Below, piece by piece: positions 1-55,363 of a stretch of DNA of 55,363 nucleotides. The notes under the pieces are model-generated. The model was given only the letters and a program-made list of their open reading frames with translations, was not told the DNA's origin and ran no database searches. Each line of letters opens with the position of its first letter. Position 1 is the first letter of the stretch. The DNA is from a virus (taxonomy: Duplodnaviria > Caudoviricetes): IMG/VR virus record IMGVR_UViG_3300048582_000091, positions 1 through 55,363 of that record. One strand, written 5' to 3'. The translations under genes were made by a program, and so were the position numbers.

Positions 1-2
1 TG

Positions 3-134
3 CAAGCATTTACTTTGGGAAAGCCGCCGTATGCCGAATACGAAATCAGACAGCAGATAAAAGCTGCTAATGATTTAGGTATTCGAGAATATTTTTTGTG
101 GAGTCCTAGCAATAAATATGCAATTAGTCGTTGA
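3..134 (+). CDS. 3' end of a putative glycoside hydrolase (DUF4015-like), truncated by the window edge
   Basis: Frame 3 reads QAFTLGKPPYAEYEIRQQIKAANDLGIREYFLWSPSNKY..., resembling the DUF4015 C-terminus (LQAF...QIxA...G...LWNPxNxY). TGA at 132-134. Confidence 0.6.
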   Translation, partial: QAFTLGKPPYAEYEIRQQIKAANDLGIREYFLWSPSNKYAISR

Positions 135-159
135 CAACAGTATACAGTAATGTTATAAT
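131..159 (+). promoter_or_regulatory. sigma70-type early promoter
   Basis: TTGACA(131-136)-N17-TATAAT(154-159) with a TG extended -10. Confidence 0.85.
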
Positions 160-191
160 ATCTTGCATTAACCGTACAAAAAGGATTTTGT

Positions 192-710
192 ATGACTGGA
201 TACCATCAAGAAACTTGTACCACCCCTGGTTGCACGAACATGCAAGCCGTAATAGACTACAACTATTGCAAATCCGGTAAACCGGGCTATAGAGCAGTCT
301 GTCTTGCATGTCATCGCGCTCATATCTGCGCAAAAAATAACGTCACCAGCCCTAAACAACTTACTGCCAAAAGACAAGGAATGACTGTGGCTGCTTATAG
401 TAATCTTTCTCATCCGACGCGCAAGCACAAAAAACATTATTGCGAAAATATAGACGGTCGTTTAGGTTATAAATGCAATTGTACTATTCATGATAGTTCG
501 CAGCTAGAAGTGGATCACATAGACGGAAATCCGTTTAATAATGATCCTAGTAATTTACAAACTCTATGTGCTAATTGTCATAAATATAAAACTCATAAAA
601 ATAAAGATCATATATCACCCGGTAGGACAACGGGCAAGAAAAATGACTACGACCATTCGCTTGACTCGAGCCCTCGGGCGAGGATATTTGACTGGCAAAA
701 GATTGCTTGA
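192..710 (+). CDS. HNH endonuclease with Cys-rich N-terminus
   Basis: LEVDHIDGNPFNNDPSNLQTLCANCH HNH motif and CxxC pairs. Confidence 0.85.
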   Translation: MTGYHQETCTTPGCTNMQAVIDYNYCKSGKPGYRAVCLACHRAHICAKNNVTSPKQLTAKRQGMTVAAYSNLSHPTRKHKKHYCENIDGRLGYKCNCTIHDSSQLEVDHIDGNPFNNDPSNLQTLCANCHKYKTHKNKDHISPGRTTGKKNDYDHSLDSSPRARIFDWQKIA

Positions 711-735
711 CAAGAATATAAATACGTGCTATAAT
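707..735 (+). promoter_or_regulatory. sigma70 promoter with a T4-type late motif nested in its spacer
   Basis: TTGACA(707-712)-N17-TATAAT(730-735); TATAAATA at 717-724. Confidence 0.8.
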
Positions 736-765
736 TACGCATAACAACATAACTCACAAGGAGAT

Positions 766-1047
766 GTGATGACACAACCACGCGAAACAAATAAAGCATC
801 ATGGCGGCAGGAAGACATAGCTAGACTCAAAAAACTCTTTGATGAAGGCTGCCAGGTAATGCAGGAAATTGAAGACTTAAAAGCCGGCTTATCCGAGACA
901 GTCAAAGCGATTGCAGAAGAGCTCGACGTAAAAGCTGCATATCTAAACAAAGCCATCAAAGTTGCACATAAAGCAACACTCCAAGAAGAACGAGATAAGC
1001 TCGTTGAAATCGAAGATATCCTAGAAGCCGCAGGACGGTTATCATAA
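766..1047 (+). CDS. small dsDNA-binding protein (T4 DsbA / GapR-like)
   Basis: 93 aa helical protein, EIEDLK...VKAIAEELDVKAAYLNKAIKVAHK pattern; AGGAG RBS. Confidence 0.65.
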   Translation: MMTQPRETNKASWRQEDIARLKKLFDEGCQVMQEIEDLKAGLSETVKAIAEELDVKAAYLNKAIKVAHKATLQEERDKLVEIEDILEAAGRLS

Positions 1048-1332
1048 TTGAATGTCATTAAAGGCATGATTGACTTTTGGGTGCAAACCTGGAAATCGAA
1101 TAAATTATTATTTTGGTTAGAAGCGAGCGGCACTGTACTAGGTATGGTTGCCGCTGGCATTCTGAATTTTAATTCAACTAGCCCCGATATGTTGTCTGTG
1201 TTAATACTGTATTTCATTAGTGCAGTATTATTAGCATGTTCCTCGTACATTCGAGAATCATCCTTTTTTGTATTATTAATGACGTTCTACGCAACAACTT
1301 CGATATATGGATTGATAAATTTGTTTGTTTAA
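1048..1332 (+). CDS. small membrane protein
   Basis: Three hydrophobic segments; abuts the upstream gene. Confidence 0.7.
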   Translation: MNVIKGMIDFWVQTWKSNKLLFWLEASGTVLGMVAAGILNFNSTSPDMLSVLILYFISAVLLACSSYIRESSFFVLLMTFYATTSIYGLINLFV

Positions 1333-1342
1333 GGAAAATTAA

Positions 1343-4261
1343 ATGTATGTAGATGCCTTGCATTCCGCTAAGGAAGATGTAATCAGGGTAGTAGAAAGAG
1401 TCGACGGAGAAAGAGTTTATAAGAACTATAAACCCGACTGGCATTTTTATGTAAACGATGCAAAAGGTTTACATAAAACAATTTACGGTAATGCAGTAAA
1501 ACTAATCAACCCTGCTAACAGAACCGAACGCACTAAGTTAATGTCGCAATATTCCGGAGATAAATGGGAATCTGACATTAACGTAGTGTTTCGTTGTCTT
1601 GCGCAAGAATATCCCCATAATATAGACCCTCACCTCCACGTTGCATTTTACGACATTGAAACGGCGTTTGATCAAGTATCTGGTTATTCGTCGCCTGAAG
1701 ATGCACTTAATCCAATCACCTCTATAGCTGTGTATCTGCAATGGATGCAGCAAATGGTGTGTTTTGCTGTTCCGCCAGTAGGATACACCTGGGAAGAGGC
1801 ACAACAGATTGCAAGAGAAGTTGGTCCAGAAGTAATTCTATTTAAGACAGAAAAAGAAATGCTTAATGCGTTTTTGGATATCATCGAAGATGCAGATATA
1901 CTGTCTGGCTGGAACAGCGAAGGATATGATATTCCGTATGTTGTAAACAGAATTACACGCATACTCGGTAAATCCGAAACAAGACGTATGTGCTTATGGG
2001 GACAATTGCCTAAAACAAGAATGTACGAGAAGGGCGGCAAGGAGTGCCCTACATACGATTTAATCGGCAGAGTACATCTCGACTACATGCAATTGTACAA
2101 AAAATATACATATGAAGAACGGCATAGCTATTCGCTCGATTCGATATGTGAATACGAACTCGACGAAAAGAAAGTAGCATATTCCGGTACGCTCGATCAG
2201 TTATACAACAAGGACTTTAAAAAATTCCTTGAATATAACATTCAAGATACTGCCCTTCTAGATAAGCTAGACAAAAAGTTGCAGTTTATCGACCTGTGTA
2301 GCTCCATTGCACACGCTAACTGTGTATTGATGCCCACGACAATGGGAGCAGTGGCTACCATCGACCAGGCTGTAGTAATCGAAGCACACCGTCGCGGTAT
2401 GGTAGTACCTAACAAATCAGAATTTTCAGAAGATGCAAGAGCTGCTGGTGGATGGGTAGCACACCCTAAAGTAGGTTTCCATCGCTGGGTCGGCGCAAGT
2501 GACTTAAACTCACTTTATCCTTCTATAATTCGTGCGTTAAACATGAGCCCGGAGACAATTGTCGCGCAAGTAAGTTTAAAAGAGACTGATAAGACGATTC
2601 GGCAATGGGAAGCAACCGCGGCTAAAAACACCTTCGCGTCTTGGTGGAACGATAGATTTTGTCCATTAGAGATGAATTATTTTTTCGACAACAACAATCA
2701 CGAAAAGATTACATTACGATTTGAAACCGGTGTAGAATATAAGGTAACCGGAGCAGAACTTAGAAATTTGATTTTCGATAGTGGCGAACCGTGGTGTATT
2801 AGTGCTAACGGAACTATATACAAAACTGACGTCGAGGGTGTTATTCCCGGGCTATTGACACGCTGGTTTAGAGAGCGTAAAGAACTACAGGCTATCATGC
2901 GGGGTTATAAGCAGTTAGTAGATAACGATACGATTAGAGGTCTGGAAGTTAGCCCGGAGTTATTTACAGAAGAGGACGTAAACGTACATACGCATTGCAT
3001 CAGTAATTTTGACCAAGATCAGTGTTTTACAATAAATAAAGCACAGAATGTAGTAAACAGTGGAGATAGACAGGCTGTTGTTGATTACTTTAACTCTCAT
3101 AAACTAACAGTTAAGAATGGTAAAGCAATTTATCGTGATAAATCGGAACTAAAGAAAATAATTGCGTTCTGGGATAAGAGACAGCTAGTAAAGAAAATTC
3201 TACTAAACAGTGCATACGGTGCTTTACTTAACGCAGGGTCACGCTTCTTTGACCAGAGAATAGGACAGAGTACTACGTTAACTGGTCGCAACATTACACG
3301 ACACATGGCAGCAAAAACAAACGAATATATAACTGGTGTATACGATTATCAAGGCGAAGCCATTGTTTACGGAGACACTGACTCTACGTATTTCTCTGCA
3401 TATCCAGCAGTCAAGGAAGATGTAGAAAAAGGAAATATAAGTTGGACAAAAGAAGAAATAATTAAAATTTATGATCAAATTGCAAATGATGTTAGTGACA
3501 CTTTTCCTCATTTTGCACTAGAAACATTTAATGTACCTCTTAAAAACTCTACAGGTGTGATTAAGTCGGGTCGAGAAATTATTGCACAGTCTGCGCTGTT
3601 TATTACTAAAAAGCGATACGCTGCACTAGTGTTTGACAACGAAGGTACACGTGAAGATATTAACGGAAAACCGGGCAAAATTAAAGTAACTGGGCTGGAT
3701 TTGCGTCGTGCGGATACCCCTAAGTTTGTACAGGCATTTTTAATGGATATTTTAACTGACACACTCACCGATAAAGGCGAAGAGTATGTAGTTAACAAGA
3801 TTAAAGATTTTAAAGCTAAGTTTGTTAGTATGAAACCTTGGGAAAAAGGTACTCCGAAAGCAGTGAACAATTTATCTTCGTATCGCGATAGACAAGAAGA
3901 ATGGTTAAGCAAGAAGCTAAAAGGTGAATCAGTTTCCTTTACTATGCCGGGTCACGTTAGAGCTAGCCTTAACTGGAATACAATGGTCGAAATTTACAAA
4001 GATAAACACACCCCGAAGATCACGGACGGACAAAAAGTAACTGTGTGTAAGTTAAAGGAAAACTCGACGCTATTTACTAGCGTGGCTTATCCAGTGGACA
4101 TTATTCATTTACCGGATTGGTTTACAGAATTGCCGTTTGACGACGATGGTATGTTAGCCGGTATTGTAGATAAAAAAATAGAAAACCTTTTAGATGTGTT
4201 AAAATGGGATCTATCGAAAACAAATGAATCAGATGCACTATTTGATACATTATTTGGTTAA
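1343..4261 (+). CDS. family B DNA polymerase with 3'-5' exonuclease (T4 gp43-like)
   Basis: ExoI YDIET, ExoII GWNSEGYDIPY, ExoIII YNIQD, motif A SDLNSLYPS, motif B KILLNSAYG, motif C YGDTDS. Confidence 0.97.
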   Translation: MYVDALHSAKEDVIRVVERVDGERVYKNYKPDWHFYVNDAKGLHKTIYGNAVKLINPANRTERTKLMSQYSGDKWESDINVVFRCLAQEYPHNIDPHLHVAFYDIETAFDQVSGYSSPEDALNPITSIAVYLQWMQQMVCFAVPPVGYTWEEAQQIAREVGPEVILFKTEKEMLNAFLDIIEDADILSGWNSEGYDIPYVVNRITRILGKSETRRMCLWGQLPKTRMYEKGGKECPTYDLIGRVHLDYMQLYKKYTYEERHSYSLDSICEYELDEKKVAYSGTLDQLYNKDFKKFLEYNIQDTALLDKLDKKLQFIDLCSSIAHANCVLMPTTMGAVATIDQAVVIEAHRRGMVVPNKSEFSEDARAAGGWVAHPKVGFHRWVGASDLNSLYPSIIRALNMSPETIVAQVSLKETDKTIRQWEATAAKNTFASWWNDRFCPLEMNYFFDNNNHEKITLRFETGVEYKVTGAELRNLIFDSGEPWCISANGTIYKTDVEGVIPGLLTRWFRERKELQAIMRGYKQLVDNDTIRGLEVSPELFTEEDVNVHTHCISNFDQDQCFTINKAQNVVNSGDRQAVVDYFNSHKLTVKNGKAIYRDKSELKKIIAFWDKRQLVKKILLNSAYGALLNAGSRFFDQRIGQSTTLTGRNITRHMAAKTNEYITGVYDYQGEAIVYGDTDSTYFSAYPAVKEDVEKGNISWTKEEIIKIYDQIANDVSDTFPHFALETFNVPLKNSTGVIKSGREIIAQSALFITKKRYAALVFDNEGTREDINGKPGKIKVTGLDLRRADTPKFVQAFLMDILTDTLTDKGEEYVVNKIKDFKAKFVSMKPWEKGTPKAVNNLSSYRDRQEEWLSKKLKGESVSFTMPGHVRASLNWNTMVEIYKDKHTPKITDGQKVTVCKLKENSTLFTSVAYPVDIIHLPDWFTELPFDDDGMLAGIVDKKIENLLDVLKWDLSKTNESDALFDTLFG

Positions 4262-4268
4262 AAAGTAA

Positions 4269-4297
4269 TTGACAAAAACGAACAATTGTAGTATAAT
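4269..4297 (+). promoter_or_regulatory. sigma70-type early promoter
   Basis: TTGACA(4269-4274)-N17-TATAAT(4292-4297). Confidence 0.85.
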
Positions 4298-4326
4298 CAC
4301 ACAAAAGTACAAGGAGCGTACCTAAT

Positions 4327-5067
4327 ATGTTAGACAATTTTTTAGATATAATTAAACACACATCTGCTCTAGGTTTCATCGATATGGTGAAAATAGTCGG
4401 ATCAAAAACAGAAGCAACAGTAGAAGCAATGGACGATGATAGGACTGTAGTTCTGTACGGCAAGTTGAAGCAACCGATCGAAGGACTAAATGGCACAATC
4501 GGCCTATCTCGCTTAGGTATTTTAAGCGGCTATTTAAACTTCAACGCATTCTCTAGCGACAACGCTACTATCGCAATTAAAACGCAACAACGCGGAACCG
4601 AAGAAGTACCGTGCGAAATTAGTTTCGACTCTAACGCAGGACATACTGCAAGCTATCGTTTTATGAGCGCAGAAATTGCAGAAGAACAAATTAAGATTCC
4701 GCCATTTAAGGGCGCTAAGTGGAATGTAATCATTACTCCTACTAAAGCTTCTTTGAAAGATCTCACAGCAATGAACAGCATATTAGGAACATTCGAGTCT
4801 ACATTTAGTGTAAGAACCTCGGGCGATAACTTAGAATTCTTAATCGGTGAAGGTGCCGCTGATCGTACTAAAATTACGTTTGCAAAAGGTATCAAAGGCG
4901 AACTTAAACACTCGTGGAAGTGGCCATTGACACAAGTACTTGCAATACTGAAATTACACGATTCTAGCGAGTCCTGTACTATGAGTTTTTCCGATCAAGG
5001 CGCATTAAAAATCGATATTGATTCTGGAATCGGTGAATATCAATATATTCTTCCAGCAAGGAATTAA
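4327..5067 (+). CDS. probable DNA polymerase sliding clamp (gp45/PCNA-like)
   Basis: 246 aa with two-fold beta/alpha pattern ending YQYILPA; directly after the polymerase. Confidence 0.65.
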   Translation: MLDNFLDIIKHTSALGFIDMVKIVGSKTEATVEAMDDDRTVVLYGKLKQPIEGLNGTIGLSRLGILSGYLNFNAFSSDNATIAIKTQQRGTEEVPCEISFDSNAGHTASYRFMSAEIAEEQIKIPPFKGAKWNVIITPTKASLKDLTAMNSILGTFESTFSVRTSGDNLEFLIGEGAADRTKITFAKGIKGELKHSWKWPLTQVLAILKLHDSSESCTMSFSDQGALKIDIDSGIGEYQYILPARN

Positions 5068-5068
5068 T

Positions 5069-6592
5069 GTGAGAGATTTAAGTACACATAAACAAGATTA
5101 CGCTACGTTTCTACCGGCTATTTCCGGATTCTATACAAGCATGTTAGATAGTTGTAGGAACGGAAAATACGATATCCCGGCTTCTTTCGAGCATGGTGTT
5201 GACAGTCTAAACTTTTTAGATCCGGTTAAGGGTGCATTCTTTTATGATACTGCATTGTACTCTGCAGGTCACGCACAACTAGACATGGATAAATGTTTAA
5301 ATCCTAGTGCGCCGATAGATTCGATGATACATTCTCGCGATCGCACGAGGACTACGTTAGTGGGCGACTCAGGTGGATTTCAGATCGGTAAGGGTGTGCT
5401 AAAATTCGACTGGGAAAGATTCTACGAGAAAAAAGGCGATGCTAATTATAAAGGCAACGCAGATAAGATGCGTACGACAATCTTACACTGGTTAGAATGT
5501 ACCGCAGACTGGAGCATGGTATTAGACGTACCGAGCTGGGCTGCAAATCCATTGCGTAGCAAAATTACCGGTTTGAAATCGTTCGACGATTGCCTTAAAG
5601 CTACCCAATTCAATAATGAATTTTTCTTAGACAATCGGCTTGGTGCTACTAAGTTCTTAAATGTTCTTCAGGGTTCGAACTGGGAAGAAGCACAGATTTG
5701 GTACGAGGCAGTTAAGGATTATGATTTCGAGGGCTGGGCAATGGGGGGCACTAACATGAGAAACATGTATATTGCACTCAAGCGTCTAATTATTATGCGA
5801 GATGAGGGTAAATTAGAAGGTAAAGATTGGATGCACTTTTTGGGTACATCACGACTAGACTGGGCTACTATGTTGACGGTAATACAACGTCAACTACGCA
5901 AGCATGCTAATCCTAACTTAACAATTAGTTTTGACTGTGCCAGTCCGTTTATCGCAACGGCAAACGGAATGACATATACAAGCCCAGTGCATACTTCTAA
6001 TAGATTTAGTTACATTATGGAATCGGCACCGGACAATAAATTATTAAAAGGTAGCACCACGCCTTACCCGTTTGAAAGTGAAATCGGCAAACGCTTAACA
6101 ATTAGCGATATATGTAAGCGCGGACCTGGTGAAAATTTAAATGCAAGGGGCGAAGAACGTAAAACATCGTGGGATAGCTTATCTTATGCACTGATCATGT
6201 CACATAATGTGTATCAGCATATTAGGGCAGTGCAAATTGCAAATCATCTAACCACAGTAGAAATTGCAAGGTACGCACCAGATATCGGACAATGGAAAAA
6301 ATTAAAGAAAAGCGATAAGTCCGGTGAGTTTTCGAAATGGGTACCGCGTAATATTCTGTTCTTTAATCAATTCGTCGACGAGTTGTTCTCTAGTACAAAA
6401 CCTATGCAAATGTTAGAAGATAACAAGATGTTTTTGCTTGACGTGAGCGGATCGAGAACTGCTGGGGGCGAAAATAGTCACTTGTTCGGCAGACTATTCG
6501 ACCATGCAGTCGATCATATGGAAGACGAAGGTTTTAGCGAAGAGCAAGAAGACAAACTCGACGAACTGGAAAAGGAGATTAGAGATGCTTAA
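5069..6592 (+). CDS. tRNA-guanine transglycosylase-like protein, putative DNA 7-deazaguanine transglycosylase (DpdA family)
   Basis: TGT motifs GDSGGFQ, MVLDVP, NVLQG, GWAMGG, WMHFLG, ISFDCASP. Likely GTG start at 5069 after AGGA; the ORF opens at 5018. Confidence 0.8.
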   Translation: MRDLSTHKQDYATFLPAISGFYTSMLDSCRNGKYDIPASFEHGVDSLNFLDPVKGAFFYDTALYSAGHAQLDMDKCLNPSAPIDSMIHSRDRTRTTLVGDSGGFQIGKGVLKFDWERFYEKKGDANYKGNADKMRTTILHWLECTADWSMVLDVPSWAANPLRSKITGLKSFDDCLKATQFNNEFFLDNRLGATKFLNVLQGSNWEEAQIWYEAVKDYDFEGWAMGGTNMRNMYIALKRLIIMRDEGKLEGKDWMHFLGTSRLDWATMLTVIQRQLRKHANPNLTISFDCASPFIATANGMTYTSPVHTSNRFSYIMESAPDNKLLKGSTTPYPFESEIGKRLTISDICKRGPGENLNARGEERKTSWDSLSYALIMSHNVYQHIRAVQIANHLTTVEIARYAPDIGQWKKLKKSDKSGEFSKWVPRNILFFNQFVDELFSSTKPMQMLEDNKMFLLDVSGSRTAGGENSHLFGRLFDHAVDHMEDEGFSEEQEDKLDELEKEIRDA

Positions 6593-6794
6593 CACAAAGA
6601 AACTAGATCAATATTTAGCAGAGTGTAAACTCTTGTTAGGCGCCGAATGGCTGGCAGCCGCTGATAAGACAGTAATAGGGTACGATACAGTCGGTTCTGT
6701 GGCTAAGCGCTGGTGTATACACTGTTACATGAGTTATAATAGCGAAAAAGATTGTGTGGATAGATTAAAAGAAAGATTCGAGGAGATAAAATAA
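6585..6794 (+). CDS. hypothetical protein
   Basis: ATG 6585 after AGGAG; overlaps both neighbours. Confidence 0.6.
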   Translation: MLNTKKLDQYLAECKLLLGAEWLAAADKTVIGYDTVGSVAKRWCIHCYMSYNSEKDCVDRLKERFEEIK

Positions 6795-7354
6795 TGTCTA
6801 TTAAAAGAGAAGGGCACGACGATGCAGTATTTTTCGTCGGGAGTGAAATTGAAACGACACCTGCGGCAGGTATGAAAACATTGTTTGTTGTCGGGGTGCG
6901 TAGCATATCGCACACAATCGAACTTGCTAGAGAACATCACTGTAAGCATGTTTACTTAGGTGCAAATAGATCATTTCAAAAAAATAAGGCTTGGAATGAA
7001 ATTATTCCTGCATTGTTAGCCGAAGGCTTGCGGGTAACACTCGATTATCCGGCAGAGGCACAGGAATATGTAGTTGATTTATTATTACCGGAGATTGTTA
7101 GTCATCCGTATTTTATTCCGATGATTAGTTGCGTAATTCCACATGTTGAAAACTTTAACAGGAATTTAGTAATTAAAATCGACGACGTTGATTTTAAAGG
7201 CACTAACTCGGGAGTATGGTGTATATCAGCATCTGAGTTGTTAGATCGAAATCGATTCACCGACTGGAAAGAATATGTCGAGGACGTAGTACTAGTAAGA
7301 GATTCCGATATTAAAGCACTAAGGGCAGCGGCAGCTAAGAAAAAAGAGGAATAA
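6794..7354 (+). CDS. hypothetical protein in the deazaguanine cluster
   Basis: 186 aa alpha/beta ORF with AGGAG RBS, translationally coupled. Confidence 0.7.
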   Translation: MSIKREGHDDAVFFVGSEIETTPAAGMKTLFVVGVRSISHTIELAREHHCKHVYLGANRSFQKNKAWNEIIPALLAEGLRVTLDYPAEAQEYVVDLLLPEIVSHPYFIPMISCVIPHVENFNRNLVIKIDDVDFKGTNSGVWCISASELLDRNRFTDWKEYVEDVVLVRDSDIKALRAAAAKKKEE

Positions 7355-7356
7355 CA

Positions 7357-7689
7357 ATGAAATGGCACATGCTTACCAAAGATGAAAAAATCAAACGCGA
7401 TGTTGAACGATACTGTAAATGGCATCGTTGGTTTGCGTGGTATCCTGTGCCTGTATATTGTTCCGAGCAGCAGAAGCATATTAGAGTATGGCTAACGTTT
7501 GTAGGTCGTAAAAAGAAAATAATGAACGACTGGACAGAAGGCTTATACTTGGCTAATTGTCGCTTCTGCATGATTGACGACTTATTAATAAGATCACTGC
7601 ATTCGCCTGAGATAGTAGACAGTAGCAACGGTGCGTATGCACACCTCCTCGAACGACTAGAGAAACAACAAAGGCACATAGATGATTAA
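7357..7689 (+). CDS. hypothetical phage protein
   Basis: WHRWFAWYPV motif typical of small phage proteins; GAGG RBS. Confidence 0.65.
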   Translation: MKWHMLTKDEKIKRDVERYCKWHRWFAWYPVPVYCSEQQKHIRVWLTFVGRKKKIMNDWTEGLYLANCRFCMIDDLLIRSLHSPEIVDSSNGAYAHLLERLEKQQRHIDD

Positions 7690-8047
7690 ACATACATACA
7701 TAAGAGTTCGCACAGAATTCGAAGGCTTTCACTGTTACCCAGATGCAGGCACTATAGATAAAAGAATTGAATTCTTAGAACACCTGCATAGACACATGTT
7801 TAAAGTGGAAGTAACAATTTCTGTTAACCATTTAGACCGTGAGCTCGAGTTCTTTCTTGTAAAGTGGGCGCTACAAGATTTCATTAAAGCAGGAAATCAA
7901 AATCACAGGTCGTGCGAGATGATTGCATCTGACATACTTGAAAAACATTTAATACCTAATTACGGTGCTAATCGTTTTTACGAAGTAGTTGTATCAGAAG
8001 ACGGCGAGTCAGATGGTATAGTAGAATACCCAGGAGATCAAGATTGA
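7682..8047 (+). CDS. QueD/T-fold paralogue, DpdL-like (putative 7-carboxy-7-deazaguanine decarboxylase)
   Basis: FEGFH...LEHLHRHMF matches LxxxHRHxF rather than the QueD CxxxHGH; also SCE and VSEDGE. Confidence 0.75.
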   Translation: MIKHTYIRVRTEFEGFHCYPDAGTIDKRIEFLEHLHRHMFKVEVTISVNHLDRELEFFLVKWALQDFIKAGNQNHRSCEMIASDILEKHLIPNYGANRFYEVVVSEDGESDGIVEYPGDQD

Positions 8048-8547
8048 CACAGTTCATGAAATTAGTTACATGGCCCAATGAAGTGCTAAATACATGCGCA
8101 GAACCCGTTTCTGAATTCGACAATGAAGTATCGCAATTAGTGTTAAACATGTTTGCCACTATGATCGAAGAAGGCGGCGTAGGTTTAGCTGCAAATCAAG
8201 TAGGCATCCTAAAACAGATAATGGTAGTAGATACAACTGTGATAGGCGGCACTATCAAAAAAGAATTCATCAACCCTAAGATTACAATGATGGATGGTAA
8301 AGTAATTTGTAAAGAAGGATGCCTTAGTTTTCCTGGCGTAGTAGTTTCTGTTCCTCGATTCGAAACGGTTGCAATAGAAGCGCAAGACAAGACAGGCACT
8401 GTATTTACAATAGTAGCAGACGGAATGGATGCTGTTTGTCTACAGCACGAGATAGATCACTTAGCTGGGATTACGTTCTATGATAGACTAAGCCCGCTCA
8501 AGCGAGATATGCACAAGAAAAAATTTAATAAACTGAGAGGAAAATAA
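8044..8547 (+). CDS. def: peptide deformylase
   Basis: GVGLAANQ, EGCLS and QHEIDHL motifs. Confidence 0.96.
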   Translation: MTQFMKLVTWPNEVLNTCAEPVSEFDNEVSQLVLNMFATMIEEGGVGLAANQVGILKQIMVVDTTVIGGTIKKEFINPKITMMDGKVICKEGCLSFPGVVVSVPRFETVAIEAQDKTGTVFTIVADGMDAVCLQHEIDHLAGITFYDRLSPLKRDMHKKKFNKLRGK

Positions 8548-8548
8548 A

Positions 8549-8728
8549 ATGGAATCAACTCATGAATCACTTATGAAAATGTTCGAAGAATATCTTGTCG
8601 AGCACGAAAAATTTACAGTAAAGGGTAACAAGTCTGCTGGTACTCGCGCTCGCAAAGCGTTAATGGATATTACTAAGGCGTGTAAAGAGCGCCGTCAGGA
8701 AATTCAAGACAGCAAAAACGCTGAGTAA
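8549..8728 (+). CDS. histone H1-like (Hc1 family) small basic protein, 59 aa, below the ORF-track cutoff
   Basis: MESTHESLMKMFEEYLVEHEKFTVKGNKSAGTRARKALMDITKACKERRQEIQDSKNAE; KGNKxAGTRARK motif; GAGG RBS. Confidence 0.8.
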   Translation: MESTHESLMKMFEEYLVEHEKFTVKGNKSAGTRARKALMDITKACKERRQEIQDSKNAE

Positions 8729-8737
8729 TAGCCCTGT

Positions 8738-8773
8738 AATGTTACGTTTATGGAAAATAAACGTAACATTTTT
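8738..8773 (+). terminator. AT-rich 14-bp hairpin, possible terminator or processing site
   Basis: AATGTTACGTTTAT-GGAAA-ATAAACGTAACATT followed by TTT. Confidence 0.55.
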
Positions 8774-8788
8774 ATCTAACAGAGACCA

Positions 8789-9874
8789 ATGATGACAATC
8801 TATATTGTAGATTTAGAAGCTATTCCCACTAGATATACTTGCGAATGGAAAACACACTTACCCGCTATGCTCGAACTACACGGCGCAGAAGTAGTAGTGT
8901 TAAGCGGCCCGAATAATTTACCAGACGATCCTACACCAGGCATGTTTTTAAATTTTTCAGCGACCAATATCTATAAAGCAACACAAGTAGAAAAGTTTAG
9001 TAGACTATTTTCGCTTAAGATAGTTAAGGACGGCGATTATTTTTTATTCACCGATGCATGGCACCCGGGCGTAATCAACCTGCGATACATGGCAGACTTA
9101 TTAGGCATTAAGATTAAAATCGGCGGCTTATGGCATGCAGGTAGTTACGATAAACACGACGGACTAGGGCAACGAATAGGAGAGGCGCCGTGGGTCAGGC
9201 ACGCCGAAAAGTCCTTCTTTCACGCTTTCGATCATAATTATTTTGCGACCAATTTTCACATTGACATGTTTTGTCAAGAACTGTTAAACGACGGTACACA
9301 AGAAAATCCCTGGGCATACGAAGATAAAAAAGATTACCTATCGACTAGCAAGATTGTCCGTACGGGCTGGCCAATGGAATACATGCCAGCGACCTTAGCT
9401 AAATACGCAGGCGTTAAAAAAGAAAACATTATTATCTATCCACACAGGATTTCCGCTGAAAAACAACCGGACATATTCTTAGATTTAAAAGCATCTTTAC
9501 CGGAATACGAATTTATCGTATGCCAGGATAAAAAATTAAGCAAGACCGAATATCACGAATTGTTAGCGAAATCTAAGTTAATGTTTTCTGCCAACCTACA
9601 AGAAACATTAGGGATATCACCGTTCGAAGGCGCGTTGTTAAATGTTATGCCTATGGTCCCTGATCGTCTAAGCTACGCAGAAATGTACACATCAGAATAT
9701 AAGTATCCAAGCAAATGGACTGTCAATTTTGATAGTTACTTACAGCATAAAGACAAAATCATTGCGCGTATCCGAAGTGTCATGGAACAGCCGTGTGCAG
9801 ATACAAGTAAATTATCGGCACATTTATTGAAAGAATATTTTACTGCATCAACCTTAATGACACATCTTTTTTAA
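8789..9874 (+). CDS. glycosyltransferase, GT-B fold (GT4-like)
   Basis: PHRISAEKQP and QETLGISPFEG (E-x7-E) motifs. Confidence 0.8.
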   Translation: MMTIYIVDLEAIPTRYTCEWKTHLPAMLELHGAEVVVLSGPNNLPDDPTPGMFLNFSATNIYKATQVEKFSRLFSLKIVKDGDYFLFTDAWHPGVINLRYMADLLGIKIKIGGLWHAGSYDKHDGLGQRIGEAPWVRHAEKSFFHAFDHNYFATNFHIDMFCQELLNDGTQENPWAYEDKKDYLSTSKIVRTGWPMEYMPATLAKYAGVKKENIIIYPHRISAEKQPDIFLDLKASLPEYEFIVCQDKKLSKTEYHELLAKSKLMFSANLQETLGISPFEGALLNVMPMVPDRLSYAEMYTSEYKYPSKWTVNFDSYLQHKDKIIARIRSVMEQPCADTSKLSAHLLKEYFTASTLMTHLF

Positions 9875-9893
9875 ACTGCGGCAGGAAACAAAC

Positions 9894-10361
9894 ATGAATA
9901 AAAGATATATAACGTTCGACGAACTTAAAATGATGACAAATAGACTATGCAGACAAGTCGTAGATTCTAAATTTCACCCCGACATTATCGTAGGTATTAC
10001 TCGTGGCGGATTGTTACCCGCTATAATGATGTCTCATTATTTTAAAGTTCCTATGACTGCACTGCAATGGAACTCGAGAGATAATACCGAATTAGGCAAT
10101 GAAAGCTGTTGTTGGTTAGCAGAAGATGCGATAGATGGTAAGAATATACTGATTGTAGATGACATAGCCGACAGTGGAAGAACTATAACCGAAATTAGAG
10201 AAGACTGGCAAAAATCAGTCATGGGAGAGGTACAATGGGGGCAGAACGTAAAAGTGGCAGTACTGCAAAAAAGATTCTCATGCACTACTTCCGTAGAATA
10301 TTTCGCAGAGAGGATCGCAGACGAAACATGGCAAGTGTACCCGTGGGAGGAGTGGATTTAA
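9894..10361 (+). CDS. type I purine phosphoribosyltransferase (Gpt/Hpt-like)
   Basis: IVGITRGG, PRPP loop ILIVDDIADSGRT, C-terminal YPWE. Confidence 0.9.
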   Translation: MNKRYITFDELKMMTNRLCRQVVDSKFHPDIIVGITRGGLLPAIMMSHYFKVPMTALQWNSRDNTELGNESCCWLAEDAIDGKNILIVDDIADSGRTITEIREDWQKSVMGEVQWGQNVKVAVLQKRFSCTTSVEYFAERIADETWQVYPWEEWI

Positions 10362-10363
10362 CT

Positions 10364-10882
10364 ATGGCTATCCCTAACAATATCCCTGCATTTACGGGAT
10401 CTATTACAACTACAATGCTCGGTACAGCTAACTCTGCATGGGTTAATACTAACACCGGGCAAACTCATATGTACAACGGCGGCAGTAACGGAATAGTAAA
10501 CGGTTCTTATGGTATCGCCGCCGGCATCTCCGGGAATGCTCCAAAGAGTAGAGCTAACCTTACGGTTGCTGGCAAAGGATTTTGCATATTGATCGACGGT
10601 GAAGACGGCGAAGAGATTGTAAGACTACGTAACGACGGCAAAGTAGTATGGAAGAATGGCGTACAGTTAGACGAAGGTGTTAAAGCGTTTTCTTCTTTAC
10701 TTAGATTAGGTGTTGCGGAAAGTGCGGGTGTCGGTGCATCTGTTAGAGAAGAAATTCGCAACCAAGTATATGCCGACCTTATTGCCATGGCAAAAGAAAA
10801 AGGAAGTTTAACAGAAGAAGACTTGACATTTGATAGAGATTCGTGTATATTAGTGGAGAAATTAGCAAAGCCCACCCTCTAA
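10364..10882 (+). CDS. hypothetical protein
   Basis: ATG 10364 downstream of GGAGG; the upstream ORF extension overlaps the PRTase. Confidence 0.6.
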   Translation: MAIPNNIPAFTGSITTTMLGTANSAWVNTNTGQTHMYNGGSNGIVNGSYGIAAGISGNAPKSRANLTVAGKGFCILIDGEDGEEIVRLRNDGKVVWKNGVQLDEGVKAFSSLLRLGVAESAGVGASVREEIRNQVYADLIAMAKEKGSLTEEDLTFDRDSCILVEKLAKPTL

Positions 10883-10893
10883 GGAGTAACACA

Positions 10894-11256
10894 ATGTCTG
10901 CAAAAATCGAATTTAAATATGATCGTACACCCGAAAACACAGCGAAGCAGCTTGCTGGCGAACTGTACGGGCTAAAAGCGTTAAACGGATCAAATCTTGT
11001 ACCTCGTCTTAGCGGTAACGTTCTGACCATCGAAGCAAAAGGCTTAAATCCTGCCTTTTTTAAGAATCCGCAAGATCTCGGTCGTGAGTCTGCATTCGCA
11101 GCATTGGAAGTAATTTTTAATCAGACTGAAATTTACGGTAAAATTACCGAAGATGAAACTGAACAAAAAGTACTGATCAAACCCTGCAAGATTATACGCG
11201 AGGGCGCAGCAGATAAACTGATTATTGCTATGCCTGTGGAGAAAGTAAATGAGTAA
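10894..11256 (+). CDS. hypothetical protein
   Basis: AAGGAG RBS then ATG 10894. Confidence 0.7.
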   Translation: MSAKIEFKYDRTPENTAKQLAGELYGLKALNGSNLVPRLSGNVLTIEAKGLNPAFFKNPQDLGRESAFAALEVIFNQTEIYGKITEDETEQKVLIKPCKIIREGAADKLIIAMPVEKVNE

Positions 11257-12187
11257 AGAAAAACAATATCGTTATAGCGAAATTTTTCGCAGCATCCAAG
11301 GCGAAGGTGAATACACTGGCGTACCTACTGCATGGATTCGTCTGTGGGGTTGCAACTTCGAGTGCGCGGGTTTTAGCCAGAAAAATCTAGACGATCGCAG
11401 CACATGGGAACTACCGTATTTAGACTTCGATCCTAAGAGCATTATTGCAGTAGAACAATTGCCAGTGTGGCACACAGGTTGTGATTCTAGCTATAGCTGG
11501 GCTAAACAATTTCGTCATCTTGCACACATAAATACTGTGCCCGGTATCGTGGATAAAATCACAGACGTACTTAAAAGCCCGTGGAATCCAACTGGCACCT
11601 TCCTGCATGAAAAGTCTAAGCAAGAACAGCACATGGCTTTTACCGGTGGCGAACCGATGATGTCTCAGGTTGCAATGCAATCTATTATGCAAGAGTTTGC
11701 AGACCGAAAAAACGCGCCGCGTTTTGTTACTGTAGAGACAAACGGTTCACTGCCTATCGCCGACGAGTTAGCAAATTTCATCCGTGAGAAATTTTACACC
11801 TCGGAGGACTTCGGGGGCATTGTGCAAGATGAACGAGGTACCCCCGAGTGGTTTTGGTCTGTAAGCCCGAAGCTTCGTTCGAGCGGTGAAAAATGGGAAG
11901 ACGCTATTAAACCAGAAGTATTAGCAGGTTATTCGGATGCAAGCGATCGCGGACAACTAAAGTTCGTAGTAGACGGCACCGAGCGTACCTGGTATGAAGT
12001 CGACAAAGCAGTAGCAGCATTTAGAGAAGAAGGTATCTACTGGCCGGTGACAATTATGCCAGTCGGGGCTGACTTAGAAGGGCAAAATGACGTAGCGGCG
12101 ACGATTTGCGACCAAACGCAAGATCGCGGATTTAATTTTTCAGGTCGTCTGCATGTTTACGTCTACGGGAACTCTATTGGACGATAA
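11249..12187 (+). CDS. queE: 7-carboxy-7-deazaguanine synthase (radical SAM)
   Basis: EIFRSIQGEG, RLWGCNFEC...GCDS, FTGGEP, VETNG, SVSPKL and RLH motifs. Confidence 0.88.
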   Translation: MSKEKQYRYSEIFRSIQGEGEYTGVPTAWIRLWGCNFECAGFSQKNLDDRSTWELPYLDFDPKSIIAVEQLPVWHTGCDSSYSWAKQFRHLAHINTVPGIVDKITDVLKSPWNPTGTFLHEKSKQEQHMAFTGGEPMMSQVAMQSIMQEFADRKNAPRFVTVETNGSLPIADELANFIREKFYTSEDFGGIVQDERGTPEWFWSVSPKLRSSGEKWEDAIKPEVLAGYSDASDRGQLKFVVDGTERTWYEVDKAVAAFREEGIYWPVTIMPVGADLEGQNDVAATICDQTQDRGFNFSGRLHVYVYGNSIGR

Positions 12188-12194
12188 GGAAATT

Positions 12195-12806
12195 ATGAAA
12201 CGTAAAAGATTAATACCATTTTCGTGGCTTCCCGCTGCATGGGGAATGAAAGGCAAAACACGCGAGCGTGCGCAGGCGGAGTACGAGTTAGAAGGTATAG
12301 AGCTTGAGCGCATACTAATTGATTTGGATTATGTCGGCATAGAACGTGATTTAAAATTAATCGATCTAGACTACGCACACGATATTATCACGGTGTACGA
12401 TAGAGATCGTGCAATTGCAAATCATACACTTAAAGATAACGAACTAGCAATACGTTTGCTAGAAATAGATTTTGCAGAGCGTAAGCTCACTGATATGGAA
12501 TACGATAAGCAACTTGCTACACTGAAAGGAGAAGGTTGGGTAAGAATCATTAATGTGAAGCCGGAAGGTGATAAACCCAATTACGGCGAATTAGAACTTG
12601 ACTGGAATGACGCATTTGTAGTAGAATTGCGCGAAGGTGGCTACGAAGGCGCGGCAGACGAACAGGTAGTCGATATGTGGTTATCCGATCTGTGCAGAAA
12701 CATTGCAATGGAACAATTCACAGGCACAGGCGACTTCGACGAAAAAATACCAGATCAGTTTATTCAAAAAACTAAAACCGAGGACGGAAAGTGGGAAGCG
12801 AAGTAA
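12195..12806 (+). CDS. hypothetical protein
   Basis: AAGGA RBS then ATG 12195; acidic helical protein. Confidence 0.7.
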   Translation: MKRKRLIPFSWLPAAWGMKGKTRERAQAEYELEGIELERILIDLDYVGIERDLKLIDLDYAHDIITVYDRDRAIANHTLKDNELAIRLLEIDFAERKLTDMEYDKQLATLKGEGWVRIINVKPEGDKPNYGELELDWNDAFVVELREGGYEGAADEQVVDMWLSDLCRNIAMEQFTGTGDFDEKIPDQFIQKTKTEDGKWEAK

Positions 12807-13798
12807 AACAAAATTTTATATTGATAGATGGATTAAATCTTTTTTTCCGTTCTGCTCACGTAGTAAGTCCATCTGCCGGAATAGATAATATGATCGGAAT
12901 GGGCTTTCATATCATTTTCAATTGCATTAAAAAAGCATGGAAAGACTTCGACGGCTCGCATATTGTGTTTTGTACGGACGGAAGATCGTGGCGCAAAGAT
13001 ATTTATAAACCATACAAAGCACAACGCAAAGAAGCAAGGGCAGCAATGTCTGAGCGCGATCGAGAAAATCAAGATGCAATGCTAGAAGCGTACGGCGACT
13101 TTGTCGAGTTCATGGAAAAGAAAACAAATGTGACCATGCTCTACAACAATACGTTAGAAGCTGATGATTTAATTGCATCTTGGATTGTTGCGCATCCAGA
13201 CGACAACCATGTCATACTTAGCACCGATGGTGATTTTTTACAACTACTCGCACCTAACGTAAAAGTGTACAACGGAGTCGAAAAGACTATATTATCGGTG
13301 GACGGTATATTTACAGAAGATGGCAAACCGGTCATTGATAAAAAAACAAAAGAGCCTAAGCAGATTGTAGACCCTGAATATTTCTTGTTTATGAAATGTA
13401 TACGCGGGGATAAGTCTGATAACATTTTTAGTGCTTTTCCTGGTGCAAGAGAAAAAGGAACCAAAACAAAGGTAGGTATTATAGATGCGTTCGAAGACAG
13501 GCACCAGAAAGGGTACAAGTGGAATAATTTTATGCTACAGCGGTGGACCGATCACGAAGATATCGAGCATGTAGTAAAAGAAGATTACGAACGTAATCGT
13601 AGTTTAATCGACTTGCATGCACAACCGGACGACATTAAAGAAAGATGTGCGTTTACCATTGCAACAGCAGTAGAACGTGAATATGTTTCTGCAGTGGGCG
13701 TACAGTTGATGAAATTTTGTGGCAAATGGGACCTAAAGCGCATAGGCGACAATGCGCCTGTGTATGCAACTATGCTAAATTCAAGATATACAGTATAA
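12791..13798 (+). CDS. 5'-3' exonuclease / T4 RNase H-like flap endonuclease
   Basis: LIDGLN, SWRKDIYKPYKAQR, EADD, STDGDFLQL, GDKSDNI. Confidence 0.93.
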   Translation: MGSEVKQNFILIDGLNLFFRSAHVVSPSAGIDNMIGMGFHIIFNCIKKAWKDFDGSHIVFCTDGRSWRKDIYKPYKAQRKEARAAMSERDRENQDAMLEAYGDFVEFMEKKTNVTMLYNNTLEADDLIASWIVAHPDDNHVILSTDGDFLQLLAPNVKVYNGVEKTILSVDGIFTEDGKPVIDKKTKEPKQIVDPEYFLFMKCIRGDKSDNIFSAFPGAREKGTKTKVGIIDAFEDRHQKGYKWNNFMLQRWTDHEDIEHVVKEDYERNRSLIDLHAQPDDIKERCAFTIATAVEREYVSAVGVQLMKFCGKWDLKRIGDNAPVYATMLNSRYTV

Positions 13799-13819
13799 AT
13801 AGCTAACAAGAGAGATATC

Positions 13820-14305
13820 ATGGTGAAATTAAAACCGATTACTGATAAAAGTTGGCTTATACTAGCAGACGATGGAGTGCAACATGTAGCACTGTTATCG
13901 GAACAAAGAGGTAAGCTAATTCTTATCGCTAAAAACATAAAAACTGTGTTCAACAATAGGAAAGAATTACAGGATTTTTTCGAAGAAGATATTTTCGAAA
14001 ATGTTATTAAGGACGTAAAGCAGGAAAAAATAAGTTATTATATTAACGGATACCCCACCGATCATAATATTCCGCACGAAGCAAAACCAGATAAAATTAA
14101 GAGTGATCTACCGTTATATACCAAAACCGCAACTAGTTTGGTATATTATTCCGCCGGTTACTATTGTTTACAGTTTCCTAAAGGTTGGATGCATGCATTT
14201 TGTCCTAAATTAGAAACGCTAACTGCGCATAATTATGAAGGTCCTTTTAAAACTGAAAAAGAAATGAAATTTGTTTTATCGAAATTGCGCAAATGCAAGA
14301 AATAA
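13820..14305 (+). CDS. hypothetical protein
   Basis: 161 aa ORF preceded by TATAAATA at 13794-13801. Confidence 0.7.
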   Translation: MVKLKPITDKSWLILADDGVQHVALLSEQRGKLILIAKNIKTVFNNRKELQDFFEEDIFENVIKDVKQEKISYYINGYPTDHNIPHEAKPDKIKSDLPLYTKTATSLVYYSAGYYCLQFPKGWMHAFCPKLETLTAHNYEGPFKTEKEMKFVLSKLRKCKK

Positions 14306-14583
14306 AAAAGCTAGCTGCTAAGATTAAAGTTACTAAACAAAATAAGGGTAATAAGATTCTTCTTACCCTTATCGAAGCAGAAGGTATTCAGCAAGAAGTT
14401 TTATTGCTACAAGACGAAATAAAAGAGCTAAAGGAAAAGATAAGTAATGCTATTCCGGAAGTGGTTTACATTACTGTAGAAAACGAAAATGCTGCTCCTG
14501 CTGAAGTTTTTATAAACACAGAAGAACAAGAACCTATAAAAGAAAAGATAGTAAATATCACAGGAAAGCCGTTTAGGGAGTAA
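14293..14583 (+). CDS. hypothetical coiled-coil protein
   Basis: Coupled ORF, 96 aa. Confidence 0.6.
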   Translation: MQEIKKLAAKIKVTKQNKGNKILLTLIEAEGIQQEVLLLQDEIKELKEKISNAIPEVVYITVENENAAPAEVFINTEEQEPIKEKIVNITGKPFRE

Positions 14584-14592
14584 CCATACTAA

Positions 14593-15000
14593 ATGACAAA
14601 TTACCAAAAATGTTTCCCCTATTCGGACAAGTACGACAACTTAGAATCACTGCGTAATAACATAATCAGTCTAGTGCAACAGTCGGTTAAAGAAAATAGG
14701 AATTTTAAAACCTTAACTCACGAAGATCTAGCTACACTCGTGTTCACTAGGCCAAATTCGATAAGATTAACCTACACCGGTTCGTTATTATTAGGGAAAG
14801 TAATAAAATGTTATAAGTTCGAGCACAGCATGCCAATGAATGCTAATACTTACATTAACATAGATAAGCTAAAATTTCCGTTCTATATTAATGCTGTAAC
14901 TTTTATATCTTTCTCTGAAGAAGAATCGTTTTTGTTGTCGCTGCACGGCGGCGATTTAGAATTATTCTTATCTAAGATAGGAGATACTGCTGAAAATTAA
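14593..15000 (+). CDS. hypothetical protein
   Basis: 135 aa ORF with GGGAG RBS. Confidence 0.65.
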   Translation: MTNYQKCFPYSDKYDNLESLRNNIISLVQQSVKENRNFKTLTHEDLATLVFTRPNSIRLTYTGSLLLGKVIKCYKFEHSMPMNANTYINIDKLKFPFYINAVTFISFSEEESFLLSLHGGDLELFLSKIGDTAEN

Positions 15001-15709
15001 TATAATTGCACTTTTACTAGTATTTGTATCCGCTGCAACATTCGCCGATGTGTACGTGTTATGCTATCATCGTTTTGGTGATAATGTTTCCGATGGAACT
15101 ACGATTAAAGTTGCTAAGTTCGAACAACAAATTAATTACATGCGTGACAAAGGATATACAATAATCCCTATGTCCCACTTCTTGGACTGGAAATTAAGAG
15201 ACGGTACTATACCGGAGAAGTCAGTTGTAATTACAATAGACGACGGGCACGTTACCACTTACGCCGCTGCATATCCACTTATTAAAAAATACAAAGTACC
15301 CGTCACGTTATTCATTTATCCATCTGCCATTTCGAATGCATCGTATGCAATGACATGGGAACAGTTGGCTAAGATGAAAGACAGTGGCGCAGATATACAA
15401 TCGCACACTTACTGGCATCCTAATTTCAAAACTGAGAAAAAGAAAAACACACCCGAAGAATATCAAAAAATTGTAACCATACAGTTAAAGAAAGCTAAGG
15501 AGAAACTCAATGAAAAATTATCCCTTAACATTACTACGCTGGCGTGGCCGTTCGGGATCTATGATGACTTCCTCGAACAAGAATCTACCAAGTACTATGA
15601 CGCTGCATTTTCGATCGACGAGCGACCTGTTAGTAGACAGGATCGCAACACTAGCATTCCGCGTTACATGATAACGCAACAATCCAATCTTGCAAATATC
15701 TTAAAATAA
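14990..15709 (+). CDS. polysaccharide deacetylase (CE4/NodB), probably exported
   Basis: LCYHRF, ITIDDG, SHTYWHP, AWPFG. The frame is open upstream of 15050 and encodes a signal-like LKINIIALLLVFVSAATFA after AGGAG. Start position uncertain. Confidence 0.85.
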   Translation: MKINIIALLLVFVSAATFADVYVLCYHRFGDNVSDGTTIKVAKFEQQINYMRDKGYTIIPMSHFLDWKLRDGTIPEKSVVITIDDGHVTTYAAAYPLIKKYKVPVTLFIYPSAISNASYAMTWEQLAKMKDSGADIQSHTYWHPNFKTEKKKNTPEEYQKIVTIQLKKAKEKLNEKLSLNITTLAWPFGIYDDFLEQESTKYYDAAFSIDERPVSRQDRNTSIPRYMITQQSNLANILK

Positions 15710-15712
15710 CAG

Positions 15713-15741
15713 TTGACGCTCTCTATTTGTAGTGTTACAAT
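15713..15741 (+). promoter_or_regulatory. sigma70-type early promoter
   Basis: TTGACG-N17-TACAAT with TG extension. Confidence 0.7.
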
Positions 15742-15774
15742 AGCTGCAACTTAAACAGAATAGCGAGCAAAAAC

Positions 15775-16137
15775 ATGGCAGGCAACCGTATCGTCATTAG
15801 CGGCAAGCACCACGATTCCCAGAAAATTGCTGCAATTAAAGGGTTGCGGCAGCTAACCGGAATTGGACTGAAGATGGCTAAGGATTCTGTCGAACAATGC
15901 GAATTCGAATCATTGTCTTTTGAACTTTCTGCGCACTATTTTAACGACGATCGCGATCGCGATTACAATCTCGGTGCAGATATTTCGTATCTGCGCGGTA
16001 CCGGGATAGATGTAAAGATGATGGGCAACTACGAATTATACGTTGACCAGCTGAAAGAAATTGCAACCGCAGCAATGCTGAAGGGCGACTACTACGTTGC
16101 TAAGAACCTTGCTGCATTCTTAGAAAAACATTTTTAA
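15775..16137 (+). CDS. ribosomal protein L7/L12 C-terminal-domain-like protein
   Basis: KIAAIKGLRQLTGIGLKMAKDSVE matches the bL12 KIxxIKxxRxxTGxGLKEAKxxVE motif. Confidence 0.75.
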   Translation: MAGNRIVISGKHHDSQKIAAIKGLRQLTGIGLKMAKDSVEQCEFESLSFELSAHYFNDDRDRDYNLGADISYLRGTGIDVKMMGNYELYVDQLKEIATAAMLKGDYYVAKNLAAFLEKHF

Positions 16138-16148
16138 GGTAAACTATC

Positions 16149-16793
16149 ATGCCAAAAGTTCAAGCGTGGCAGTGTAAGCACACTGGCGAACTTTTTCCTA
16201 TCGAGAAGGAAAAGGAATACAAACGGCACACTAATCGTGCATATCGTTCTATATCTGCACAGAAGAAGGAAGCGCGAGAGCGGGCAGAATTCCAAGAGTG
16301 GATGGACACCGAAAAAGCAAAGTGCAAAACACCCGAGCAGGTTGCTGAGTTTCTTCGGGTAAACTTCGACCGGCTGAACACCTATAGCTGCCATCGAGCC
16401 GGAACGAAGCCGGTAGTAGCGTCAATAACAATCGCCGGCGACTATCGCGACAGCGTGTCTAACAGCCATTCTTGCCCACACAACGGTGTAACTAATTGGG
16501 GCAGCAAAGCAGATAAACCCAAAGGATATCCGGGTATATACGGACGAATTAACGTCGAAGTATCGAATAGGAATAATTACACCGGCTTTCTGAGCGATTA
16601 CTTTACTCCAGCACGCGTCTTCACCGGCAGCGGGGGCGGCGGAAGTTACGAAGTGACACTGTGGTTGGACGATTGGCCGGGGCTGAAAGAAACTGTCGAA
16701 CAGCAACACAACGAATACCGAGCCCAACATATCGTAAATGTGCTTGCCGGTAAGAAGAGTCCTATTTTTAGAGTAGATTGGAGCAAAGCATGA
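16149..16793 (+). CDS. hypothetical phage protein
   Basis: 214 aa ORF in an early operon with AAGG RBS. Confidence 0.75.
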   Translation: MPKVQAWQCKHTGELFPIEKEKEYKRHTNRAYRSISAQKKEARERAEFQEWMDTEKAKCKTPEQVAEFLRVNFDRLNTYSCHRAGTKPVVASITIAGDYRDSVSNSHSCPHNGVTNWGSKADKPKGYPGIYGRINVEVSNRNNYTGFLSDYFTPARVFTGSGGGGSYEVTLWLDDWPGLKETVEQQHNEYRAQHIVNVLAGKKSPIFRVDWSKA

Positions 16794-17011
16794 AAACTTA
16801 TGTAACTTTTGGCCAAACACACCGGCACGAGATCGACGGAAAAGTGTTTGACAGGGACTGTGTCGCAGTTATTAATTGCAGTAGTGCAGAGGAAGGTCGT
16901 AGGCTTGCATTCGAATTATTCGACCGTAAGTTTTGTTTCGAGTACCCCGAATACTACTTTGATTACGATTCGATGAAATTTTATCCACGCGGATTTATTG
17001 AGGCGAATTAA
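16790..17011 (+). CDS. hypothetical protein
   Basis: ATGA overlap with the upstream stop. Confidence 0.65.
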   Translation: MKTYVTFGQTHRHEIDGKVFDRDCVAVINCSSAEEGRRLAFELFDRKFCFEYPEYYFDYDSMKFYPRGFIEAN

Positions 17012-17301
17012 TGAAACCTGTGGAAATTTTAGAAGATAACGATACAATACGAGACAATGATTGGTGCCGTCCTTTGTCGCTATGCACCATGAGTGGAGGA
17101 ATGAGCGACAGCATGTCATTCCGTAGCTGCTACAGTGGCAGGCCCGAGAACAATGTTAAATGGACAAGGGTAAGCAATGTACTCGGCGATGGCTGGATCG
17201 GTTGCACAGTAAACGCAGTAACAAAGGCACTCGATACACGATACGAATTTCTCCGTGGTGATATCCCAAAGTCCCATATACTCACAGAAGAAGATTATTA
17301 A
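17011..17301 (+). CDS. hypothetical protein
   Basis: TAATG coupling and GAGG RBS. Confidence 0.65.
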   Translation: MKPVEILEDNDTIRDNDWCRPLSLCTMSGGMSDSMSFRSCYSGRPENNVKWTRVSNVLGDGWIGCTVNAVTKALDTRYEFLRGDIPKSHILTEEDY

Positions 17302-17633
17302 TGAAAATAGTTAAAGATGACACGTACACGGTTAAAATTTATATGAGCGGGCCCATCGAAGTTGCAAAACAGATAATTCGAGAAGAATGCTTGACTGCTG
17401 GCCTCTGTGTTACTATCGAGCCTACTACTTATATCTACACAGGTGGTGAGGAAACAGGTTTTGTGGTAGGGCTGCTAAATTATCCGCGGTTCCCGACTAC
17501 GCCCGAGAAGTTACTTGCAAGAGCAAGAATCTTAACAGTTAAATTGTTAGACGGTACTTTTCAGCATTCTGCGCTTATTGTTACGCCTACTATGAGCGAA
17601 TGGCACACAATGCGCGAACATTACGATAATTAA
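17301..17633 (+). CDS. conserved hypothetical phage protein
   Basis: TAATG coupling; GLCVT...YIYTGGEE.G...LNYPRFP motif. Confidence 0.7.
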   Translation: MKIVKDDTYTVKIYMSGPIEVAKQIIREECLTAGLCVTIEPTTYIYTGGEETGFVVGLLNYPRFPTTPEKLLARARILTVKLLDGTFQHSALIVTPTMSEWHTMREHYDN

Positions 17634-17647
17634 ACAGGATAAGTATA

Positions 17648-17776
17648 ATGAATTTCGAAGTATTTAACACCGAACAAGAAGCTAGCGCCCGAGAAACCGA
17701 ACTTAAATCTCAAGGCGCGTTTGTTATTATGGATTTCAATGGGCATGTATGGACCATTAAGTGGAGAGAAAGATGA
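17648..17776 (+). CDS. 42-aa hypothetical protein (not in the ORF track)
   Basis: AGGA RBS; MNFEVFNTEQEAS...IKWRER; ATGA overlap with the next gene. Confidence 0.55.
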   Translation: MNFEVFNTEQEASARETELKSQGAFVIMDFNGHVWTIKWRER

Positions 17777-18279
17777 ATAAAGTACGGCAGTATACAAAAG
17801 ATGACCTTTACTTGCCGGATGTTATAGTAGATGCCGTCGATTACGCTCGTCTTGAATCCGAATTAAGAGAGTGGCACGATGTGTTTGGCCACCTCGGCGC
17901 GCCAGATGAAGCCAGCATTGCTATCCACACAGCACGATACGAACTCGAAGTCGAATTGACTAAATGGAGGGCGCTAGCAGAGGCATCGCAGACTATTGCA
18001 AAAATTGCACAGTCGGGTCCCCGGCGCATGGCCAAGATAGCGGCACAGCAAGCTGCGCCGGAAATGCTAGAAGTAGTCAAGCGTCCTCCCGGGATGCAGG
18101 TTGTCGAGAGTATCGGCAATTGGCACCTTTTGTACGATCAGCATGTCGTCGGTGATACATGCGTTCACGAGTTTCGAATTCAACGAATCACAAACGACAT
18201 AGCCCTTTATCCCGGAATTACTCAGGAAGAGGCAATACGCCGTTTCCGTGAAAGAGTAGCGGAGGCCGAAAATGAATGA
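17773..18279 (+). CDS. hypothetical protein
   Basis: ATG 17773 after GGAG. Confidence 0.65.
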   Translation: MNKVRQYTKDDLYLPDVIVDAVDYARLESELREWHDVFGHLGAPDEASIAIHTARYELEVELTKWRALAEASQTIAKIAQSGPRRMAKIAAQQAAPEMLEVVKRPPGMQVVESIGNWHLLYDQHVVGDTCVHEFRIQRITNDIALYPGITQEEAIRRFRERVAEAENE

Positions 18280-18661
18280 AGCAATCCTTCGCGCCATCGA
18301 CATGTTGCAGGACTACAAGGGTGTGCTGGCAGCGCAGACCTTTGCCGACAATGACGAAGGCGACCACTGGCAGCGTATAAACGAAAACAAACGCACGTCT
18401 GTGCATGCTGCAATTGTGGGGCTGCGTGCCATACTCGCCGCCCCGTCACCTGTGCTGGCGGATGTGCCTACATTAGACCCAGCATGCTGCGGGGATGCTA
18501 ATGACTGCCCTATCGACTATTCAGATTGCCCGCATAAGGGTATGCCGCCGGCACCTAAATGCAACGTCTGCGGCGTGAAAGTTCTGGAATGCGACAAAAA
18601 CGGATGCTGCGGGATGCCAACCTGCCTAGATGAACTTGAGCGCCTGAACAATAAACTATAG
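18272..18661 (+). CDS. hypothetical protein with Cys-rich C-terminus
   Basis: GGAGG RBS; ten Cys in the C-terminal half. Confidence 0.65.
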   Translation: MNEAILRAIDMLQDYKGVLAAQTFADNDEGDHWQRINENKRTSVHAAIVGLRAILAAPSPVLADVPTLDPACCGDANDCPIDYSDCPHKGMPPAPKCNVCGVKVLECDKNGCCGMPTCLDELERLNNKL

Positions 18662-18686
18662 TCATTCCACAGAAAAGGTTTTGTAA

Positions 18687-18872
18687 ATGAAAAGAATTGA
18701 TTTATACGGCGAAGGTCTTGTAGCCGCACAGAAAGAATGCGATCGAATAGCATCAGATATTAAGGGCCGCCACGATCTTACACGCAAAGGTGCAGGAGAA
18801 TGTTCCGCTGCAATCCGTGCATTAATTAATGAACATTACGCCGATAGGGATGCATTCGATGGGAAGCTATAA
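18687..18872 (+). CDS. hypothetical protein
   Basis: 61 aa ORF in the operon. Confidence 0.55.
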   Translation: MKRIDLYGEGLVAAQKECDRIASDIKGRHDLTRKGAGECSAAIRALINEHYADRDAFDGKL

Positions 18873-19839
18873 CGGCACCTGTGCAGTATCTAATATTCAC
18901 ATCACTAACAGTCAACGAATTGCAGTTTTTATGTTGACAGAAAAAACACACCAAGACAAGCATAGCTGCTATACGAATTCCCACTACGAATTTTGTCCCC
19001 TGCCTTTTTATGCAGAGTACAACGACTACGGTGCCGGCGAACATTGCAACGGTATCGGTCTGAATATTATTGTGGATTCCATTCGTGAAAAATTATTCGA
19101 ATTCGAACCAGGCGCAAATAAGTATCACGATATTGCTGTTAAGAAAGAAGCGTTCGACATTAACTTAATGTGGGAAGCAGCGCACGAAAACAGACTCTCG
19201 ATTGAAAGCGAACGAGAAGAAATAATGTTGCGTATGATGTTAAACAGCGCCCGAAGTCCTATCGAACAAGCAGAAATAGTAGCAAGGCTTACTAGTATAA
19301 AGGCTCGAGGCATAACCGTTATACCGATAATGGTGCGTTGTGACATTCTCGACTACATACTAGAGAACGACACAAAAGATTATCATTACCGTGATCCTGC
19401 AGGGAATTTTTCTACCGAAACTTACCGATTTCGGGATTTAATAAATGGTGTGCCGGATTACGTAAAGCGTTTACGAAATGCTGCGCCAGATGAACTGCTT
19501 TTACCGAGCAACTTTAGAGGCGACAACCTATTTAGAAACAACGAAAGAAACTATGTTGTAGAGTGGTTTCGGAGACACAGGGAGACTGTGTCTCCCTTGT
19601 TTGAGATTTTTGATCTAACAGAAAACTTGTCAAAAATGAGCGACGAATCAGCAATCGAACTATTATCCGAGTTCTTGAAGGGTTTATGGCTAAATGAATA
19701 TATGGACAGTTTACACAAGGCATGGTCAAAACCTATAACCGGTGGCCAAGTAATCGATCACCAGCCATATCAGCTATTAAACGATGCAGTACAAAAAGCA
19801 TTTAAACAAGAACGCATCGACTGGGAAATGGATGATTAA
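18859..19839 (+). CDS. hypothetical phage protein
   Basis: Long ORF, likely start MGSYNGTC at 18859 after AGGGA; contains YNDYG. Confidence 0.7.
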   Translation: MGSYNGTCAVSNIHITNSQRIAVFMLTEKTHQDKHSCYTNSHYEFCPLPFYAEYNDYGAGEHCNGIGLNIIVDSIREKLFEFEPGANKYHDIAVKKEAFDINLMWEAAHENRLSIESEREEIMLRMMLNSARSPIEQAEIVARLTSIKARGITVIPIMVRCDILDYILENDTKDYHYRDPAGNFSTETYRFRDLINGVPDYVKRLRNAAPDELLLPSNFRGDNLFRNNERNYVVEWFRRHRETVSPLFEIFDLTENLSKMSDESAIELLSEFLKGLWLNEYMDSLHKAWSKPITGGQVIDHQPYQLLNDAVQKAFKQERIDWEMDD

Positions 19840-19857
19840 AAATAATTAAAATAATAG

Positions 19858-19886
19858 TTGACAATCGGGTTGCACGTTGCTATAAT
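19858..19886 (+). promoter_or_regulatory. sigma70-type early promoter
   Basis: TTGACA(19858-63)-N17-TATAAT(19881-86) with TG extension. Confidence 0.85.
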
Positions 19887-19939
19887 AGCGACGTAAACAA
19901 ACAAACACACTTTACTTAAACAAAACGGAGTAACACAAT

Positions 19940-21031
19940 ATGTCAGATCGTAGAGTACGCCCACGTGATGCACGAATCCTCATTGAACGAGCCATGCAGG
20001 TCGGTCGTCCCATCTTTATCTGGGGCCCACCCGGCATCGGCAAGTCCGATATGATCGCTGCAATTGGCGTAGCCCAAAACCGTCCTGTAATCGACCTGCG
20101 TTTGCTGTTGCTTGAGCCAACAGACATCAAGGGTATCCCTTACTACGATATGGATACTAAATCTATGCGTTGGGCGAAACCAACTGAACTGCCAGGTGAG
20201 AACGAAATTCACTTGCACAATGCAATTCTGTTCCTAGACGAGCTGAACGCTGCGCCGCCGAGCGTACAGGCTGCTGCTTATCAGCTGATTCTCAACCGTC
20301 GTGTTGGTGAATACCGTCTGCCTGCAGGCGTTAGCATTGTAGCTGCTGGTAACCGTGACACTGACAAGGGTGTAACGTTCCGCATGCCTAGCCCGCTTGC
20401 CAACCGTTTCACTCACGTTGAACTGGAAGCTAACTTCGAAGATTGGCAGAAGTGGGCAATTAACGCTAACGTCCACGCTGACGTTGTTGGTTTCTTGTCT
20501 TACCACAAGCAGCACCTGTTTACTTTTGACCCTAAGTCACCGGACAAAGCGTTTGCTACTCCGCGTTCGTGGGCGTTTGTGGGCGATTTGATTTCAGATA
20601 ACTTGCCCGAGAGCCTGAATACTACTCTGGTAGCAGGTACTGTCGGCGAAGGTCTTGCAATTGAATTTCAGCAGCATCGTAAAGTGTCGTCTAAGCTGCC
20701 TAAGCCGGATGATGTTCTAACTGGTAAAGTTAAGGATTTACATGTAAAAGAAATTTCTGCAATGTATTCGTTGACTATTTCCATGTGCTATACTTTGCAA
20801 GAGTGGGTTAAACGTGCTAAGGACACCACCGAAGATACTTATAGCATGGATGACTGGAGCAAGAACGTTGACTTCTTCTTCCGTTACATGATGGACAACT
20901 TCGGCACAGAGATGATTGTACTTGGTGCTAAAACTGCACTGCGCGATTATCAACTACCGATTGACCACCGTAAGCTGAACAACTTCAAAGAGTTCCACAG
21001 CAAATACGGAAGCTATATTCTGGAAGATTGA
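19940..21031 (+). CDS. MoxR-like AAA+ ATPase
   Basis: Walker A GPPGIGKS, Walker B LFLDE, sensor AAGN, Arg finger LANRF. Confidence 0.92.
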   Translation: MSDRRVRPRDARILIERAMQVGRPIFIWGPPGIGKSDMIAAIGVAQNRPVIDLRLLLLEPTDIKGIPYYDMDTKSMRWAKPTELPGENEIHLHNAILFLDELNAAPPSVQAAAYQLILNRRVGEYRLPAGVSIVAAGNRDTDKGVTFRMPSPLANRFTHVELEANFEDWQKWAINANVHADVVGFLSYHKQHLFTFDPKSPDKAFATPRSWAFVGDLISDNLPESLNTTLVAGTVGEGLAIEFQQHRKVSSKLPKPDDVLTGKVKDLHVKEISAMYSLTISMCYTLQEWVKRAKDTTEDTYSMDDWSKNVDFFFRYMMDNFGTEMIVLGAKTALRDYQLPIDHRKLNNFKEFHSKYGSYILED

Positions 21032-21051
21032 TTCGACATCAGCTGTGTCAT

Positions 21052-21078
21052 AAAAAGCCCTGCAACGCAGGGCTTTTT
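21052..21078. terminator. bidirectional intrinsic terminator
   Basis: AAAAAGCCCTGC-AAC-GCAGGGCTTTTT between convergent genes. Confidence 0.9.
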
Positions 21079-21088
21079 ATTGGATGTT

Positions 21089-21643
21089 TTATACTCCGTA
21101 TTTTAACTTATTTCTTATTACACGATACGGGAAAGGGAATTGATATTGCAACATTATTCTGTCCTCCGTTCTTTTTCTAACAACGGAATGAATAGATGCA
21201 TTATTAAGCAACACCGCTTCTCCTACCTTAGGTATATCGGTATATATAGCTTCTAGGTCGGGATACTCGTTGGAATTATATACTGCCGGCGCCTTATTTG
21301 TTGTTTTAGTATCATTTAGCGGATCTTTCCAAAAGACAAGTTTAGAATCACCGTCAGTTTGCAAATACACCGTAATACTACACGGTATCATAAAATCTCT
21401 ATGCGGTATTAAGTCGGGGTCGTCTATCTTTTGCACGCATATGGCTACTCTAGATGGAAGAAATGCTACTGAAATCGGTAGCATTTTACGAAATATCGTA
21501 TCGTCACTGACATCGAAATAACGGATTGCGTTAAAATCTCTGAACGTTTCGCCGGTTTGTCTTTGCAATACTTCTTCTAAACTAAGTGGAAACTTAAGAT
21601 TGATACGTGTTATTAATGTGTTTTCAACTTCTTCTGGAGTCAT
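21089..21643 (-). CDS. 2OG-Fe(II) oxygenase-like (double-stranded beta-helix) protein
   Basis: HxD (PHRD), distal His (IHSV) and Arg (DRIMLQ) in the usual order. Confidence 0.6.
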   Translation of the reverse strand: MTPEEVENTLITRINLKFPLSLEEVLQRQTGETFRDFNAIRYFDVSDDTIFRKMLPISVAFLPSRVAICVQKIDDPDLIPHRDFMIPCSITVYLQTDGDSKLVFWKDPLNDTKTTNKAPAVYNSNEYPDLEAIYTDIPKVGEAVLLNNASIHSVVRKRTEDRIMLQYQFPFPYRVIRNKLKYGV

Positions 21644-22292
21644 AATGAGCCTTTATTTCTTTATAGTTCTTTGTTAATATTTTTAAATCTTCGTGCTCGT
21701 CTTTAGATGTAACTATGTATTTAAAACCTAAATCTTCTTCTCCGCGTATTAGCTTATCGAAATCTATAAATCTTCCACGGCCTTCTTTTACTAGTTGTTC
21801 CTGCCTGCAAAGAGAAGTCATTAGCAAATCATAATATCCGTCGAACTCTTCTAAGTCAATAGTTACTGGCTCAGATTTCGTAGTGCCGGCATAATTATAG
21901 TTATGTTTTGATATTAACAGACTAAGTAGCTGGTCGAATGTATTACTTCTTCTCGGGCATAAGAAATAATGATCCTTCACCACATCTTCGAATCCAGGGC
22001 ATTCGTCGTAATATGCACTAAACACAGTGACAATAGATTTGATAGAATTAAATTTAGTACGCTTTTTATAAAATTCCACTTGATCGGGCGTAGGAGTTAT
22101 CTCGACTACCACCCTCGGGTATTTAGTGTACGCATCAGTATTCTTAATCTTATCCCCAGTATCTGCATTATAAAATGTAGTAAATATTTCGCCAAAGTCC
22201 ATGTATCCTAGATGCCGTTTAAATATGTCTCGAATTGACTTTGTACCGGTCCGAGGCATGCCGAATACTGCTAATTTATTTGGATAATGCAT
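21624..22292 (-). CDS. sulfotransferase-like P-loop protein
   Basis: N-terminal GMPRTGTKS (PAPS 5'-binding-like), GEIF, RRSNTFDQLLS (R...S 3'-phosphate motif). Confidence 0.6.
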   Translation of the reverse strand: MHYPNKLAVFGMPRTGTKSIRDIFKRHLGYMDFGEIFTTFYNADTGDKIKNTDAYTKYPRVVVEITPTPDQVEFYKKRTKFNSIKSIVTVFSAYYDECPGFEDVVKDHYFLCPRRSNTFDQLLSLLISKHNYNYAGTTKSEPVTIDLEEFDGYYDLLMTSLCRQEQLVKEGRGRFIDFDKLIRGEEDLGFKYIVTSKDEHEDLKILTKNYKEIKAHYDSRRS

Positions 22293-23235
22293 ATATGTGC
22301 TCCTGTGTTGTGGTTACCGCTAGTGCAGACTTTCTAAAAGATTGAACATATTGTGCGCTTGCGGATTTTGTTCTGTATAAGAAATTATCATCTTTTATAA
22401 AATCCGCGACAGCTTTTTTTAACGGCATTTTGTGCAGAAAATCATCCATCTCTTTACTTTCAGCATTAGCACGCATCGAATATTGCTGAAATTCTGTAGA
22501 AGTAAAGAAAGACTCTGCGTTAGCATTATTTGAATCTGTCCATAGATATCTGCTATATTTAGCATTATGGTATCCCCAGTTAAATTCTAGCCACCATAAT
22601 AGTTTCTGCACTGTGTCGATTTTAAACGGTGCCCTATCTATAGAATCTAATAGCATTACTGCTGCTTCATATTTTCTACTACGCGGGTGCGGGCTGTATG
22701 CTACGCACTCTATAACTCGTAGTACTTTTTGTATAGTAATAGGAGTGTACAAATATTCATACCCGAATTGTTGTCCTATTTTTTTAACTTCGTCATTGTC
22801 GACCGCACCTTCGGCTCCGGAGCCGAATACATGCACGTAATTATTATCCCAGTGTCCTGCGAATCCGATAGTTAATGTATTTGCAATTATCTTTGCAAGA
22901 GAATAGCATTCGTTCATTGCTGAAACTGTTGTTATTATGTGAGGTTTTATATCGCGTTTTAACAGTTCGCACAGTACATACGCACTGTCGATACCTCCGC
23001 TATAATGCAAAGCAATAGGCTTGTTCAGTTTAAGCAACTCTTCTATGCGTGCATTACTTGCTTCTTCTAAACTTATATTCTTGTCAACAGGAATTAGTTC
23101 CGATATCATATCTATGCTAGCATCTTGCGACCTTGTCCTATCCCATACTGTTGCAGAACGTGCGGCGACAGTGTACATAGATCTTAGGGGGCTACCGGCA
23201 CTCAAATAAGAATAATTAAAGGCAAGTAATATCAT
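22276..23235 (-). CDS. PP-loop ATP pyrophosphatase, asparagine-synthetase C-domain-like amide ligase
   Basis: HYSGGIDS, FGSGAE (cf. GEGADE), C-terminal FF...KMPLK...RTK; no glutaminase domain. Confidence 0.65.
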   Translation of the reverse strand: MILLAFNYSYLSAGSPLRSMYTVAARSATVWDRTRSQDASIDMISELIPVDKNISLEEASNARIEELLKLNKPIALHYSGGIDSAYVLCELLKRDIKPHIITTVSAMNECYSLAKIIANTLTIGFAGHWDNNYVHVFGSGAEGAVDNDEVKKIGQQFGYEYLYTPITIQKVLRVIECVAYSPHPRSRKYEAAVMLLDSIDRAPFKIDTVQKLLWWLEFNWGYHNAKYSRYLWTDSNNANAESFFTSTEFQQYSMRANAESKEMDDFLHKMPLKKAVADFIKDDNFLYRTKSASAQYVQSFRKSALAVTTTQEHIYALSK

Positions 23236-23238
23236 ACA

Positions 23239-23709
23239 TCACGCCCCTAAGATTAACCTAGTATAATTAGCATGCATTAACTCGTAGTTACCTTTATCTA
23301 TATAATCGCGAGTAGATAATTCTCTCACTAACTGAGTTAGTATTTTAATTTTTAGTTTTATTAACTCTGCTCGTTCTGTATCTATCAAAACTTGTAGTCC
23401 AGGTACTAAAGAAAAACATGTCTGAATTTTCAAGTCGAAGTACGATACGACTAACGTAATCAAACTACATTTAAATGAAATCGTATCGTGCAGATTACTC
23501 TTGTTGCACTCGGTTATTTGTCCTGTAAACCCAATTACGTAATTAGGATTTAATCGATAGTAACGACTAGGCTCCATATCTGCACAAACTAATCCAGTCG
23601 ACGTTATTAATAAATCAGAGTGAGACTGTCTAGTTAATTCTGCAATTTCGTACGTTGTTGTTAAAAATACATAATGATCATTGGCGGAAAATAATATAGC
23701 TTCATTCAT
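23239..23709 (-). CDS. hypothetical protein
   Basis: 156 aa, coupled within the operon. Confidence 0.6.
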   Translation of the reverse strand: MNEAILFSANDHYVFLTTTYEIAELTRQSHSDLLITSTGLVCADMEPSRYYRLNPNYVIGFTGQITECNKSNLHDTISFKCSLITLVVSYFDLKIQTCFSLVPGLQVLIDTERAELIKLKIKILTQLVRELSTRDYIDKGNYELMHANYTRLILGA

Positions 23710-24247
23710 TAAATGTTAACCTAAATAATATATTGTCACATTTAGAAGGTTCGTTGCCTAATAACCAATTATGCCACGGTATATTAGATGTGTCGCCCTT
23801 TTTAAATTCTCTTATTTGTATCATTTGTTTAGTGTCTTTTGCGATATGCATGCCGTATCTGATAAATCCTTTCATAAACCTGTCATTTAACGGATTTTTA
23901 CGATTAGCAGTAGTACTCTTAATAATGCCTATCATGCTCTTCATGTTTAATTTGCGAGCTTCTAAGTATGCGTGCTCATGCAACTCTACTATATCTTTTG
24001 CACTAGATACGCTCATACTTAATATACTTGTGTAAGTATCCATTATAGGAAAGAAATATCGCAATATATGAACTGCAACTATCTTCTCGTTACTCATCAT
24101 AACATCTATATTGTGCAATGAGAAGATAGTCTTATCTTCGATGCTGTTTATTATTAAATTCGAACAAGTATATAGCTTTTTCTTCTCTAATTCTTTTAAA
24201 AATTCCAGCAGTAAAGGCGTGTCGTCTGCTGATAATCTTCTTATCAT
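23702..24247 (-). CDS. possible GNAT-fold acyltransferase
   Basis: MIRRLSADD...LLEF N-terminus and size fit GNAT; the acetyl-CoA motif is not clear. Confidence 0.4.
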   Translation of the reverse strand: MIRRLSADDTPLLLEFLKELEKKKLYTCSNLIINSIEDKTIFSLHNIDVMMSNEKIVAVHILRYFFPIMDTYTSILSMSVSSAKDIVELHEHAYLEARKLNMKSMIGIIKSTTANRKNPLNDRFMKGFIRYGMHIAKDTKQMIQIREFKKGDTSNIPWHNWLLGNEPSKCDNILFRLTFNE

Positions 24248-25029
24248 ACTTGTCGCAGTAGTCTTAACATCTGGTATCCAATGTCTACTTCGCCCGGTTT
24301 CATTGCAAAGTTAGCTTTGTTTGCGTGGGCGTGATGATTATTGTGAAGCCCTTCTCCGGCAGTGATTAGTGAACAGAATGTATTATTTGTACTATCGTTA
24401 CCGACTTCGAAGTTCTTATAGCCTACGTTTTTGTGATGACAAATATAATCAACAAAAAACTGCATAACAAATATAGATACAAAAGCAGGCGCAAAATATG
24501 CGTATATAACTAACATAGGATTGATAAGTGCTAATACTGCGATATACGCTAGCGCCACGCCCCAGTAGTATTTGTGTGTAGTCCACAGATAATCATTCTT
24601 ATCAACTTTTCTAATTCTAGAAATTGCGTAGCGTTCGTTCACTGGCTGATAAGCACGGAGAAAGACTATTCTCCACCAAGGGACAGTGCTAGGTGTCTGG
24701 GGGTCGTCTGCTGTGTCGGCAATTGCGTGATGGTGAGAATGAACTGCGGAATATAGCAATGGGGATCCTTGCCCTAATAGCGCAGCTACAGTAAGACAAA
24801 ATCTGTAAAACCACGGATCAGGGTTAAAACTGCGATGCGCTGCTATACGATGATGTCCGATCGAACCACCGAATGTAATACCGACAAAGGAAAACATCGC
24901 CCATAGAGCAGCGTAGTACCATGTAATATTGATTGTTGCAAAAATACACGCCAATGCTCCTAATAATAGAAATAGTTGGCAAGACAGACGAGTTTGTTCA
25001 AGTGTCAGAAAGTTTTTCAGGTTTAGCAT
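24244..25029 (-). CDS. membrane-bound di-iron fatty acid desaturase (delta-9-like)
   Basis: His boxes HHRIAAHRSF, HSHHH and GEGLHNNHH; TM helices; likely ATG 25029 (ORF opens at 25041). Confidence 0.92.
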   Translation of the reverse strand: MLNLKNFLTLEQTRLSCQLFLLLGALACIFATINITWYYAALWAMFSFVGITFGGSIGHHRIAAHRSFNPDPWFYRFCLTVAALLGQGSPLLYSAVHSHHHAIADTADDPQTPSTVPWWRIVFLRAYQPVNERYAISRIRKVDKNDYLWTTHKYYWGVALAYIAVLALINPMLVIYAYFAPAFVSIFVMQFFVDYICHHKNVGYKNFEVGNDSTNNTFCSLITAGEGLHNNHHAHANKANFAMKPGEVDIGYQMLRLLRQV

Positions 25030-25537
25030 ACGTAGTCTCAAAATAATATATTGTAACTGTGTCGGTTTCTAGGCAAACTTTTTTATTAAATATGCCTGTG
25101 CTCGATAGTAGTCTACCTTCTTCATATACGATGCCGTTTTCTGCAAAACTAACAGCACCGGTCTCTATATACCCGATTGTATTATCAGGCATCATAAAGT
25201 CTTCGGTATATGTAACTCTGTAAGAATTTACTTGTATTTTTTTTCTAGAATAAGAACAAATCCATTCGGTGCCATCTTCGTGTACCCTGATATAATATGT
25301 GCCCGGTGGATGAGTTTTGCCGTCCACCTTAGTGCCGAATTTAGGCACGTAATCAGAACACATCTCCCCTTTCTCATTGTACATAGACATAGAGCCTTTA
25401 ATGATGTATATAGATCTCTCTAGTGTTTCAAGAGGAAGACCGTTAGGACGTTCCTCTTTGTATACAGTTTCGCCTTTATTCGCAATACAATGCAGTGCTA
25501 TTAAATCTCTTCTAACACTCTTAGTTTTGATATGCAT
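24998..25537 (-). CDS. hypothetical beta-rich (cupin-like) protein
   Basis: Two YIIKGS / YIETGA half-repeats; resembles 45871-46377. Confidence 0.5.
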   Translation of the reverse strand: MHIKTKSVRRDLIALHCIANKGETVYKEERPNGLPLETLERSIYIIKGSMSMYNEKGEMCSDYVPKFGTKVDGKTHPPGTYYIRVHEDGTEWICSYSRKKIQVNSYRVTYTEDFMMPDNTIGYIETGAVSFAENGIVYEEGRLLSSTGIFNKKVCLETDTVTIYYFETTYAKPEKLSDT

Positions 25538-26220
25538 TACTTAGCTAAACCTTCTTTACCATAAAGCATATATTTCATTACGTTTTTGACTTCTAACTGA
25601 TATGCATACGTAATGAACCCGAGTTCTTCAGCATCGGCAGCTTCGTCGATATCGTTTGCAGCTACTATTCTTTTAGATTCTAAAATAACAAATACTTGTC
25701 TTAATTTGTCTCGCATCTCTAACGCTTCTGCAACAACTACCTCAACATCCACACATCTGATGTCTGCCTCTACTTGAATAAACGCAGGCAACTCAATCAA
25801 TCCGTACTTATATTGTTCCACCATGGTAAATCTAAGAGGAGAATTCACGACTGCAATAGCAAGATTAAGATCTTTATGCAATGTTTGTTTTGACATATCT
25901 TTCAGTTCTTCTAGCGTATCTGCAGGCAATGGAATATCGCCGCTGTCTTCTATTTGCACTAATCTCTCAATGAGCTCGAAGTTCGAGGCAGAAGCAACTA
26001 CTGCTGCTCGTCGAAATACATATAATGGCGCACGTTCCATAATTGCTGCGGACAATACGTCTCCTGTCACGTATTCGCCTGTAGTTTCGTCAACAGGTAC
26101 GTCTACTTCTAAGTATGTGCCTTGTGGTAAATCATCGTTGTAAAATTTTACAACTAGTCTACCGTAATCTGTGTTAGCATTTGTAATTTTGTACTTAATT
26201 GCCTTTATTTTAGTTTCCAT
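25537..26220 (-). CDS. hypothetical protein, possible tail-fibre assembly/chaperone type
   Basis: Directly follows the adhesin; helical C-terminal half starting TLEELK. Confidence 0.45.
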   Translation of the reverse strand: METKIKAIKYKITNANTDYGRLVVKFYNDDLPQGTYLEVDVPVDETTGEYVTGDVLSAAIMERAPLYVFRRAAVVASASNFELIERLVQIEDSGDIPLPADTLEELKDMSKQTLHKDLNLAIAVVNSPLRFTMVEQYKYGLIELPAFIQVEADIRCVDVEVVVAEALEMRDKLRQVFVILESKRIVAANDIDEAADAEELGFITYAYQLEVKNVMKYMLYGKEGLAK

Positions 26221-26223
26221 AAA

Positions 26224-27084
26224 TCACCCTTGTCGTGTGCCGTATATATTTCCGAATACTGCATATATTATTAATGAATTACCCTGAATAGCTACTCCTG
26301 CTTCTGTCGCAAATTCGCCCGTCACGCCGTCTTGTGTTAGACCATTGCCGCCCCTTGCACCGATGCCGCCGCCACTACCTTCGTTGTTTGTGCCATTATT
26401 ATATGCCCCTTGCTGTCCGGCCGGGGTACTAGCACTAGCTGTAGCCATATCGTATCCGTTAGTAACCGAACCAGGCAACACAGTTGCAACAGTGTCTCCG
26501 CCACCGCCGCCGCCGCTTGCAATGCCGGCTTTTGACGCCCAGTACTGACTTCCGCCAGCCCCGCCGCCGCCACCAATGATACCGTTGTTTGTTAGCGTCA
26601 ACGGCACCGTAGTTCTTAACGCTGGGCCACCATTCGCACCCGCAACGTAGTTACCGTTTGCGTCAGCCGTTGCTGGTTGACCTTGTTTACCTACTATACG
26701 GCCTGCCGATCCTATATTTAGCACAATTGCTGATCCTGCCGGTAAATTTCCGGAATCAAATGCATACGATCCAGCGGAGCTAGAACCTACAACCGAGTTC
26801 ACAGTGACCGTAACTCTGACAGGGTCAACGCCGTTCCATCCTGTACCTAACGCAGCGTCTCGCACATTATAATTAGGGGTAGCTGTATCTATAGATGGCG
26901 GCGAGACCGGAATTAGATAAGTTTTTCCGTAAAAATTAGAATAACTAATTTGCGAATTGGGAGCCGGTACCCCGGCTAAGCTACGTGCTGCTGGATCATT
27001 TATACTAAATGTAGCTGTAGCACTTCTGTCTAATTCTACGTTTATCTGGGAAGCTGCAATTGTTCCACTAGGCGGTAGAGCCAT
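26224..27084 (-). CDS. Gly-rich tail-fibre adhesin-like protein (T2/S16 gp38-type)
   Basis: LTNNGIIGGGGGAGG and further Gly tracts; N-terminus paralogous to 34067-35134; AGGAG RBS. Confidence 0.65.
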   Translation of the reverse strand: MALPPSGTIAASQINVELDRSATATFSINDPAARSLAGVPAPNSQISYSNFYGKTYLIPVSPPSIDTATPNYNVRDAALGTGWNGVDPVRVTVTVNSVVGSSSAGSYAFDSGNLPAGSAIVLNIGSAGRIVGKQGQPATADANGNYVAGANGGPALRTTVPLTLTNNGIIGGGGGAGGSQYWASKAGIASGGGGGGDTVATVLPGSVTNGYDMATASASTPAGQQGAYNNGTNNEGSGGGIGARGGNGLTQDGVTGEFATEAGVAIQGNSLIIYAVFGNIYGTRQG

Positions 27085-27109
27085 ATGTTTCTCCTACGAT
27101 TTATTAATA

Positions 27110-27206
27110 TATTTATCATCCGATTATACTGTACGAGGCTGTCTAGCAAATGTAACAGCGTATATAAGCTATTTATCTAAATAATTTAAACTATAAAAGA
27201 TAAATA
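27110..27206. promoter_or_regulatory. divergent putative late promoters (GATAAATA)
   Basis: GATAAATA on - at 27110-17 and 27170-77 and on + at 27199-27206. Confidence 0.65.
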
Positions 27207-27236
27207 TATGATAAACATTTTCATAGGAGAATAAAA

Positions 27237-27773
27237 ATGGCATTTTTACCGAACAACCCAAATGGAGTAAACGTAGCGCCTAGTGCTAACACCAAACCAA
27301 TGGACGGTTTCTGGAGCGAAAGAGATGTTACTTGGTTAGCCCTTACTGCAACATACACGCTAGGCGGGACACTATACGAAGATGCGTTTGAAAAACCATG
27401 GAGTATTGCGGGTTACACTGAAAACGTAACTAACGTCTTAGAAGATCGCGGTACAATCATAGGTATGTATAACAATCAACCGGCGCCCCTAGGTTCTCAG
27501 CCAGTCGGAAGCACCGGTGAGGGCGGAACACTTTACATCGCATTAGGACACGCTGCTGGGTATTTTGCGCCGGGTTCGATTACTACCGGAACTAAAGACG
27601 CCGGTGGGGTACTAACCTTTGCCGGAACTAAACCAGATCCAACAAATCCTGCACTAACAGTACCGTTTGTTGACCCGGTAAGTGAAGGTATTATTGCAAA
27701 AGTATTAGCGGACTATCCTTATGTGCCTGCGACTTTAGAAATTCTTGTCGGAAACGGGTTCGTAGTCCTTTAA
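27237..27773 (+). CDS. hypothetical, likely virion protein
   Basis: AGGAG RBS, GATAAATA upstream, Gly/Thr/Pro-rich. Confidence 0.6.
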   Translation: MAFLPNNPNGVNVAPSANTKPMDGFWSERDVTWLALTATYTLGGTLYEDAFEKPWSIAGYTENVTNVLEDRGTIIGMYNNQPAPLGSQPVGSTGEGGTLYIALGHAAGYFAPGSITTGTKDAGGVLTFAGTKPDPTNPALTVPFVDPVSEGIIAKVLADYPYVPATLEILVGNGFVVL

Positions 27774-27854
27774 TTTACTCACAATTTATCGTATCCTAGA
27801 GAGTAAAACGATAAATAAACACTTAATAACAACAACCCTTAAGGAGAAATAAAA

Positions 27855-28163
27855 ATGAAAGGTTTAGTATTAATTCCAGTAGCATTAATGATTGCGTTGA
27901 CTACCGGTTGTGCAGCAACTGATAAAATCAGTGATGAATTGCACATCTTTGGCGGCCACCACAACGAACTAAAGCATCGCATTAACAAAGCAGAAGACAC
28001 TGCTGCTCATGCACAAGCTGATGCTGCTGCTGCACAAGCTGATGCTGCTGCTGCACAAGCTGATGCTGCGGCTGCTAAGGCTGACGCTGCTCACGCACAA
28101 GCCACAGCCGAAGCTGCTAAGAGAATGGCGCAACAGGCGCTTGACAAGTATAGTAGAAAATAA
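27855..28163 (+). CDS. OprI/Lpp-like alanine-zipper outer-membrane lipoprotein
   Basis: Signal peptide with lipobox LTTG-C, Ala heptads, C-terminal KYSRK; AAGGAG RBS; GATAAATA at 27810-17. Confidence 0.85.
   Translation: MKGLVLIPVALMIALTTGCAATDKISDELHIFGGHHNELKHRINKAEDTAAHAQADAAAAQADAAAAQADAAAAKADAAHAQATAEAAKRMAQQALDKYSRK
28011..28094 (+). repeat. 21-bp tandem repeat, four copies, encoding AQADAAA heptads
   Basis: GCACAAGCTGATGCTGCTGCT twice exact plus two degenerate copies. Confidence 0.9.
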
Positions 28164-28177
28164 GTTATACCGCCGTG

Positions 28178-28209
28178 AAAAGAAAGCCGCTTAAAAGCGG
28201 CTTTCTTTT
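28178..28209 (+). terminator. intrinsic terminator
   Basis: AAAAGAAAGCCGCTT-AA-AAGCGGCTTTCTTTT. Confidence 0.85.
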
Positions 28210-28214
28210 GGTCA

Positions 28215-28255
28215 GATAAATAGTAGTTGACAAGGTATGCAATGTATGTTATACT
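28215..28255 (+). promoter_or_regulatory. tandem late motif plus sigma70 promoter for the cold-shock gene
   Basis: GATAAATA 28215-22; TTGACA(28227-32)-N17-TATACT(28250-55). Confidence 0.75.
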
Positions 28256-28308
28256 TGTCGCGTAATAAAAGATTACGCAATACAACTTATATAGGATTTA
28301 AAAGATTT

Positions 28309-28518
28309 ATGTCTAATTTAGTATCAGGTACAGTAAAGTGGTTTGACGATGAAAAAGGCTTCGGCTTTATTCAACAGGCTAACGGTCGTGATGTATTCGT
28401 TCATCACACCGGCATTGGCGGTACAGGTCGCAAAACGCTTGCAGAAGGCCAAACGGTTTCGTTTGAAGTGATTACGGGTTCGAAAGGACTTCAGGCACAG
28501 AACGTCACTATTAAATAA
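28309..28518 (+). CDS. cspA: cold-shock protein
   Basis: GTVKWF, RNP1 KGFGFI, RNP2 VFVHH; ATG 28309, 69 aa. Confidence 0.95.
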
Positions 28519-28528
28519 TGCTGTACCA

Positions 28529-28560
28529 AATAAAAAAGCACCTTAAGGTGCTTTTTTATT
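28529..28560. terminator. bidirectional terminator (perfect 32-bp palindrome)
   Basis: AATAAAAAAGCACCTTAAGGTGCTTTTTTATT between convergent genes. Confidence 0.9.
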
Positions 28561-28564
28561 GACT

Positions 28565-29881
28565 TTAAGTTTTAATTAATGAAAATAATGTGCCGGTGCC
28601 GCCGTCCGATGCATTCGGTATTAAGGGTAACGTAAAACTGCCCGAAGTAGCTGGACTAGGTATATGGGTATACGATGGGGCAGTATAATCATTTGCTCCG
28701 CCTGCGAAATTGGCCCTCATAACAGTAGTAACAGGGGTTGTGGATAGCCCGCCGATGCAATACACACTTGAACTAGTTGCTATTAAACTAGAATTTCCGA
28801 GATTAGCACCGATTGTGCCGCCGACTACCCATGCGCCCAACGTACCATCTGCATTAATCGGCGCAATATGCATGACATTTACACCAACACCATCGTAACT
28901 GCCTATTAAAAATACGTGAGAATTGGTCACTAACGATTGTTGTTGTCGTTGCGCAGATGGCAACGGTGTACTAGTAGTCCACGCACCTAGCGTACCGTCT
29001 GCATTTATAGGGGCAGTATAAACTGTTGCTACTGTTGCTGTTGTCAAGCCACCACAATAATACACTCTGGAATTAGTTACAAATGCCTGGCCGCCTCGTA
29101 TCGCGACAGGCAACGGAGTACCAGTAGTCCACGCACCTAGTGTACCGTTTACATTAATTGGTGCAGTATAAACTGTAGAAACCGAAGCACCAGCAGAATT
29201 CAAGCCACCTAGTAAATATACTCGAGATTTAGTCACGATTGCTTGCGATACTCCCAGTGCTGCTGGCAACGAAGTGCCAGCAGCCCATGTACCTAAAGTA
29301 CCGTCTGCATTTATAGGGGCAGTATATACCACCGATGTTGCAGCATCGGCGCTATTTATTCCGCCTAACAAATATACGCGAGAATTAGTAATAATCGCTG
29401 AAGAATTTCTTAACGGCGTCGGCAACGAGGTACCGGTAGTCCATGTTCCTATAAATCCGCCAGCAGTAATCGGCGCGGTGTAAACTGTTGCAGTAGTAGC
29501 AGGGGTGTTTGTTGTAAACCCTCCTAAATAATACACCCGCGATTTAGTTACGATTGCTGAGCCGGTTGCGCGCCCCGCAGGAAGACCGCCTACAGCACCC
29601 CAACCGGTAATATTACTAGTCTGTGCAAAATTGGTGTTATACTGATGACAGTATGGTTTTCCGTACAAATATGTGTTGCTTGCAGGAGTGTACGTTGATC
29701 CGATAGCAGCATATAAATCTGGATAGGTTAACTGGGATTCTTCAAAACCATTACACCGAAGAAAACCTGCAGGTAAATCTGTTCCCGAATATTGTATTAT
29801 ATCGCCGGGTTGTATCCCTGCTGCAGGGGTTGTTCCTACATTAGCATTTATTGAAACTTTACCAGATACATTTATACTCAT
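28565..29881 (-). CDS. tail-collar-domain protein with Kelch-like beta-propeller
   Basis: PGDIIQYSG...GFLRCNG...YPDLYAAIG collar motif; about six 50-52 aa repeats SRVYLLGG...VYTAPINADGTLGAW; ATG 29881 after GGAG. Confidence 0.8.
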   Translation of the reverse strand: MSINVSGKVSINANVGTTPAAGIQPGDIIQYSGTDLPAGFLRCNGFEESQLTYPDLYAAIGSTYTPASNTYLYGKPYCHQYNTNFAQTSNITGWGAVGGLPAGRATGSAIVTKSRVYYLGGFTTNTPATTATVYTAPITAGGFIGTWTTGTSLPTPLRNSSAIITNSRVYLLGGINSADAATSVVYTAPINADGTLGTWAAGTSLPAALGVSQAIVTKSRVYLLGGLNSAGASVSTVYTAPINVNGTLGAWTTGTPLPVAIRGGQAFVTNSRVYYCGGLTTATVATVYTAPINADGTLGAWTTSTPLPSAQRQQQSLVTNSHVFLIGSYDGVGVNVMHIAPINADGTLGAWVVGGTIGANLGNSSLIATSSSVYCIGGLSTTPVTTVMRANFAGGANDYTAPSYTHIPSPATSGSFTLPLIPNASDGGTGTLFSLIKT

Positions 29882-29911
29882 TTTTTTCTCCAAAAGGTAT
29901 AATTTATCATT

Positions 29912-29958
29912 TATTTATCTGAAAGACGGTTGACAGCACCGAATAAACTTGTTATACT
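29912..29958. promoter_or_regulatory. back-to-back late (-) and sigma70 (+) promoters
   Basis: GATAAATA on - at 29912-19; TTGACA(29930-35)-N17-TATACT(29953-58) on +. Confidence 0.75.
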
Positions 29959-29999
29959 TGCGGTATACAAACACATCAACCCCAGAAAGGTAAAAACAC

Positions 30000-31217
30000 A
30001 TGGCTACTGCAAAACAAATTGAAGATCTAATTGTTCGTGCTCGTGTCCGAATGCTTCTAAAAGTCCCGTTTTTTGGTAATCTCGCTACTCGTCTTAAATT
30101 AGTAGACGGTAGCGGCTGGGTTCCCACAGCCGCTACCGACGGAAAGCATCTATATTACAACGTTGATTTCTTTTCCAAAATGGACAAAAAAGAGATTGAA
30201 TTTGTTGTAGCACATGAAGTCATGCACTGTGTATATGACCACATGACTCGCCGTGGCAGTCGTGATCCTCGGCTGTGGAACTGCGCAGGTGACTATGTGA
30301 TTAACGGCGAATTGATTGAACAAAAGATCGGTCGTTTGCCTACAGTCGTCAAGTGCTTATTTGACGCAAAATACAACGGCATGTGTTCAGAAGAAGTATA
30401 CAACCTACTTGTAGAAGATGACAAGAACGGTAAAGGCGACAAGAGCATGGATTCCTTTGACAAACACCTGGACCCAGCAGATGGCAAAGGTGAAGGAAAA
30501 GGTAAGCCAGGTGACGAAGATCCGACCGGTTACGGCGGACAAATTCCGATGAGTGAAGAAGAGCGTCAACAGGTTGCCGACGAGATTAAGCAGGCTGTGA
30601 TGCAGGCTGCTAAAGTTGCAGGTGCAGGCAGCTGCCCCGGTGGCGTCAAGCGTATGCTAAAAGATTTAACTGAGCCGCAAATGAATTGGCGAGAAATTCT
30701 TAACATGCAGATTCAGAGCTGTGTTAAGAGTGACTTTACTTTTGCTCGTCCTAACCGTAAGACTTGGGGCACAGGTATTATCCTGCCAGGTATGACTGTT
30801 GAAAATGCGCTGGATGTTGATATTGCTATCGACACTTCTGGCTCTATTAGCACAGAAATGCTGCGCGACTTTCTCGGCGAAGTTAAAGGTATCATGGACC
30901 AGTTTAGTGACTTTGTTGTCCGTGTCTGGACCTTTGATACTAGTGTGCATAACATGCAGAAGTTCACGCCAGACACCATAGACGAGCTAATGGATTACGA
31001 TATTCAGGGCGGTGGCGGCACCGAGTTTATGGTTAACTGGAATTTCATGAAAGAAGAAGGCATTGAGCCGCATCGCCTAATTTTATTTACAGATGGATAT
31101 CCGTGGGGTAGCTGGGGCGACGAAAATTATTGCGAAACAGTCTTCCTAATTCACGGTAACAAGTCCATCCAAGCACCATTCGGGATGACAGTGCATTACG
31201 AGGCAGATAAGCGTTAA
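30000..31217 (+). CDS. metallopeptidase-like + VWA domain protein (DUF2201 type), MoxR partner
   Basis: TAATDG, HEXXH (AHEVMH), MIDAS IDTSGS, GGGGT, FTDG. Confidence 0.9.
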   Translation: MATAKQIEDLIVRARVRMLLKVPFFGNLATRLKLVDGSGWVPTAATDGKHLYYNVDFFSKMDKKEIEFVVAHEVMHCVYDHMTRRGSRDPRLWNCAGDYVINGELIEQKIGRLPTVVKCLFDAKYNGMCSEEVYNLLVEDDKNGKGDKSMDSFDKHLDPADGKGEGKGKPGDEDPTGYGGQIPMSEEERQQVADEIKQAVMQAAKVAGAGSCPGGVKRMLKDLTEPQMNWREILNMQIQSCVKSDFTFARPNRKTWGTGIILPGMTVENALDVDIAIDTSGSISTEMLRDFLGEVKGIMDQFSDFVVRVWTFDTSVHNMQKFTPDTIDELMDYDIQGGGGTEFMVNWNFMKEEGIEPHRLILFTDGYPWGSWGDENYCETVFLIHGNKSIQAPFGMTVHYEADKR

Positions 31218-31462
31218 TGGATGTCACTAGTCTTAACAAATTATCTTTGCGGAACAAAGATGCATTACTGGCTGCTAATAATATAAGTTGTTATTCGTGT
31301 GTCAGATATTTTAAGCCAGCTGAGATCGTAGAATGGGCAGACAACGGACAAACAGGCATTTGTCCTAATTGTTCCGTTGATGCCCTTTTACCAAATGTTT
31401 ACGATATCCCTACGCTAGAAAAAGCAAATAAACTATGGTTCGGAGAGAATAATGACTGTTAA
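31217..31462 (+). CDS. small zinc-finger protein
   Basis: CYSC...CPNC. Confidence 0.7.
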   Translation: MDVTSLNKLSLRNKDALLAANNISCYSCVRYFKPAEIVEWADNGQTGICPNCSVDALLPNVYDIPTLEKANKLWFGENNDC

Positions 31463-31631
31463 GGTGTTACTAAATAAAAAGTACGACGGCGAGTCCATCG
31501 TGGATATAGATAGAGATGTGTACGAAGCTTTTATAGCTGATTTTACGCCGGCGGTGGACGATATTCCGGTGGATGAAAATAACATACAACAAGGTGTGTT
31601 TACTGTGAGTATTACCTGGTCACCGGAATGA
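31452..31631 (+). CDS. 59-aa hypothetical protein (not in the ORF track)
   Basis: GGAG RBS, ATG 31452, TGA 31629-31 overlapping the next ATG. Confidence 0.6.
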   Translation: MTVKVLLNKKYDGESIVDIDRDVYEAFIADFTPAVDDIPVDENNIQQGVFTVSITWSPE

Positions 31632-31768
31632 ATTATCAAGATTATTTTGATTTTACATTCGGCAGACTAGGTTTTGCCATGGACAGTACGTGGGAGCTAT
31701 TAAACTTTGAAGATGGCACACGCTGGTTTAAGATTGGTTTTGGATTTTATTGGAAAAAGGTGATCTAA
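31628..31768 (+). CDS. 46-aa aromatic-rich hypothetical protein (not in the ORF track)
   Basis: ATGA and TAATG coupling at the two ends. Confidence 0.5.
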   Translation: MNYQDYFDFTFGRLGFAMDSTWELLNFEDGTRWFKIGFGFYWKKVI

Positions 31769-31944
31769 TGAATATTAGTAGTTTAGACGTTTGCGTAGTT
31801 TCTTTAGTGTTTGCAATAATCGCAGTTGCGTTTGGATTCCCGACAGTAAGCATCTCGCTTATTGTCATAGCTATTGCTGCTGTGTCAACTAATGTAAATG
31901 TTTCTGTATGGAAAAATAAGAACAGCAAGGACAAGCAGAAGTAG
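31768..31944 (+). CDS. small two-TM membrane protein
   Basis: Two hydrophobic segments and a basic tail. Confidence 0.55.
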   Translation: MNISSLDVCVVSLVFAIIAVAFGFPTVSISLIVIAIAAVSTNVNVSVWKNKNSKDKQK

Positions 31945-31978
31945 ATAAATAAGTGTATTATTACACTAGGAGTTTACC

Positions 31979-32398
31979 ATGAGATTAAATGAAATTGCGG
32001 GACCAGGCGACTATAGACCGGGCGACGAAGATAATCCGGGCAGTCCAGATTATGATCCACGGTCTCGCGGTGGCCGAACTAAGTCAAGTATCGGCAGAAA
32101 TGATCATTTTGATTACGATGCAGATGAACGTGAAAGAAAAGCTGCTGCGAATAGAAAACAGTTTACATTCACTACCAAATCTGCAAGTGGCGAGTACAAC
32201 GGTAAGCCCTATAATGTCGTAAGAACTATTACAGGTCCATCAGCCGGTATAGTTTTCAAAGTGAATAGTGATGTTGATCATCACACAAACATTTATCACA
32301 AGTTTGCAGGATCAGACCTTGTAAACCACGACGACGGAACATCAACTGCAAACATTTACATACAAGCAGACGATGGTTCTTTACTGAAAAGAAACTAA
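31979..32398 (+). CDS. hypothetical late protein, possible internal head protein
   Basis: GATAAATA 31944-51, AGGAG RBS, MRLNEI N-terminus. Confidence 0.55.
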   Translation: MRLNEIAGPGDYRPGDEDNPGSPDYDPRSRGGRTKSSIGRNDHFDYDADERERKAAANRKQFTFTTKSASGEYNGKPYNVVRTITGPSAGIVFKVNSDVDHHTNIYHKFAGSDLVNHDDGTSTANIYIQADDGSLLKRN

Positions 32399-32424
32399 CA
32401 CTCACCTGCACAGAGATAAGAAAA

Positions 32425-32742
32425 TTGAGTAAATCACTGGCCGACTTGCAACAGACACTAGCAATTGCGCATAATGCTTTAAAATTAGCCGATAAAGAAG
32501 TATTTTCAATGGGTAGCAAGGGTGCATTAAGTGTTACCCTTGCCCAGGCCCGTGATATTGTAAAAGCTGAAGTTTGTGCGTTAGAGACTGCAAAGAAAGA
32601 GTACGTTGTTGTACCTAAAGAGTTACTGAAAAAGCATGTGAAAGAAATAGACGAGTGGAATGCTAATATGACCGCAGTAGTCGGGGATGACCCCGACTAT
32701 TACTGGCACTCTTTAGAAGCATTGCGTAGCTATACCAATTAA
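32425..32742 (+). CDS. hypothetical protein
   Basis: 105 aa ORF with TTG start. Confidence 0.55.
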   Translation: MSKSLADLQQTLAIAHNALKLADKEVFSMGSKGALSVTLAQARDIVKAEVCALETAKKEYVVVPKELLKKHVKEIDEWNANMTAVVGDDPDYYWHSLEALRSYTN

Positions 32743-34049
32743 TAGGACCTACATTGTATTCCTTCTCGGTCGTAATTCGGAAGAAATTTAAGTCTTATAT
32801 CCATCATTAGCGGTGACCCATCGTCTGTTATCCCTACCAGATTAGTTTCATTGTGGCATACGAGTGCCCAATCCGAACCTTCGTAATCTTGCGAAGGCGC
32901 TGTTGTCCCCGACGGAATCGATGAGCTACCGTTAGTGTTAGTAGTGGCGTTATATGTTAATGTCTTTGTAGTTAAGCTGCCGCCGTACGAGATTGGGTAA
33001 GTATGTGTTCCGTTCTTTTTCGGTACATACACCTCGCTGCTGCTTATCCGTAACGTGTTTGTGAAATCTGACAATCCGTTGGGCGCGTCGCCCTGAGTAA
33101 TAGCCTGCGAGACTCCGTCGTAACCATATCGTTCAACCTGTGCAGCAGGTGGCGCCGGTGTGTACCAAAAATCAGGGTTTACTTCACCGTAAACATATCC
33201 ACCGGGATTGTTTGCAGGGCCCGGATTAGCAGTAGTGTTAGTGCGATACAATTCTACTCCATTTTGAACAAAGATTGCATCGTTATTACGTACTAACACT
33301 CCGCACATAATATCTGAGATTGCAATCAAAGACGGCAACGTACCGACTGCCGATTGTTTAATAATACCTGCGAGTAAGTTTACAGGTCGCGTGCCGTCTA
33401 GTTGACCGAAATTGAAATCAGTCTTCCTCGACTCTATGACAATATCTAAGAAGCCGAGTGGTCCCCAGTTATTAATAAAAGTTTTATTCTGAGGCATATT
33501 TTCGTCCGGTGTAAAATACAACGCAGCAATCGCAGGTTTATCATTTCTTACGGATAGCCAAACTTCTCTAACATCGCCGAGTCCTCTTCTCTTGCCGTGA
33601 ACTGTGGCTGGAGTTCCCGCTGGTTGGGACGGCCCTGCGGAATATAGATCTAGCCACTGCCCTGTTTCGTTGCTCCAGCTGCCCTCGGCTCCCACCGGTG
33701 TGCCGTTGTACATGACGTCTGCTTCGAAGTAATCAGGATCGCTGTTTGTAACGTTAAGTGTAAACGGATTGCCGGTGAACTCCCATGCTTTTGATATAGG
33801 TACAGTTTCGCCTGGATTTGAAATAGGATTTACGTAGAAATCTACATAACTATCGCCGGATTCGAAAAGATCACCAACAGTAGCAATAAAGTTTGCTACT
33901 CCCCATAAGTTATCTGTTGTTTGTGTTTGATCAAACAATAACGGCTGTGAAGCAGGCCACTCTGTTGTTACGTTTGGCACTGACGGAGTAGATTCGCTGT
34001 TACTAATTATTACATTATTTAAAAAAGATGTTCCGTTAAATTTTATCAT
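32739..34049 (-). CDS. hypothetical virion protein
   Basis: 436 aa beta-rich; AGGAG RBS; last gene of the fibre operon. Confidence 0.6.
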   Translation of the reverse strand: MIKFNGTSFLNNVIISNSESTPSVPNVTTEWPASQPLLFDQTQTTDNLWGVANFIATVGDLFESGDSYVDFYVNPISNPGETVPISKAWEFTGNPFTLNVTNSDPDYFEADVMYNGTPVGAEGSWSNETGQWLDLYSAGPSQPAGTPATVHGKRRGLGDVREVWLSVRNDKPAIAALYFTPDENMPQNKTFINNWGPLGFLDIVIESRKTDFNFGQLDGTRPVNLLAGIIKQSAVGTLPSLIAISDIMCGVLVRNNDAIFVQNGVELYRTNTTANPGPANNPGGYVYGEVNPDFWYTPAPPAAQVERYGYDGVSQAITQGDAPNGLSDFTNTLRISSSEVYVPKKNGTHTYPISYGGSLTTKTLTYNATTNTNGSSSIPSGTTAPSQDYEGSDWALVCHNETNLVGITDDGSPLMMDIRLKFLPNYDREGIQCRSY

Positions 34050-34066
34050 GTTCTCTCCTTGATATT

Positions 34067-35134
34067 TTATCCCACAACCCCGAACGCCCTACCAGACCCG
34101 GATACCCAGGTTACTGCATTTCCGCCGGTGTTGATTGCTTTTCCACCTGCTGCGCCGACATAGTATGTCATGTTAGGCGAGAAGCCGGATATGTTGTTAC
34201 CGATATCGCCAGCGCCTGCGCCGCCACCGGAGTTACCGAACGCAGTGACGTTATCACTGGAGCCGCCGGTGCCTCCGGCGGCTCCCCAACCACCGCCACC
34301 GCCACCGCCGTTTGTACCAGTTTTACTACCGTCCGCGGCATATCCGCCCCCTGCCCCACCTGCACCGGGGTTGGCGCCAAGGGCTCCGCCGCCAGCACCT
34401 GGGTAATAAGTACCAGCAGTATTCATTGTGTTACCGAACGCGCCGTAGCCTGGCATACCTCGTCCACCACCACCGCCACCGCCGGTATTAGCAGCACCAT
34501 TTCCTCCGCTGGCGCCCAAGCCGCCTCCAGCGCCGCCGCCACTACCACTGGTTCCGCCTCCAGCGCCGCCTCCAGCGCCGCCGCCGCCACCTCCATAAGT
34601 TGCGCCGCCACCACCACCGCCACCGCCGCCGATGTATCCGGCCCCATTGGTGATTGTAATCGGTCTGCTGATACTTATTGCAGTACTTCCGGCAACTGGG
34701 GCGTAAATGGCAAGTCCGGAATCAGATCCGCCGCCGTACCCACCCTGCCCCATTATAAACCCGTTGTTTACTAATACTATTGTGTCGCCTGTGGTGCCTC
34801 CGGTAATATTTAACGCAATGCCACCGGTTGCATTAGAGTATACATAAATTCCGCTGTTTACGGTTACATTAACAGTAGTATTTCCTGCAATGTACCCTGG
34901 GAGCGCATTTATGTTAATGGTTGCATTAGCAGTATGAGCGCTATAAGTAACCGATAAATTAGCTCTTGATGATTTACCGTAGAAATTGTCAAACGCAATG
35001 GTGCTGCCAGCAGCAGGCCTTCCTGCTAATGTCCTCACATTGGTGTCGTTAAGTGTAATTAGTGCTGTCCCGCTCTTACCTAACTCTACGTTAACCATGT
35101 TGAGGTTTATCGGCCCCGATAATGGTAATGTCAT
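34067..35134 (-). CDS. Gly-rich tail-fibre adhesin (gp38-type)
   Basis: LVNNGFIMGQGG, YIGGGGGGGGG and many poly-Gly tracts; TAATG-coupled to the chaperone-bearing fibre. Confidence 0.75.
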   Translation of the reverse strand: MTLPLSGPINLNMVNVELGKSGTALITLNDTNVRTLAGRPAAGSTIAFDNFYGKSSRANLSVTYSAHTANATININALPGYIAGNTTVNVTVNSGIYVYSNATGGIALNITGGTTGDTIVLVNNGFIMGQGGYGGGSDSGLAIYAPVAGSTAISISRPITITNGAGYIGGGGGGGGGATYGGGGGGAGGGAGGGTSGSGGGAGGGLGASGGNGAANTGGGGGGGRGMPGYGAFGNTMNTAGTYYPGAGGGALGANPGAGGAGGGYAADGSKTGTNGGGGGGGWGAAGGTGGSSDNVTAFGNSGGGAGAGDIGNNISGFSPNMTYYVGAAGGKAINTGGNAVTWVSGSGRAFGVVG

Positions 35135-37326
35135 TACTGTATCCGTTGTAGTAAGTCGTGTATAATTTTGTCTTGTTTTTCTACTTTGGCTGTTAGTTCT
35201 TTGATGGCCTCTACCATCAATCCCATCATGTTGCCATACGCTAATGTCAATGTTTGATTCTCATCTGCCAATGCTGTTACAGCCTCAGGTAAGATGGCTT
35301 GCACTTCTTGTGCAATTAAACCAGTCTGTCGCTCGCCCGTATCGGTCCTATAGTATGTTACACCGCGGAGAGTACATACCTTTTCAAGTGCGTCTGGAAT
35401 AACTTCAATATTAGTTTTAATGCGTGCATCGGAGAAAGCAGTAACGTTACCCGAAGCCACTATAGTTGCGAAGTTAGCTGTGCCAGTAAACGTAGGGTCG
35501 GCGCTAAGAACATTACTGCCAGTGCCGGTTGATGTTGTTGTGCCGGTGCCTCCTCTTGCAACTACTAATGTACCCGAAGTGATATCAGCGGCGCTGTGTA
35601 CGTGCGACGTATTAGCTTTAGTTGCTAGTCCAGCAGCAAGTCCTGCAGGAGTAACTGCGCGTACGGTATCGGTACCGGCTGTTGCTTCTGCAATGGTAGC
35701 TAATTCAATTAATCCAGACACAGTTTCCGATGTAGCAGGAATTGTGTTAATTACTGCATTTGTTATGCGACCCTTAGCATCAACTGTTATAGACGGAATA
35801 GCAGTGCTAGTACCATACGTGTTAGCAACTACTCCGGTAGCAACTAACGTATTAACTACGGTTCCTACTGCCGATGTCACATCGCCGGTAAATGCCGGTA
35901 ACCTAGCAGCAGGTATTGTCCCCGAAGATAGGTTAGTGGCATTTTGATAAAATGTACCTTGCTGTCCGTCAAGTAAGTCTGCATCTAACGTTGAGCCGGC
36001 GCCGTCGTTACCAGCAGTCCATATTCTAAATGCTGCGGTCTGAGTGCCGATGTTAATAGACCCAGATCCCCCTGGCGGCGGCACGACCCCTGTACGAGAT
36101 TGAACTTGCCATTCCCCGACAGATTGATTCCACACTAGGCCCTGTGCGCCGTTTGGTCCTGTGTCAGGACCCTGATACACATAAAATCCGCCGGATTGAG
36201 CAGCCGTACCAGCAGTTAAGTCCGAATTAAGAAGAATAGCATTGTCACCCGTTGATACTGTTCTAGTCACACCGAGGATTTCGCCGGATACGGATAAGTT
36301 TCCAGTGACATTTAAACTTCCGGTAATTGTGCCACCAGATAAAGGTAGCTTAGTAGCATCTGCCACAGTAATGTTAGCCGTGCCGTCAAAAGCTACGCCG
36401 TTTATAGTACGAGCAGTTGCTAGTTTAGTTGCGTTAGATGCTACACCGGTTAACGAAGCAGTAATTATGCCTGCGCTAAAGTTACCTAAATTGTCACGTA
36501 AAACTAACGTGTCCTGAGTATTTGCTGAAGTTGCTGCTATAGTAGCTGAATTTTCTAGTCCTAGAGTGGTACGAAGTGCAGCGCCGTTGGCCGAATTGAG
36601 TACAGTTAAACCGTATGCTTGCACAGGGACAGTATCGAATGAGTTAGCACCGATTGCGTAAATTAAAGTGTTAGCTGCTGTTGTTACATTTGCTAATCCA
36701 GTAAGAGTTGCATCGGCTGGTTGATATGCAGAGGCATCAGTGGTTGCAGCAGTTCCAAGACCTAATGTTGTCCTGGCAGCAGTTGCACTGGCATCGTCTA
36801 TCAGACTTCTGCCGAATGCAGTTAAGCCTGTTGAAGTAAAAGTATCAACACCGGTTGCATAGATTAATGTATCTGCTGCTGTAGTGACTGCTGATAATCC
36901 AGTTAACGTAGCATCGCCGGGTTGCAAAGTAGCAGTAACAGCGGCTACACCAGCAGGAGTAACAGCGCGAGAAGAATCAACTCCTGCTGTTGTTTCCGGA
37001 ATAGTTGCTATTTCAATTAAGCCGAAGGCAGTCTCAGATGCTGTTGCTATAGGTACTGAGGATGCCGCAGTAATTCTACCGGCAGCATCTACTGTTATCA
37101 CTGGCACAGTGTTAGAAGAACCGTAGAAAGCAGGAACTACACCGCTAGCCGGTAAATCGGTGGCAACAATATCGCGATTTTGCCACTCTAAGGTTGTTGC
37201 GTTATACGCTAAAAAATTTCCCTGAACAGGAGATGTAATAGTTACATCAGCTAGTTCATCTAACTTTAGCGAAGATGGTCCCCTAGTATCTGCAAACATC
37301 ACCTTGCCACCGATTATTACACTCAT
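35134..37326 (-). CDS. tail fibre with C-terminal intramolecular chaperone (peptidase S74)
   Basis: SDARIKTNI...RGVTY...TGLIAQEVQAILPEAV plus coiled coil; fibre repeats; ATG 37326 after AGGAG (ORF opens at 37341); GATAAATA on - at 37355-62. Confidence 0.88.
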   Translation of the reverse strand: MSVIIGGKVMFADTRGPSSLKLDELADVTITSPVQGNFLAYNATTLEWQNRDIVATDLPASGVVPAFYGSSNTVPVITVDAAGRITAASSVPIATASETAFGLIEIATIPETTAGVDSSRAVTPAGVAAVTATLQPGDATLTGLSAVTTAADTLIYATGVDTFTSTGLTAFGRSLIDDASATAARTTLGLGTAATTDASAYQPADATLTGLANVTTAANTLIYAIGANSFDTVPVQAYGLTVLNSANGAALRTTLGLENSATIAATSANTQDTLVLRDNLGNFSAGIITASLTGVASNATKLATARTINGVAFDGTANITVADATKLPLSGGTITGSLNVTGNLSVSGEILGVTRTVSTGDNAILLNSDLTAGTAAQSGGFYVYQGPDTGPNGAQGLVWNQSVGEWQVQSRTGVVPPPGGSGSINIGTQTAAFRIWTAGNDGAGSTLDADLLDGQQGTFYQNATNLSSGTIPAARLPAFTGDVTSAVGTVVNTLVATGVVANTYGTSTAIPSITVDAKGRITNAVINTIPATSETVSGLIELATIAEATAGTDTVRAVTPAGLAAGLATKANTSHVHSAADITSGTLVVARGGTGTTTSTGTGSNVLSADPTFTGTANFATIVASGNVTAFSDARIKTNIEVIPDALEKVCTLRGVTYYRTDTGERQTGLIAQEVQAILPEAVTALADENQTLTLAYGNMMGLMVEAIKELTAKVEKQDKIIHDLLQRIQ

Positions 37327-37389
37327 TCTGTACTCCTGCATTGTTTAATTATTATATTTATCTGTAATATGAACATATAAGTTACTGAC

Positions 37390-40300
37390 TTACACTGCTA
37401 GATATCCTATAGTTATGCCCGTTAAGTTGTTTTTTGTAAATTTCAATATATTTAAACCAGATGTTTTTAAAGTTGGTGGAGACCCTTCGGCCCACACAAC
37501 ACTATTAAAGTTTTGTGTGTCTATCCCGCCGTTGGTTAATTCTAATGTCCAACTTATTGCTTTTCCGGGAATAAGGGGCACAATAAAGTCCCACGTGTTG
37601 GCAACTGTGGCGGTGTGAGTTAAATATCCGCCTAATGCTATATTAACTGAATTCGGCAAGGTAACCTCTTGCACAGTATCCATTGTATATGTCACTAAAA
37701 GACTGTCGGCATAACTTTTAGTAACTAAAGCATCGCCACTATTTCCTACCAATGCAGCATCATATTGAGCAGTGTCAGCAACCTTCATTACGGATCCTGC
37801 AGGCACTGAGATTACCATGTCAGCACCGCTTTCAACTGTTAATGTTTCGCCTGGATTTGCTGCGATCTTTCCATTAGCCGACCCGTTATCAATTATGACA
37901 GAACCAGCACCGTTGGGAGAAAGTGTAATATCCGAATTATTCGGTAATGCAGTAATTGACATGATCCCGGCGGTGCCGTTAATTACTAATCCGTCGGTTG
38001 CATTGTCGCCGATTGTTAATGAATTTGCATTATATGTTAACGAAGAATAGCCGATTACTTCGGAAGTCCCTGGGCCAGATCCTATCGCTATTTGGCCGGC
38101 TGCAACTTGTACATTATTCGGTTGCAGTGCGCTATCGGCTAATGTGCCCTGCGTAGTAGTTGCATAGAATGATGCGTAGTCATTTTCGTCAGCAGTAATT
38201 GGACCAGTGCGTCCAAATACGGATAGCACTGCATCTGGCGGAATATCAGCAGCAGTGATGAATCCAGCATCGTTGTCTAAATCACTGATAGGATCATTCG
38301 GTTGTAGTGCGCTATCAGCTAATACACCTTGCGCTGTTGTTGCAAAATCAGGAGTACTGTTTACCCAAGTATTCGTAGTGACTGTATAAGTTAGTAACTG
38401 CCCGTCTGCAGGCGTAACAATATTAACATCGGTTAAGTTGTCAATGTCTGATATTGTAGATGCAGATTGATAAGACGTCCATGTGGTACTGCCGCCCTGA
38501 ACCGATGCAAATGTTATACTTTGCGATGTCCCGGCAGTTGAAGCAGGAGCTATTGGCTTACCGATAGTAGGCCATCCTGTGTTAATTGTGTACTCGTTGC
38601 CCCTGTAGGATAAATATTTTATCGACTTGCTTACATCAGAATAAGACGGTAATATAACAGAGGTGACGTTCTGAGTTAACTCAACCGAAAACGCATCGAA
38701 GTCGGGGTCAGACATATCTAGTACACCGTTGGTGTCTACTGTTATTGCCTTAACAGGGTACGTTGTCCTGCTGTTTGTGGATCCGCTGGAAACTGTCCCG
38801 GGTGCCCAGTCAGTTCCGTTCCAAATTAATGCCTGCCCATTTGCAGGGGCAACTGTGGCAGTATCTACATCAGATAGTGCATTGATTGAGCTAGTCGGTT
38901 GTAATGCGCTATCAGCTAATACACCTTGTGCAGTAGTCGCATAGAAAGCAGCATAGTCACTTGCTTCTGCTGTGATTGCGCCAGTGCGTCCGAAGACTGA
39001 TGGTACTGCATCAGCGGGTACCTCGGCAAGCGTAATATAATTTTCATCATTTGTTAAGTCACTAATGTTATCGCCCGGTTGCAAAGCAGAGTCTAAAGCG
39101 ATTTTATCGGTGTTAGACATCACACCTGCTTGTACACTTGTTGCAGCAGTTATCGTGGTGTCGGTACCGGTGCTGCTATTTACAAACACATAAGTCGGAT
39201 TATATTCAGTTGTTAAATCAGTAGGAGTGGCTGCTGGTACTTGAGCAAGCGTAATATAATTTGCGTCATTGTTTAACAAACTGATGTTATTGCTTGATTG
39301 CAATGCAGTGTCAGCTTTTGCACCTTGTGCAGTAGTTGCATAGAAAGCAGCATAGTCGTTTCCGTCGGCTACGATTGCGCCAGTGCGACTAAAGACACTA
39401 CTTACGGATCCTGCACCACCGCCGATACTATCAGCATAACTCTTAGTAACAAATGCATCTCCGCTAACATTAGTTGCTAATGCGTTGTTGTAAGATGTAA
39501 GATCATTTACTGTTACTAATGCAGCGAAAGGTAAATCAAATACAACACCGTTTACATTAGTTTTTAAAATCATACCGGTGTCGCCGGTAATCGACAATGC
39601 ATTGCCTGTACTAGCCTCAATTACACTATCGCCAGAACCGACATTAATTGTTACATCGCCTGTGGTAGCATTAATAGCTACGCCAGCATCACCTGTGATG
39701 GTTATTGTTTCGCCTACACCCGATGTAATAGTACTAGATCCGGACCCGGCATTGATTGCCACATCACCTGTAGTAGCATTAATAGCTACTCCAGCATCAC
39801 CTGTGATGGTTATTGTTTCACCGGAACCGGAAGTAATAGCACCAGGGCCGGAGTTACCGACACTAAGACTGTTTACGGTACTGTCAAAGGTAAGCGACGA
39901 GCTACTTGCAATCTCATTGTTTGAGTCACCGAATGCGATTTGTGATTCGGGTAATAGCACAGTGGCAGAACCGCCACTAGAGCTAATAATTAACTTATCT
40001 GTATTAGTATCGTGTACAAGTGTAACATTTGTGCCTGCTTCTAAGAAATCTAATATTATATCTTGTGTGCTTGCTACCGAATTATCTAACTTGGCTTTAT
40101 CTGACGCAGACATTACCCCAGCAAGCGTTGTAGTGGCTACTGTTAGTGTTGCAGATGTGCCTGTGCTAGATGTTATCTCAACAGTGTCTATAGTTCTAGT
40201 ACCTTGCGCTAAATTTGTTGCAGTAACTCCGCCAGCAGCACTAATAGTCAATGTGTTAGCAACATCGTCGTAAACTAATGTAATATTACTCCCTGCTACT

Positions 40301-40737
40301 AACAGACTAGCAGTGGCATCTTGCGCTGCTTCTGCAAAATCGCTAATAGTAGAAGCTACTTGTGTACCGGTTTGATTTGCACGATCTAACAGAAATGCAT
40401 TAGTCTGATTAGCAGTAGCACCAGGCTGAATGGTTAACAGCTTAGAGTGTTCTGATGCTGACATTACCCCTGCAGATACAGGGTTAGCAGATTGTAGGGT
40501 AACCGATGTTCCGGTGCTTGAGTTTATAACTACGCTATCGCCTGCAATTGTGCCTAAGGATAAGTTAGTGGGCGGAAAAGGCGGTAGAGTTTCATTTGTC
40601 CATACTAGCGCAGTGCCGTCAAAAGTTAAAACCTGACCGTCTTCAATGGGTGCAGTAAGTATCACATCGGATAAACCACTGAGCGACCCCGATGTTGATA
40701 AAGGCGTAATTATAATTCCTTCCATTCTAACTGTCAT
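37390..40737 (-). CDS. large repetitive fibre / virion structural protein
   Basis: 1115 aa Thr/Ala/Ser/Gly-rich; three SVF(G/S)RTG.I.A...YATTxQG..AD.ALQ repeats; three INSSTGT...AGVMS repeats. Confidence 0.75.
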   Translation of the reverse strand: MTVRMEGIIITPLSTSGSLSGLSDVILTAPIEDGQVLTFDGTALVWTNETLPPFPPTNLSLGTIAGDSVVINSSTGTSVTLQSANPVSAGVMSASEHSKLLTIQPGATANQTNAFLLDRANQTGTQVASTISDFAEAAQDATASLLVAGSNITLVYDDVANTLTISAAGGVTATNLAQGTRTIDTVEITSSTGTSATLTVATTTLAGVMSASDKAKLDNSVASTQDIILDFLEAGTNVTLVHDTNTDKLIISSSGGSATVLLPESQIAFGDSNNEIASSSSLTFDSTVNSLSVGNSGPGAITSGSGETITITGDAGVAINATTGDVAINAGSGSSTITSGVGETITITGDAGVAINATTGDVTINVGSGDSVIEASTGNALSITGDTGMILKTNVNGVVFDLPFAALVTVNDLTSYNNALATNVSGDAFVTKSYADSIGGGAGSVSSVFSRTGAIVADGNDYAAFYATTAQGAKADTALQSSNNISLLNNDANYITLAQVPAATPTDLTTEYNPTYVFVNSSTGTDTTITAATSVQAGVMSNTDKIALDSALQPGDNISDLTNDENYITLAEVPADAVPSVFGRTGAITAEASDYAAFYATTAQGVLADSALQPTSSINALSDVDTATVAPANGQALIWNGTDWAPGTVSSGSTNSRTTYPVKAITVDTNGVLDMSDPDFDAFSVELTQNVTSVILPSYSDVSKSIKYLSYRGNEYTINTGWPTIGKPIAPASTAGTSQSITFASVQGGSTTWTSYQSASTISDIDNLTDVNIVTPADGQLLTYTVTTNTWVNSTPDFATTAQGVLADSALQPNDPISDLDNDAGFITAADIPPDAVLSVFGRTGPITADENDYASFYATTTQGTLADSALQPNNVQVAAGQIAIGSGPGTSEVIGYSSLTYNANSLTIGDNATDGLVINGTAGIMSITALPNNSDITLSPNGAGSVIIDNGSANGKIAANPGETLTVESGADMVISVPAGSVMKVADTAQYDAALVGNSGDALVTKSYADSLLVTYTMDTVQEVTLPNSVNIALGGYLTHTATVANTWDFIVPLIPGKAISWTLELTNGGIDTQNFNSVVWAEGSPPTLKTSGLNILKFTKNNLTGITIGYLAV
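39653..39822 (-). repeat. near-identical 62-bp direct repeat with 108-bp (36-aa) period
   Basis: 39653-39714 vs 39761-39822, both encoding GETITITGDAGVAINATTGDV. Confidence 0.85.
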
Positions 40738-42107
40738 TATTTTAATCCTTTTGTAAGTTGGTCTATGATTCTAGCTTGTTCAGCAATTATGATTGCTTGC
40801 CTCTTGCTCTCTTCTTTTAACTCTTTGATTGCCTCGACTAACAAACCTGCTAAATTACCGTAAACAATAGCTAATGTTTTATTTTCGTCATTTCCTTCTA
40901 TAACTGCTTCTGGCAATACCTTTTGTACATCTTGCGCAATGAGGCCGGTTTGACGCTCTCCTGATTCAATTCTGTCGTACACTACTCCGGTTAACTGCGA
41001 AACCTTGTGTAATGCATCGGTGATAGTTTTTATGTTAGTTTTTAAACGTATGTCGGAATAGGCACCGACGTCGCCGGTGGCAACAAAGTTTGCAGGAGCA
41101 GCATCGGATGAGCCGGTTAATACTAACCCGTTTCCTTCGTGTTTAAGCGCACATGCTGTTGCACCCGGTCGATGGAAACCTATAACCGCGTCGCCGATTG
41201 CGTCGCCGGAGCTAATTTCCAATTGACTGTTAGTGTATGACCCGGCGGTACCGATTACCTTACTGATAGTTAGTTTTCCGATTTTAGTAGTGTCGCCGGT
41301 GTTAGGTACATAACCAGATAGCGCAGTCGATATTGCCGATGCTACAAATGCCGTGTTTGCTATTTGCGTAGTATTGTTACCGACCGAAGGGGTAACAGTG
41401 GTAGGTGTGCCGGTAAATGCAGGCGATGCTTTCTTAGCATAGAAAATCCCTAAGTTTAAAGGATTAACTGCAAGTATTGCACTTGTTGCATTGTTAGTTT
41501 CTGCACCGGTAGCTAATCTCACTGCACCAGAAACAGTCTCGCTAGAAGTAGCCAACGCAACAGTGGATGCCGATGTTATTCGACCTTTATTATCTACTGT
41601 CAATACAGGTATATTCGATCCAGAGCCGTATACTCCTGCGGTTACTCCACTAATAGGTAGTCGTGCTGCATCTAATGTTCCAGCATTAATATTAGTAGCG
41701 TTTCTATAAAAACTCGAGTTTTGACCGTCTAAGAAAGTTGCATTGACTGTGTTAGCAGCATTGTTAGCTGTTAACGTGCCTGTGACTGTTAAGTTAGTTA
41801 CAGTTAAGTTAGCGGAAGTCGATCTAAGTACAGTGTTGTCTACTGCAACACCCGTTGCGTTTACTACAATGCCGCCTGCTGGTGCTGCCACTACACTTAA
41901 TGTTTTATCTAACTGAAAGAAAGATTGATTTAGTCCATTGCCGGCGATCAGGCTAACGTTTTTCCACGCAGGTACAGTAGCATCGTAAGTTAAAATATCA
42001 TTCTCAACTGGATTCGATATTATTACATCGTATAGGTCATCTATGCTGCCGCTTGTACCAGATCTCGGTGATACATTTAGTGATCCTCCTGAAAATTTAA
42101 GTCCCAT
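40737..42107 (-). CDS. second, shorter tail fibre with S74 intramolecular chaperone
   Basis: SDIRLKTNI...TGLIAQDVQKVLPEAV; shares modules with 35134-37326; ATG 42107 after GGAG. Confidence 0.85.
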   Translation of the reverse strand: MGLKFSGGSLNVSPRSGTSGSIDDLYDVIISNPVENDILTYDATVPAWKNVSLIAGNGLNQSFFQLDKTLSVVAAPAGGIVVNATGVAVDNTVLRSTSANLTVTNLTVTGTLTANNAANTVNATFLDGQNSSFYRNATNINAGTLDAARLPISGVTAGVYGSGSNIPVLTVDNKGRITSASTVALATSSETVSGAVRLATGAETNNATSAILAVNPLNLGIFYAKKASPAFTGTPTTVTPSVGNNTTQIANTAFVASAISTALSGYVPNTGDTTKIGKLTISKVIGTAGSYTNSQLEISSGDAIGDAVIGFHRPGATACALKHEGNGLVLTGSSDAAPANFVATGDVGAYSDIRLKTNIKTITDALHKVSQLTGVVYDRIESGERQTGLIAQDVQKVLPEAVIEGNDENKTLAIVYGNLAGLLVEAIKELKEESKRQAIIIAEQARIIDQLTKGLK

Positions 42108-42135
42108 AACCACTCCATTAAAACAGTAATACTCA

Positions 42136-42171
42136 TATTTATCTAATTCTTATTATTATTTTAGATAAATA
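42136..42171. promoter_or_regulatory. divergent putative late promoters
   Basis: GATAAATA on - at 42136-43 and on + at 42164-71. Confidence 0.65.
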
Positions 42172-42176
42172 TTGTT

Positions 42177-42464
42177 ATGAAAATAGAACGATTAAACAGG
42201 TTAACCGACGCAGAATTCTCAGGGTTGTCTACTACCGAATTATTTGCTCGCTTAATGTCTCATAAATTTAAGGTAGTAGCAAGGAGTCCAGAGCTACTAG
42301 AAACATTCTTAAATACACTAGAATCTTCTCTAGAAGATACGTGGTATTTCCTAAGAACACCCGGATTAGCTGCAATGTCGGGCGTAGTGTATGTATCATC
42401 GCAAGTGGATGCCAAAGAGGTGATAAGACTAAATAATGAAAACAGGAATAACAGTACTCCCTAA
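42177..42464 (+). CDS. hypothetical protein
   Basis: 95 aa ORF starting 5 nt after GATAAATA. Confidence 0.55.
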   Translation: MKIERLNRLTDAEFSGLSTTELFARLMSHKFKVVARSPELLETFLNTLESSLEDTWYFLRTPGLAAMSGVVYVSSQVDAKEVIRLNNENRNNSTP

Positions 42465-42681
42465 CTATAAAATTAATAGCGATGTCTGGTTTCCGTTAGA
42501 GATTTTTCTTTCAAACTGGCTAGCAAGTATGTGTAAAGATGAATTCACTATAGTGAAGGAGACCCGCCCTGCCGAACTGTTGCCTACATACTCTATAATC
42601 TTTGAATTGCCCGAAGATGCATCTTTTGTGAAACTGAGTGATCTCCCTGCAGATTTATCAAAATACATACGTTTCAACTAA
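42436..42681 (+). CDS. hypothetical protein (EDAxxxKL family)
   Basis: 81 aa containing FELPEDASFVKL. Confidence 0.55.
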   Translation: MKTGITVLPNYKINSDVWFPLEIFLSNWLASMCKDEFTIVKETRPAELLPTYSIIFELPEDASFVKLSDLPADLSKYIRFN

Positions 42682-42686
42682 AATTG

Positions 42687-42715
42687 TTGACAAACACTGC
42701 AAACAATGTTATAAT
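42687..42715 (+). promoter_or_regulatory. sigma70-type early promoter
   Basis: TTGACA(42687-92)-N17-TATAAT(42710-15); GATAAATA follows at 42771-78. Confidence 0.8.
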
Positions 42716-42803
42716 CTAACCTGTAATGAGCAATTTCGTCCAATTAATTCGTAATTTCTTGCACGAAAGAGATAAATAAAACTACAAACAAACAGGTAGC
42801 GAT

Positions 42804-43376
42804 ATGGATGTTCTCGTCCTAAACAAGAATGGTGAACCGCTTTCTATGATGCCTCTTTCTATGATCTCATGGCAAGTTGCTATCAGGCTTATGGCCTTAG
42901 ATAAAGTAACAGTACTGAAAGATCATGACAACTGGGTCGTTAGATCGCCGTCTATTACTATGAAAGTACCATCTGTGGTAATCTGTAGCGATTACATAAA
43001 ATGGAATAGACAAGTAAATTACAATAGAACCAACGTACTGTTGCGCGATAATTTTGCGTGTCAATATTGCGGTGCTATGCCACCTGCTAATCAACTAACT
43101 CTAGATCATGTGGTTCCTAAATCACACGGTGGTAAAACTAACTGGAAAAACGTAGTAGCTTGCTGTAAAAATTGTAACTCCAAAAAAGGTAACAATGCAA
43201 ACATAGTACCTAAGAAGATGCCGGTGCGTCCTTCTTATTACGAATTGGCAGCAAAGCGTAAAAAGTATCCAGTTAGAATTAGAGATGAATTCTGGAAAAG
43301 TTTTATAGACTGGCCGGAAGAATTAATACAAGTAACACCATATACCAACACAACAAGGAGTAACACAAATGGCTAA
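42804..43376 (+). CDS. HNH endonuclease (McrA-like)
   Basis: VLVLN N-terminus, RDNFACQYCG, TLDHVVPKSHGG, NVVACCKNCNSKKG. Confidence 0.92.
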   Translation: MDVLVLNKNGEPLSMMPLSMISWQVAIRLMALDKVTVLKDHDNWVVRSPSITMKVPSVVICSDYIKWNRQVNYNRTNVLLRDNFACQYCGAMPPANQLTLDHVVPKSHGGKTNWKNVVACCKNCNSKKGNNANIVPKKMPVRPSYYELAAKRKKYPVRIRDEFWKSFIDWPEELIQVTPYTNTTRSNTNG

Positions 43377-43656
43377 GAAAAAAGCAGTAGTAGAAGAAAC
43401 CGTAACAACAACCGCAGATACCACTAGCGCAGAAGCTACCCTCGAGCCGGTACAACTGACTCTTCAGGACATGAATGCAATTGCTAACGTAATCGACCTC
43501 GCATCTCGTCGTGGTGCATTCCACGCCAATGAAATGTCGGCAGTAGGTAATGTGTATAACAAGCTGAATGGTTTCCTACAGTATGTAGCTGCTACCCAAT
43601 CTAAAGAAAAAGCAGACCAAGAATCGGTAGAAGCCGCACAGGCAGCAGCCGAATAA
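43369..43656 (+). CDS. conserved hypothetical phage protein
   Basis: AAGGAG RBS; IDLASRRGAF...EM..VG..YNKL..FL. Confidence 0.75.
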   Translation: MAKKKAVVEETVTTTADTTSAEATLEPVQLTLQDMNAIANVIDLASRRGAFHANEMSAVGNVYNKLNGFLQYVAATQSKEKADQESVEAAQAAAE

Positions 43657-43665
43657 GGAGGTCCA

Positions 43666-44433
43666 ATGGACGTTTCACGGATGAAAAAGCATACCGGAAC
43701 ATTAGTCAATACAGGTGTTAGATGTATTGTTGTGTTCCGTAAGATTCCAGGCGATGAAGAAAATTGCTTAGTTGTTGAAACAGATCGATTAAACGATATG
43801 TATCACAATAGCTTAATGGAATATGTAGCTAGCCCAGAATCTCAAAAAACAAACGAGTTTTCTGAGATTCTAAACCGCAGGACTTTTCCGGACGGACTGA
43901 ATGCTTTACAAGCGTTGCATTACAAAGGTATGCTAAGAAAGACCCCGGTGTCTAATGTTAATCTACTCCCTTTTCCGGGACAGGTATTACCATTAGCATT
44001 ACTTAACGCACAAATCGACGGCACTGTAGATCAGTACAACGACAAGGCAAAGGCGACAAAAGATGCAGAAGTAGCCGAACAGCGTAGAATTAATCCGATG
44101 AGCGATCCTACGAACCCGGAAGCAATTGCACAAGGTCTGTTATTGCAAGCCGAATTACTCGAGGCAGAGGCTAAGTCGAAGCGCAACGAAGCATATACTA
44201 TGGCTCCGCATCTTTTAGCGAAAGCACAACCCGCAGAAAAGAAAAGAGGACGCACGCCTTTGACCCCTGAGGAAAAAGCAAGAAGCCTAGAGGACCGTAA
44301 GGTTAAACGCCTAGAGCGAGATAGACAGAAAGCAGCCGAAAAGAAAGTAGCTGATAAAACAGCAGCATTAAAAAAGAAAGTTGACGATAAAATTCAACGA
44401 GATGCAGCTAGAGCAGAAAAGGCTGATGTATAA
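43666..44433 (+). CDS. hypothetical protein with basic helical C-terminus
   Basis: AGGAGG RBS; 255 aa. Confidence 0.75.
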   Translation: MDVSRMKKHTGTLVNTGVRCIVVFRKIPGDEENCLVVETDRLNDMYHNSLMEYVASPESQKTNEFSEILNRRTFPDGLNALQALHYKGMLRKTPVSNVNLLPFPGQVLPLALLNAQIDGTVDQYNDKAKATKDAEVAEQRRINPMSDPTNPEAIAQGLLLQAELLEAEAKSKRNEAYTMAPHLLAKAQPAEKKRGRTPLTPEEKARSLEDRKVKRLERDRQKAAEKKVADKTAALKKKVDDKIQRDAARAEKADV

Positions 44434-44435
44434 AG

Positions 44436-44460
44436 AAAAAGGGACTTAGGTCCCTTTTTT
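44436..44460 (+). terminator. intrinsic terminator
   Basis: AAAAAGGGAC-TTAG-GTCCCTTTTTT. Confidence 0.88.
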
Positions 44461-44524
44461 CTAATCTATTACGAAATAAATCTATTTGATAAATATTTGT
44501 ATACGCTGGTAAAAGGAGTATGCA

Positions 44525-44860
44525 ATGTCAGATAAAAAAATTCATCAATTAGATGTAAATAAGGTTCTACAAAGAATCCTGACCCCATCGGTGTTCGACA
44601 AGATAGTAAAAGAAGTCGATGCTAAAGAAATTCCAACACAGTACGTAGAACGCATAGTAGTATTTTACAAAGACGGTAATGTTGTCGAACTATCGGGCGA
44701 AGAGATTACACACCCCGTACCTGTCAATAGACATGCTACTTGGAAGAATACGGAAGATCCGTATCAGTTGATGAAAGAAGTTAAAATCTTCGTAAACACC
44801 GATCGCTTGGAAAAAGATATAAACAGCCTAGTAGAAACATATCTCGGCGGAAAATGCTAA
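44525..44860 (+). CDS. hypothetical late protein
   Basis: GATAAATA 44488-95, AAGGAG RBS. Confidence 0.7.
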   Translation: MSDKKIHQLDVNKVLQRILTPSVFDKIVKEVDAKEIPTQYVERIVVFYKDGNVVELSGEEITHPVPVNRHATWKNTEDPYQLMKEVKIFVNTDRLEKDINSLVETYLGGKC

Positions 44861-44877
44861 CCGTAGTTTGCGAGTAG

Positions 44878-44906
44878 TTGACATCGCATGCAATACGTAG
44901 TATAAT
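44878..44906 (+). promoter_or_regulatory. sigma70-type early promoter (leaderless transcript)
   Basis: TTGACA(44878-83)-N17-TATAAT(44901-06); ATG at 44913. Confidence 0.85.
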
Positions 44907-44912
44907 ATCATT

Positions 44913-45164
44913 ATGACGCTCGAATATCTATCTATAGCGAAGTTAGGCGGGACAATCATTATTCCCAACGACGGCATTCTTGCTGGAGAAATGCTCGAGC
45001 AGTTACAAACACACCGTATGCTATTTTATTCGTTGACCCGCCTAAGCGATACTACACTCAGAGCCGTGCTTATTTCTCGCGCTGTGTTATCTTTTAGTTT
45101 CGGTGATTACGCATACAACATGAAAAAAGGTGATACAGTATTCCTGGAGATAGACAATGAGTGA
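44913..45164 (+). CDS. hypothetical protein
   Basis: 83 aa, directly after the promoter. Confidence 0.6.
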   Translation: MTLEYLSIAKLGGTIIIPNDGILAGEMLEQLQTHRMLFYSLTRLSDTTLRAVLISRAVLSFSFGDYAYNMKKGDTVFLEIDNE

Positions 45165-45525
45165 CTGGCGAAATGATTTAATGATTGAATACCCCGACTT
45201 ATTTAAATACTGCTCAATTGATGTCGGTGACGGTTGGGAAAATATAATAAAAAGTCTGTGTACAATGATGACAGAATATACCCATATTGTACGATCACAC
45301 GACGAAGAACCAACCGGGCCGGTTCATTTCAGACAAATTAAAGAAAAATTCGGTACACTGAGAATATACGCAAGTAACGTCAGTGTTGTACAGGATGCAT
45401 ACATTTCCTTTGCGGAAGAAATTAGTAAACATGTATGTGAAACGTGCGGAAATCCTGGCAAAATTCGTAGTGGCGGCTGGATTAGAACATTATGCGATAA
45501 GCACGCAAATGTACAGAGTGAATAA
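45157..45525 (+). CDS. conserved hypothetical zinc-ribbon protein
   Basis: GDGW, QIKEKFGTLRIY, CETCG...GWIRTLC..H. Confidence 0.8.
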   Translation: MSDWRNDLMIEYPDLFKYCSIDVGDGWENIIKSLCTMMTEYTHIVRSHDEEPTGPVHFRQIKEKFGTLRIYASNVSVVQDAYISFAEEISKHVCETCGNPGKIRSGGWIRTLCDKHANVQSE

Positions 45526-45874
45526 TGTTGCAACATGGCGGGAAACTACCTTAGATCCTTTTATAAGTGATTACGACGACCCTGTTATTATCTCTACGCC
45601 ACGAAAATTAAGAAAAAGTGATAAAGAAAATGTCGAGCAGGATGCCCCGCGACAATCTCATGAGATTTTCGACGATGCCACACATCGATGGTATCTTACT
45701 GGCAGAGAAGATGTCACGTTGTTTAAATTGGCAAGAAATAACGATACAACTGTATGCATAGTAGAGATAAACGACTTTATTAACATGATGCAGAGTTATG
45801 CAGTATCAAAGGATTTATTCACTGGATTATCATATCACATTGCTTGCATTGGTAACGATAATCAGCATAATTAA
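45518..45874 (+). CDS. hypothetical protein (EDxxxFKL family)
   Basis: Likely GTG start at 45518 overlapping the upstream stop (ORF opens at 45383); REDVTLFKL. Confidence 0.5.
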   Translation: MNNVATWRETTLDPFISDYDDPVIISTPRKLRKSDKENVEQDAPRQSHEIFDDATHRWYLTGREDVTLFKLARNNDTTVCIVEINDFINMMQSYAVSKDLFTGLSYHIACIGNDNQHN

Positions 45875-46377
45875 TCTATTAGTATTACCCACGAAAATTT
45901 GCAGCCTTCGTTATTTAGATAATCTGTTGATTTGATAGGCACAAACGCAGGGGCTCTATGTATTTCTTTAGTCTTATCCTGCGATGTTACCGAAACTGTG
46001 CCGTCAAACACACACATGACGCCGGCTTTACCTGTTTTTCCGTATGATAGATCTAGATTCTCGCGATTAACAAGACTTTTATCCTTTTTTGTTATGCAAT
46101 AAAATTCACTGCCTGCATCGATGTTCATCACCAATTCTTTTGGTAGCGTCAACACAGAAGAATCAGTGGTGTCTCCTGCAAATCTTGTAACAAATACATT
46201 TCCTGCCAAGTCGCTGCCACTTATGCGACCTGACCTGAGTACCATATAATTAGCTTGATCTGTATTTAAAATAACATCAGAATCATTCACTATGTGGAGT
46301 AACACTTCGGATGCATGCTTGTGCCTCACAATGTTAAATTTATCGTCAGCGTACGATGTGGTTATTGAACGATTCAT
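45871..46377 (-). CDS. hypothetical beta-rich (cupin-like) protein
   Basis: AGGAG RBS; YMVLRSG...SEFYCI...CVFDGTV; resembles 24998-25537. Confidence 0.55.
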   Translation of the reverse strand: MNRSITTSYADDKFNIVRHKHASEVLLHIVNDSDVILNTDQANYMVLRSGRISGSDLAGNVFVTRFAGDTTDSSVLTLPKELVMNIDAGSEFYCITKKDKSLVNRENLDLSYGKTGKAGVMCVFDGTVSVTSQDKTKEIHRAPAFVPIKSTDYLNNEGCKFSWVILID

Positions 46378-46703
46378 ATGTCGCTCCTTTTATCTATCTT
46401 TAGTTTTATTGGGGAAACATTGAGATTAAATTTCTTTTCTAACTTCGGTACCCAATCCGGAATTGCCGGAATTGATTCTTTTATTCTCTTTGCGTGAGTA
46501 TCATACACCTTTTTACCCTTAGTAACATTCTTGAAACGTTCGTAAGAGCCTGTCAAGGAATTAAAAACTGCTATCTCCTGTTCAGGAGTAAGTGTTTTAA
46601 GGTCTGTTGGAAAATCCGTCCACGTTTCATTGCCGTCGTGGTGTTGTATTAACTTTATGGAAAGTTGCCCTTCTGCAAGTTCTTTAAATGTAATACTGTA
46701 CAT
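46374..46703 (-). CDS. hypothetical late protein
   Basis: AAGGAG RBS; GATAAATA on - at 46731-38. Confidence 0.65.
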   Translation of the reverse strand: MYSITFKELAEGQLSIKLIQHHDGNETWTDFPTDLKTLTPEQEIAVFNSLTGSYERFKNVTKGKKVYDTHAKRIKESIPAIPDWVPKLEKKFNLNVSPIKLKIDKRSDI

Positions 46704-46764
46704 TCTTAACTCCTTAGTATATAATAAGCATATTTATCTATCCGTAATAAATAGGAATTCCGAA

Positions 46765-47013
46765 ATGATCTTAATATACTTTCGTAAAAAGATGTATTGC
46801 GATAAGGTGCAAAAGGAACTCGAGGTTGCTGATATACCTTTTATTGCAAATGGTCCTGCGTTAGCATGTGATAACAGAGATGCAATTGTAGTGTTATTAA
46901 AATATCCGGACATGATTGAAAAAACCGATTTTGATTCAATATTCGTAGACAGATGGATTTCGTTAATAGAATCGTGCGACGTTCACCGTGCTAATAAGAA
47001 AAAAATATTATGA
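46765..47013 (+). CDS. small paralogous-family protein
   Basis: ATG 46765 after AGGA; CDNRDAIVVLLKYPDMIE. Confidence 0.55.
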   Translation: MILIYFRKKMYCDKVQKELEVADIPFIANGPALACDNRDAIVVLLKYPDMIEKTDFDSIFVDRWISLIESCDVHRANKKKIL

Positions 47014-47252
47014 TTAGGTGGAGAATATATCGGCAAGGTTTACTGCAACGTTACGGCGGATGGGGTTGGTCAGCTGCAATAACCGACATTTGTGAAAAAT
47101 ATAATTGTACGTGCGATTTTAAAACTTATATGATGAGTTGCACGGAAGAAGATTATCTTATTATAAAACTGCAATGCCCAGACATAATTGACGAACGTGT
47201 AATATCCTTTAATGCTTGGTGCAAAAAGGTTGATAACCAGCGACTCTTTTAA
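47010..47252 (+). CDS. small paralogous-family protein (MIxW...YNCT...C-EED...KL-CP)
   Basis: Clear similarity to 51680-51907 and 51900-52121. Confidence 0.7.
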   Translation: MIRWRIYRQGLLQRYGGWGWSAAITDICEKYNCTCDFKTYMMSCTEEDYLIIKLQCPDIIDERVISFNAWCKKVDNQRLF

Positions 47253-47265
47253 TCTTTATTCGTTG

Positions 47266-49572
47266 TTAAAAAAGTGCGCTGGGGTAATATGCAATAGACC
47301 CTAGTGTGCTAGTCACAGAATCTAAATTAAACACCCTAGTAAATGTAGTACCACTAACCGAATAGTTAACTACTCTCGGAGTAGTGTCAGTGATCACAGT
47401 TAGTGTATTTCCTGTGTGATCCCACGCACATTCTATTCCAGTAATGTTTGGTTTATTTGCAGGATTAGCTAGTTTAGTAAATGTGGAACCCGATATAGAA
47501 TAATTCACTAAGAGTTGACTAGTGCCTATACTCAGCGTTAGTATTGTTGAACTCGGATTAAATGCAATTGAAGTAGCGTTAGCGCCGGGGGATGGTATAG
47601 CAGGTAACAAGGTAAACGTGTCGCCTGCTGTTATTTCATACATATAAATCCACGGGGCAATATTTATACTTACTGCCATGAATTTTGATTGCCGATCAAA
47701 CGATGCTACAAATCGTCCGTTACCGGCTGTCGGGGCTGCTAACTGGGTGAAAGTATCAGTGTCGTTATTTATTTTATACACTCTGAGATAAGGACTTCCG
47801 CCACCTACTACCGTCATATAGTTATTATCTGGGCTAAAAGCCACACCGAGCGGCGTAGACCATGACGGATTAGTTATTTTAGTAAAAGTATCTCCGGATA
47901 TTTTATATATCACTAATCCGCTGGCGCCAGGGGCCGTTAATGCTAGGTATTGATTATTTTGACTAAATGCAATACTTGTCACAGCGCCAGGCGGCAACAC
48001 TGCGGGATTAGGTAATCGGGTATACGTTGTGCCTTCTCTTTTGTATATTACTACAAACGGGGTAGTTTCCAATGCTATCGCCATGAACGTGCCGTCTGCA
48101 CTGTATGCAGCTCTATTACACTGACGATTTAACAAACTGTTAGGATTAGTAACAGAAGTAAGCGTATCACCTGATTGTGTGTACATATACGTATTCGGCG
48201 CGCCGATACATGCGACCCCTACTTCATTTAATAAATTAGTAGCAATAGCTTTTCTCACCGTAGTAGCCGGAGTATAGGTAGGATTTGTTATTTTTGTAAA
48301 TACATCTCCGTCTCTTCTATATATTGTTAAGAAAGGCGCGACGTTTCCACCGAGAAATAAATGTGTTCCATTTTTATTAAATTTGGAGCAATAAGAATAA
48401 CCTGTCGGCAAAGATGCGGGATTTGACAATCTGACAAACGTGTCACCGGTTCTTTTATAGTTGTAAATAAATGGCGTAGTGGTAAGCGCAACTGACATAT
48501 ATGTGCTGTCGGGTGTCCACGATACATCATTTCCTACTATGCCGGATGCTGGCACAGAAAGTGCAGTAAACGTAGTGCCACTTACTTTATACACAGTATA
48601 GCAAGGCGCTGTTGTATGTGCAATTGTTAAATATTCACCGTTGGGACTAAATGCTGCGCCATTGCCGTTACCAGTGGGCAATGTACTAGGATTTGCTATT
48701 TTAGTAAATGTGTTTCCGCTTATCTGGTATATAGTAACATAAGGCGCAGTGCCGTGTGCCACTGCTAAAAAGTTGCCGTCGGGGCTAAATGCTACTGCAT
48801 TACCTGCACCAGTCGGCATGATTGCAGGATCTGGTAATTTAGTAAATGTGTTTCCATTGCGTTCGTATATCATCAATGACGGCAACGATCCACATGCAAC
48901 TGCTAAAAAATTACCATTAGGACTAAACGCAACATCTTGCACAATACTAGCAGGAATCGTTGCTGGTTGCAGTAATTGTGTTAATTGATTGCCACTTTTA
49001 GAATATATTAAAATAAATGGTGTAGTCGAGCTACCTTGGGCAGCATATAGTCCGTCGTCACTGTATGCCATAGAATATAACGACTCGTCGTTCAACGGTG
49101 CCGGGCTATTTATGCTAGTATACGAAGTTCCGTTGTATGTATACAAAGATGGAGTAGTCGTCGTTGCATTGCCAGCACCTAACACTAGGTGCGATAAAAT
49201 CACTTCCTGTGTCTTAGTGTCTGTAAATGATTGGCTGCTTATGTCTGTGCTATAAGTATCAGTGACCCGACACGTTAAGGTAAAATTTACATTTGTGTTC
49301 CCTGCACTGGTTTCTACTGTGCATGGATTACTTGTTGCATTAATTAGGCTTGCACCGCTGCCGGTTATACTCCATTGATAACTCACTCCGCCTGTTGCAT
49401 TAATGTAGTCTACAGTATATGTGCCGGTTGATACGCATGTGCCACTAGAAGGAAACTCGCAACTGCCGCCACTACTTCTAGCAATACTCGTAATCACAAT
49501 AGGGGGCGGCAAAGCCGATGATACACTAGCAGTCCGTGTTGTTCCTCCGAGTTTTACGTTTGACAGTTTCAT
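47266..49572 (-). CDS. virion protein with Ig-like N-domain and tandem WD40-like beta-propellers
   Basis: About 14 repeats of ~44 aa (VAFSPDGNFLAVAH...PY.TIY..SG.TFTK..NP); GATAAATA on - at 49600-07. Confidence 0.8.
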   Translation of the reverse strand: MKLSNVKLGGTTRTASVSSALPPPIVITSIARSSGGSCEFPSSGTCVSTGTYTVDYINATGGVSYQWSITGSGASLINATSNPCTVETSAGNTNVNFTLTCRVTDTYSTDISSQSFTDTKTQEVILSHLVLGAGNATTTTPSLYTYNGTSYTSINSPAPLNDESLYSMAYSDDGLYAAQGSSTTPFILIYSKSGNQLTQLLQPATIPASIVQDVAFSPNGNFLAVACGSLPSLMIYERNGNTFTKLPDPAIMPTGAGNAVAFSPDGNFLAVAHGTAPYVTIYQISGNTFTKIANPSTLPTGNGNGAAFSPNGEYLTIAHTTAPCYTVYKVSGTTFTALSVPASGIVGNDVSWTPDSTYMSVALTTTPFIYNYKRTGDTFVRLSNPASLPTGYSYCSKFNKNGTHLFLGGNVAPFLTIYRRDGDVFTKITNPTYTPATTVRKAIATNLLNEVGVACIGAPNTYMYTQSGDTLTSVTNPNSLLNRQCNRAAYSADGTFMAIALETTPFVVIYKREGTTYTRLPNPAVLPPGAVTSIAFSQNNQYLALTAPGASGLVIYKISGDTFTKITNPSWSTPLGVAFSPDNNYMTVVGGGSPYLRVYKINNDTDTFTQLAAPTAGNGRFVASFDRQSKFMAVSINIAPWIYMYEITAGDTFTLLPAIPSPGANATSIAFNPSSTILTLSIGTSQLLVNYSISGSTFTKLANPANKPNITGIECAWDHTGNTLTVITDTTPRVVNYSVSGTTFTRVFNLDSVTSTLGSIAYYPSALF

Positions 49573-49598
49573 AGCAATTTCCCCAGCAGTTTATTGTT

Positions 49599-50105
49599 TT
49601 ATTTATCTTTATCTAACTTAATATAGGTTTCACCGGTAATCTTATATGTAAATATAGTCGGTTCGGCGTCCTGTGTGATTGTCACATACTGTCCGTCATT
49701 ACTATACTCGATTTTTCTCACTGCACCTTTCGGCATAAAGAAAGGATTTGTTAATCTGTATAATGAATTTAAATCTCGCCTATGTTTATAAAAAGAAAGA
49801 AAAGGTGCTTTTTCGTGCCCTACTATTAAGTATGTATTGCATGGAGAAAACTCACAGCACAAAGAGGCTGTGCCAACTGATATCATTGGATTAGGCATTT
49901 TAAGAAACTTGTCACCGAAACATTTATACGTACTAATGAAGAACGGAGGACTGTTATGTGCGAGAATTAAGTACTTTCCGTCGTGCGACCATGCGAAGTC
50001 GTTTATTTTATCAGACGGTAATAGATTAGGTAACGGAAGTTCTTCGTCCTTATAATAGAATTTGATAAACGGTGATTCGTTAATTAGTACAACTTTATTA
50101 TCCAT
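49599..50105 (-). CDS. short protein of ~3.5 WD40-like blades related to the downstream gene
   Basis: FAWSHDGKYL, EFSPCNTYL, EYSNDGQYV repeats; GGAGG RBS; GATAAATA on - at 50125-32. Confidence 0.7.
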   Translation of the reverse strand: MDNKVVLINESPFIKFYYKDEELPLPNLLPSDKINDFAWSHDGKYLILAHNSPPFFISTYKCFGDKFLKMPNPMISVGTASLCCEFSPCNTYLIVGHEKAPFLSFYKHRRDLNSLYRLTNPFFMPKGAVRKIEYSNDGQYVTITQDAEPTIFTYKITGETYIKLDKDK

Positions 50106-50143
50106 TGTTCCTCCGTGCGTGAATTATTTATCGCACGAACTCG

Positions 50144-50172
50144 TTGACAGTAATATAAAACGAGTGTATAAT
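50144..50172 (+). promoter_or_regulatory. sigma70-type early promoter (leaderless transcript)
   Basis: TTGACA(50144-49)-N17-TATAAT(50167-72); ATG at 50179. Confidence 0.85.
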
Positions 50173-50178
50173 TTAACT

Positions 50179-50421
50179 ATGAATGAGAAACTATTACTTA
50201 CATTTGCAACTAAACAAGATTGTAGATCTGCCTATAGGCTAATACGTAAAGGCAGTGGCTTAGCATACAACTACACGATATCGTGCGAAAAAGACGACCC
50301 AGCACTAAGTATTATATCCATTCAATTTAATAGGTATATATCTAGTAATAATCAGGATGCAATTGCTGCATGGGAAAACATAGTCAAAGATCGGATATCA
50401 TACGCTCGCCGCAACAAATAA
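50179..50421 (+). CDS. hypothetical protein
   Basis: ATG 50179 just after the promoter. Confidence 0.55.
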   Translation: MNEKLLLTFATKQDCRSAYRLIRKGSGLAYNYTISCEKDDPALSIISIQFNRYISSNNQDAIAAWENIVKDRISYARRNK

Positions 50422-50606
50422 TAGTATTCCGTACACACGAAGATTGCATATACGCACTGCTCAATCTAGAAAGTGCAATTGAAGTGCATGAATTTAGGCA
50501 GGATTATGGCAGAGTTATCCGAGTTGCCGCAGAAGACGCAACCTTATTACAACTTGCATATCCTCATTTAATAGAATACACAATGCCATTTGGTAAAGCT
50601 AAATAA
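50370..50606 (+). CDS. small paralogous-family protein
   Basis: AEDATLLQLAYPHLIE motif. Confidence 0.55.
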   Translation: MGKHSQRSDIIRSPQQIIVFRTHEDCIYALLNLESAIEVHEFRQDYGRVIRVAAEDATLLQLAYPHLIEYTMPFGKAK

Positions 50607-50610
50607 TAAC

Positions 50611-50913
50611 ATGAAGATCTGGTTACTAAACATTAACGTATCAGCAGTAGAGGCACTTGACTGGTTAGACGAGTTCAACTGCGATGCACATATAATGTAC
50701 GAAATCAGTAATCATACGCCACAGTGGCTATCGTGCAGCGACGAAGATTTTAAAAAGCTACTCACATTGCGTCCAGAATTAGTGTTGACTTCATTTGATG
50801 CAGACGTATTTGAAGCAGCAGCAACCGCAGCAGCACTTAACCCGCCTTTACCAGGCTTAAACAAATATAGTTGTTTAGCTTTTGCTTTCCTTCCACAAAT
50901 ACTAATCAAATAA
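50611..50913 (+). CDS. small paralogous-family protein
   Basis: MKIW...FNC...LSCSDEDFKKLLTLRPELV. Confidence 0.6.
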   Translation: MKIWLLNINVSAVEALDWLDEFNCDAHIMYEISNHTPQWLSCSDEDFKKLLTLRPELVLTSFDADVFEAAATAAALNPPLPGLNKYSCLAFAFLPQILIK

Positions 50914-50931
50914 CAATTGATAGAGATAAAA

Positions 50932-51318
50932 ATGGAACTAATTAAAGAAATCCGATATCACGATCTTAAAAAGAAAATGATTGCTGAAGAAGTCTGTATT
51001 GATTTTTTCGGATTTAAGCAAGGCGAGTGCAAAACATATTACCATAACCGAAAGTTAGCCATACGCTGTCATTATAAAGATAACAAATACCACGGTGAAT
51101 ACAAGGAATGGTATACAAATGGAAAACTTTGTTATCATTTTATGTGTGCAGGTGGTCTGAAACACGGCAAATATAAACAATGGGACCGGAGCGGACGATT
51201 AATATCTAGCCGTTATTATTTTAACCAAAAAGACATTACCTGTGAGGTAGACGAAAGGACAGGTGGTGATCAGTTAATGATTAAATTAATCTACGGATTT
51301 GAAACATTCGGGGAATAA
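50932..51318 (+). CDS. MORN-variant repeat protein (YwqK-like)
   Basis: QGECKTYYHN, HGEYKEWYTNG, HGKYKQWDRSG repeats. Confidence 0.8.
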   Translation: MELIKEIRYHDLKKKMIAEEVCIDFFGFKQGECKTYYHNRKLAIRCHYKDNKYHGEYKEWYTNGKLCYHFMCAGGLKHGKYKQWDRSGRLISSRYYFNQKDITCEVDERTGGDQLMIKLIYGFETFGE

Positions 51319-51321
51319 TAC

Positions 51322-51687
51322 ATGGACGAGCCGTCGCTTAGAGTTGACTATTTCCCTAACGGAGATCTTAAAATAATATATTATGCAAGCCGGGATAAGG
51401 GGCCGTTTGATCTTCGCCAAGGTGAATATATAGAATTTCATAAGAACGGAAATTTGCGATATCACTACATGTTTCTAAACGATAAGCCGCACGGTGAATG
51501 CAAAAAGTTTAACGAGAACGGAGAGTTAATATTTCATAAATTTTTTGAGAACGGTACTAACATAACAGAACGGGTAGCACCGTATGTAGACGATATTGTT
51601 ATGTTTAAACTTGTAGTGGACATTCCTGTGCTACCAGAGATTGATGTAGCCTATTTACATAAAAAGCATAAACTATATTATGATTAA
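51322..51687 (+). CDS. MORN-variant repeat protein (YwqK-like)
   Basis: QGEYIEFHKNG, HGECKKFNENG. Confidence 0.8.
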   Translation: MDEPSLRVDYFPNGDLKIIYYASRDKGPFDLRQGEYIEFHKNGNLRYHYMFLNDKPHGECKKFNENGELIFHKFFENGTNITERVAPYVDDIVMFKLVVDIPVLPEIDVAYLHKKHKLYYD

Positions 51688-51907
51688 GTGGAAACGTAAC
51701 TATCAGTATTTCTACGATCTAACAAGACAACGCACCGGTACTAACAATTTTTCTCCGAGGATGTTTTGGGAAACAATTGAAATCTTCTGCACAGATCACA
51801 ATTGCAGCTACACACAACACGGAAACCAAACCGTAACCTGTAGTGATGAGGATTTTATTATGATCATGTTAAGATGCCCTGAGGCGGTCGAGAAAATATA
51901 TGATTAA
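51680..51907 (+). CDS. small paralogous-family protein
   Basis: MIKW...HNCSY...CSDEDFIMIMLRCPEAV. Confidence 0.7.
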   Translation: MIKWKRNYQYFYDLTRQRTGTNNFSPRMFWETIEIFCTDHNCSYTQHGNQTVTCSDEDFIMIMLRCPEAVEKIYD

Positions 51908-52121
51908 ATGGAGAATGGATTACGATTTTATACAGGCTAACACTAATAAAGCATTGCCGACAGATGATTATAATAGCTGGTCGGGTCCGTTTATTAGGAA
52001 ATTCGCAGAACAATACAATTGCACTTACGATATCTCCCGGCACATACTGAGTTGCAGCGAAGAGGCATTCTTAGTTATCAAGATCGCATGCCCTGATGCT
52101 GTTTCAGGGCGTGTAATTTGA
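51900..52121 (+). CDS. small paralogous-family protein
   Basis: MIKW...YNCTY...CSEEAFLVIKIACPDAV. Confidence 0.7.
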   Translation: MIKWRMDYDFIQANTNKALPTDDYNSWSGPFIRKFAEQYNCTYDISRHILSCSEEAFLVIKIACPDAVSGRVI

Positions 52122-54179
52122 TAACGGTGCAATCATAATTACATCGGGGAAGTTACCGAATACAGATGCGCACATATTTAAAGTCGGAGAATAGCACACT
52201 GATCTCCAGTTTCCGCCACTTGCCGGCACGACTGTACTAGCTGTCCATATTTCGCCTGTTTGTGTTACTTGAGCTCCGCCATTGCCGGTGGTTGCAATCA
52301 CTACATCGGGGGCAGATGCGTAACAGCACGACCCAGCAGTGCCTACGTTAGGTGTTGAATTAGACTGCCATGCTGTCCCGTCGGTTGTCCATACGGCCGC
52401 GGGATTATTACCTACTACGCCTACCCCCATGACACCGGTATTAGTCGCAGTAAGGGATGTACACTCTGTTAGTACCGAAGTCTGTGCAATCCAGGTAGTG
52501 GCGTCAGTTGATGTGTAGAGTGCTCCGCTACCGTCAAATTTTGTTCCACCGGCAACAAATTTTCCAAGCACAGATGAATAACATATTGTGTTAAAAACTA
52601 TGTCAGATGCAGTCTCGACCCCTGTCCAACCAGCGCCGATATTAACCATAATGTTAAACGCACTGTTGCCATTAGACGACCCGCCAACTGCTACAAACTT
52701 ATTATCTCCGAAACAAACACTGTTCATTACCATCGGGGCAATACTGTTAATGGTTTGCGTCCATATTAAATCGCCATTGACATCTTGCGATCCGTCGGAT
52801 GTCAGCACATCGTCGTTTCTGCCGACTGCAACGTATGTTCCGTTACCAATGCATACAGATTTCCAAAATCCCGGTAACATCTCGACGTTGTATACTTTTC
52901 CTTCCCAAGTAATCCCGTCCGAAGATGTTAGTGTGCTAAAATATGTAGTATCATTAGGAATTGATCCGGTACCTATAGTAAGGAATTCTGTTCCTGTCCA
53001 TATTATGCTGTTAAATTGGGTCCCGAGGTTCGGGTTCCAATTTGTTATATTAGTGTTAGGTATCCCTATCCACTCGACTGGAGCGGCAGTAGGTGGCGGT
53101 GCAACAAAATTGCCACTAGAATACCACTGTTCGTATAACACAGGAAGACCATAATTTACAGACTGAATGTACCCGCCAAAGACAGACGATGCTATTGCTA
53201 AGTATGATCTAATCCCGGCTGTTTCAACAGCCGCACCTGTATTAGCCTTATCTAGCTGCACATAGTTAGATGCTACTGGGGTAGTAACCGGAAATATCAT
53301 TGTACCATTGGTTTCTATATCACCCGGGTCAAGTTGAGTATAATACCAACCACCATCAACCGATAAAGAATTTGATGGAGTAGCAGGATAATTTAAATCA
53401 TAAAATACACCGTAGTTATTAGTATTGCTAACACCGGATACATCTGTCCAACTCGGGGAATAACCCCCTAAATTTATATTTAACGCTGTGCTAGTCGGGG
53501 CATTATACATAGTGTTTAAAAAAGACCCATCGGGCTCTTGCACTTGTAACACTTGTTGCCAATCGAACGTACTTTGCGGAGTAACCGAAGTATACATAGT
53601 TGCCGGACTACTATATATCGGATAACCATCTAATAAAGTCCCAGGAGTAAGCCCAGTGTTTGTGTCTACATACCATGCAAATTTTACATTTTTTGTATCA
53701 AACGTTAATACAGTGTTCGGAACGTTCGATTCTATGAATATGAATTCCGAACCTGCATAAATTTCCAGATAGCCGATAAACCCAGCATTGCTGCCTAAAT
53801 AAGAAGAAGGCCATTGCCCGTATGTCGTGTCCAATGTTCCGCCTACATTTACAGCAGGCCCGGTAACGGCGGCAGTCTGAACTACAGTTCCGCCGAGGAT
53901 TACTTCTATAACTCCGCCGGCGGCTCCGCCTGTATAACGAACACCTGCCCTGACATCAGATATATTTAAATTAGCAAGGTCGGCAGTAACAGCAAATATC
54001 CCTGCAATATACGATTTAACATAAAAATCAGTAACGCCGGTGCCGTCTATTGTCGGCAGCACACTGCCACTTTGATCACCAAATACTGTCCAAAGAGCAG
54101 TAGTCGCCGGAGGTACTGCTGCACCATTAGATATGATCACATTTTTAAACTTTGATATACCTTTTATAATTACGCTCAT
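52104..54179 (-). CDS. virion protein with C-terminal BNR-like beta-propeller
   Basis: TSSDGITW, TSTDATTW, TTDGTAW Asp-box-like repeats; AGGGG RBS. Confidence 0.7.
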   Translation of the reverse strand: MSVIIKGISKFKNVIISNGAAVPPATTALWTVFGDQSGSVLPTIDGTGVTDFYVKSYIAGIFAVTADLANLNISDVRAGVRYTGGAAGGVIEVILGGTVVQTAAVTGPAVNVGGTLDTTYGQWPSSYLGSNAGFIGYLEIYAGSEFIFIESNVPNTVLTFDTKNVKFAWYVDTNTGLTPGTLLDGYPIYSSPATMYTSVTPQSTFDWQQVLQVQEPDGSFLNTMYNAPTSTALNINLGGYSPSWTDVSGVSNTNNYGVFYDLNYPATPSNSLSVDGGWYYTQLDPGDIETNGTMIFPVTTPVASNYVQLDKANTGAAVETAGIRSYLAIASSVFGGYIQSVNYGLPVLYEQWYSSGNFVAPPPTAAPVEWIGIPNTNITNWNPNLGTQFNSIIWTGTEFLTIGTGSIPNDTTYFSTLTSSDGITWEGKVYNVEMLPGFWKSVCIGNGTYVAVGRNDDVLTSDGSQDVNGDLIWTQTINSIAPMVMNSVCFGDNKFVAVGGSSNGNSAFNIMVNIGAGWTGVETASDIVFNTICYSSVLGKFVAGGTKFDGSGALYTSTDATTWIAQTSVLTECTSLTATNTGVMGVGVVGNNPAAVWTTDGTAWQSNSTPNVGTAGSCCYASAPDVVIATTGNGGAQVTQTGEIWTASTVVPASGGNWRSVCYSPTLNMCASVFGNFPDVIMIAPLSNYTP

Positions 54180-54187
54180 ATTACCCC

Positions 54188-54332
54188 TTAAAGACTTGTC
54201 ATGACATTGCTTCTTGCGTATGTCGTAGTCATTGCACCCATTATAACGAACTTAGTTTGTTCTGCAGACCAACATATACAATTAAAATTTTGTACGCCCT
54301 ACGATGGTTAAGTTATTAGATTTAATTCCCAC
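54188..54332 (-). pseudogene. frameshifted remnant of a virion propeller gene
   Basis: GTG 54332 gives MGIKSNNLTIVGRTKF*; the +1 frame gives FNCICWSAEQTKFVIMG...NVMTSL*, like one blade of the downstream gene. Confidence 0.55.
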
Positions 54333-54356
54333 AGTACACCCCCAAATATTTTAAAG

Positions 54357-54403
54357 TATTTATCTAAAATCAGTTTGACAACACAAGTACATCGTGTTAT
54401 ATT
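54357..54403. promoter_or_regulatory. back-to-back late (-) and sigma70 (+) promoters
   Basis: GATAAATA on - at 54357-64; TTGACA(54375-80)-N17-TATATT(54398-403) on +. Confidence 0.75.
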
Positions 54404-54408
54404 AAATT

Positions 54409-54762
54409 ATGATTAAAACAGCCTTACACTACCCGACTGGCGAACTAAAGACAGTGTATATTCGGACTGACACCGGAATCACAGGTGAGTACGTATCTTT
54501 TTATAAGTCTGGAATAGTAAATTTTCACAACATGTATCTTAACAGCCAGCCTCACGGAGAGTGTAAAGAGTACAACGAATTCGGAGAACTAACGCATCGT
54601 CGTTATTACAACCATGGGTATCACATAACGGAAAAAATTCTGCCTTACATAGATAATTCGGTTATGCTAAAATTGTCCGGCGTTGACCTGCTGCCTATTA
54701 TAGATCCACTGACCTATATACAAAAATTTCAAAATAGATCAAACGAGTCAGATGATGCTTAG
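54409..54762 (+). CDS. MORN-variant repeat protein (YwqK-like)
   Basis: TGEYVSFYKSG, HGECKEYNEFG. Confidence 0.8.
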   Translation: MIKTALHYPTGELKTVYIRTDTGITGEYVSFYKSGIVNFHNMYLNSQPHGECKEYNEFGELTHRRYYNHGYHITEKILPYIDNSVMLKLSGVDLLPIIDPLTYIQKFQNRSNESDDA

Positions 54763-55126
54763 AGAAATAAAAAAGCATTCAAACATAAACGGCGTACTTA
54801 CGCATCATTTTCACCTGGATGAACAAACTCGTTTTCAAGGCCTTTATAGAGAGTGGCACGAAAACGGCTCACCTAGGCTAGAATGCACGTTCATAGACGA
54901 TCGTCAAGAAGGAGAATATAAAAAATGGTACAAGAACGGAATATTGCACGTATGCTGTTATCACAAAAATAACAGGTTACACGGTGAGTACAGAGAGTGG
55001 GACAGTTTCGGAAATCTTACAGATACTTATTTCTTTGCCGATGATGAAAACATAACCGACAATGTGATAGCATACTCTGACAACCCTGTTATGATTAAAC
55101 TTAAATTCGGTATTAATGTGTTATGA
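54752..55126 (+). CDS. MORN-variant repeat protein (YwqK-like)
   Basis: QGLYREWHENG, EGEYKKWYKNG, HGEYREWDSFG. Confidence 0.82.
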   Translation: MMLREIKKHSNINGVLTHHFHLDEQTRFQGLYREWHENGSPRLECTFIDDRQEGEYKKWYKNGILHVCCYHKNNRLHGEYREWDSFGNLTDTYFFADDENITDNVIAYSDNPVMIKLKFGINVL

Positions 55127-55363
55127 AAGAAATAAAAAAGTATCACGATAAGACTACTATTATATCAGAACACTACTATCTTGACGAGCAATTTCGCATA
55201 CAGGGCGAATATAAAAGATGGTACAAGAACGGACAGCTACACCTATACTGCGATTGCGAAGACGACCTTCGCAATGGGGAGTATAAGCAATGGGATCAAA
55301 ACGGATTATTACAACACCACTCTATATGGGAAAGAGGAAAGTTACACGGTGAGTGCAGTGAGT
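55123..55363 (+). CDS. MORN-variant repeat protein, runs off the window
   Basis: ATGA overlap; MKEIKKYH...QGEYKRWYKNG...NGEYKQWDQNG. Confidence 0.8.
   Translation, partial: MKEIKKYHDKTTIISEHYYLDEQFRIQGEYKRWYKNGQLHLYCDCEDDLRNGEYKQWDQNGLLQHHSIWERGKLHGECSE

Follow-up and report, generated by a model that had tools for sequence, protein, structure and literature searches.

An adhesin-headed enzyme island in an uncultured freshwater jumbo phage and its possible late role at the host envelope

Background

Why should the gene for a tail-fibre adhesin stand at the head of a run of enzyme genes, and what might those enzymes do? The question is raised by a stretch of 55,363 nucleotides (hereafter the window), a phage genome fragment that CheckV puts at about 15% complete. 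It comes from a freshwater jumbo phage that is uncultured and has PA5oct-like phages as distant relatives. Nine minus-strand ORFs (g1-g9, Table 1) tile positions 21089-27084 of it. A first-pass annotation, made from the letters alone, proposed that the enzymes decorate the virion or make a small molecule, and knew of no described system with such an architecture. Our literature search, including a term search within PMC7824862, likewise found no description of an adhesin combined with such an enzyme set.

Table 1. Features of the adhesin-enzyme cluster, in the direction of reading
Feature	Position	Strand	Basis
Distal GATAAATA late-promoter-like motif	27170..27177	-	85 nt ahead of g1 ATG; motif enriched
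Proximal GATAAATA late-promoter-like motif	27110..27117	-	25 nt ahead of g1 ATG; AGGAG ribosome-binding site then follows
g1, gp38-type Gly-rich tail-fibre tip adhesin, 286 aa	26224..27084	-	Pfam GP38 and phrog_2056
g2, acidic ORFan, 227 aa	25537..26220	-	no family match
g3, ORFan, 179 aa	24998..25537	-	no family match
g4, membrane-bound di-iron acyl desaturase, SCD (delta-9) type, 265 aa, TTG start	24244..25041	-	Pfam, PDB matches, His boxes
g5, ORFan, 181 aa	23702..24247	-	no family match
g6, ORFan, 156 aa	23239..23709	-	no family match
g7, PP-loop ATP-pyrophosphatase, AsnB synthetase-domain fold, without glutaminase domain, 319 aa	22276..23235	-	motif and AF2 fold
g8, PAPS-type sulfotransferase, Stf0/NodH-like fold, virus-specific family, 222 aa	21624..22292	-	structure search and motifs
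g9, small 2OG-Fe(II) oxygenase, 184 aa	21089..21643	-	structure search and H-x-D...H triad
Bidirectional intrinsic-terminator-like hairpin	21050..21080		14-pair stem, 6 G-C; A-run and T-run at flanks

A composite transcription unit

The dense packing of the nine genes is borne out by their coordinates and junctions: neighbours overlap or are at most 3 nt apart (from g1 to g9: +3, -1, -44, -4, -8, +3, -17, -20 nt). Start and stop codons overlap at six of the eight junctions, which suggests coupled expression. The whole cluster is collinear in a strain of roughly 96% identity.

Both copies of GATAAATA that had been placed ahead of the operon are present on the minus strand. The motif is found 17 times exactly in the window, while 100 shuffles averaged 4.11 (sd 1.85, at most 11) and none reached 17; variants with one mismatch occur at chance level (102 versus 92.2). 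Fourteen of the 17 copies sit 5-37 nt upstream of a start codon on their own strand. All lie within 27110-54364, the structural half of the window, none of them inside the cluster, and copies stand upstream of the fibre genes 28565-29893, 35134-37341 and 40737-42113. In related phages the motif also precedes island genes: the fibre-like head of a desaturase operon (L130), a radical-SAM gene and F90 (L111), and a radical-SAM gene (L108). Judged by these positions, GATAAATA is a promoter-like motif marking structural genes.

At the other end, the proposed bidirectional terminator was confirmed as a hairpin between the convergent ATPase gene (end 21031) and g9 (end 21089), common to both. We infer that 21050-27177 forms one late transcription unit of composite make-up, with g1-g2 as one part and g3-g9 as the other; its single transcript and late timing are both deduced from the promoter motif. 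Further internal promoters of another class may exist inside the unit; sigma-70-like sites in the cluster region are at chance level (22 versus 21.5).

The products of the unit

Five of the first family labels (gp38 adhesin, desaturase, AsnB-like PP-loop protein, sulfotransferase and 2OG-Fe(II) oxygenase) stood up to comparison, while three (cupin, GNAT and assembly protein) gained no support. The adhesin g1 matches Pfam GP38 above its curated cut-off (4e-13; 50.1 bits, cut-off 25) and phrog_2056, 'tail fiber protein; host specificity' (2.2e-16). Its residues 1-55 are 51% identical to a gp38-like protein (34067-35134) encoded directly behind a gp37-like fibre (35134-37341) with a C-terminal Peptidase_S74 chaperone domain. 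In the window g1 is a second, 'orphan' gp38 copy that lacks a neighbouring gp37-like fibre gene, and since the two proteins have an N-terminal attachment domain in common, g1 is most likely an alternative fibre-tip adhesin. It resembles the gp38 tip adhesins of T2/T6/S16-type phages (PF05268) in its GP38 match and Gly-richness; unlike them, it lies away from a fibre gene and heads an enzyme operon. Hypothetical proteins of Yersinia, Serratia and Erwinia jumbo phages, encoded next to 'long tail fiber protein p37', also have the N-domain (~55 aa), and this N-terminus, about 20% of g1, is all that can be aligned to any GenBank phage.

The desaturase g4 matches Pfam FA_desaturase (1.1e-18; 68.3 bits, cut-off 29.7) and the structures of human (4e-7) and mouse (5e-6) SCD1. 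All His boxes are in place, and H64/H69, H101/H104/H105, H202 and H233/H236/H237 are invariant across 13 viral homologues. The protein is nearest to delta-9/SCD-type enzymes. At E<=1e-3, tblastn matched it to none of 50,697 phage records in GenBank. Like the delta-9 lipid desaturases (vFAD) of cyanophages (PMC5776448), g4 is phage-encoded, membrane-bound and di-iron, with intact His boxes. Unlike vFAD, it lies within a multi-enzyme, putatively late unit, and its relatives often come with paralogues and with PP-loop, oxygenase or sulfotransferase partners.

Fold and motif both argue for the AsnB-like assignment of g7. The residues S79-G80-G81-x-D83-S84 vary little or not at all across 60 sequences, and 166 relatives were found at E<=1e-3 among 1.84 billion representatives. 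Its family (F0) is virus-rich and outside Pfam, with members almost all viral or metagenomic and without a name; the Asn_synthase score of g7 is below the cut-off (13.6 versus 21). The AF2 model (pLDDT 88.6, pTM 0.90) has asparagine, beta-lactam and carbapenam synthetases as its best PDB folds (E 1e-3 to 2e-2, TMq ~0.28-0.36, ~290-310 columns), and in BFVD it matches uncultured-phage proteins, some named 'Asparagine synthase', at TMq 0.86-0.66. The SGGxDS PP-loop and the synthetase-domain fold are those of asparagine synthetase B and of the beta-lactam and carbapenam synthetases; in contrast to class-II amidotransferases, g7 has no N-terminal glutaminase domain, and its PDB TM-scores are low.

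A structure search of the Atlas places g8 at TM 0.68-0.72 to sulfotransferase clusters (labelled Sulfotransfer_1, Sulfotransfer_3, Sulphotransf and NodH), with two rows reaching the bar for naming (PF00685, PF13469), in agreement with the first label. G11, R14, G16, T17, K18 and R78...S86 are invariant in seven homologues. The fold is that of bacterial Stf0/NodH PAPS sulfotransferases, which have NodPQ/CysC for PAPS supply, and APS kinase genes lie beside g8 homologues in three lineages. Unlike the bacterial type, g8 scores below the Pfam cut-off (14.4 versus 22.8), and a scan for the family pattern in 185,579 prokaryote species, one genome each, found no relative. What such enzymes do in phages 'remains unclear' according to PMC10580990.

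For g9 the same kind of search gave TM 0.61-0.69 to PF05118 and PF13759 clusters, one row reaching the naming bar; the nearest types are Asp/Asn beta-hydroxylase and 2OG-FeII_Oxy_5. The triad that goes with the 2OG-Fe(II) oxygenase fold is present as H81-x-D83 and H152. These are the only His residues of the protein, and R162 follows 10 residues past H152.

The other four products are ORFans. Neither the 'assembly protein' label of g2 nor the 'cupin-like' label of g3 found a family match in Pfam, PHROGs, NCBIfam, PADLOC or PDB sequences; g2 also had no match among GenBank phages and the 176 fetched loci, and hhalign gave g3 a probability of at most 1.6% against the island families. The same five collections returned nothing for g5 or g6. 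Among 5.8 billion proteins g5 falls in a cluster of its own only, hhalign gives it a probability of 0.2% with the GNAT family from sister loci, and its AF2 model (mean pLDDT 43.7) is too low for use.

Recurrence in other phages

The first-pass annotation had suggested a search for conserved synteny, and for the enzymes such synteny exists. In other large phages, g8 homologues (~35% identity) adjoin desaturases, PP-loop synthetases and APS kinase. The families that recur jointly in such uncultured phages are SCD-type desaturases, glutaminase-less AsnB-like PP-loop synthetases, virus-specific PAPS sulfotransferases and small 2OG-Fe(II) oxygenases, to which sister loci add APS kinase, GNAT, ATP-grasp and radical-SAM/SPASM enzymes (Radical_SAM 4.5e-8, SPASM 2.8e-6). 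Five viral loci, representing four lineages (L003 is nearly the same as L004), carry a g8 homologue. A desaturase is found within a few kb of it in all five, a member of F0 in two, and another AsnB-like PP-loop protein in L003/L004. In sulfotransferase loci, the APS kinase gene is next to the sulfotransferase gene or close by in L002/L088, L005 and L090; the loci also carry GNAT (L002/L088, L005), a PhyH dioxygenase (L005) and ATP-grasp enzymes (L006, L090). No desaturase was seen in the sulfotransferase loci L090, L095 and L097, where 9-10 kb are visible on at least one side.

Among 78 further desaturase loci, PP-loop proteins (F0, F29 or F94) occur in 26, F50 or F109 in 25, radical SAM in 23 and a g8-type sulfotransferase in two; at least one island family is present in 55 of these loci and none in 23. 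The PP-loop families F29 and F94 are related to F0 (hhalign probability 95.8% and 93.5%), with SGGxDS in 7/7 and 2/2 members. Oxygenases like g9 were found in L102/L103, L169 and L172. The 82 loci with F0 include TerS, TerL or gp15-like genes in 35 cases, a desaturase in nine and a g8-type sulfotransferase in two. Gene content differs from locus to locus, and families are expanded as paralogues, with up to five desaturases in tandem and a sixth in L131.

Where does the island sit? In six related loci (L130, L176, L114, L123, L177 and L143, of which L114/L123 are near-duplicates), the homologue of the window's ATPase (19940-21031) directly adjoins that of 30000-31217; in the window 9 kb, including the g1-g9 cluster, part them. 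Hyperplastic regions of accessory genes are known from T4-like cyanomyoviruses. In those of T4-like marine and freshwater myoviruses (for pelagimyophages, PMC7029224), oxygen-dependent enzymes (2OG oxygenases, Asp/Asn beta-hydroxylase), radical-SAM enzymes and desaturases cluster among structural genes, much as here. Unlike these regions, the present one is a nine-gene unit, apparently translationally coupled, with an adhesin at its head, in a PA5oct-related jumbo phage, and it includes a sulfotransferase family with recurring partners.

Is the adhesin tied to the enzymes?

The comparative data make this link a weak one. A fibre-like gene, detected solely by homology to the window's fibres, lies within 3 kb in 12 of 91 desaturase loci (10 of 89 with near-duplicates collapsed), against a background of 127/1994 (6.4%) among other genes of the same loci. 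The enrichment is at most weak. In 13 viral and metagenome sulfotransferase loci, counted after removal of three records found in both scans, there is no gp38 homologue. On the other side, L136 has fibre genes, a gp38-like gene, genes for 90 and 177 aa and then two desaturases, abutting on one strand. L135 has a fibre, then a protein whose N-domain is that of gp38 (E 3.7e-8), and two desaturases 889 nt further; in L130, GATAAATA is followed by a 519-aa fibre-like gene and, 27 nt further, by desaturases. These tight arrangements may mean that the adjacency is not accidental. Islands also sit between fibre genes in L108 and L024/L035, and related phages such as L176, L171 and L148 carry islands with no adhesin gene ahead.

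Possible function

What could such a unit do? Our preferred suggestion, which we hold tentatively and with slightly less than even confidence, is that it is a late accessory island, made of an adhesin-and-ORFan part and an enzyme part, that remodels or builds a lipid-like molecule of the envelope. If so, an amphiphilic molecule of the lipid type would be worked on at the host membrane or envelope late in infection. The desaturase g4 would act at the membrane, placing a double bond in an acyl chain, g9 would supply a hydroxylation step, g8 would move sulfate from host PAPS onto a hydroxyl group, and g7 would adenylate a carboxylate and couple it to ammonia or some other amine through an amide bond. 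The order of reactions and the lipid or envelope substrate are our deductions. Because g4 alone among the nine products carries hydrophobic, membrane segments, at least one step, with an acyl substrate, is probably tied to the membrane. On paper the pathway has gaps, since no function can be assigned to g2, g3, g5 and g6 (4/9). No acyl-carrier, acyltransferase or head-group enzyme was identified in the window, and no gene for PAPS supply was found in this 15% of a genome.

Several other suggestions can be made. The islands are variable and each family also occurs without the others, so that independent accessory genes fit as well as a pathway does. We consider it unlikely, if still a serious contender, that g3-g9 are seven unconnected auxiliary (moron) genes gathered by the fibres in a hyperplastic region, each with a separate substrate in the host (membrane fluidity, sulfur metabolism, hydroxylation). 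The paralogue expansions and the insertion between core genes that adjoin each other in relatives would suit this, as would F0, which in many T4-like contigs sits between the terminase and neck genes with neither a desaturase nor a sulfotransferase. Viral delta-9 desaturases that occur alone are established auxiliary genes (PMC5776448). However, the sulfotransferase family, for which the scan found no prokaryote relative, keeps its desaturase, PP-loop and APS kinase partners across lineages that differ in gene order and flanks, and the overlapping junctions suggest expression in common. The original proposal, that during assembly the enzymes hydroxylate, sulfate, amidate or acylate the adhesin or fibre tip, or else further proteins of the virion, would explain why they form a late unit with g1, under the same promoter motif and tightly or translationally coupled. 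The three distant loci with a fibre or adhesin before desaturases, the islands between fibre genes and the radical-SAM/SPASM enzymes of sister islands agree with it, and among the named proteins closest to g9 are Asp/Asn beta-hydroxylases, enzymes that hydroxylate proteins. Yet the best-supported enzyme, g4, is an integral-membrane acyl desaturase and no modifier of proteins; the sulfotransferase loci without gp38, the at most weak fibre enrichment and the islands without an adhesin ahead give decoration no comparative backing, and we regard it as improbable.

AsnB-like synthetases, radical-SAM/SPASM, ATP-grasp and GNAT families are known to tailor RiPPs. Sister islands hold glutaminase-less AsnB-like enzymes and the other three families; these three would suit a peptide or protein substrate as well as a lipid, and ligases, radical-SAM/SPASM enzymes, oxygenase and sulfotransferase might together tailor a ribosomal peptide released at lysis. 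This seems to us very unlikely for the window: its tiling leaves no space for a precursor gene, radical-SAM, ATP-grasp and peptidase genes are all missing from the unit, and a membrane acyl desaturase is atypical of RiPP clusters. Variable islands of phages often carry conflict genes, and g7 has weak matches to QueC-like and LarE families (phrog_1550, 0.0086; TIGR00268, 0.0067), which could point to defence, counter-defence or DNA modification, for instance a QueC-like PP-loop enzyme acting on nucleotides. But the g7 model aligns with LarE or QueC over the PP-loop core only, against ~300 columns with AsnB-type enzymes; PADLOC models match none of the nine proteins, and Pfam and NCBIfam reveal no nucleic-acid-binding or nucleotide-metabolism domain in g1-g9. 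Of all these suggestions it is the one we would credit least, and hardly at all.

Returning to the envelope molecule, the adhesin would stand beside the enzymes because islands build up near the fibre genes, in a hyperplastic region with late promoters, and not because the enzymes act on it. The enzyme part, g3-g9, is one case of an island that is widespread, and varies greatly, among large phages of the environment.

Organization of the unit

The nine minus-strand ORFs of the first-pass annotation, which we call g1 to g9 in the order of transcription, are all present where it had placed them. They are packed as closely as it claimed, with junctions of +3, -1, -44, -4, -8, +3, -17 and -20 nt. 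Two copies of the octamer GATAAATA do lie upstream of the unit, at distances of 25 and 85 nt from the first ATG, and the unit is closed by a bidirectional terminator, a 14-pair hairpin common to the convergent ATPase gene.

The abundance of GATAAATA is beyond chance: there are 17 exact copies in the window against 4.11 expected, and none of 100 shuffles attains 17. One-mismatch variants occur in the window at chance frequency, without enrichment. Fourteen of the 17 copies stand 5-37 nt upstream of a start codon on the same strand. All of them fall within 27110-54364, where the fibre genes of the window are also found, and the cluster has none; 1-27109 is free of the octamer, and nearly all large ORFs there are on the plus strand. 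Among the genes that it precedes are the collar-Kelch, 735-aa and 458-aa fibre genes. T4-type late promoters carry TATAAATA, a conserved octamer of the -10 kind a short way ahead of late or structural genes, and we take GATAAATA to be a variant resembling it. Because of this likeness, GATAAATA probably marks a late or structural promoter class. The T4 octamer itself is not enriched in the window (4 copies against 7.0 expected). GATAAATA is also found upstream of radical-SAM and other island genes in two of the viral loci fetched for comparison (L111 and L108), where island stands for the variable enzyme gene set, g3 to g9 in the window. This suggests that island genes may be late genes in their own right.

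Inside the unit, the only terminator-like site on the minus strand is a weak 5-pair one, and sigma-70-like sites in the region are at chance level. Taken with the hairpin at the end, the simplest reading is that the nine genes would share one late transcript. Since the seven genes g3 to g9 together span only 4.4 kb, their joint expression in a laboratory host is feasible.

Coordinates of the features discussed, in the window unless a comparison locus is named
Feature	Position	Strand	Remarks
AAA-ATPase gene	19940-21031		phrog_1297
Terminator hairpin	21050-21080		closes the unit
Nine-gene unit	21089-27084	-	g1 to g9
g9	21089-21643	-	last gene of the unit
g8	21624-22292	-	sulfotransferase fold
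g7	22276-23235	-	PP-loop protein
g4	24244-25041	-	membrane desaturase
g1	26224-27084	-	first gene of the unit
GATAAATA divergent pair	27110/27199
Genes between unit and core gene	27237-29893
Small gene	27855-28163		GATAAATA upstream
Small gene	28237-28518		GATAAATA upstream
Region around collar-Kelch fibre gene	28558-29928
Collar-Kelch fibre gene	28565-29893		tail-collar and Kelch beta-propeller
405-aa protein gene	30000-31217		phrog_1314, annotated 'HNH endonuclease'; adjacency to phrog_1297 conserved in related jumbo-phage contigs (E ~1e-130 to 1e-147)
Second gp38-like protein gene	34067-35134		355 aa; no Pfam match; phrog_10745/26817
735-aa fibre gene	35134-37341		gp37-like; gp38-like gene directly behind it
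458-aa fibre gene	40737-42113
GATAAATA divergent pair	42136/42164
Third gene with homologues in relatives	43369-44860
Desaturase array, L131	8291-12204		five tandem paralogues in one 73-kb viral contig, adjoining a gene homologous to that of the 1115-aa fibre-region protein in the window
Sixth desaturase paralogue, L131	19472-20236		same contig
Sulfotransferase locus, L097	6037-10684		two radical-SAM genes, then two tandem sulfotransferase-like genes
Sulfotransferase locus, L090	6477-13603		upstream of sulfotransferase: ATP-grasp gene (GARS_A 9e-30) and PP-loop-like 389-aa gene; downstream: APS-kinase-like 341-aa gene; nicotinamide phosphoribosyltransferase nearby

The source phage and its variable region

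The window is an entire IMG/VR virus record in which terminal repeats are absent. CheckV estimates its completeness at 15%, and for 55,363 bp this means a full genome of several hundred kb. The nearest GenBank relatives are PA5oct-like Pseudomonas jumbo phages, whose ATPases are 58.6% identical to that of the window. Among 50,697 GenBank phage records, which may lack near relatives of the window, nothing matched either the DNA of the whole unit region (blastn) or g2, g3, g4, g7 and g8 (tblastn). All four sequencing runs examined have contigs with near-identical DNA; the runs come from four studies of metagenomes labelled as freshwater, wetland and biofilter.

A strain about 96% identical is collinear with the window over 18687-28557. 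In the same strain (a contig of run X3) position 28557 is joined to 29929 via 15 other letters and the collar-Kelch fibre gene is gone, a presence/absence polymorphism of a receptor-binding gene. The GC content of g2 to g9 (0.32-0.42, against a mean of 0.41 and sd of 0.05 for the ORFs of the window) stays inside about 1-2 sd and gives no clear sign that these genes are recent foreign arrivals.

Several of the desaturase loci fetched for comparison derive from phages that have core genes in common with the window. In six of them (L130, L176, L114, its near-duplicate L123, L177 and L143) homologues of the ATPase and of the 405-aa protein abut, homologues of the gene at 43369-44860 come next and an enzyme island follows. 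In the window, the ATPase and the 405-aa protein gene are kept apart by 9 kb that comprise the nine genes and 27237-29893, and core genes are also split by 12 kb of fibre genes. As genes adjacent in the relatives are split here, the nine-gene cluster sits in a variable region.

The adhesin and the fibre genes

The identification of g1 as a gp38 adhesin is well founded: residues 84-284 match Pfam GP38 (PF05268) at 50.1 bits against a cut-off of 25 (E 4e-13), and phrog_2056 is matched at 2.2e-16. Over the first 55 residues it shares 51% identity with the second gp38-like protein. The 735-aa and 458-aa fibres both carry a C-terminal Peptidase_S74 intramolecular-chaperone domain, and these two domains are 58% identical to each other. 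The window thus encodes two fibres and two adhesins whose attachment parts are related. There is no fibre gene adjoining g1, though its N-terminal attachment domain is present. Since this N-terminus is like that of a gp38-like protein encoded beside a fibre, g1 looks to be an alternative tip adhesin whose gene lies apart from its fibre gene.

Of the two small genes in the table, one encodes a protein of 102 aa that has a lipoprotein-type signal (lipobox-like ...TTGC) together with an alanine-zipper (Lpp-like) repeat and might serve as a spanin or in exclusion; the other encodes a cold-shock-domain protein (CSD 3.5e-24).

Four predicted enzymes and four ORFans

The product of g4 is a membrane desaturase of the SCD/delta-9 type, as had been proposed. 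It scores 68.3 bits against 29.7 with FA_desaturase (PF00487) and matches SCD1 structures at 4e-7, with its His boxes aligned to those of SCD1; all residues of the three boxes are invariant in 13 sequences of viral homologues. Hydrophobic segments are found at 17-43 and 159-201, and g4 is the only one of the nine proteins to have any. It differs from the DesA-family desaturase equivalog NF049918, of which it is not a member (78.7 bits, below the cut-off of 400).

The description of g7 as an AsnB-like PP-loop protein without glutaminase also stands: there is an SGGxDS loop, a fold match to synthetase domains and no glutaminase domain. In 60 sequences of the family G80, G81, D83 and S84 are invariant and S79 is nearly so, and a profile aligns with the PP-loops found in NAD synthase-like, MesJ and LarE chains, so that g7 belongs to the PP-loop ATP pyrophosphatase superfamily. 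The AF2 model (pLDDT 88.6) finds its best PDB fold matches in asparagine, beta-lactam and carbapenam synthetases, over about 300 columns and with low TM (0.28-0.36). Its best viral matches (TMq 0.86-0.66) are proteins of uncultured phages, some of them labelled 'Asparagine synthase'. With Pfam Asn_synthase it scores 13.6 bits, under the threshold of 21; as a single sequence it has no match among PDB sequences at E<=10, and the family has no PHROG. A word-index protein search returned only two proteins, and 166 distant relatives were found among 1.84 billion representatives. The 319 aa of g7 align only to the synthetase domain of the ~500-aa AsnB chains, and the N-terminal Ntn glutaminase is missing. 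g7 is predicted to work like the synthetase half of AsnB, yet it is not AsnB proper.

Structural comparison bears out the other two enzyme assignments. The fold of g8 is that of a sulfotransferase (TM 0.68-0.72), with two matches (PF00685 and PF13469) reaching our bar for naming; its Pfam score with Sulfotransfer_4, 14.4 bits (E 0.035), is under the threshold of 22.8. In seven homologues G11, R14, G16, T17 and K18 of GxPR[ST]GTK are invariant, as is the pair R78...S86. The former may correspond to the 5'-phosphosulfate-binding loop of PAPS-dependent sulfotransferases and the latter to their 3'-phosphate-binding Arg...Ser pair. For g9, called a 2OG-Fe(II) oxygenase, a double-stranded beta-helix fold was found (TM 0.61-0.69 to PF05118 and PF13759 clusters). 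It has H81-x-D83...H152, whose two histidines are the only ones in the protein, and R162 at +10. In Pfam its scores are below threshold (2OG-FeII_Oxy_5, 13.1 bits vs 27; Asp_Arg_Hydrox, 11.4 vs 22.6).

The remaining genes, g2, g3, g5 and g6, have no match in Pfam, PHROGs, NCBIfam, PADLOC or the 176 fetched loci, and none among PDB sequences at E<=10. Hence g6, which had at first been left unlabelled, is still without a match, and those same searches lend no support to the labels 'assembly protein' for g2, 'cupin' for g3 and 'GNAT' for g5. For g5, Pfam at E<=1 gives a single unrelated match, a word-index protein search returns only its own cluster, and the probability of a match to the GNAT family of the sulfotransferase loci L002 and L005 is 0.2% (hhalign, single-sequence query). 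The helix/strand order in its AF2 single-sequence model is compatible with GNAT; we do not count this, as the pLDDT is 43.7 and the Foldseek list is noise. Comparison of the four ORFans with 30 chosen island families gave probabilities of at most 3.2% (hhalign with single-sequence queries, which has low power). Five of the first-pass family labels (g1, g4, g7, g8 and g9) are thus retained and three (g2, g3 and g5) are unsupported; g6 stays without one.

The company the enzymes keep

Scanning viral contigs with g7 or g4 as a single protein retrieved nothing, and alignment-based scans were needed. With the desaturase alignment at least 567 viral loci were found; the best 80 were taken and 78 kept. 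PP-loop families are present in 26 of the 78, namely that of g7 (F0) or one of two others (F29 and F94); the three are interrelated (hhalign probability 94-96%) and all have SGGxDS. Two other neighbour families of islands (F50 or F109) occur in 25/78, radical SAM in 23/78 and a g8-type sulfotransferase in 2/78, while g9-like oxygenases are found at L102/L103, L169 and L172. At least one island family is present in 55 of these loci and none in 23.

The family of g7 occurs in at least 282 viral loci, the best 80 of which were taken; 82 fetched loci hold it. A desaturase is found in nine of the 82, a sulfotransferase in two and a weakly cupin-like neighbour family in 22; in 35/82 the gene lies among T4-like terminase, neck or sheath genes. 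In L012, L016, L033 and other contigs of uncultured myoviruses, the PP-loop gene comes after a gp15-like sheath stabiliser and the small terminase and is followed by the large terminase and the sheath.

An alignment of seven sulfotransferase homologues found five viral loci (four lineages) and 13 metagenome loci, three of the latter being the same records; a pattern scan of 185,579 prokaryote species, each represented by one genome, found no relative. In all five viral loci a desaturase lies within a few kb of the sulfotransferase. The g7 family is present in two of the five, and another AsnB-like PP-loop protein in L003/L004. With neighbours annotated by Pfam, APS kinase, the enzyme that makes PAPS, adjoins the sulfotransferase or lies close to it in L002/L088, L005 and L090. 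GNAT proteins occur in L002/L088 and in L005, the latter also with a PhyH dioxygenase and a radical-SAM enzyme. There is a rubrerythrin in L004; ATP-grasp ligases directly adjoin the sulfotransferase in L006 and L090, and in L097 a second sulfotransferase-like gene is accompanied by two radical-SAM genes. No desaturase was seen in L090, L095 and L097, where 9-10 kb are visible on at least one side.

Desaturase, PP-loop, sulfotransferase and oxygenase thus recur together in other phage loci, and from these counts the enzymes of the window are part of a widespread but very variable island. The adhesin fared differently. A gp38 homologue occurs in no sulfotransferase locus, and a fibre-like gene lies within 3 kb of the desaturase in 12/91 desaturase loci (10/89 with near-duplicates collapsed), compared with 127/1994 (6.4%) for other genes of the same loci. 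Fibres were detected by homology to those of the window, by two fibre families, by a chaperone domain and by an N-terminal fibre motif, which gives a lower bound. The excess near desaturases is two-fold at most and non-significant. Of the tailoring set coupled to an adhesin, then, conserved co-occurrence lends support to the coherent enzyme set, and the fibre counts speak against the coupling.

Three distant loci do repeat the layout of the window. In L136, three fibre genes and a gp38-like gene lead by way of two small genes to two desaturases, all abutting on one strand; L135 has a fibre, a protein with a gp38 N-domain and two desaturases; in L130, GATAAATA and a fibre-like gene are followed 27 nt on by two desaturases.

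What might the island do?

Folds and motifs show a predicted acyl desaturase, ATP-dependent carboxylate-activating synthetase, PAPS sulfotransferase and 2OG hydroxylase, and these enzyme families are recurrently co-located with PAPS supply and with other ligases. The reading we tentatively favour, with confidence just short of even, is a late pathway remodelling a lipid-like envelope molecule, which would be desaturated, hydroxylated, sulfated and amidated. We propose a substrate of the lipid type because a membrane desaturase would anchor the pathway. At present, the adjacency of adhesin and enzymes is better explained by their site in the late, hyperplastic fibre region. Another possibility, somewhat unlikely in our opinion, is that these are independent auxiliary genes gathered in a hyperplastic region. 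Alternatively, the island might be a late, virus-specific pathway at the interface of virion and cell surface, one that sulfates, hydroxylates, amidates or desaturates fibre or adhesin proteins or a receptor-bearing envelope lipid or LPS. Such a role is unlikely; it would account for islands directly behind fibre or adhesin genes under the late motif GATAAATA, an arrangement seen in no fewer than four distant lineages (the window, L130, L135 and L136). If correct, it would be an undescribed phage means to tune adsorption, to stop progeny sticking to debris or to exclude superinfection.

That the enzymes decorate the virion or the adhesin, as first suggested, we consider quite unlikely. A RiPP-like peptide pathway is very unlikely: there is no precursor-peptide gene, and the nine ORFs fill the unit, never more than 3 nt apart, so there is no space for one. 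Defence or DNA modification is highly improbable, with PADLOC models matching none of the nine proteins.

Relation to known phage genes and significance

Phage desaturases, 2OG oxygenases and sulfotransferases are usually catalogued singly as auxiliary metabolic genes. Viral delta-9 desaturases are established as such (PMC5776448), and the pelagimyophage genes listed in PMC7029224 include a stearoyl-CoA desaturase, radical-SAM proteins and an Asp/Asn beta-hydroxylase. What sulfotransferases do in phages is called unclear in PMC10580990. We found no description of the present gene set in the papers searched, and the main text of a comparative review of jumbo phages (PMC7824862) mentions none of sulfotransferase, desaturase, asparagine synth, PP-loop, PAPS and AsnB. 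The finding falls within phage accessory or auxiliary gene islands, as a variant of them.

Here, such genes recur in large uncultured phages as a set that is translationally coupled and stands behind a promoter motif of structural genes. Among its members are an AsnB-like synthetase family that is virus-rich and has no Pfam entry, and a sulfotransferase family without a relative in the prokaryote genomes scanned. Scattered annotations may in this way be turned into the hypothesis of a late, phage-encoded pathway with a sulfated, hydroxylated or amide-linked lipid-like product. If that product or its target is at the cell envelope or the virion, the pathway would add a chemical layer to phage-host recognition.
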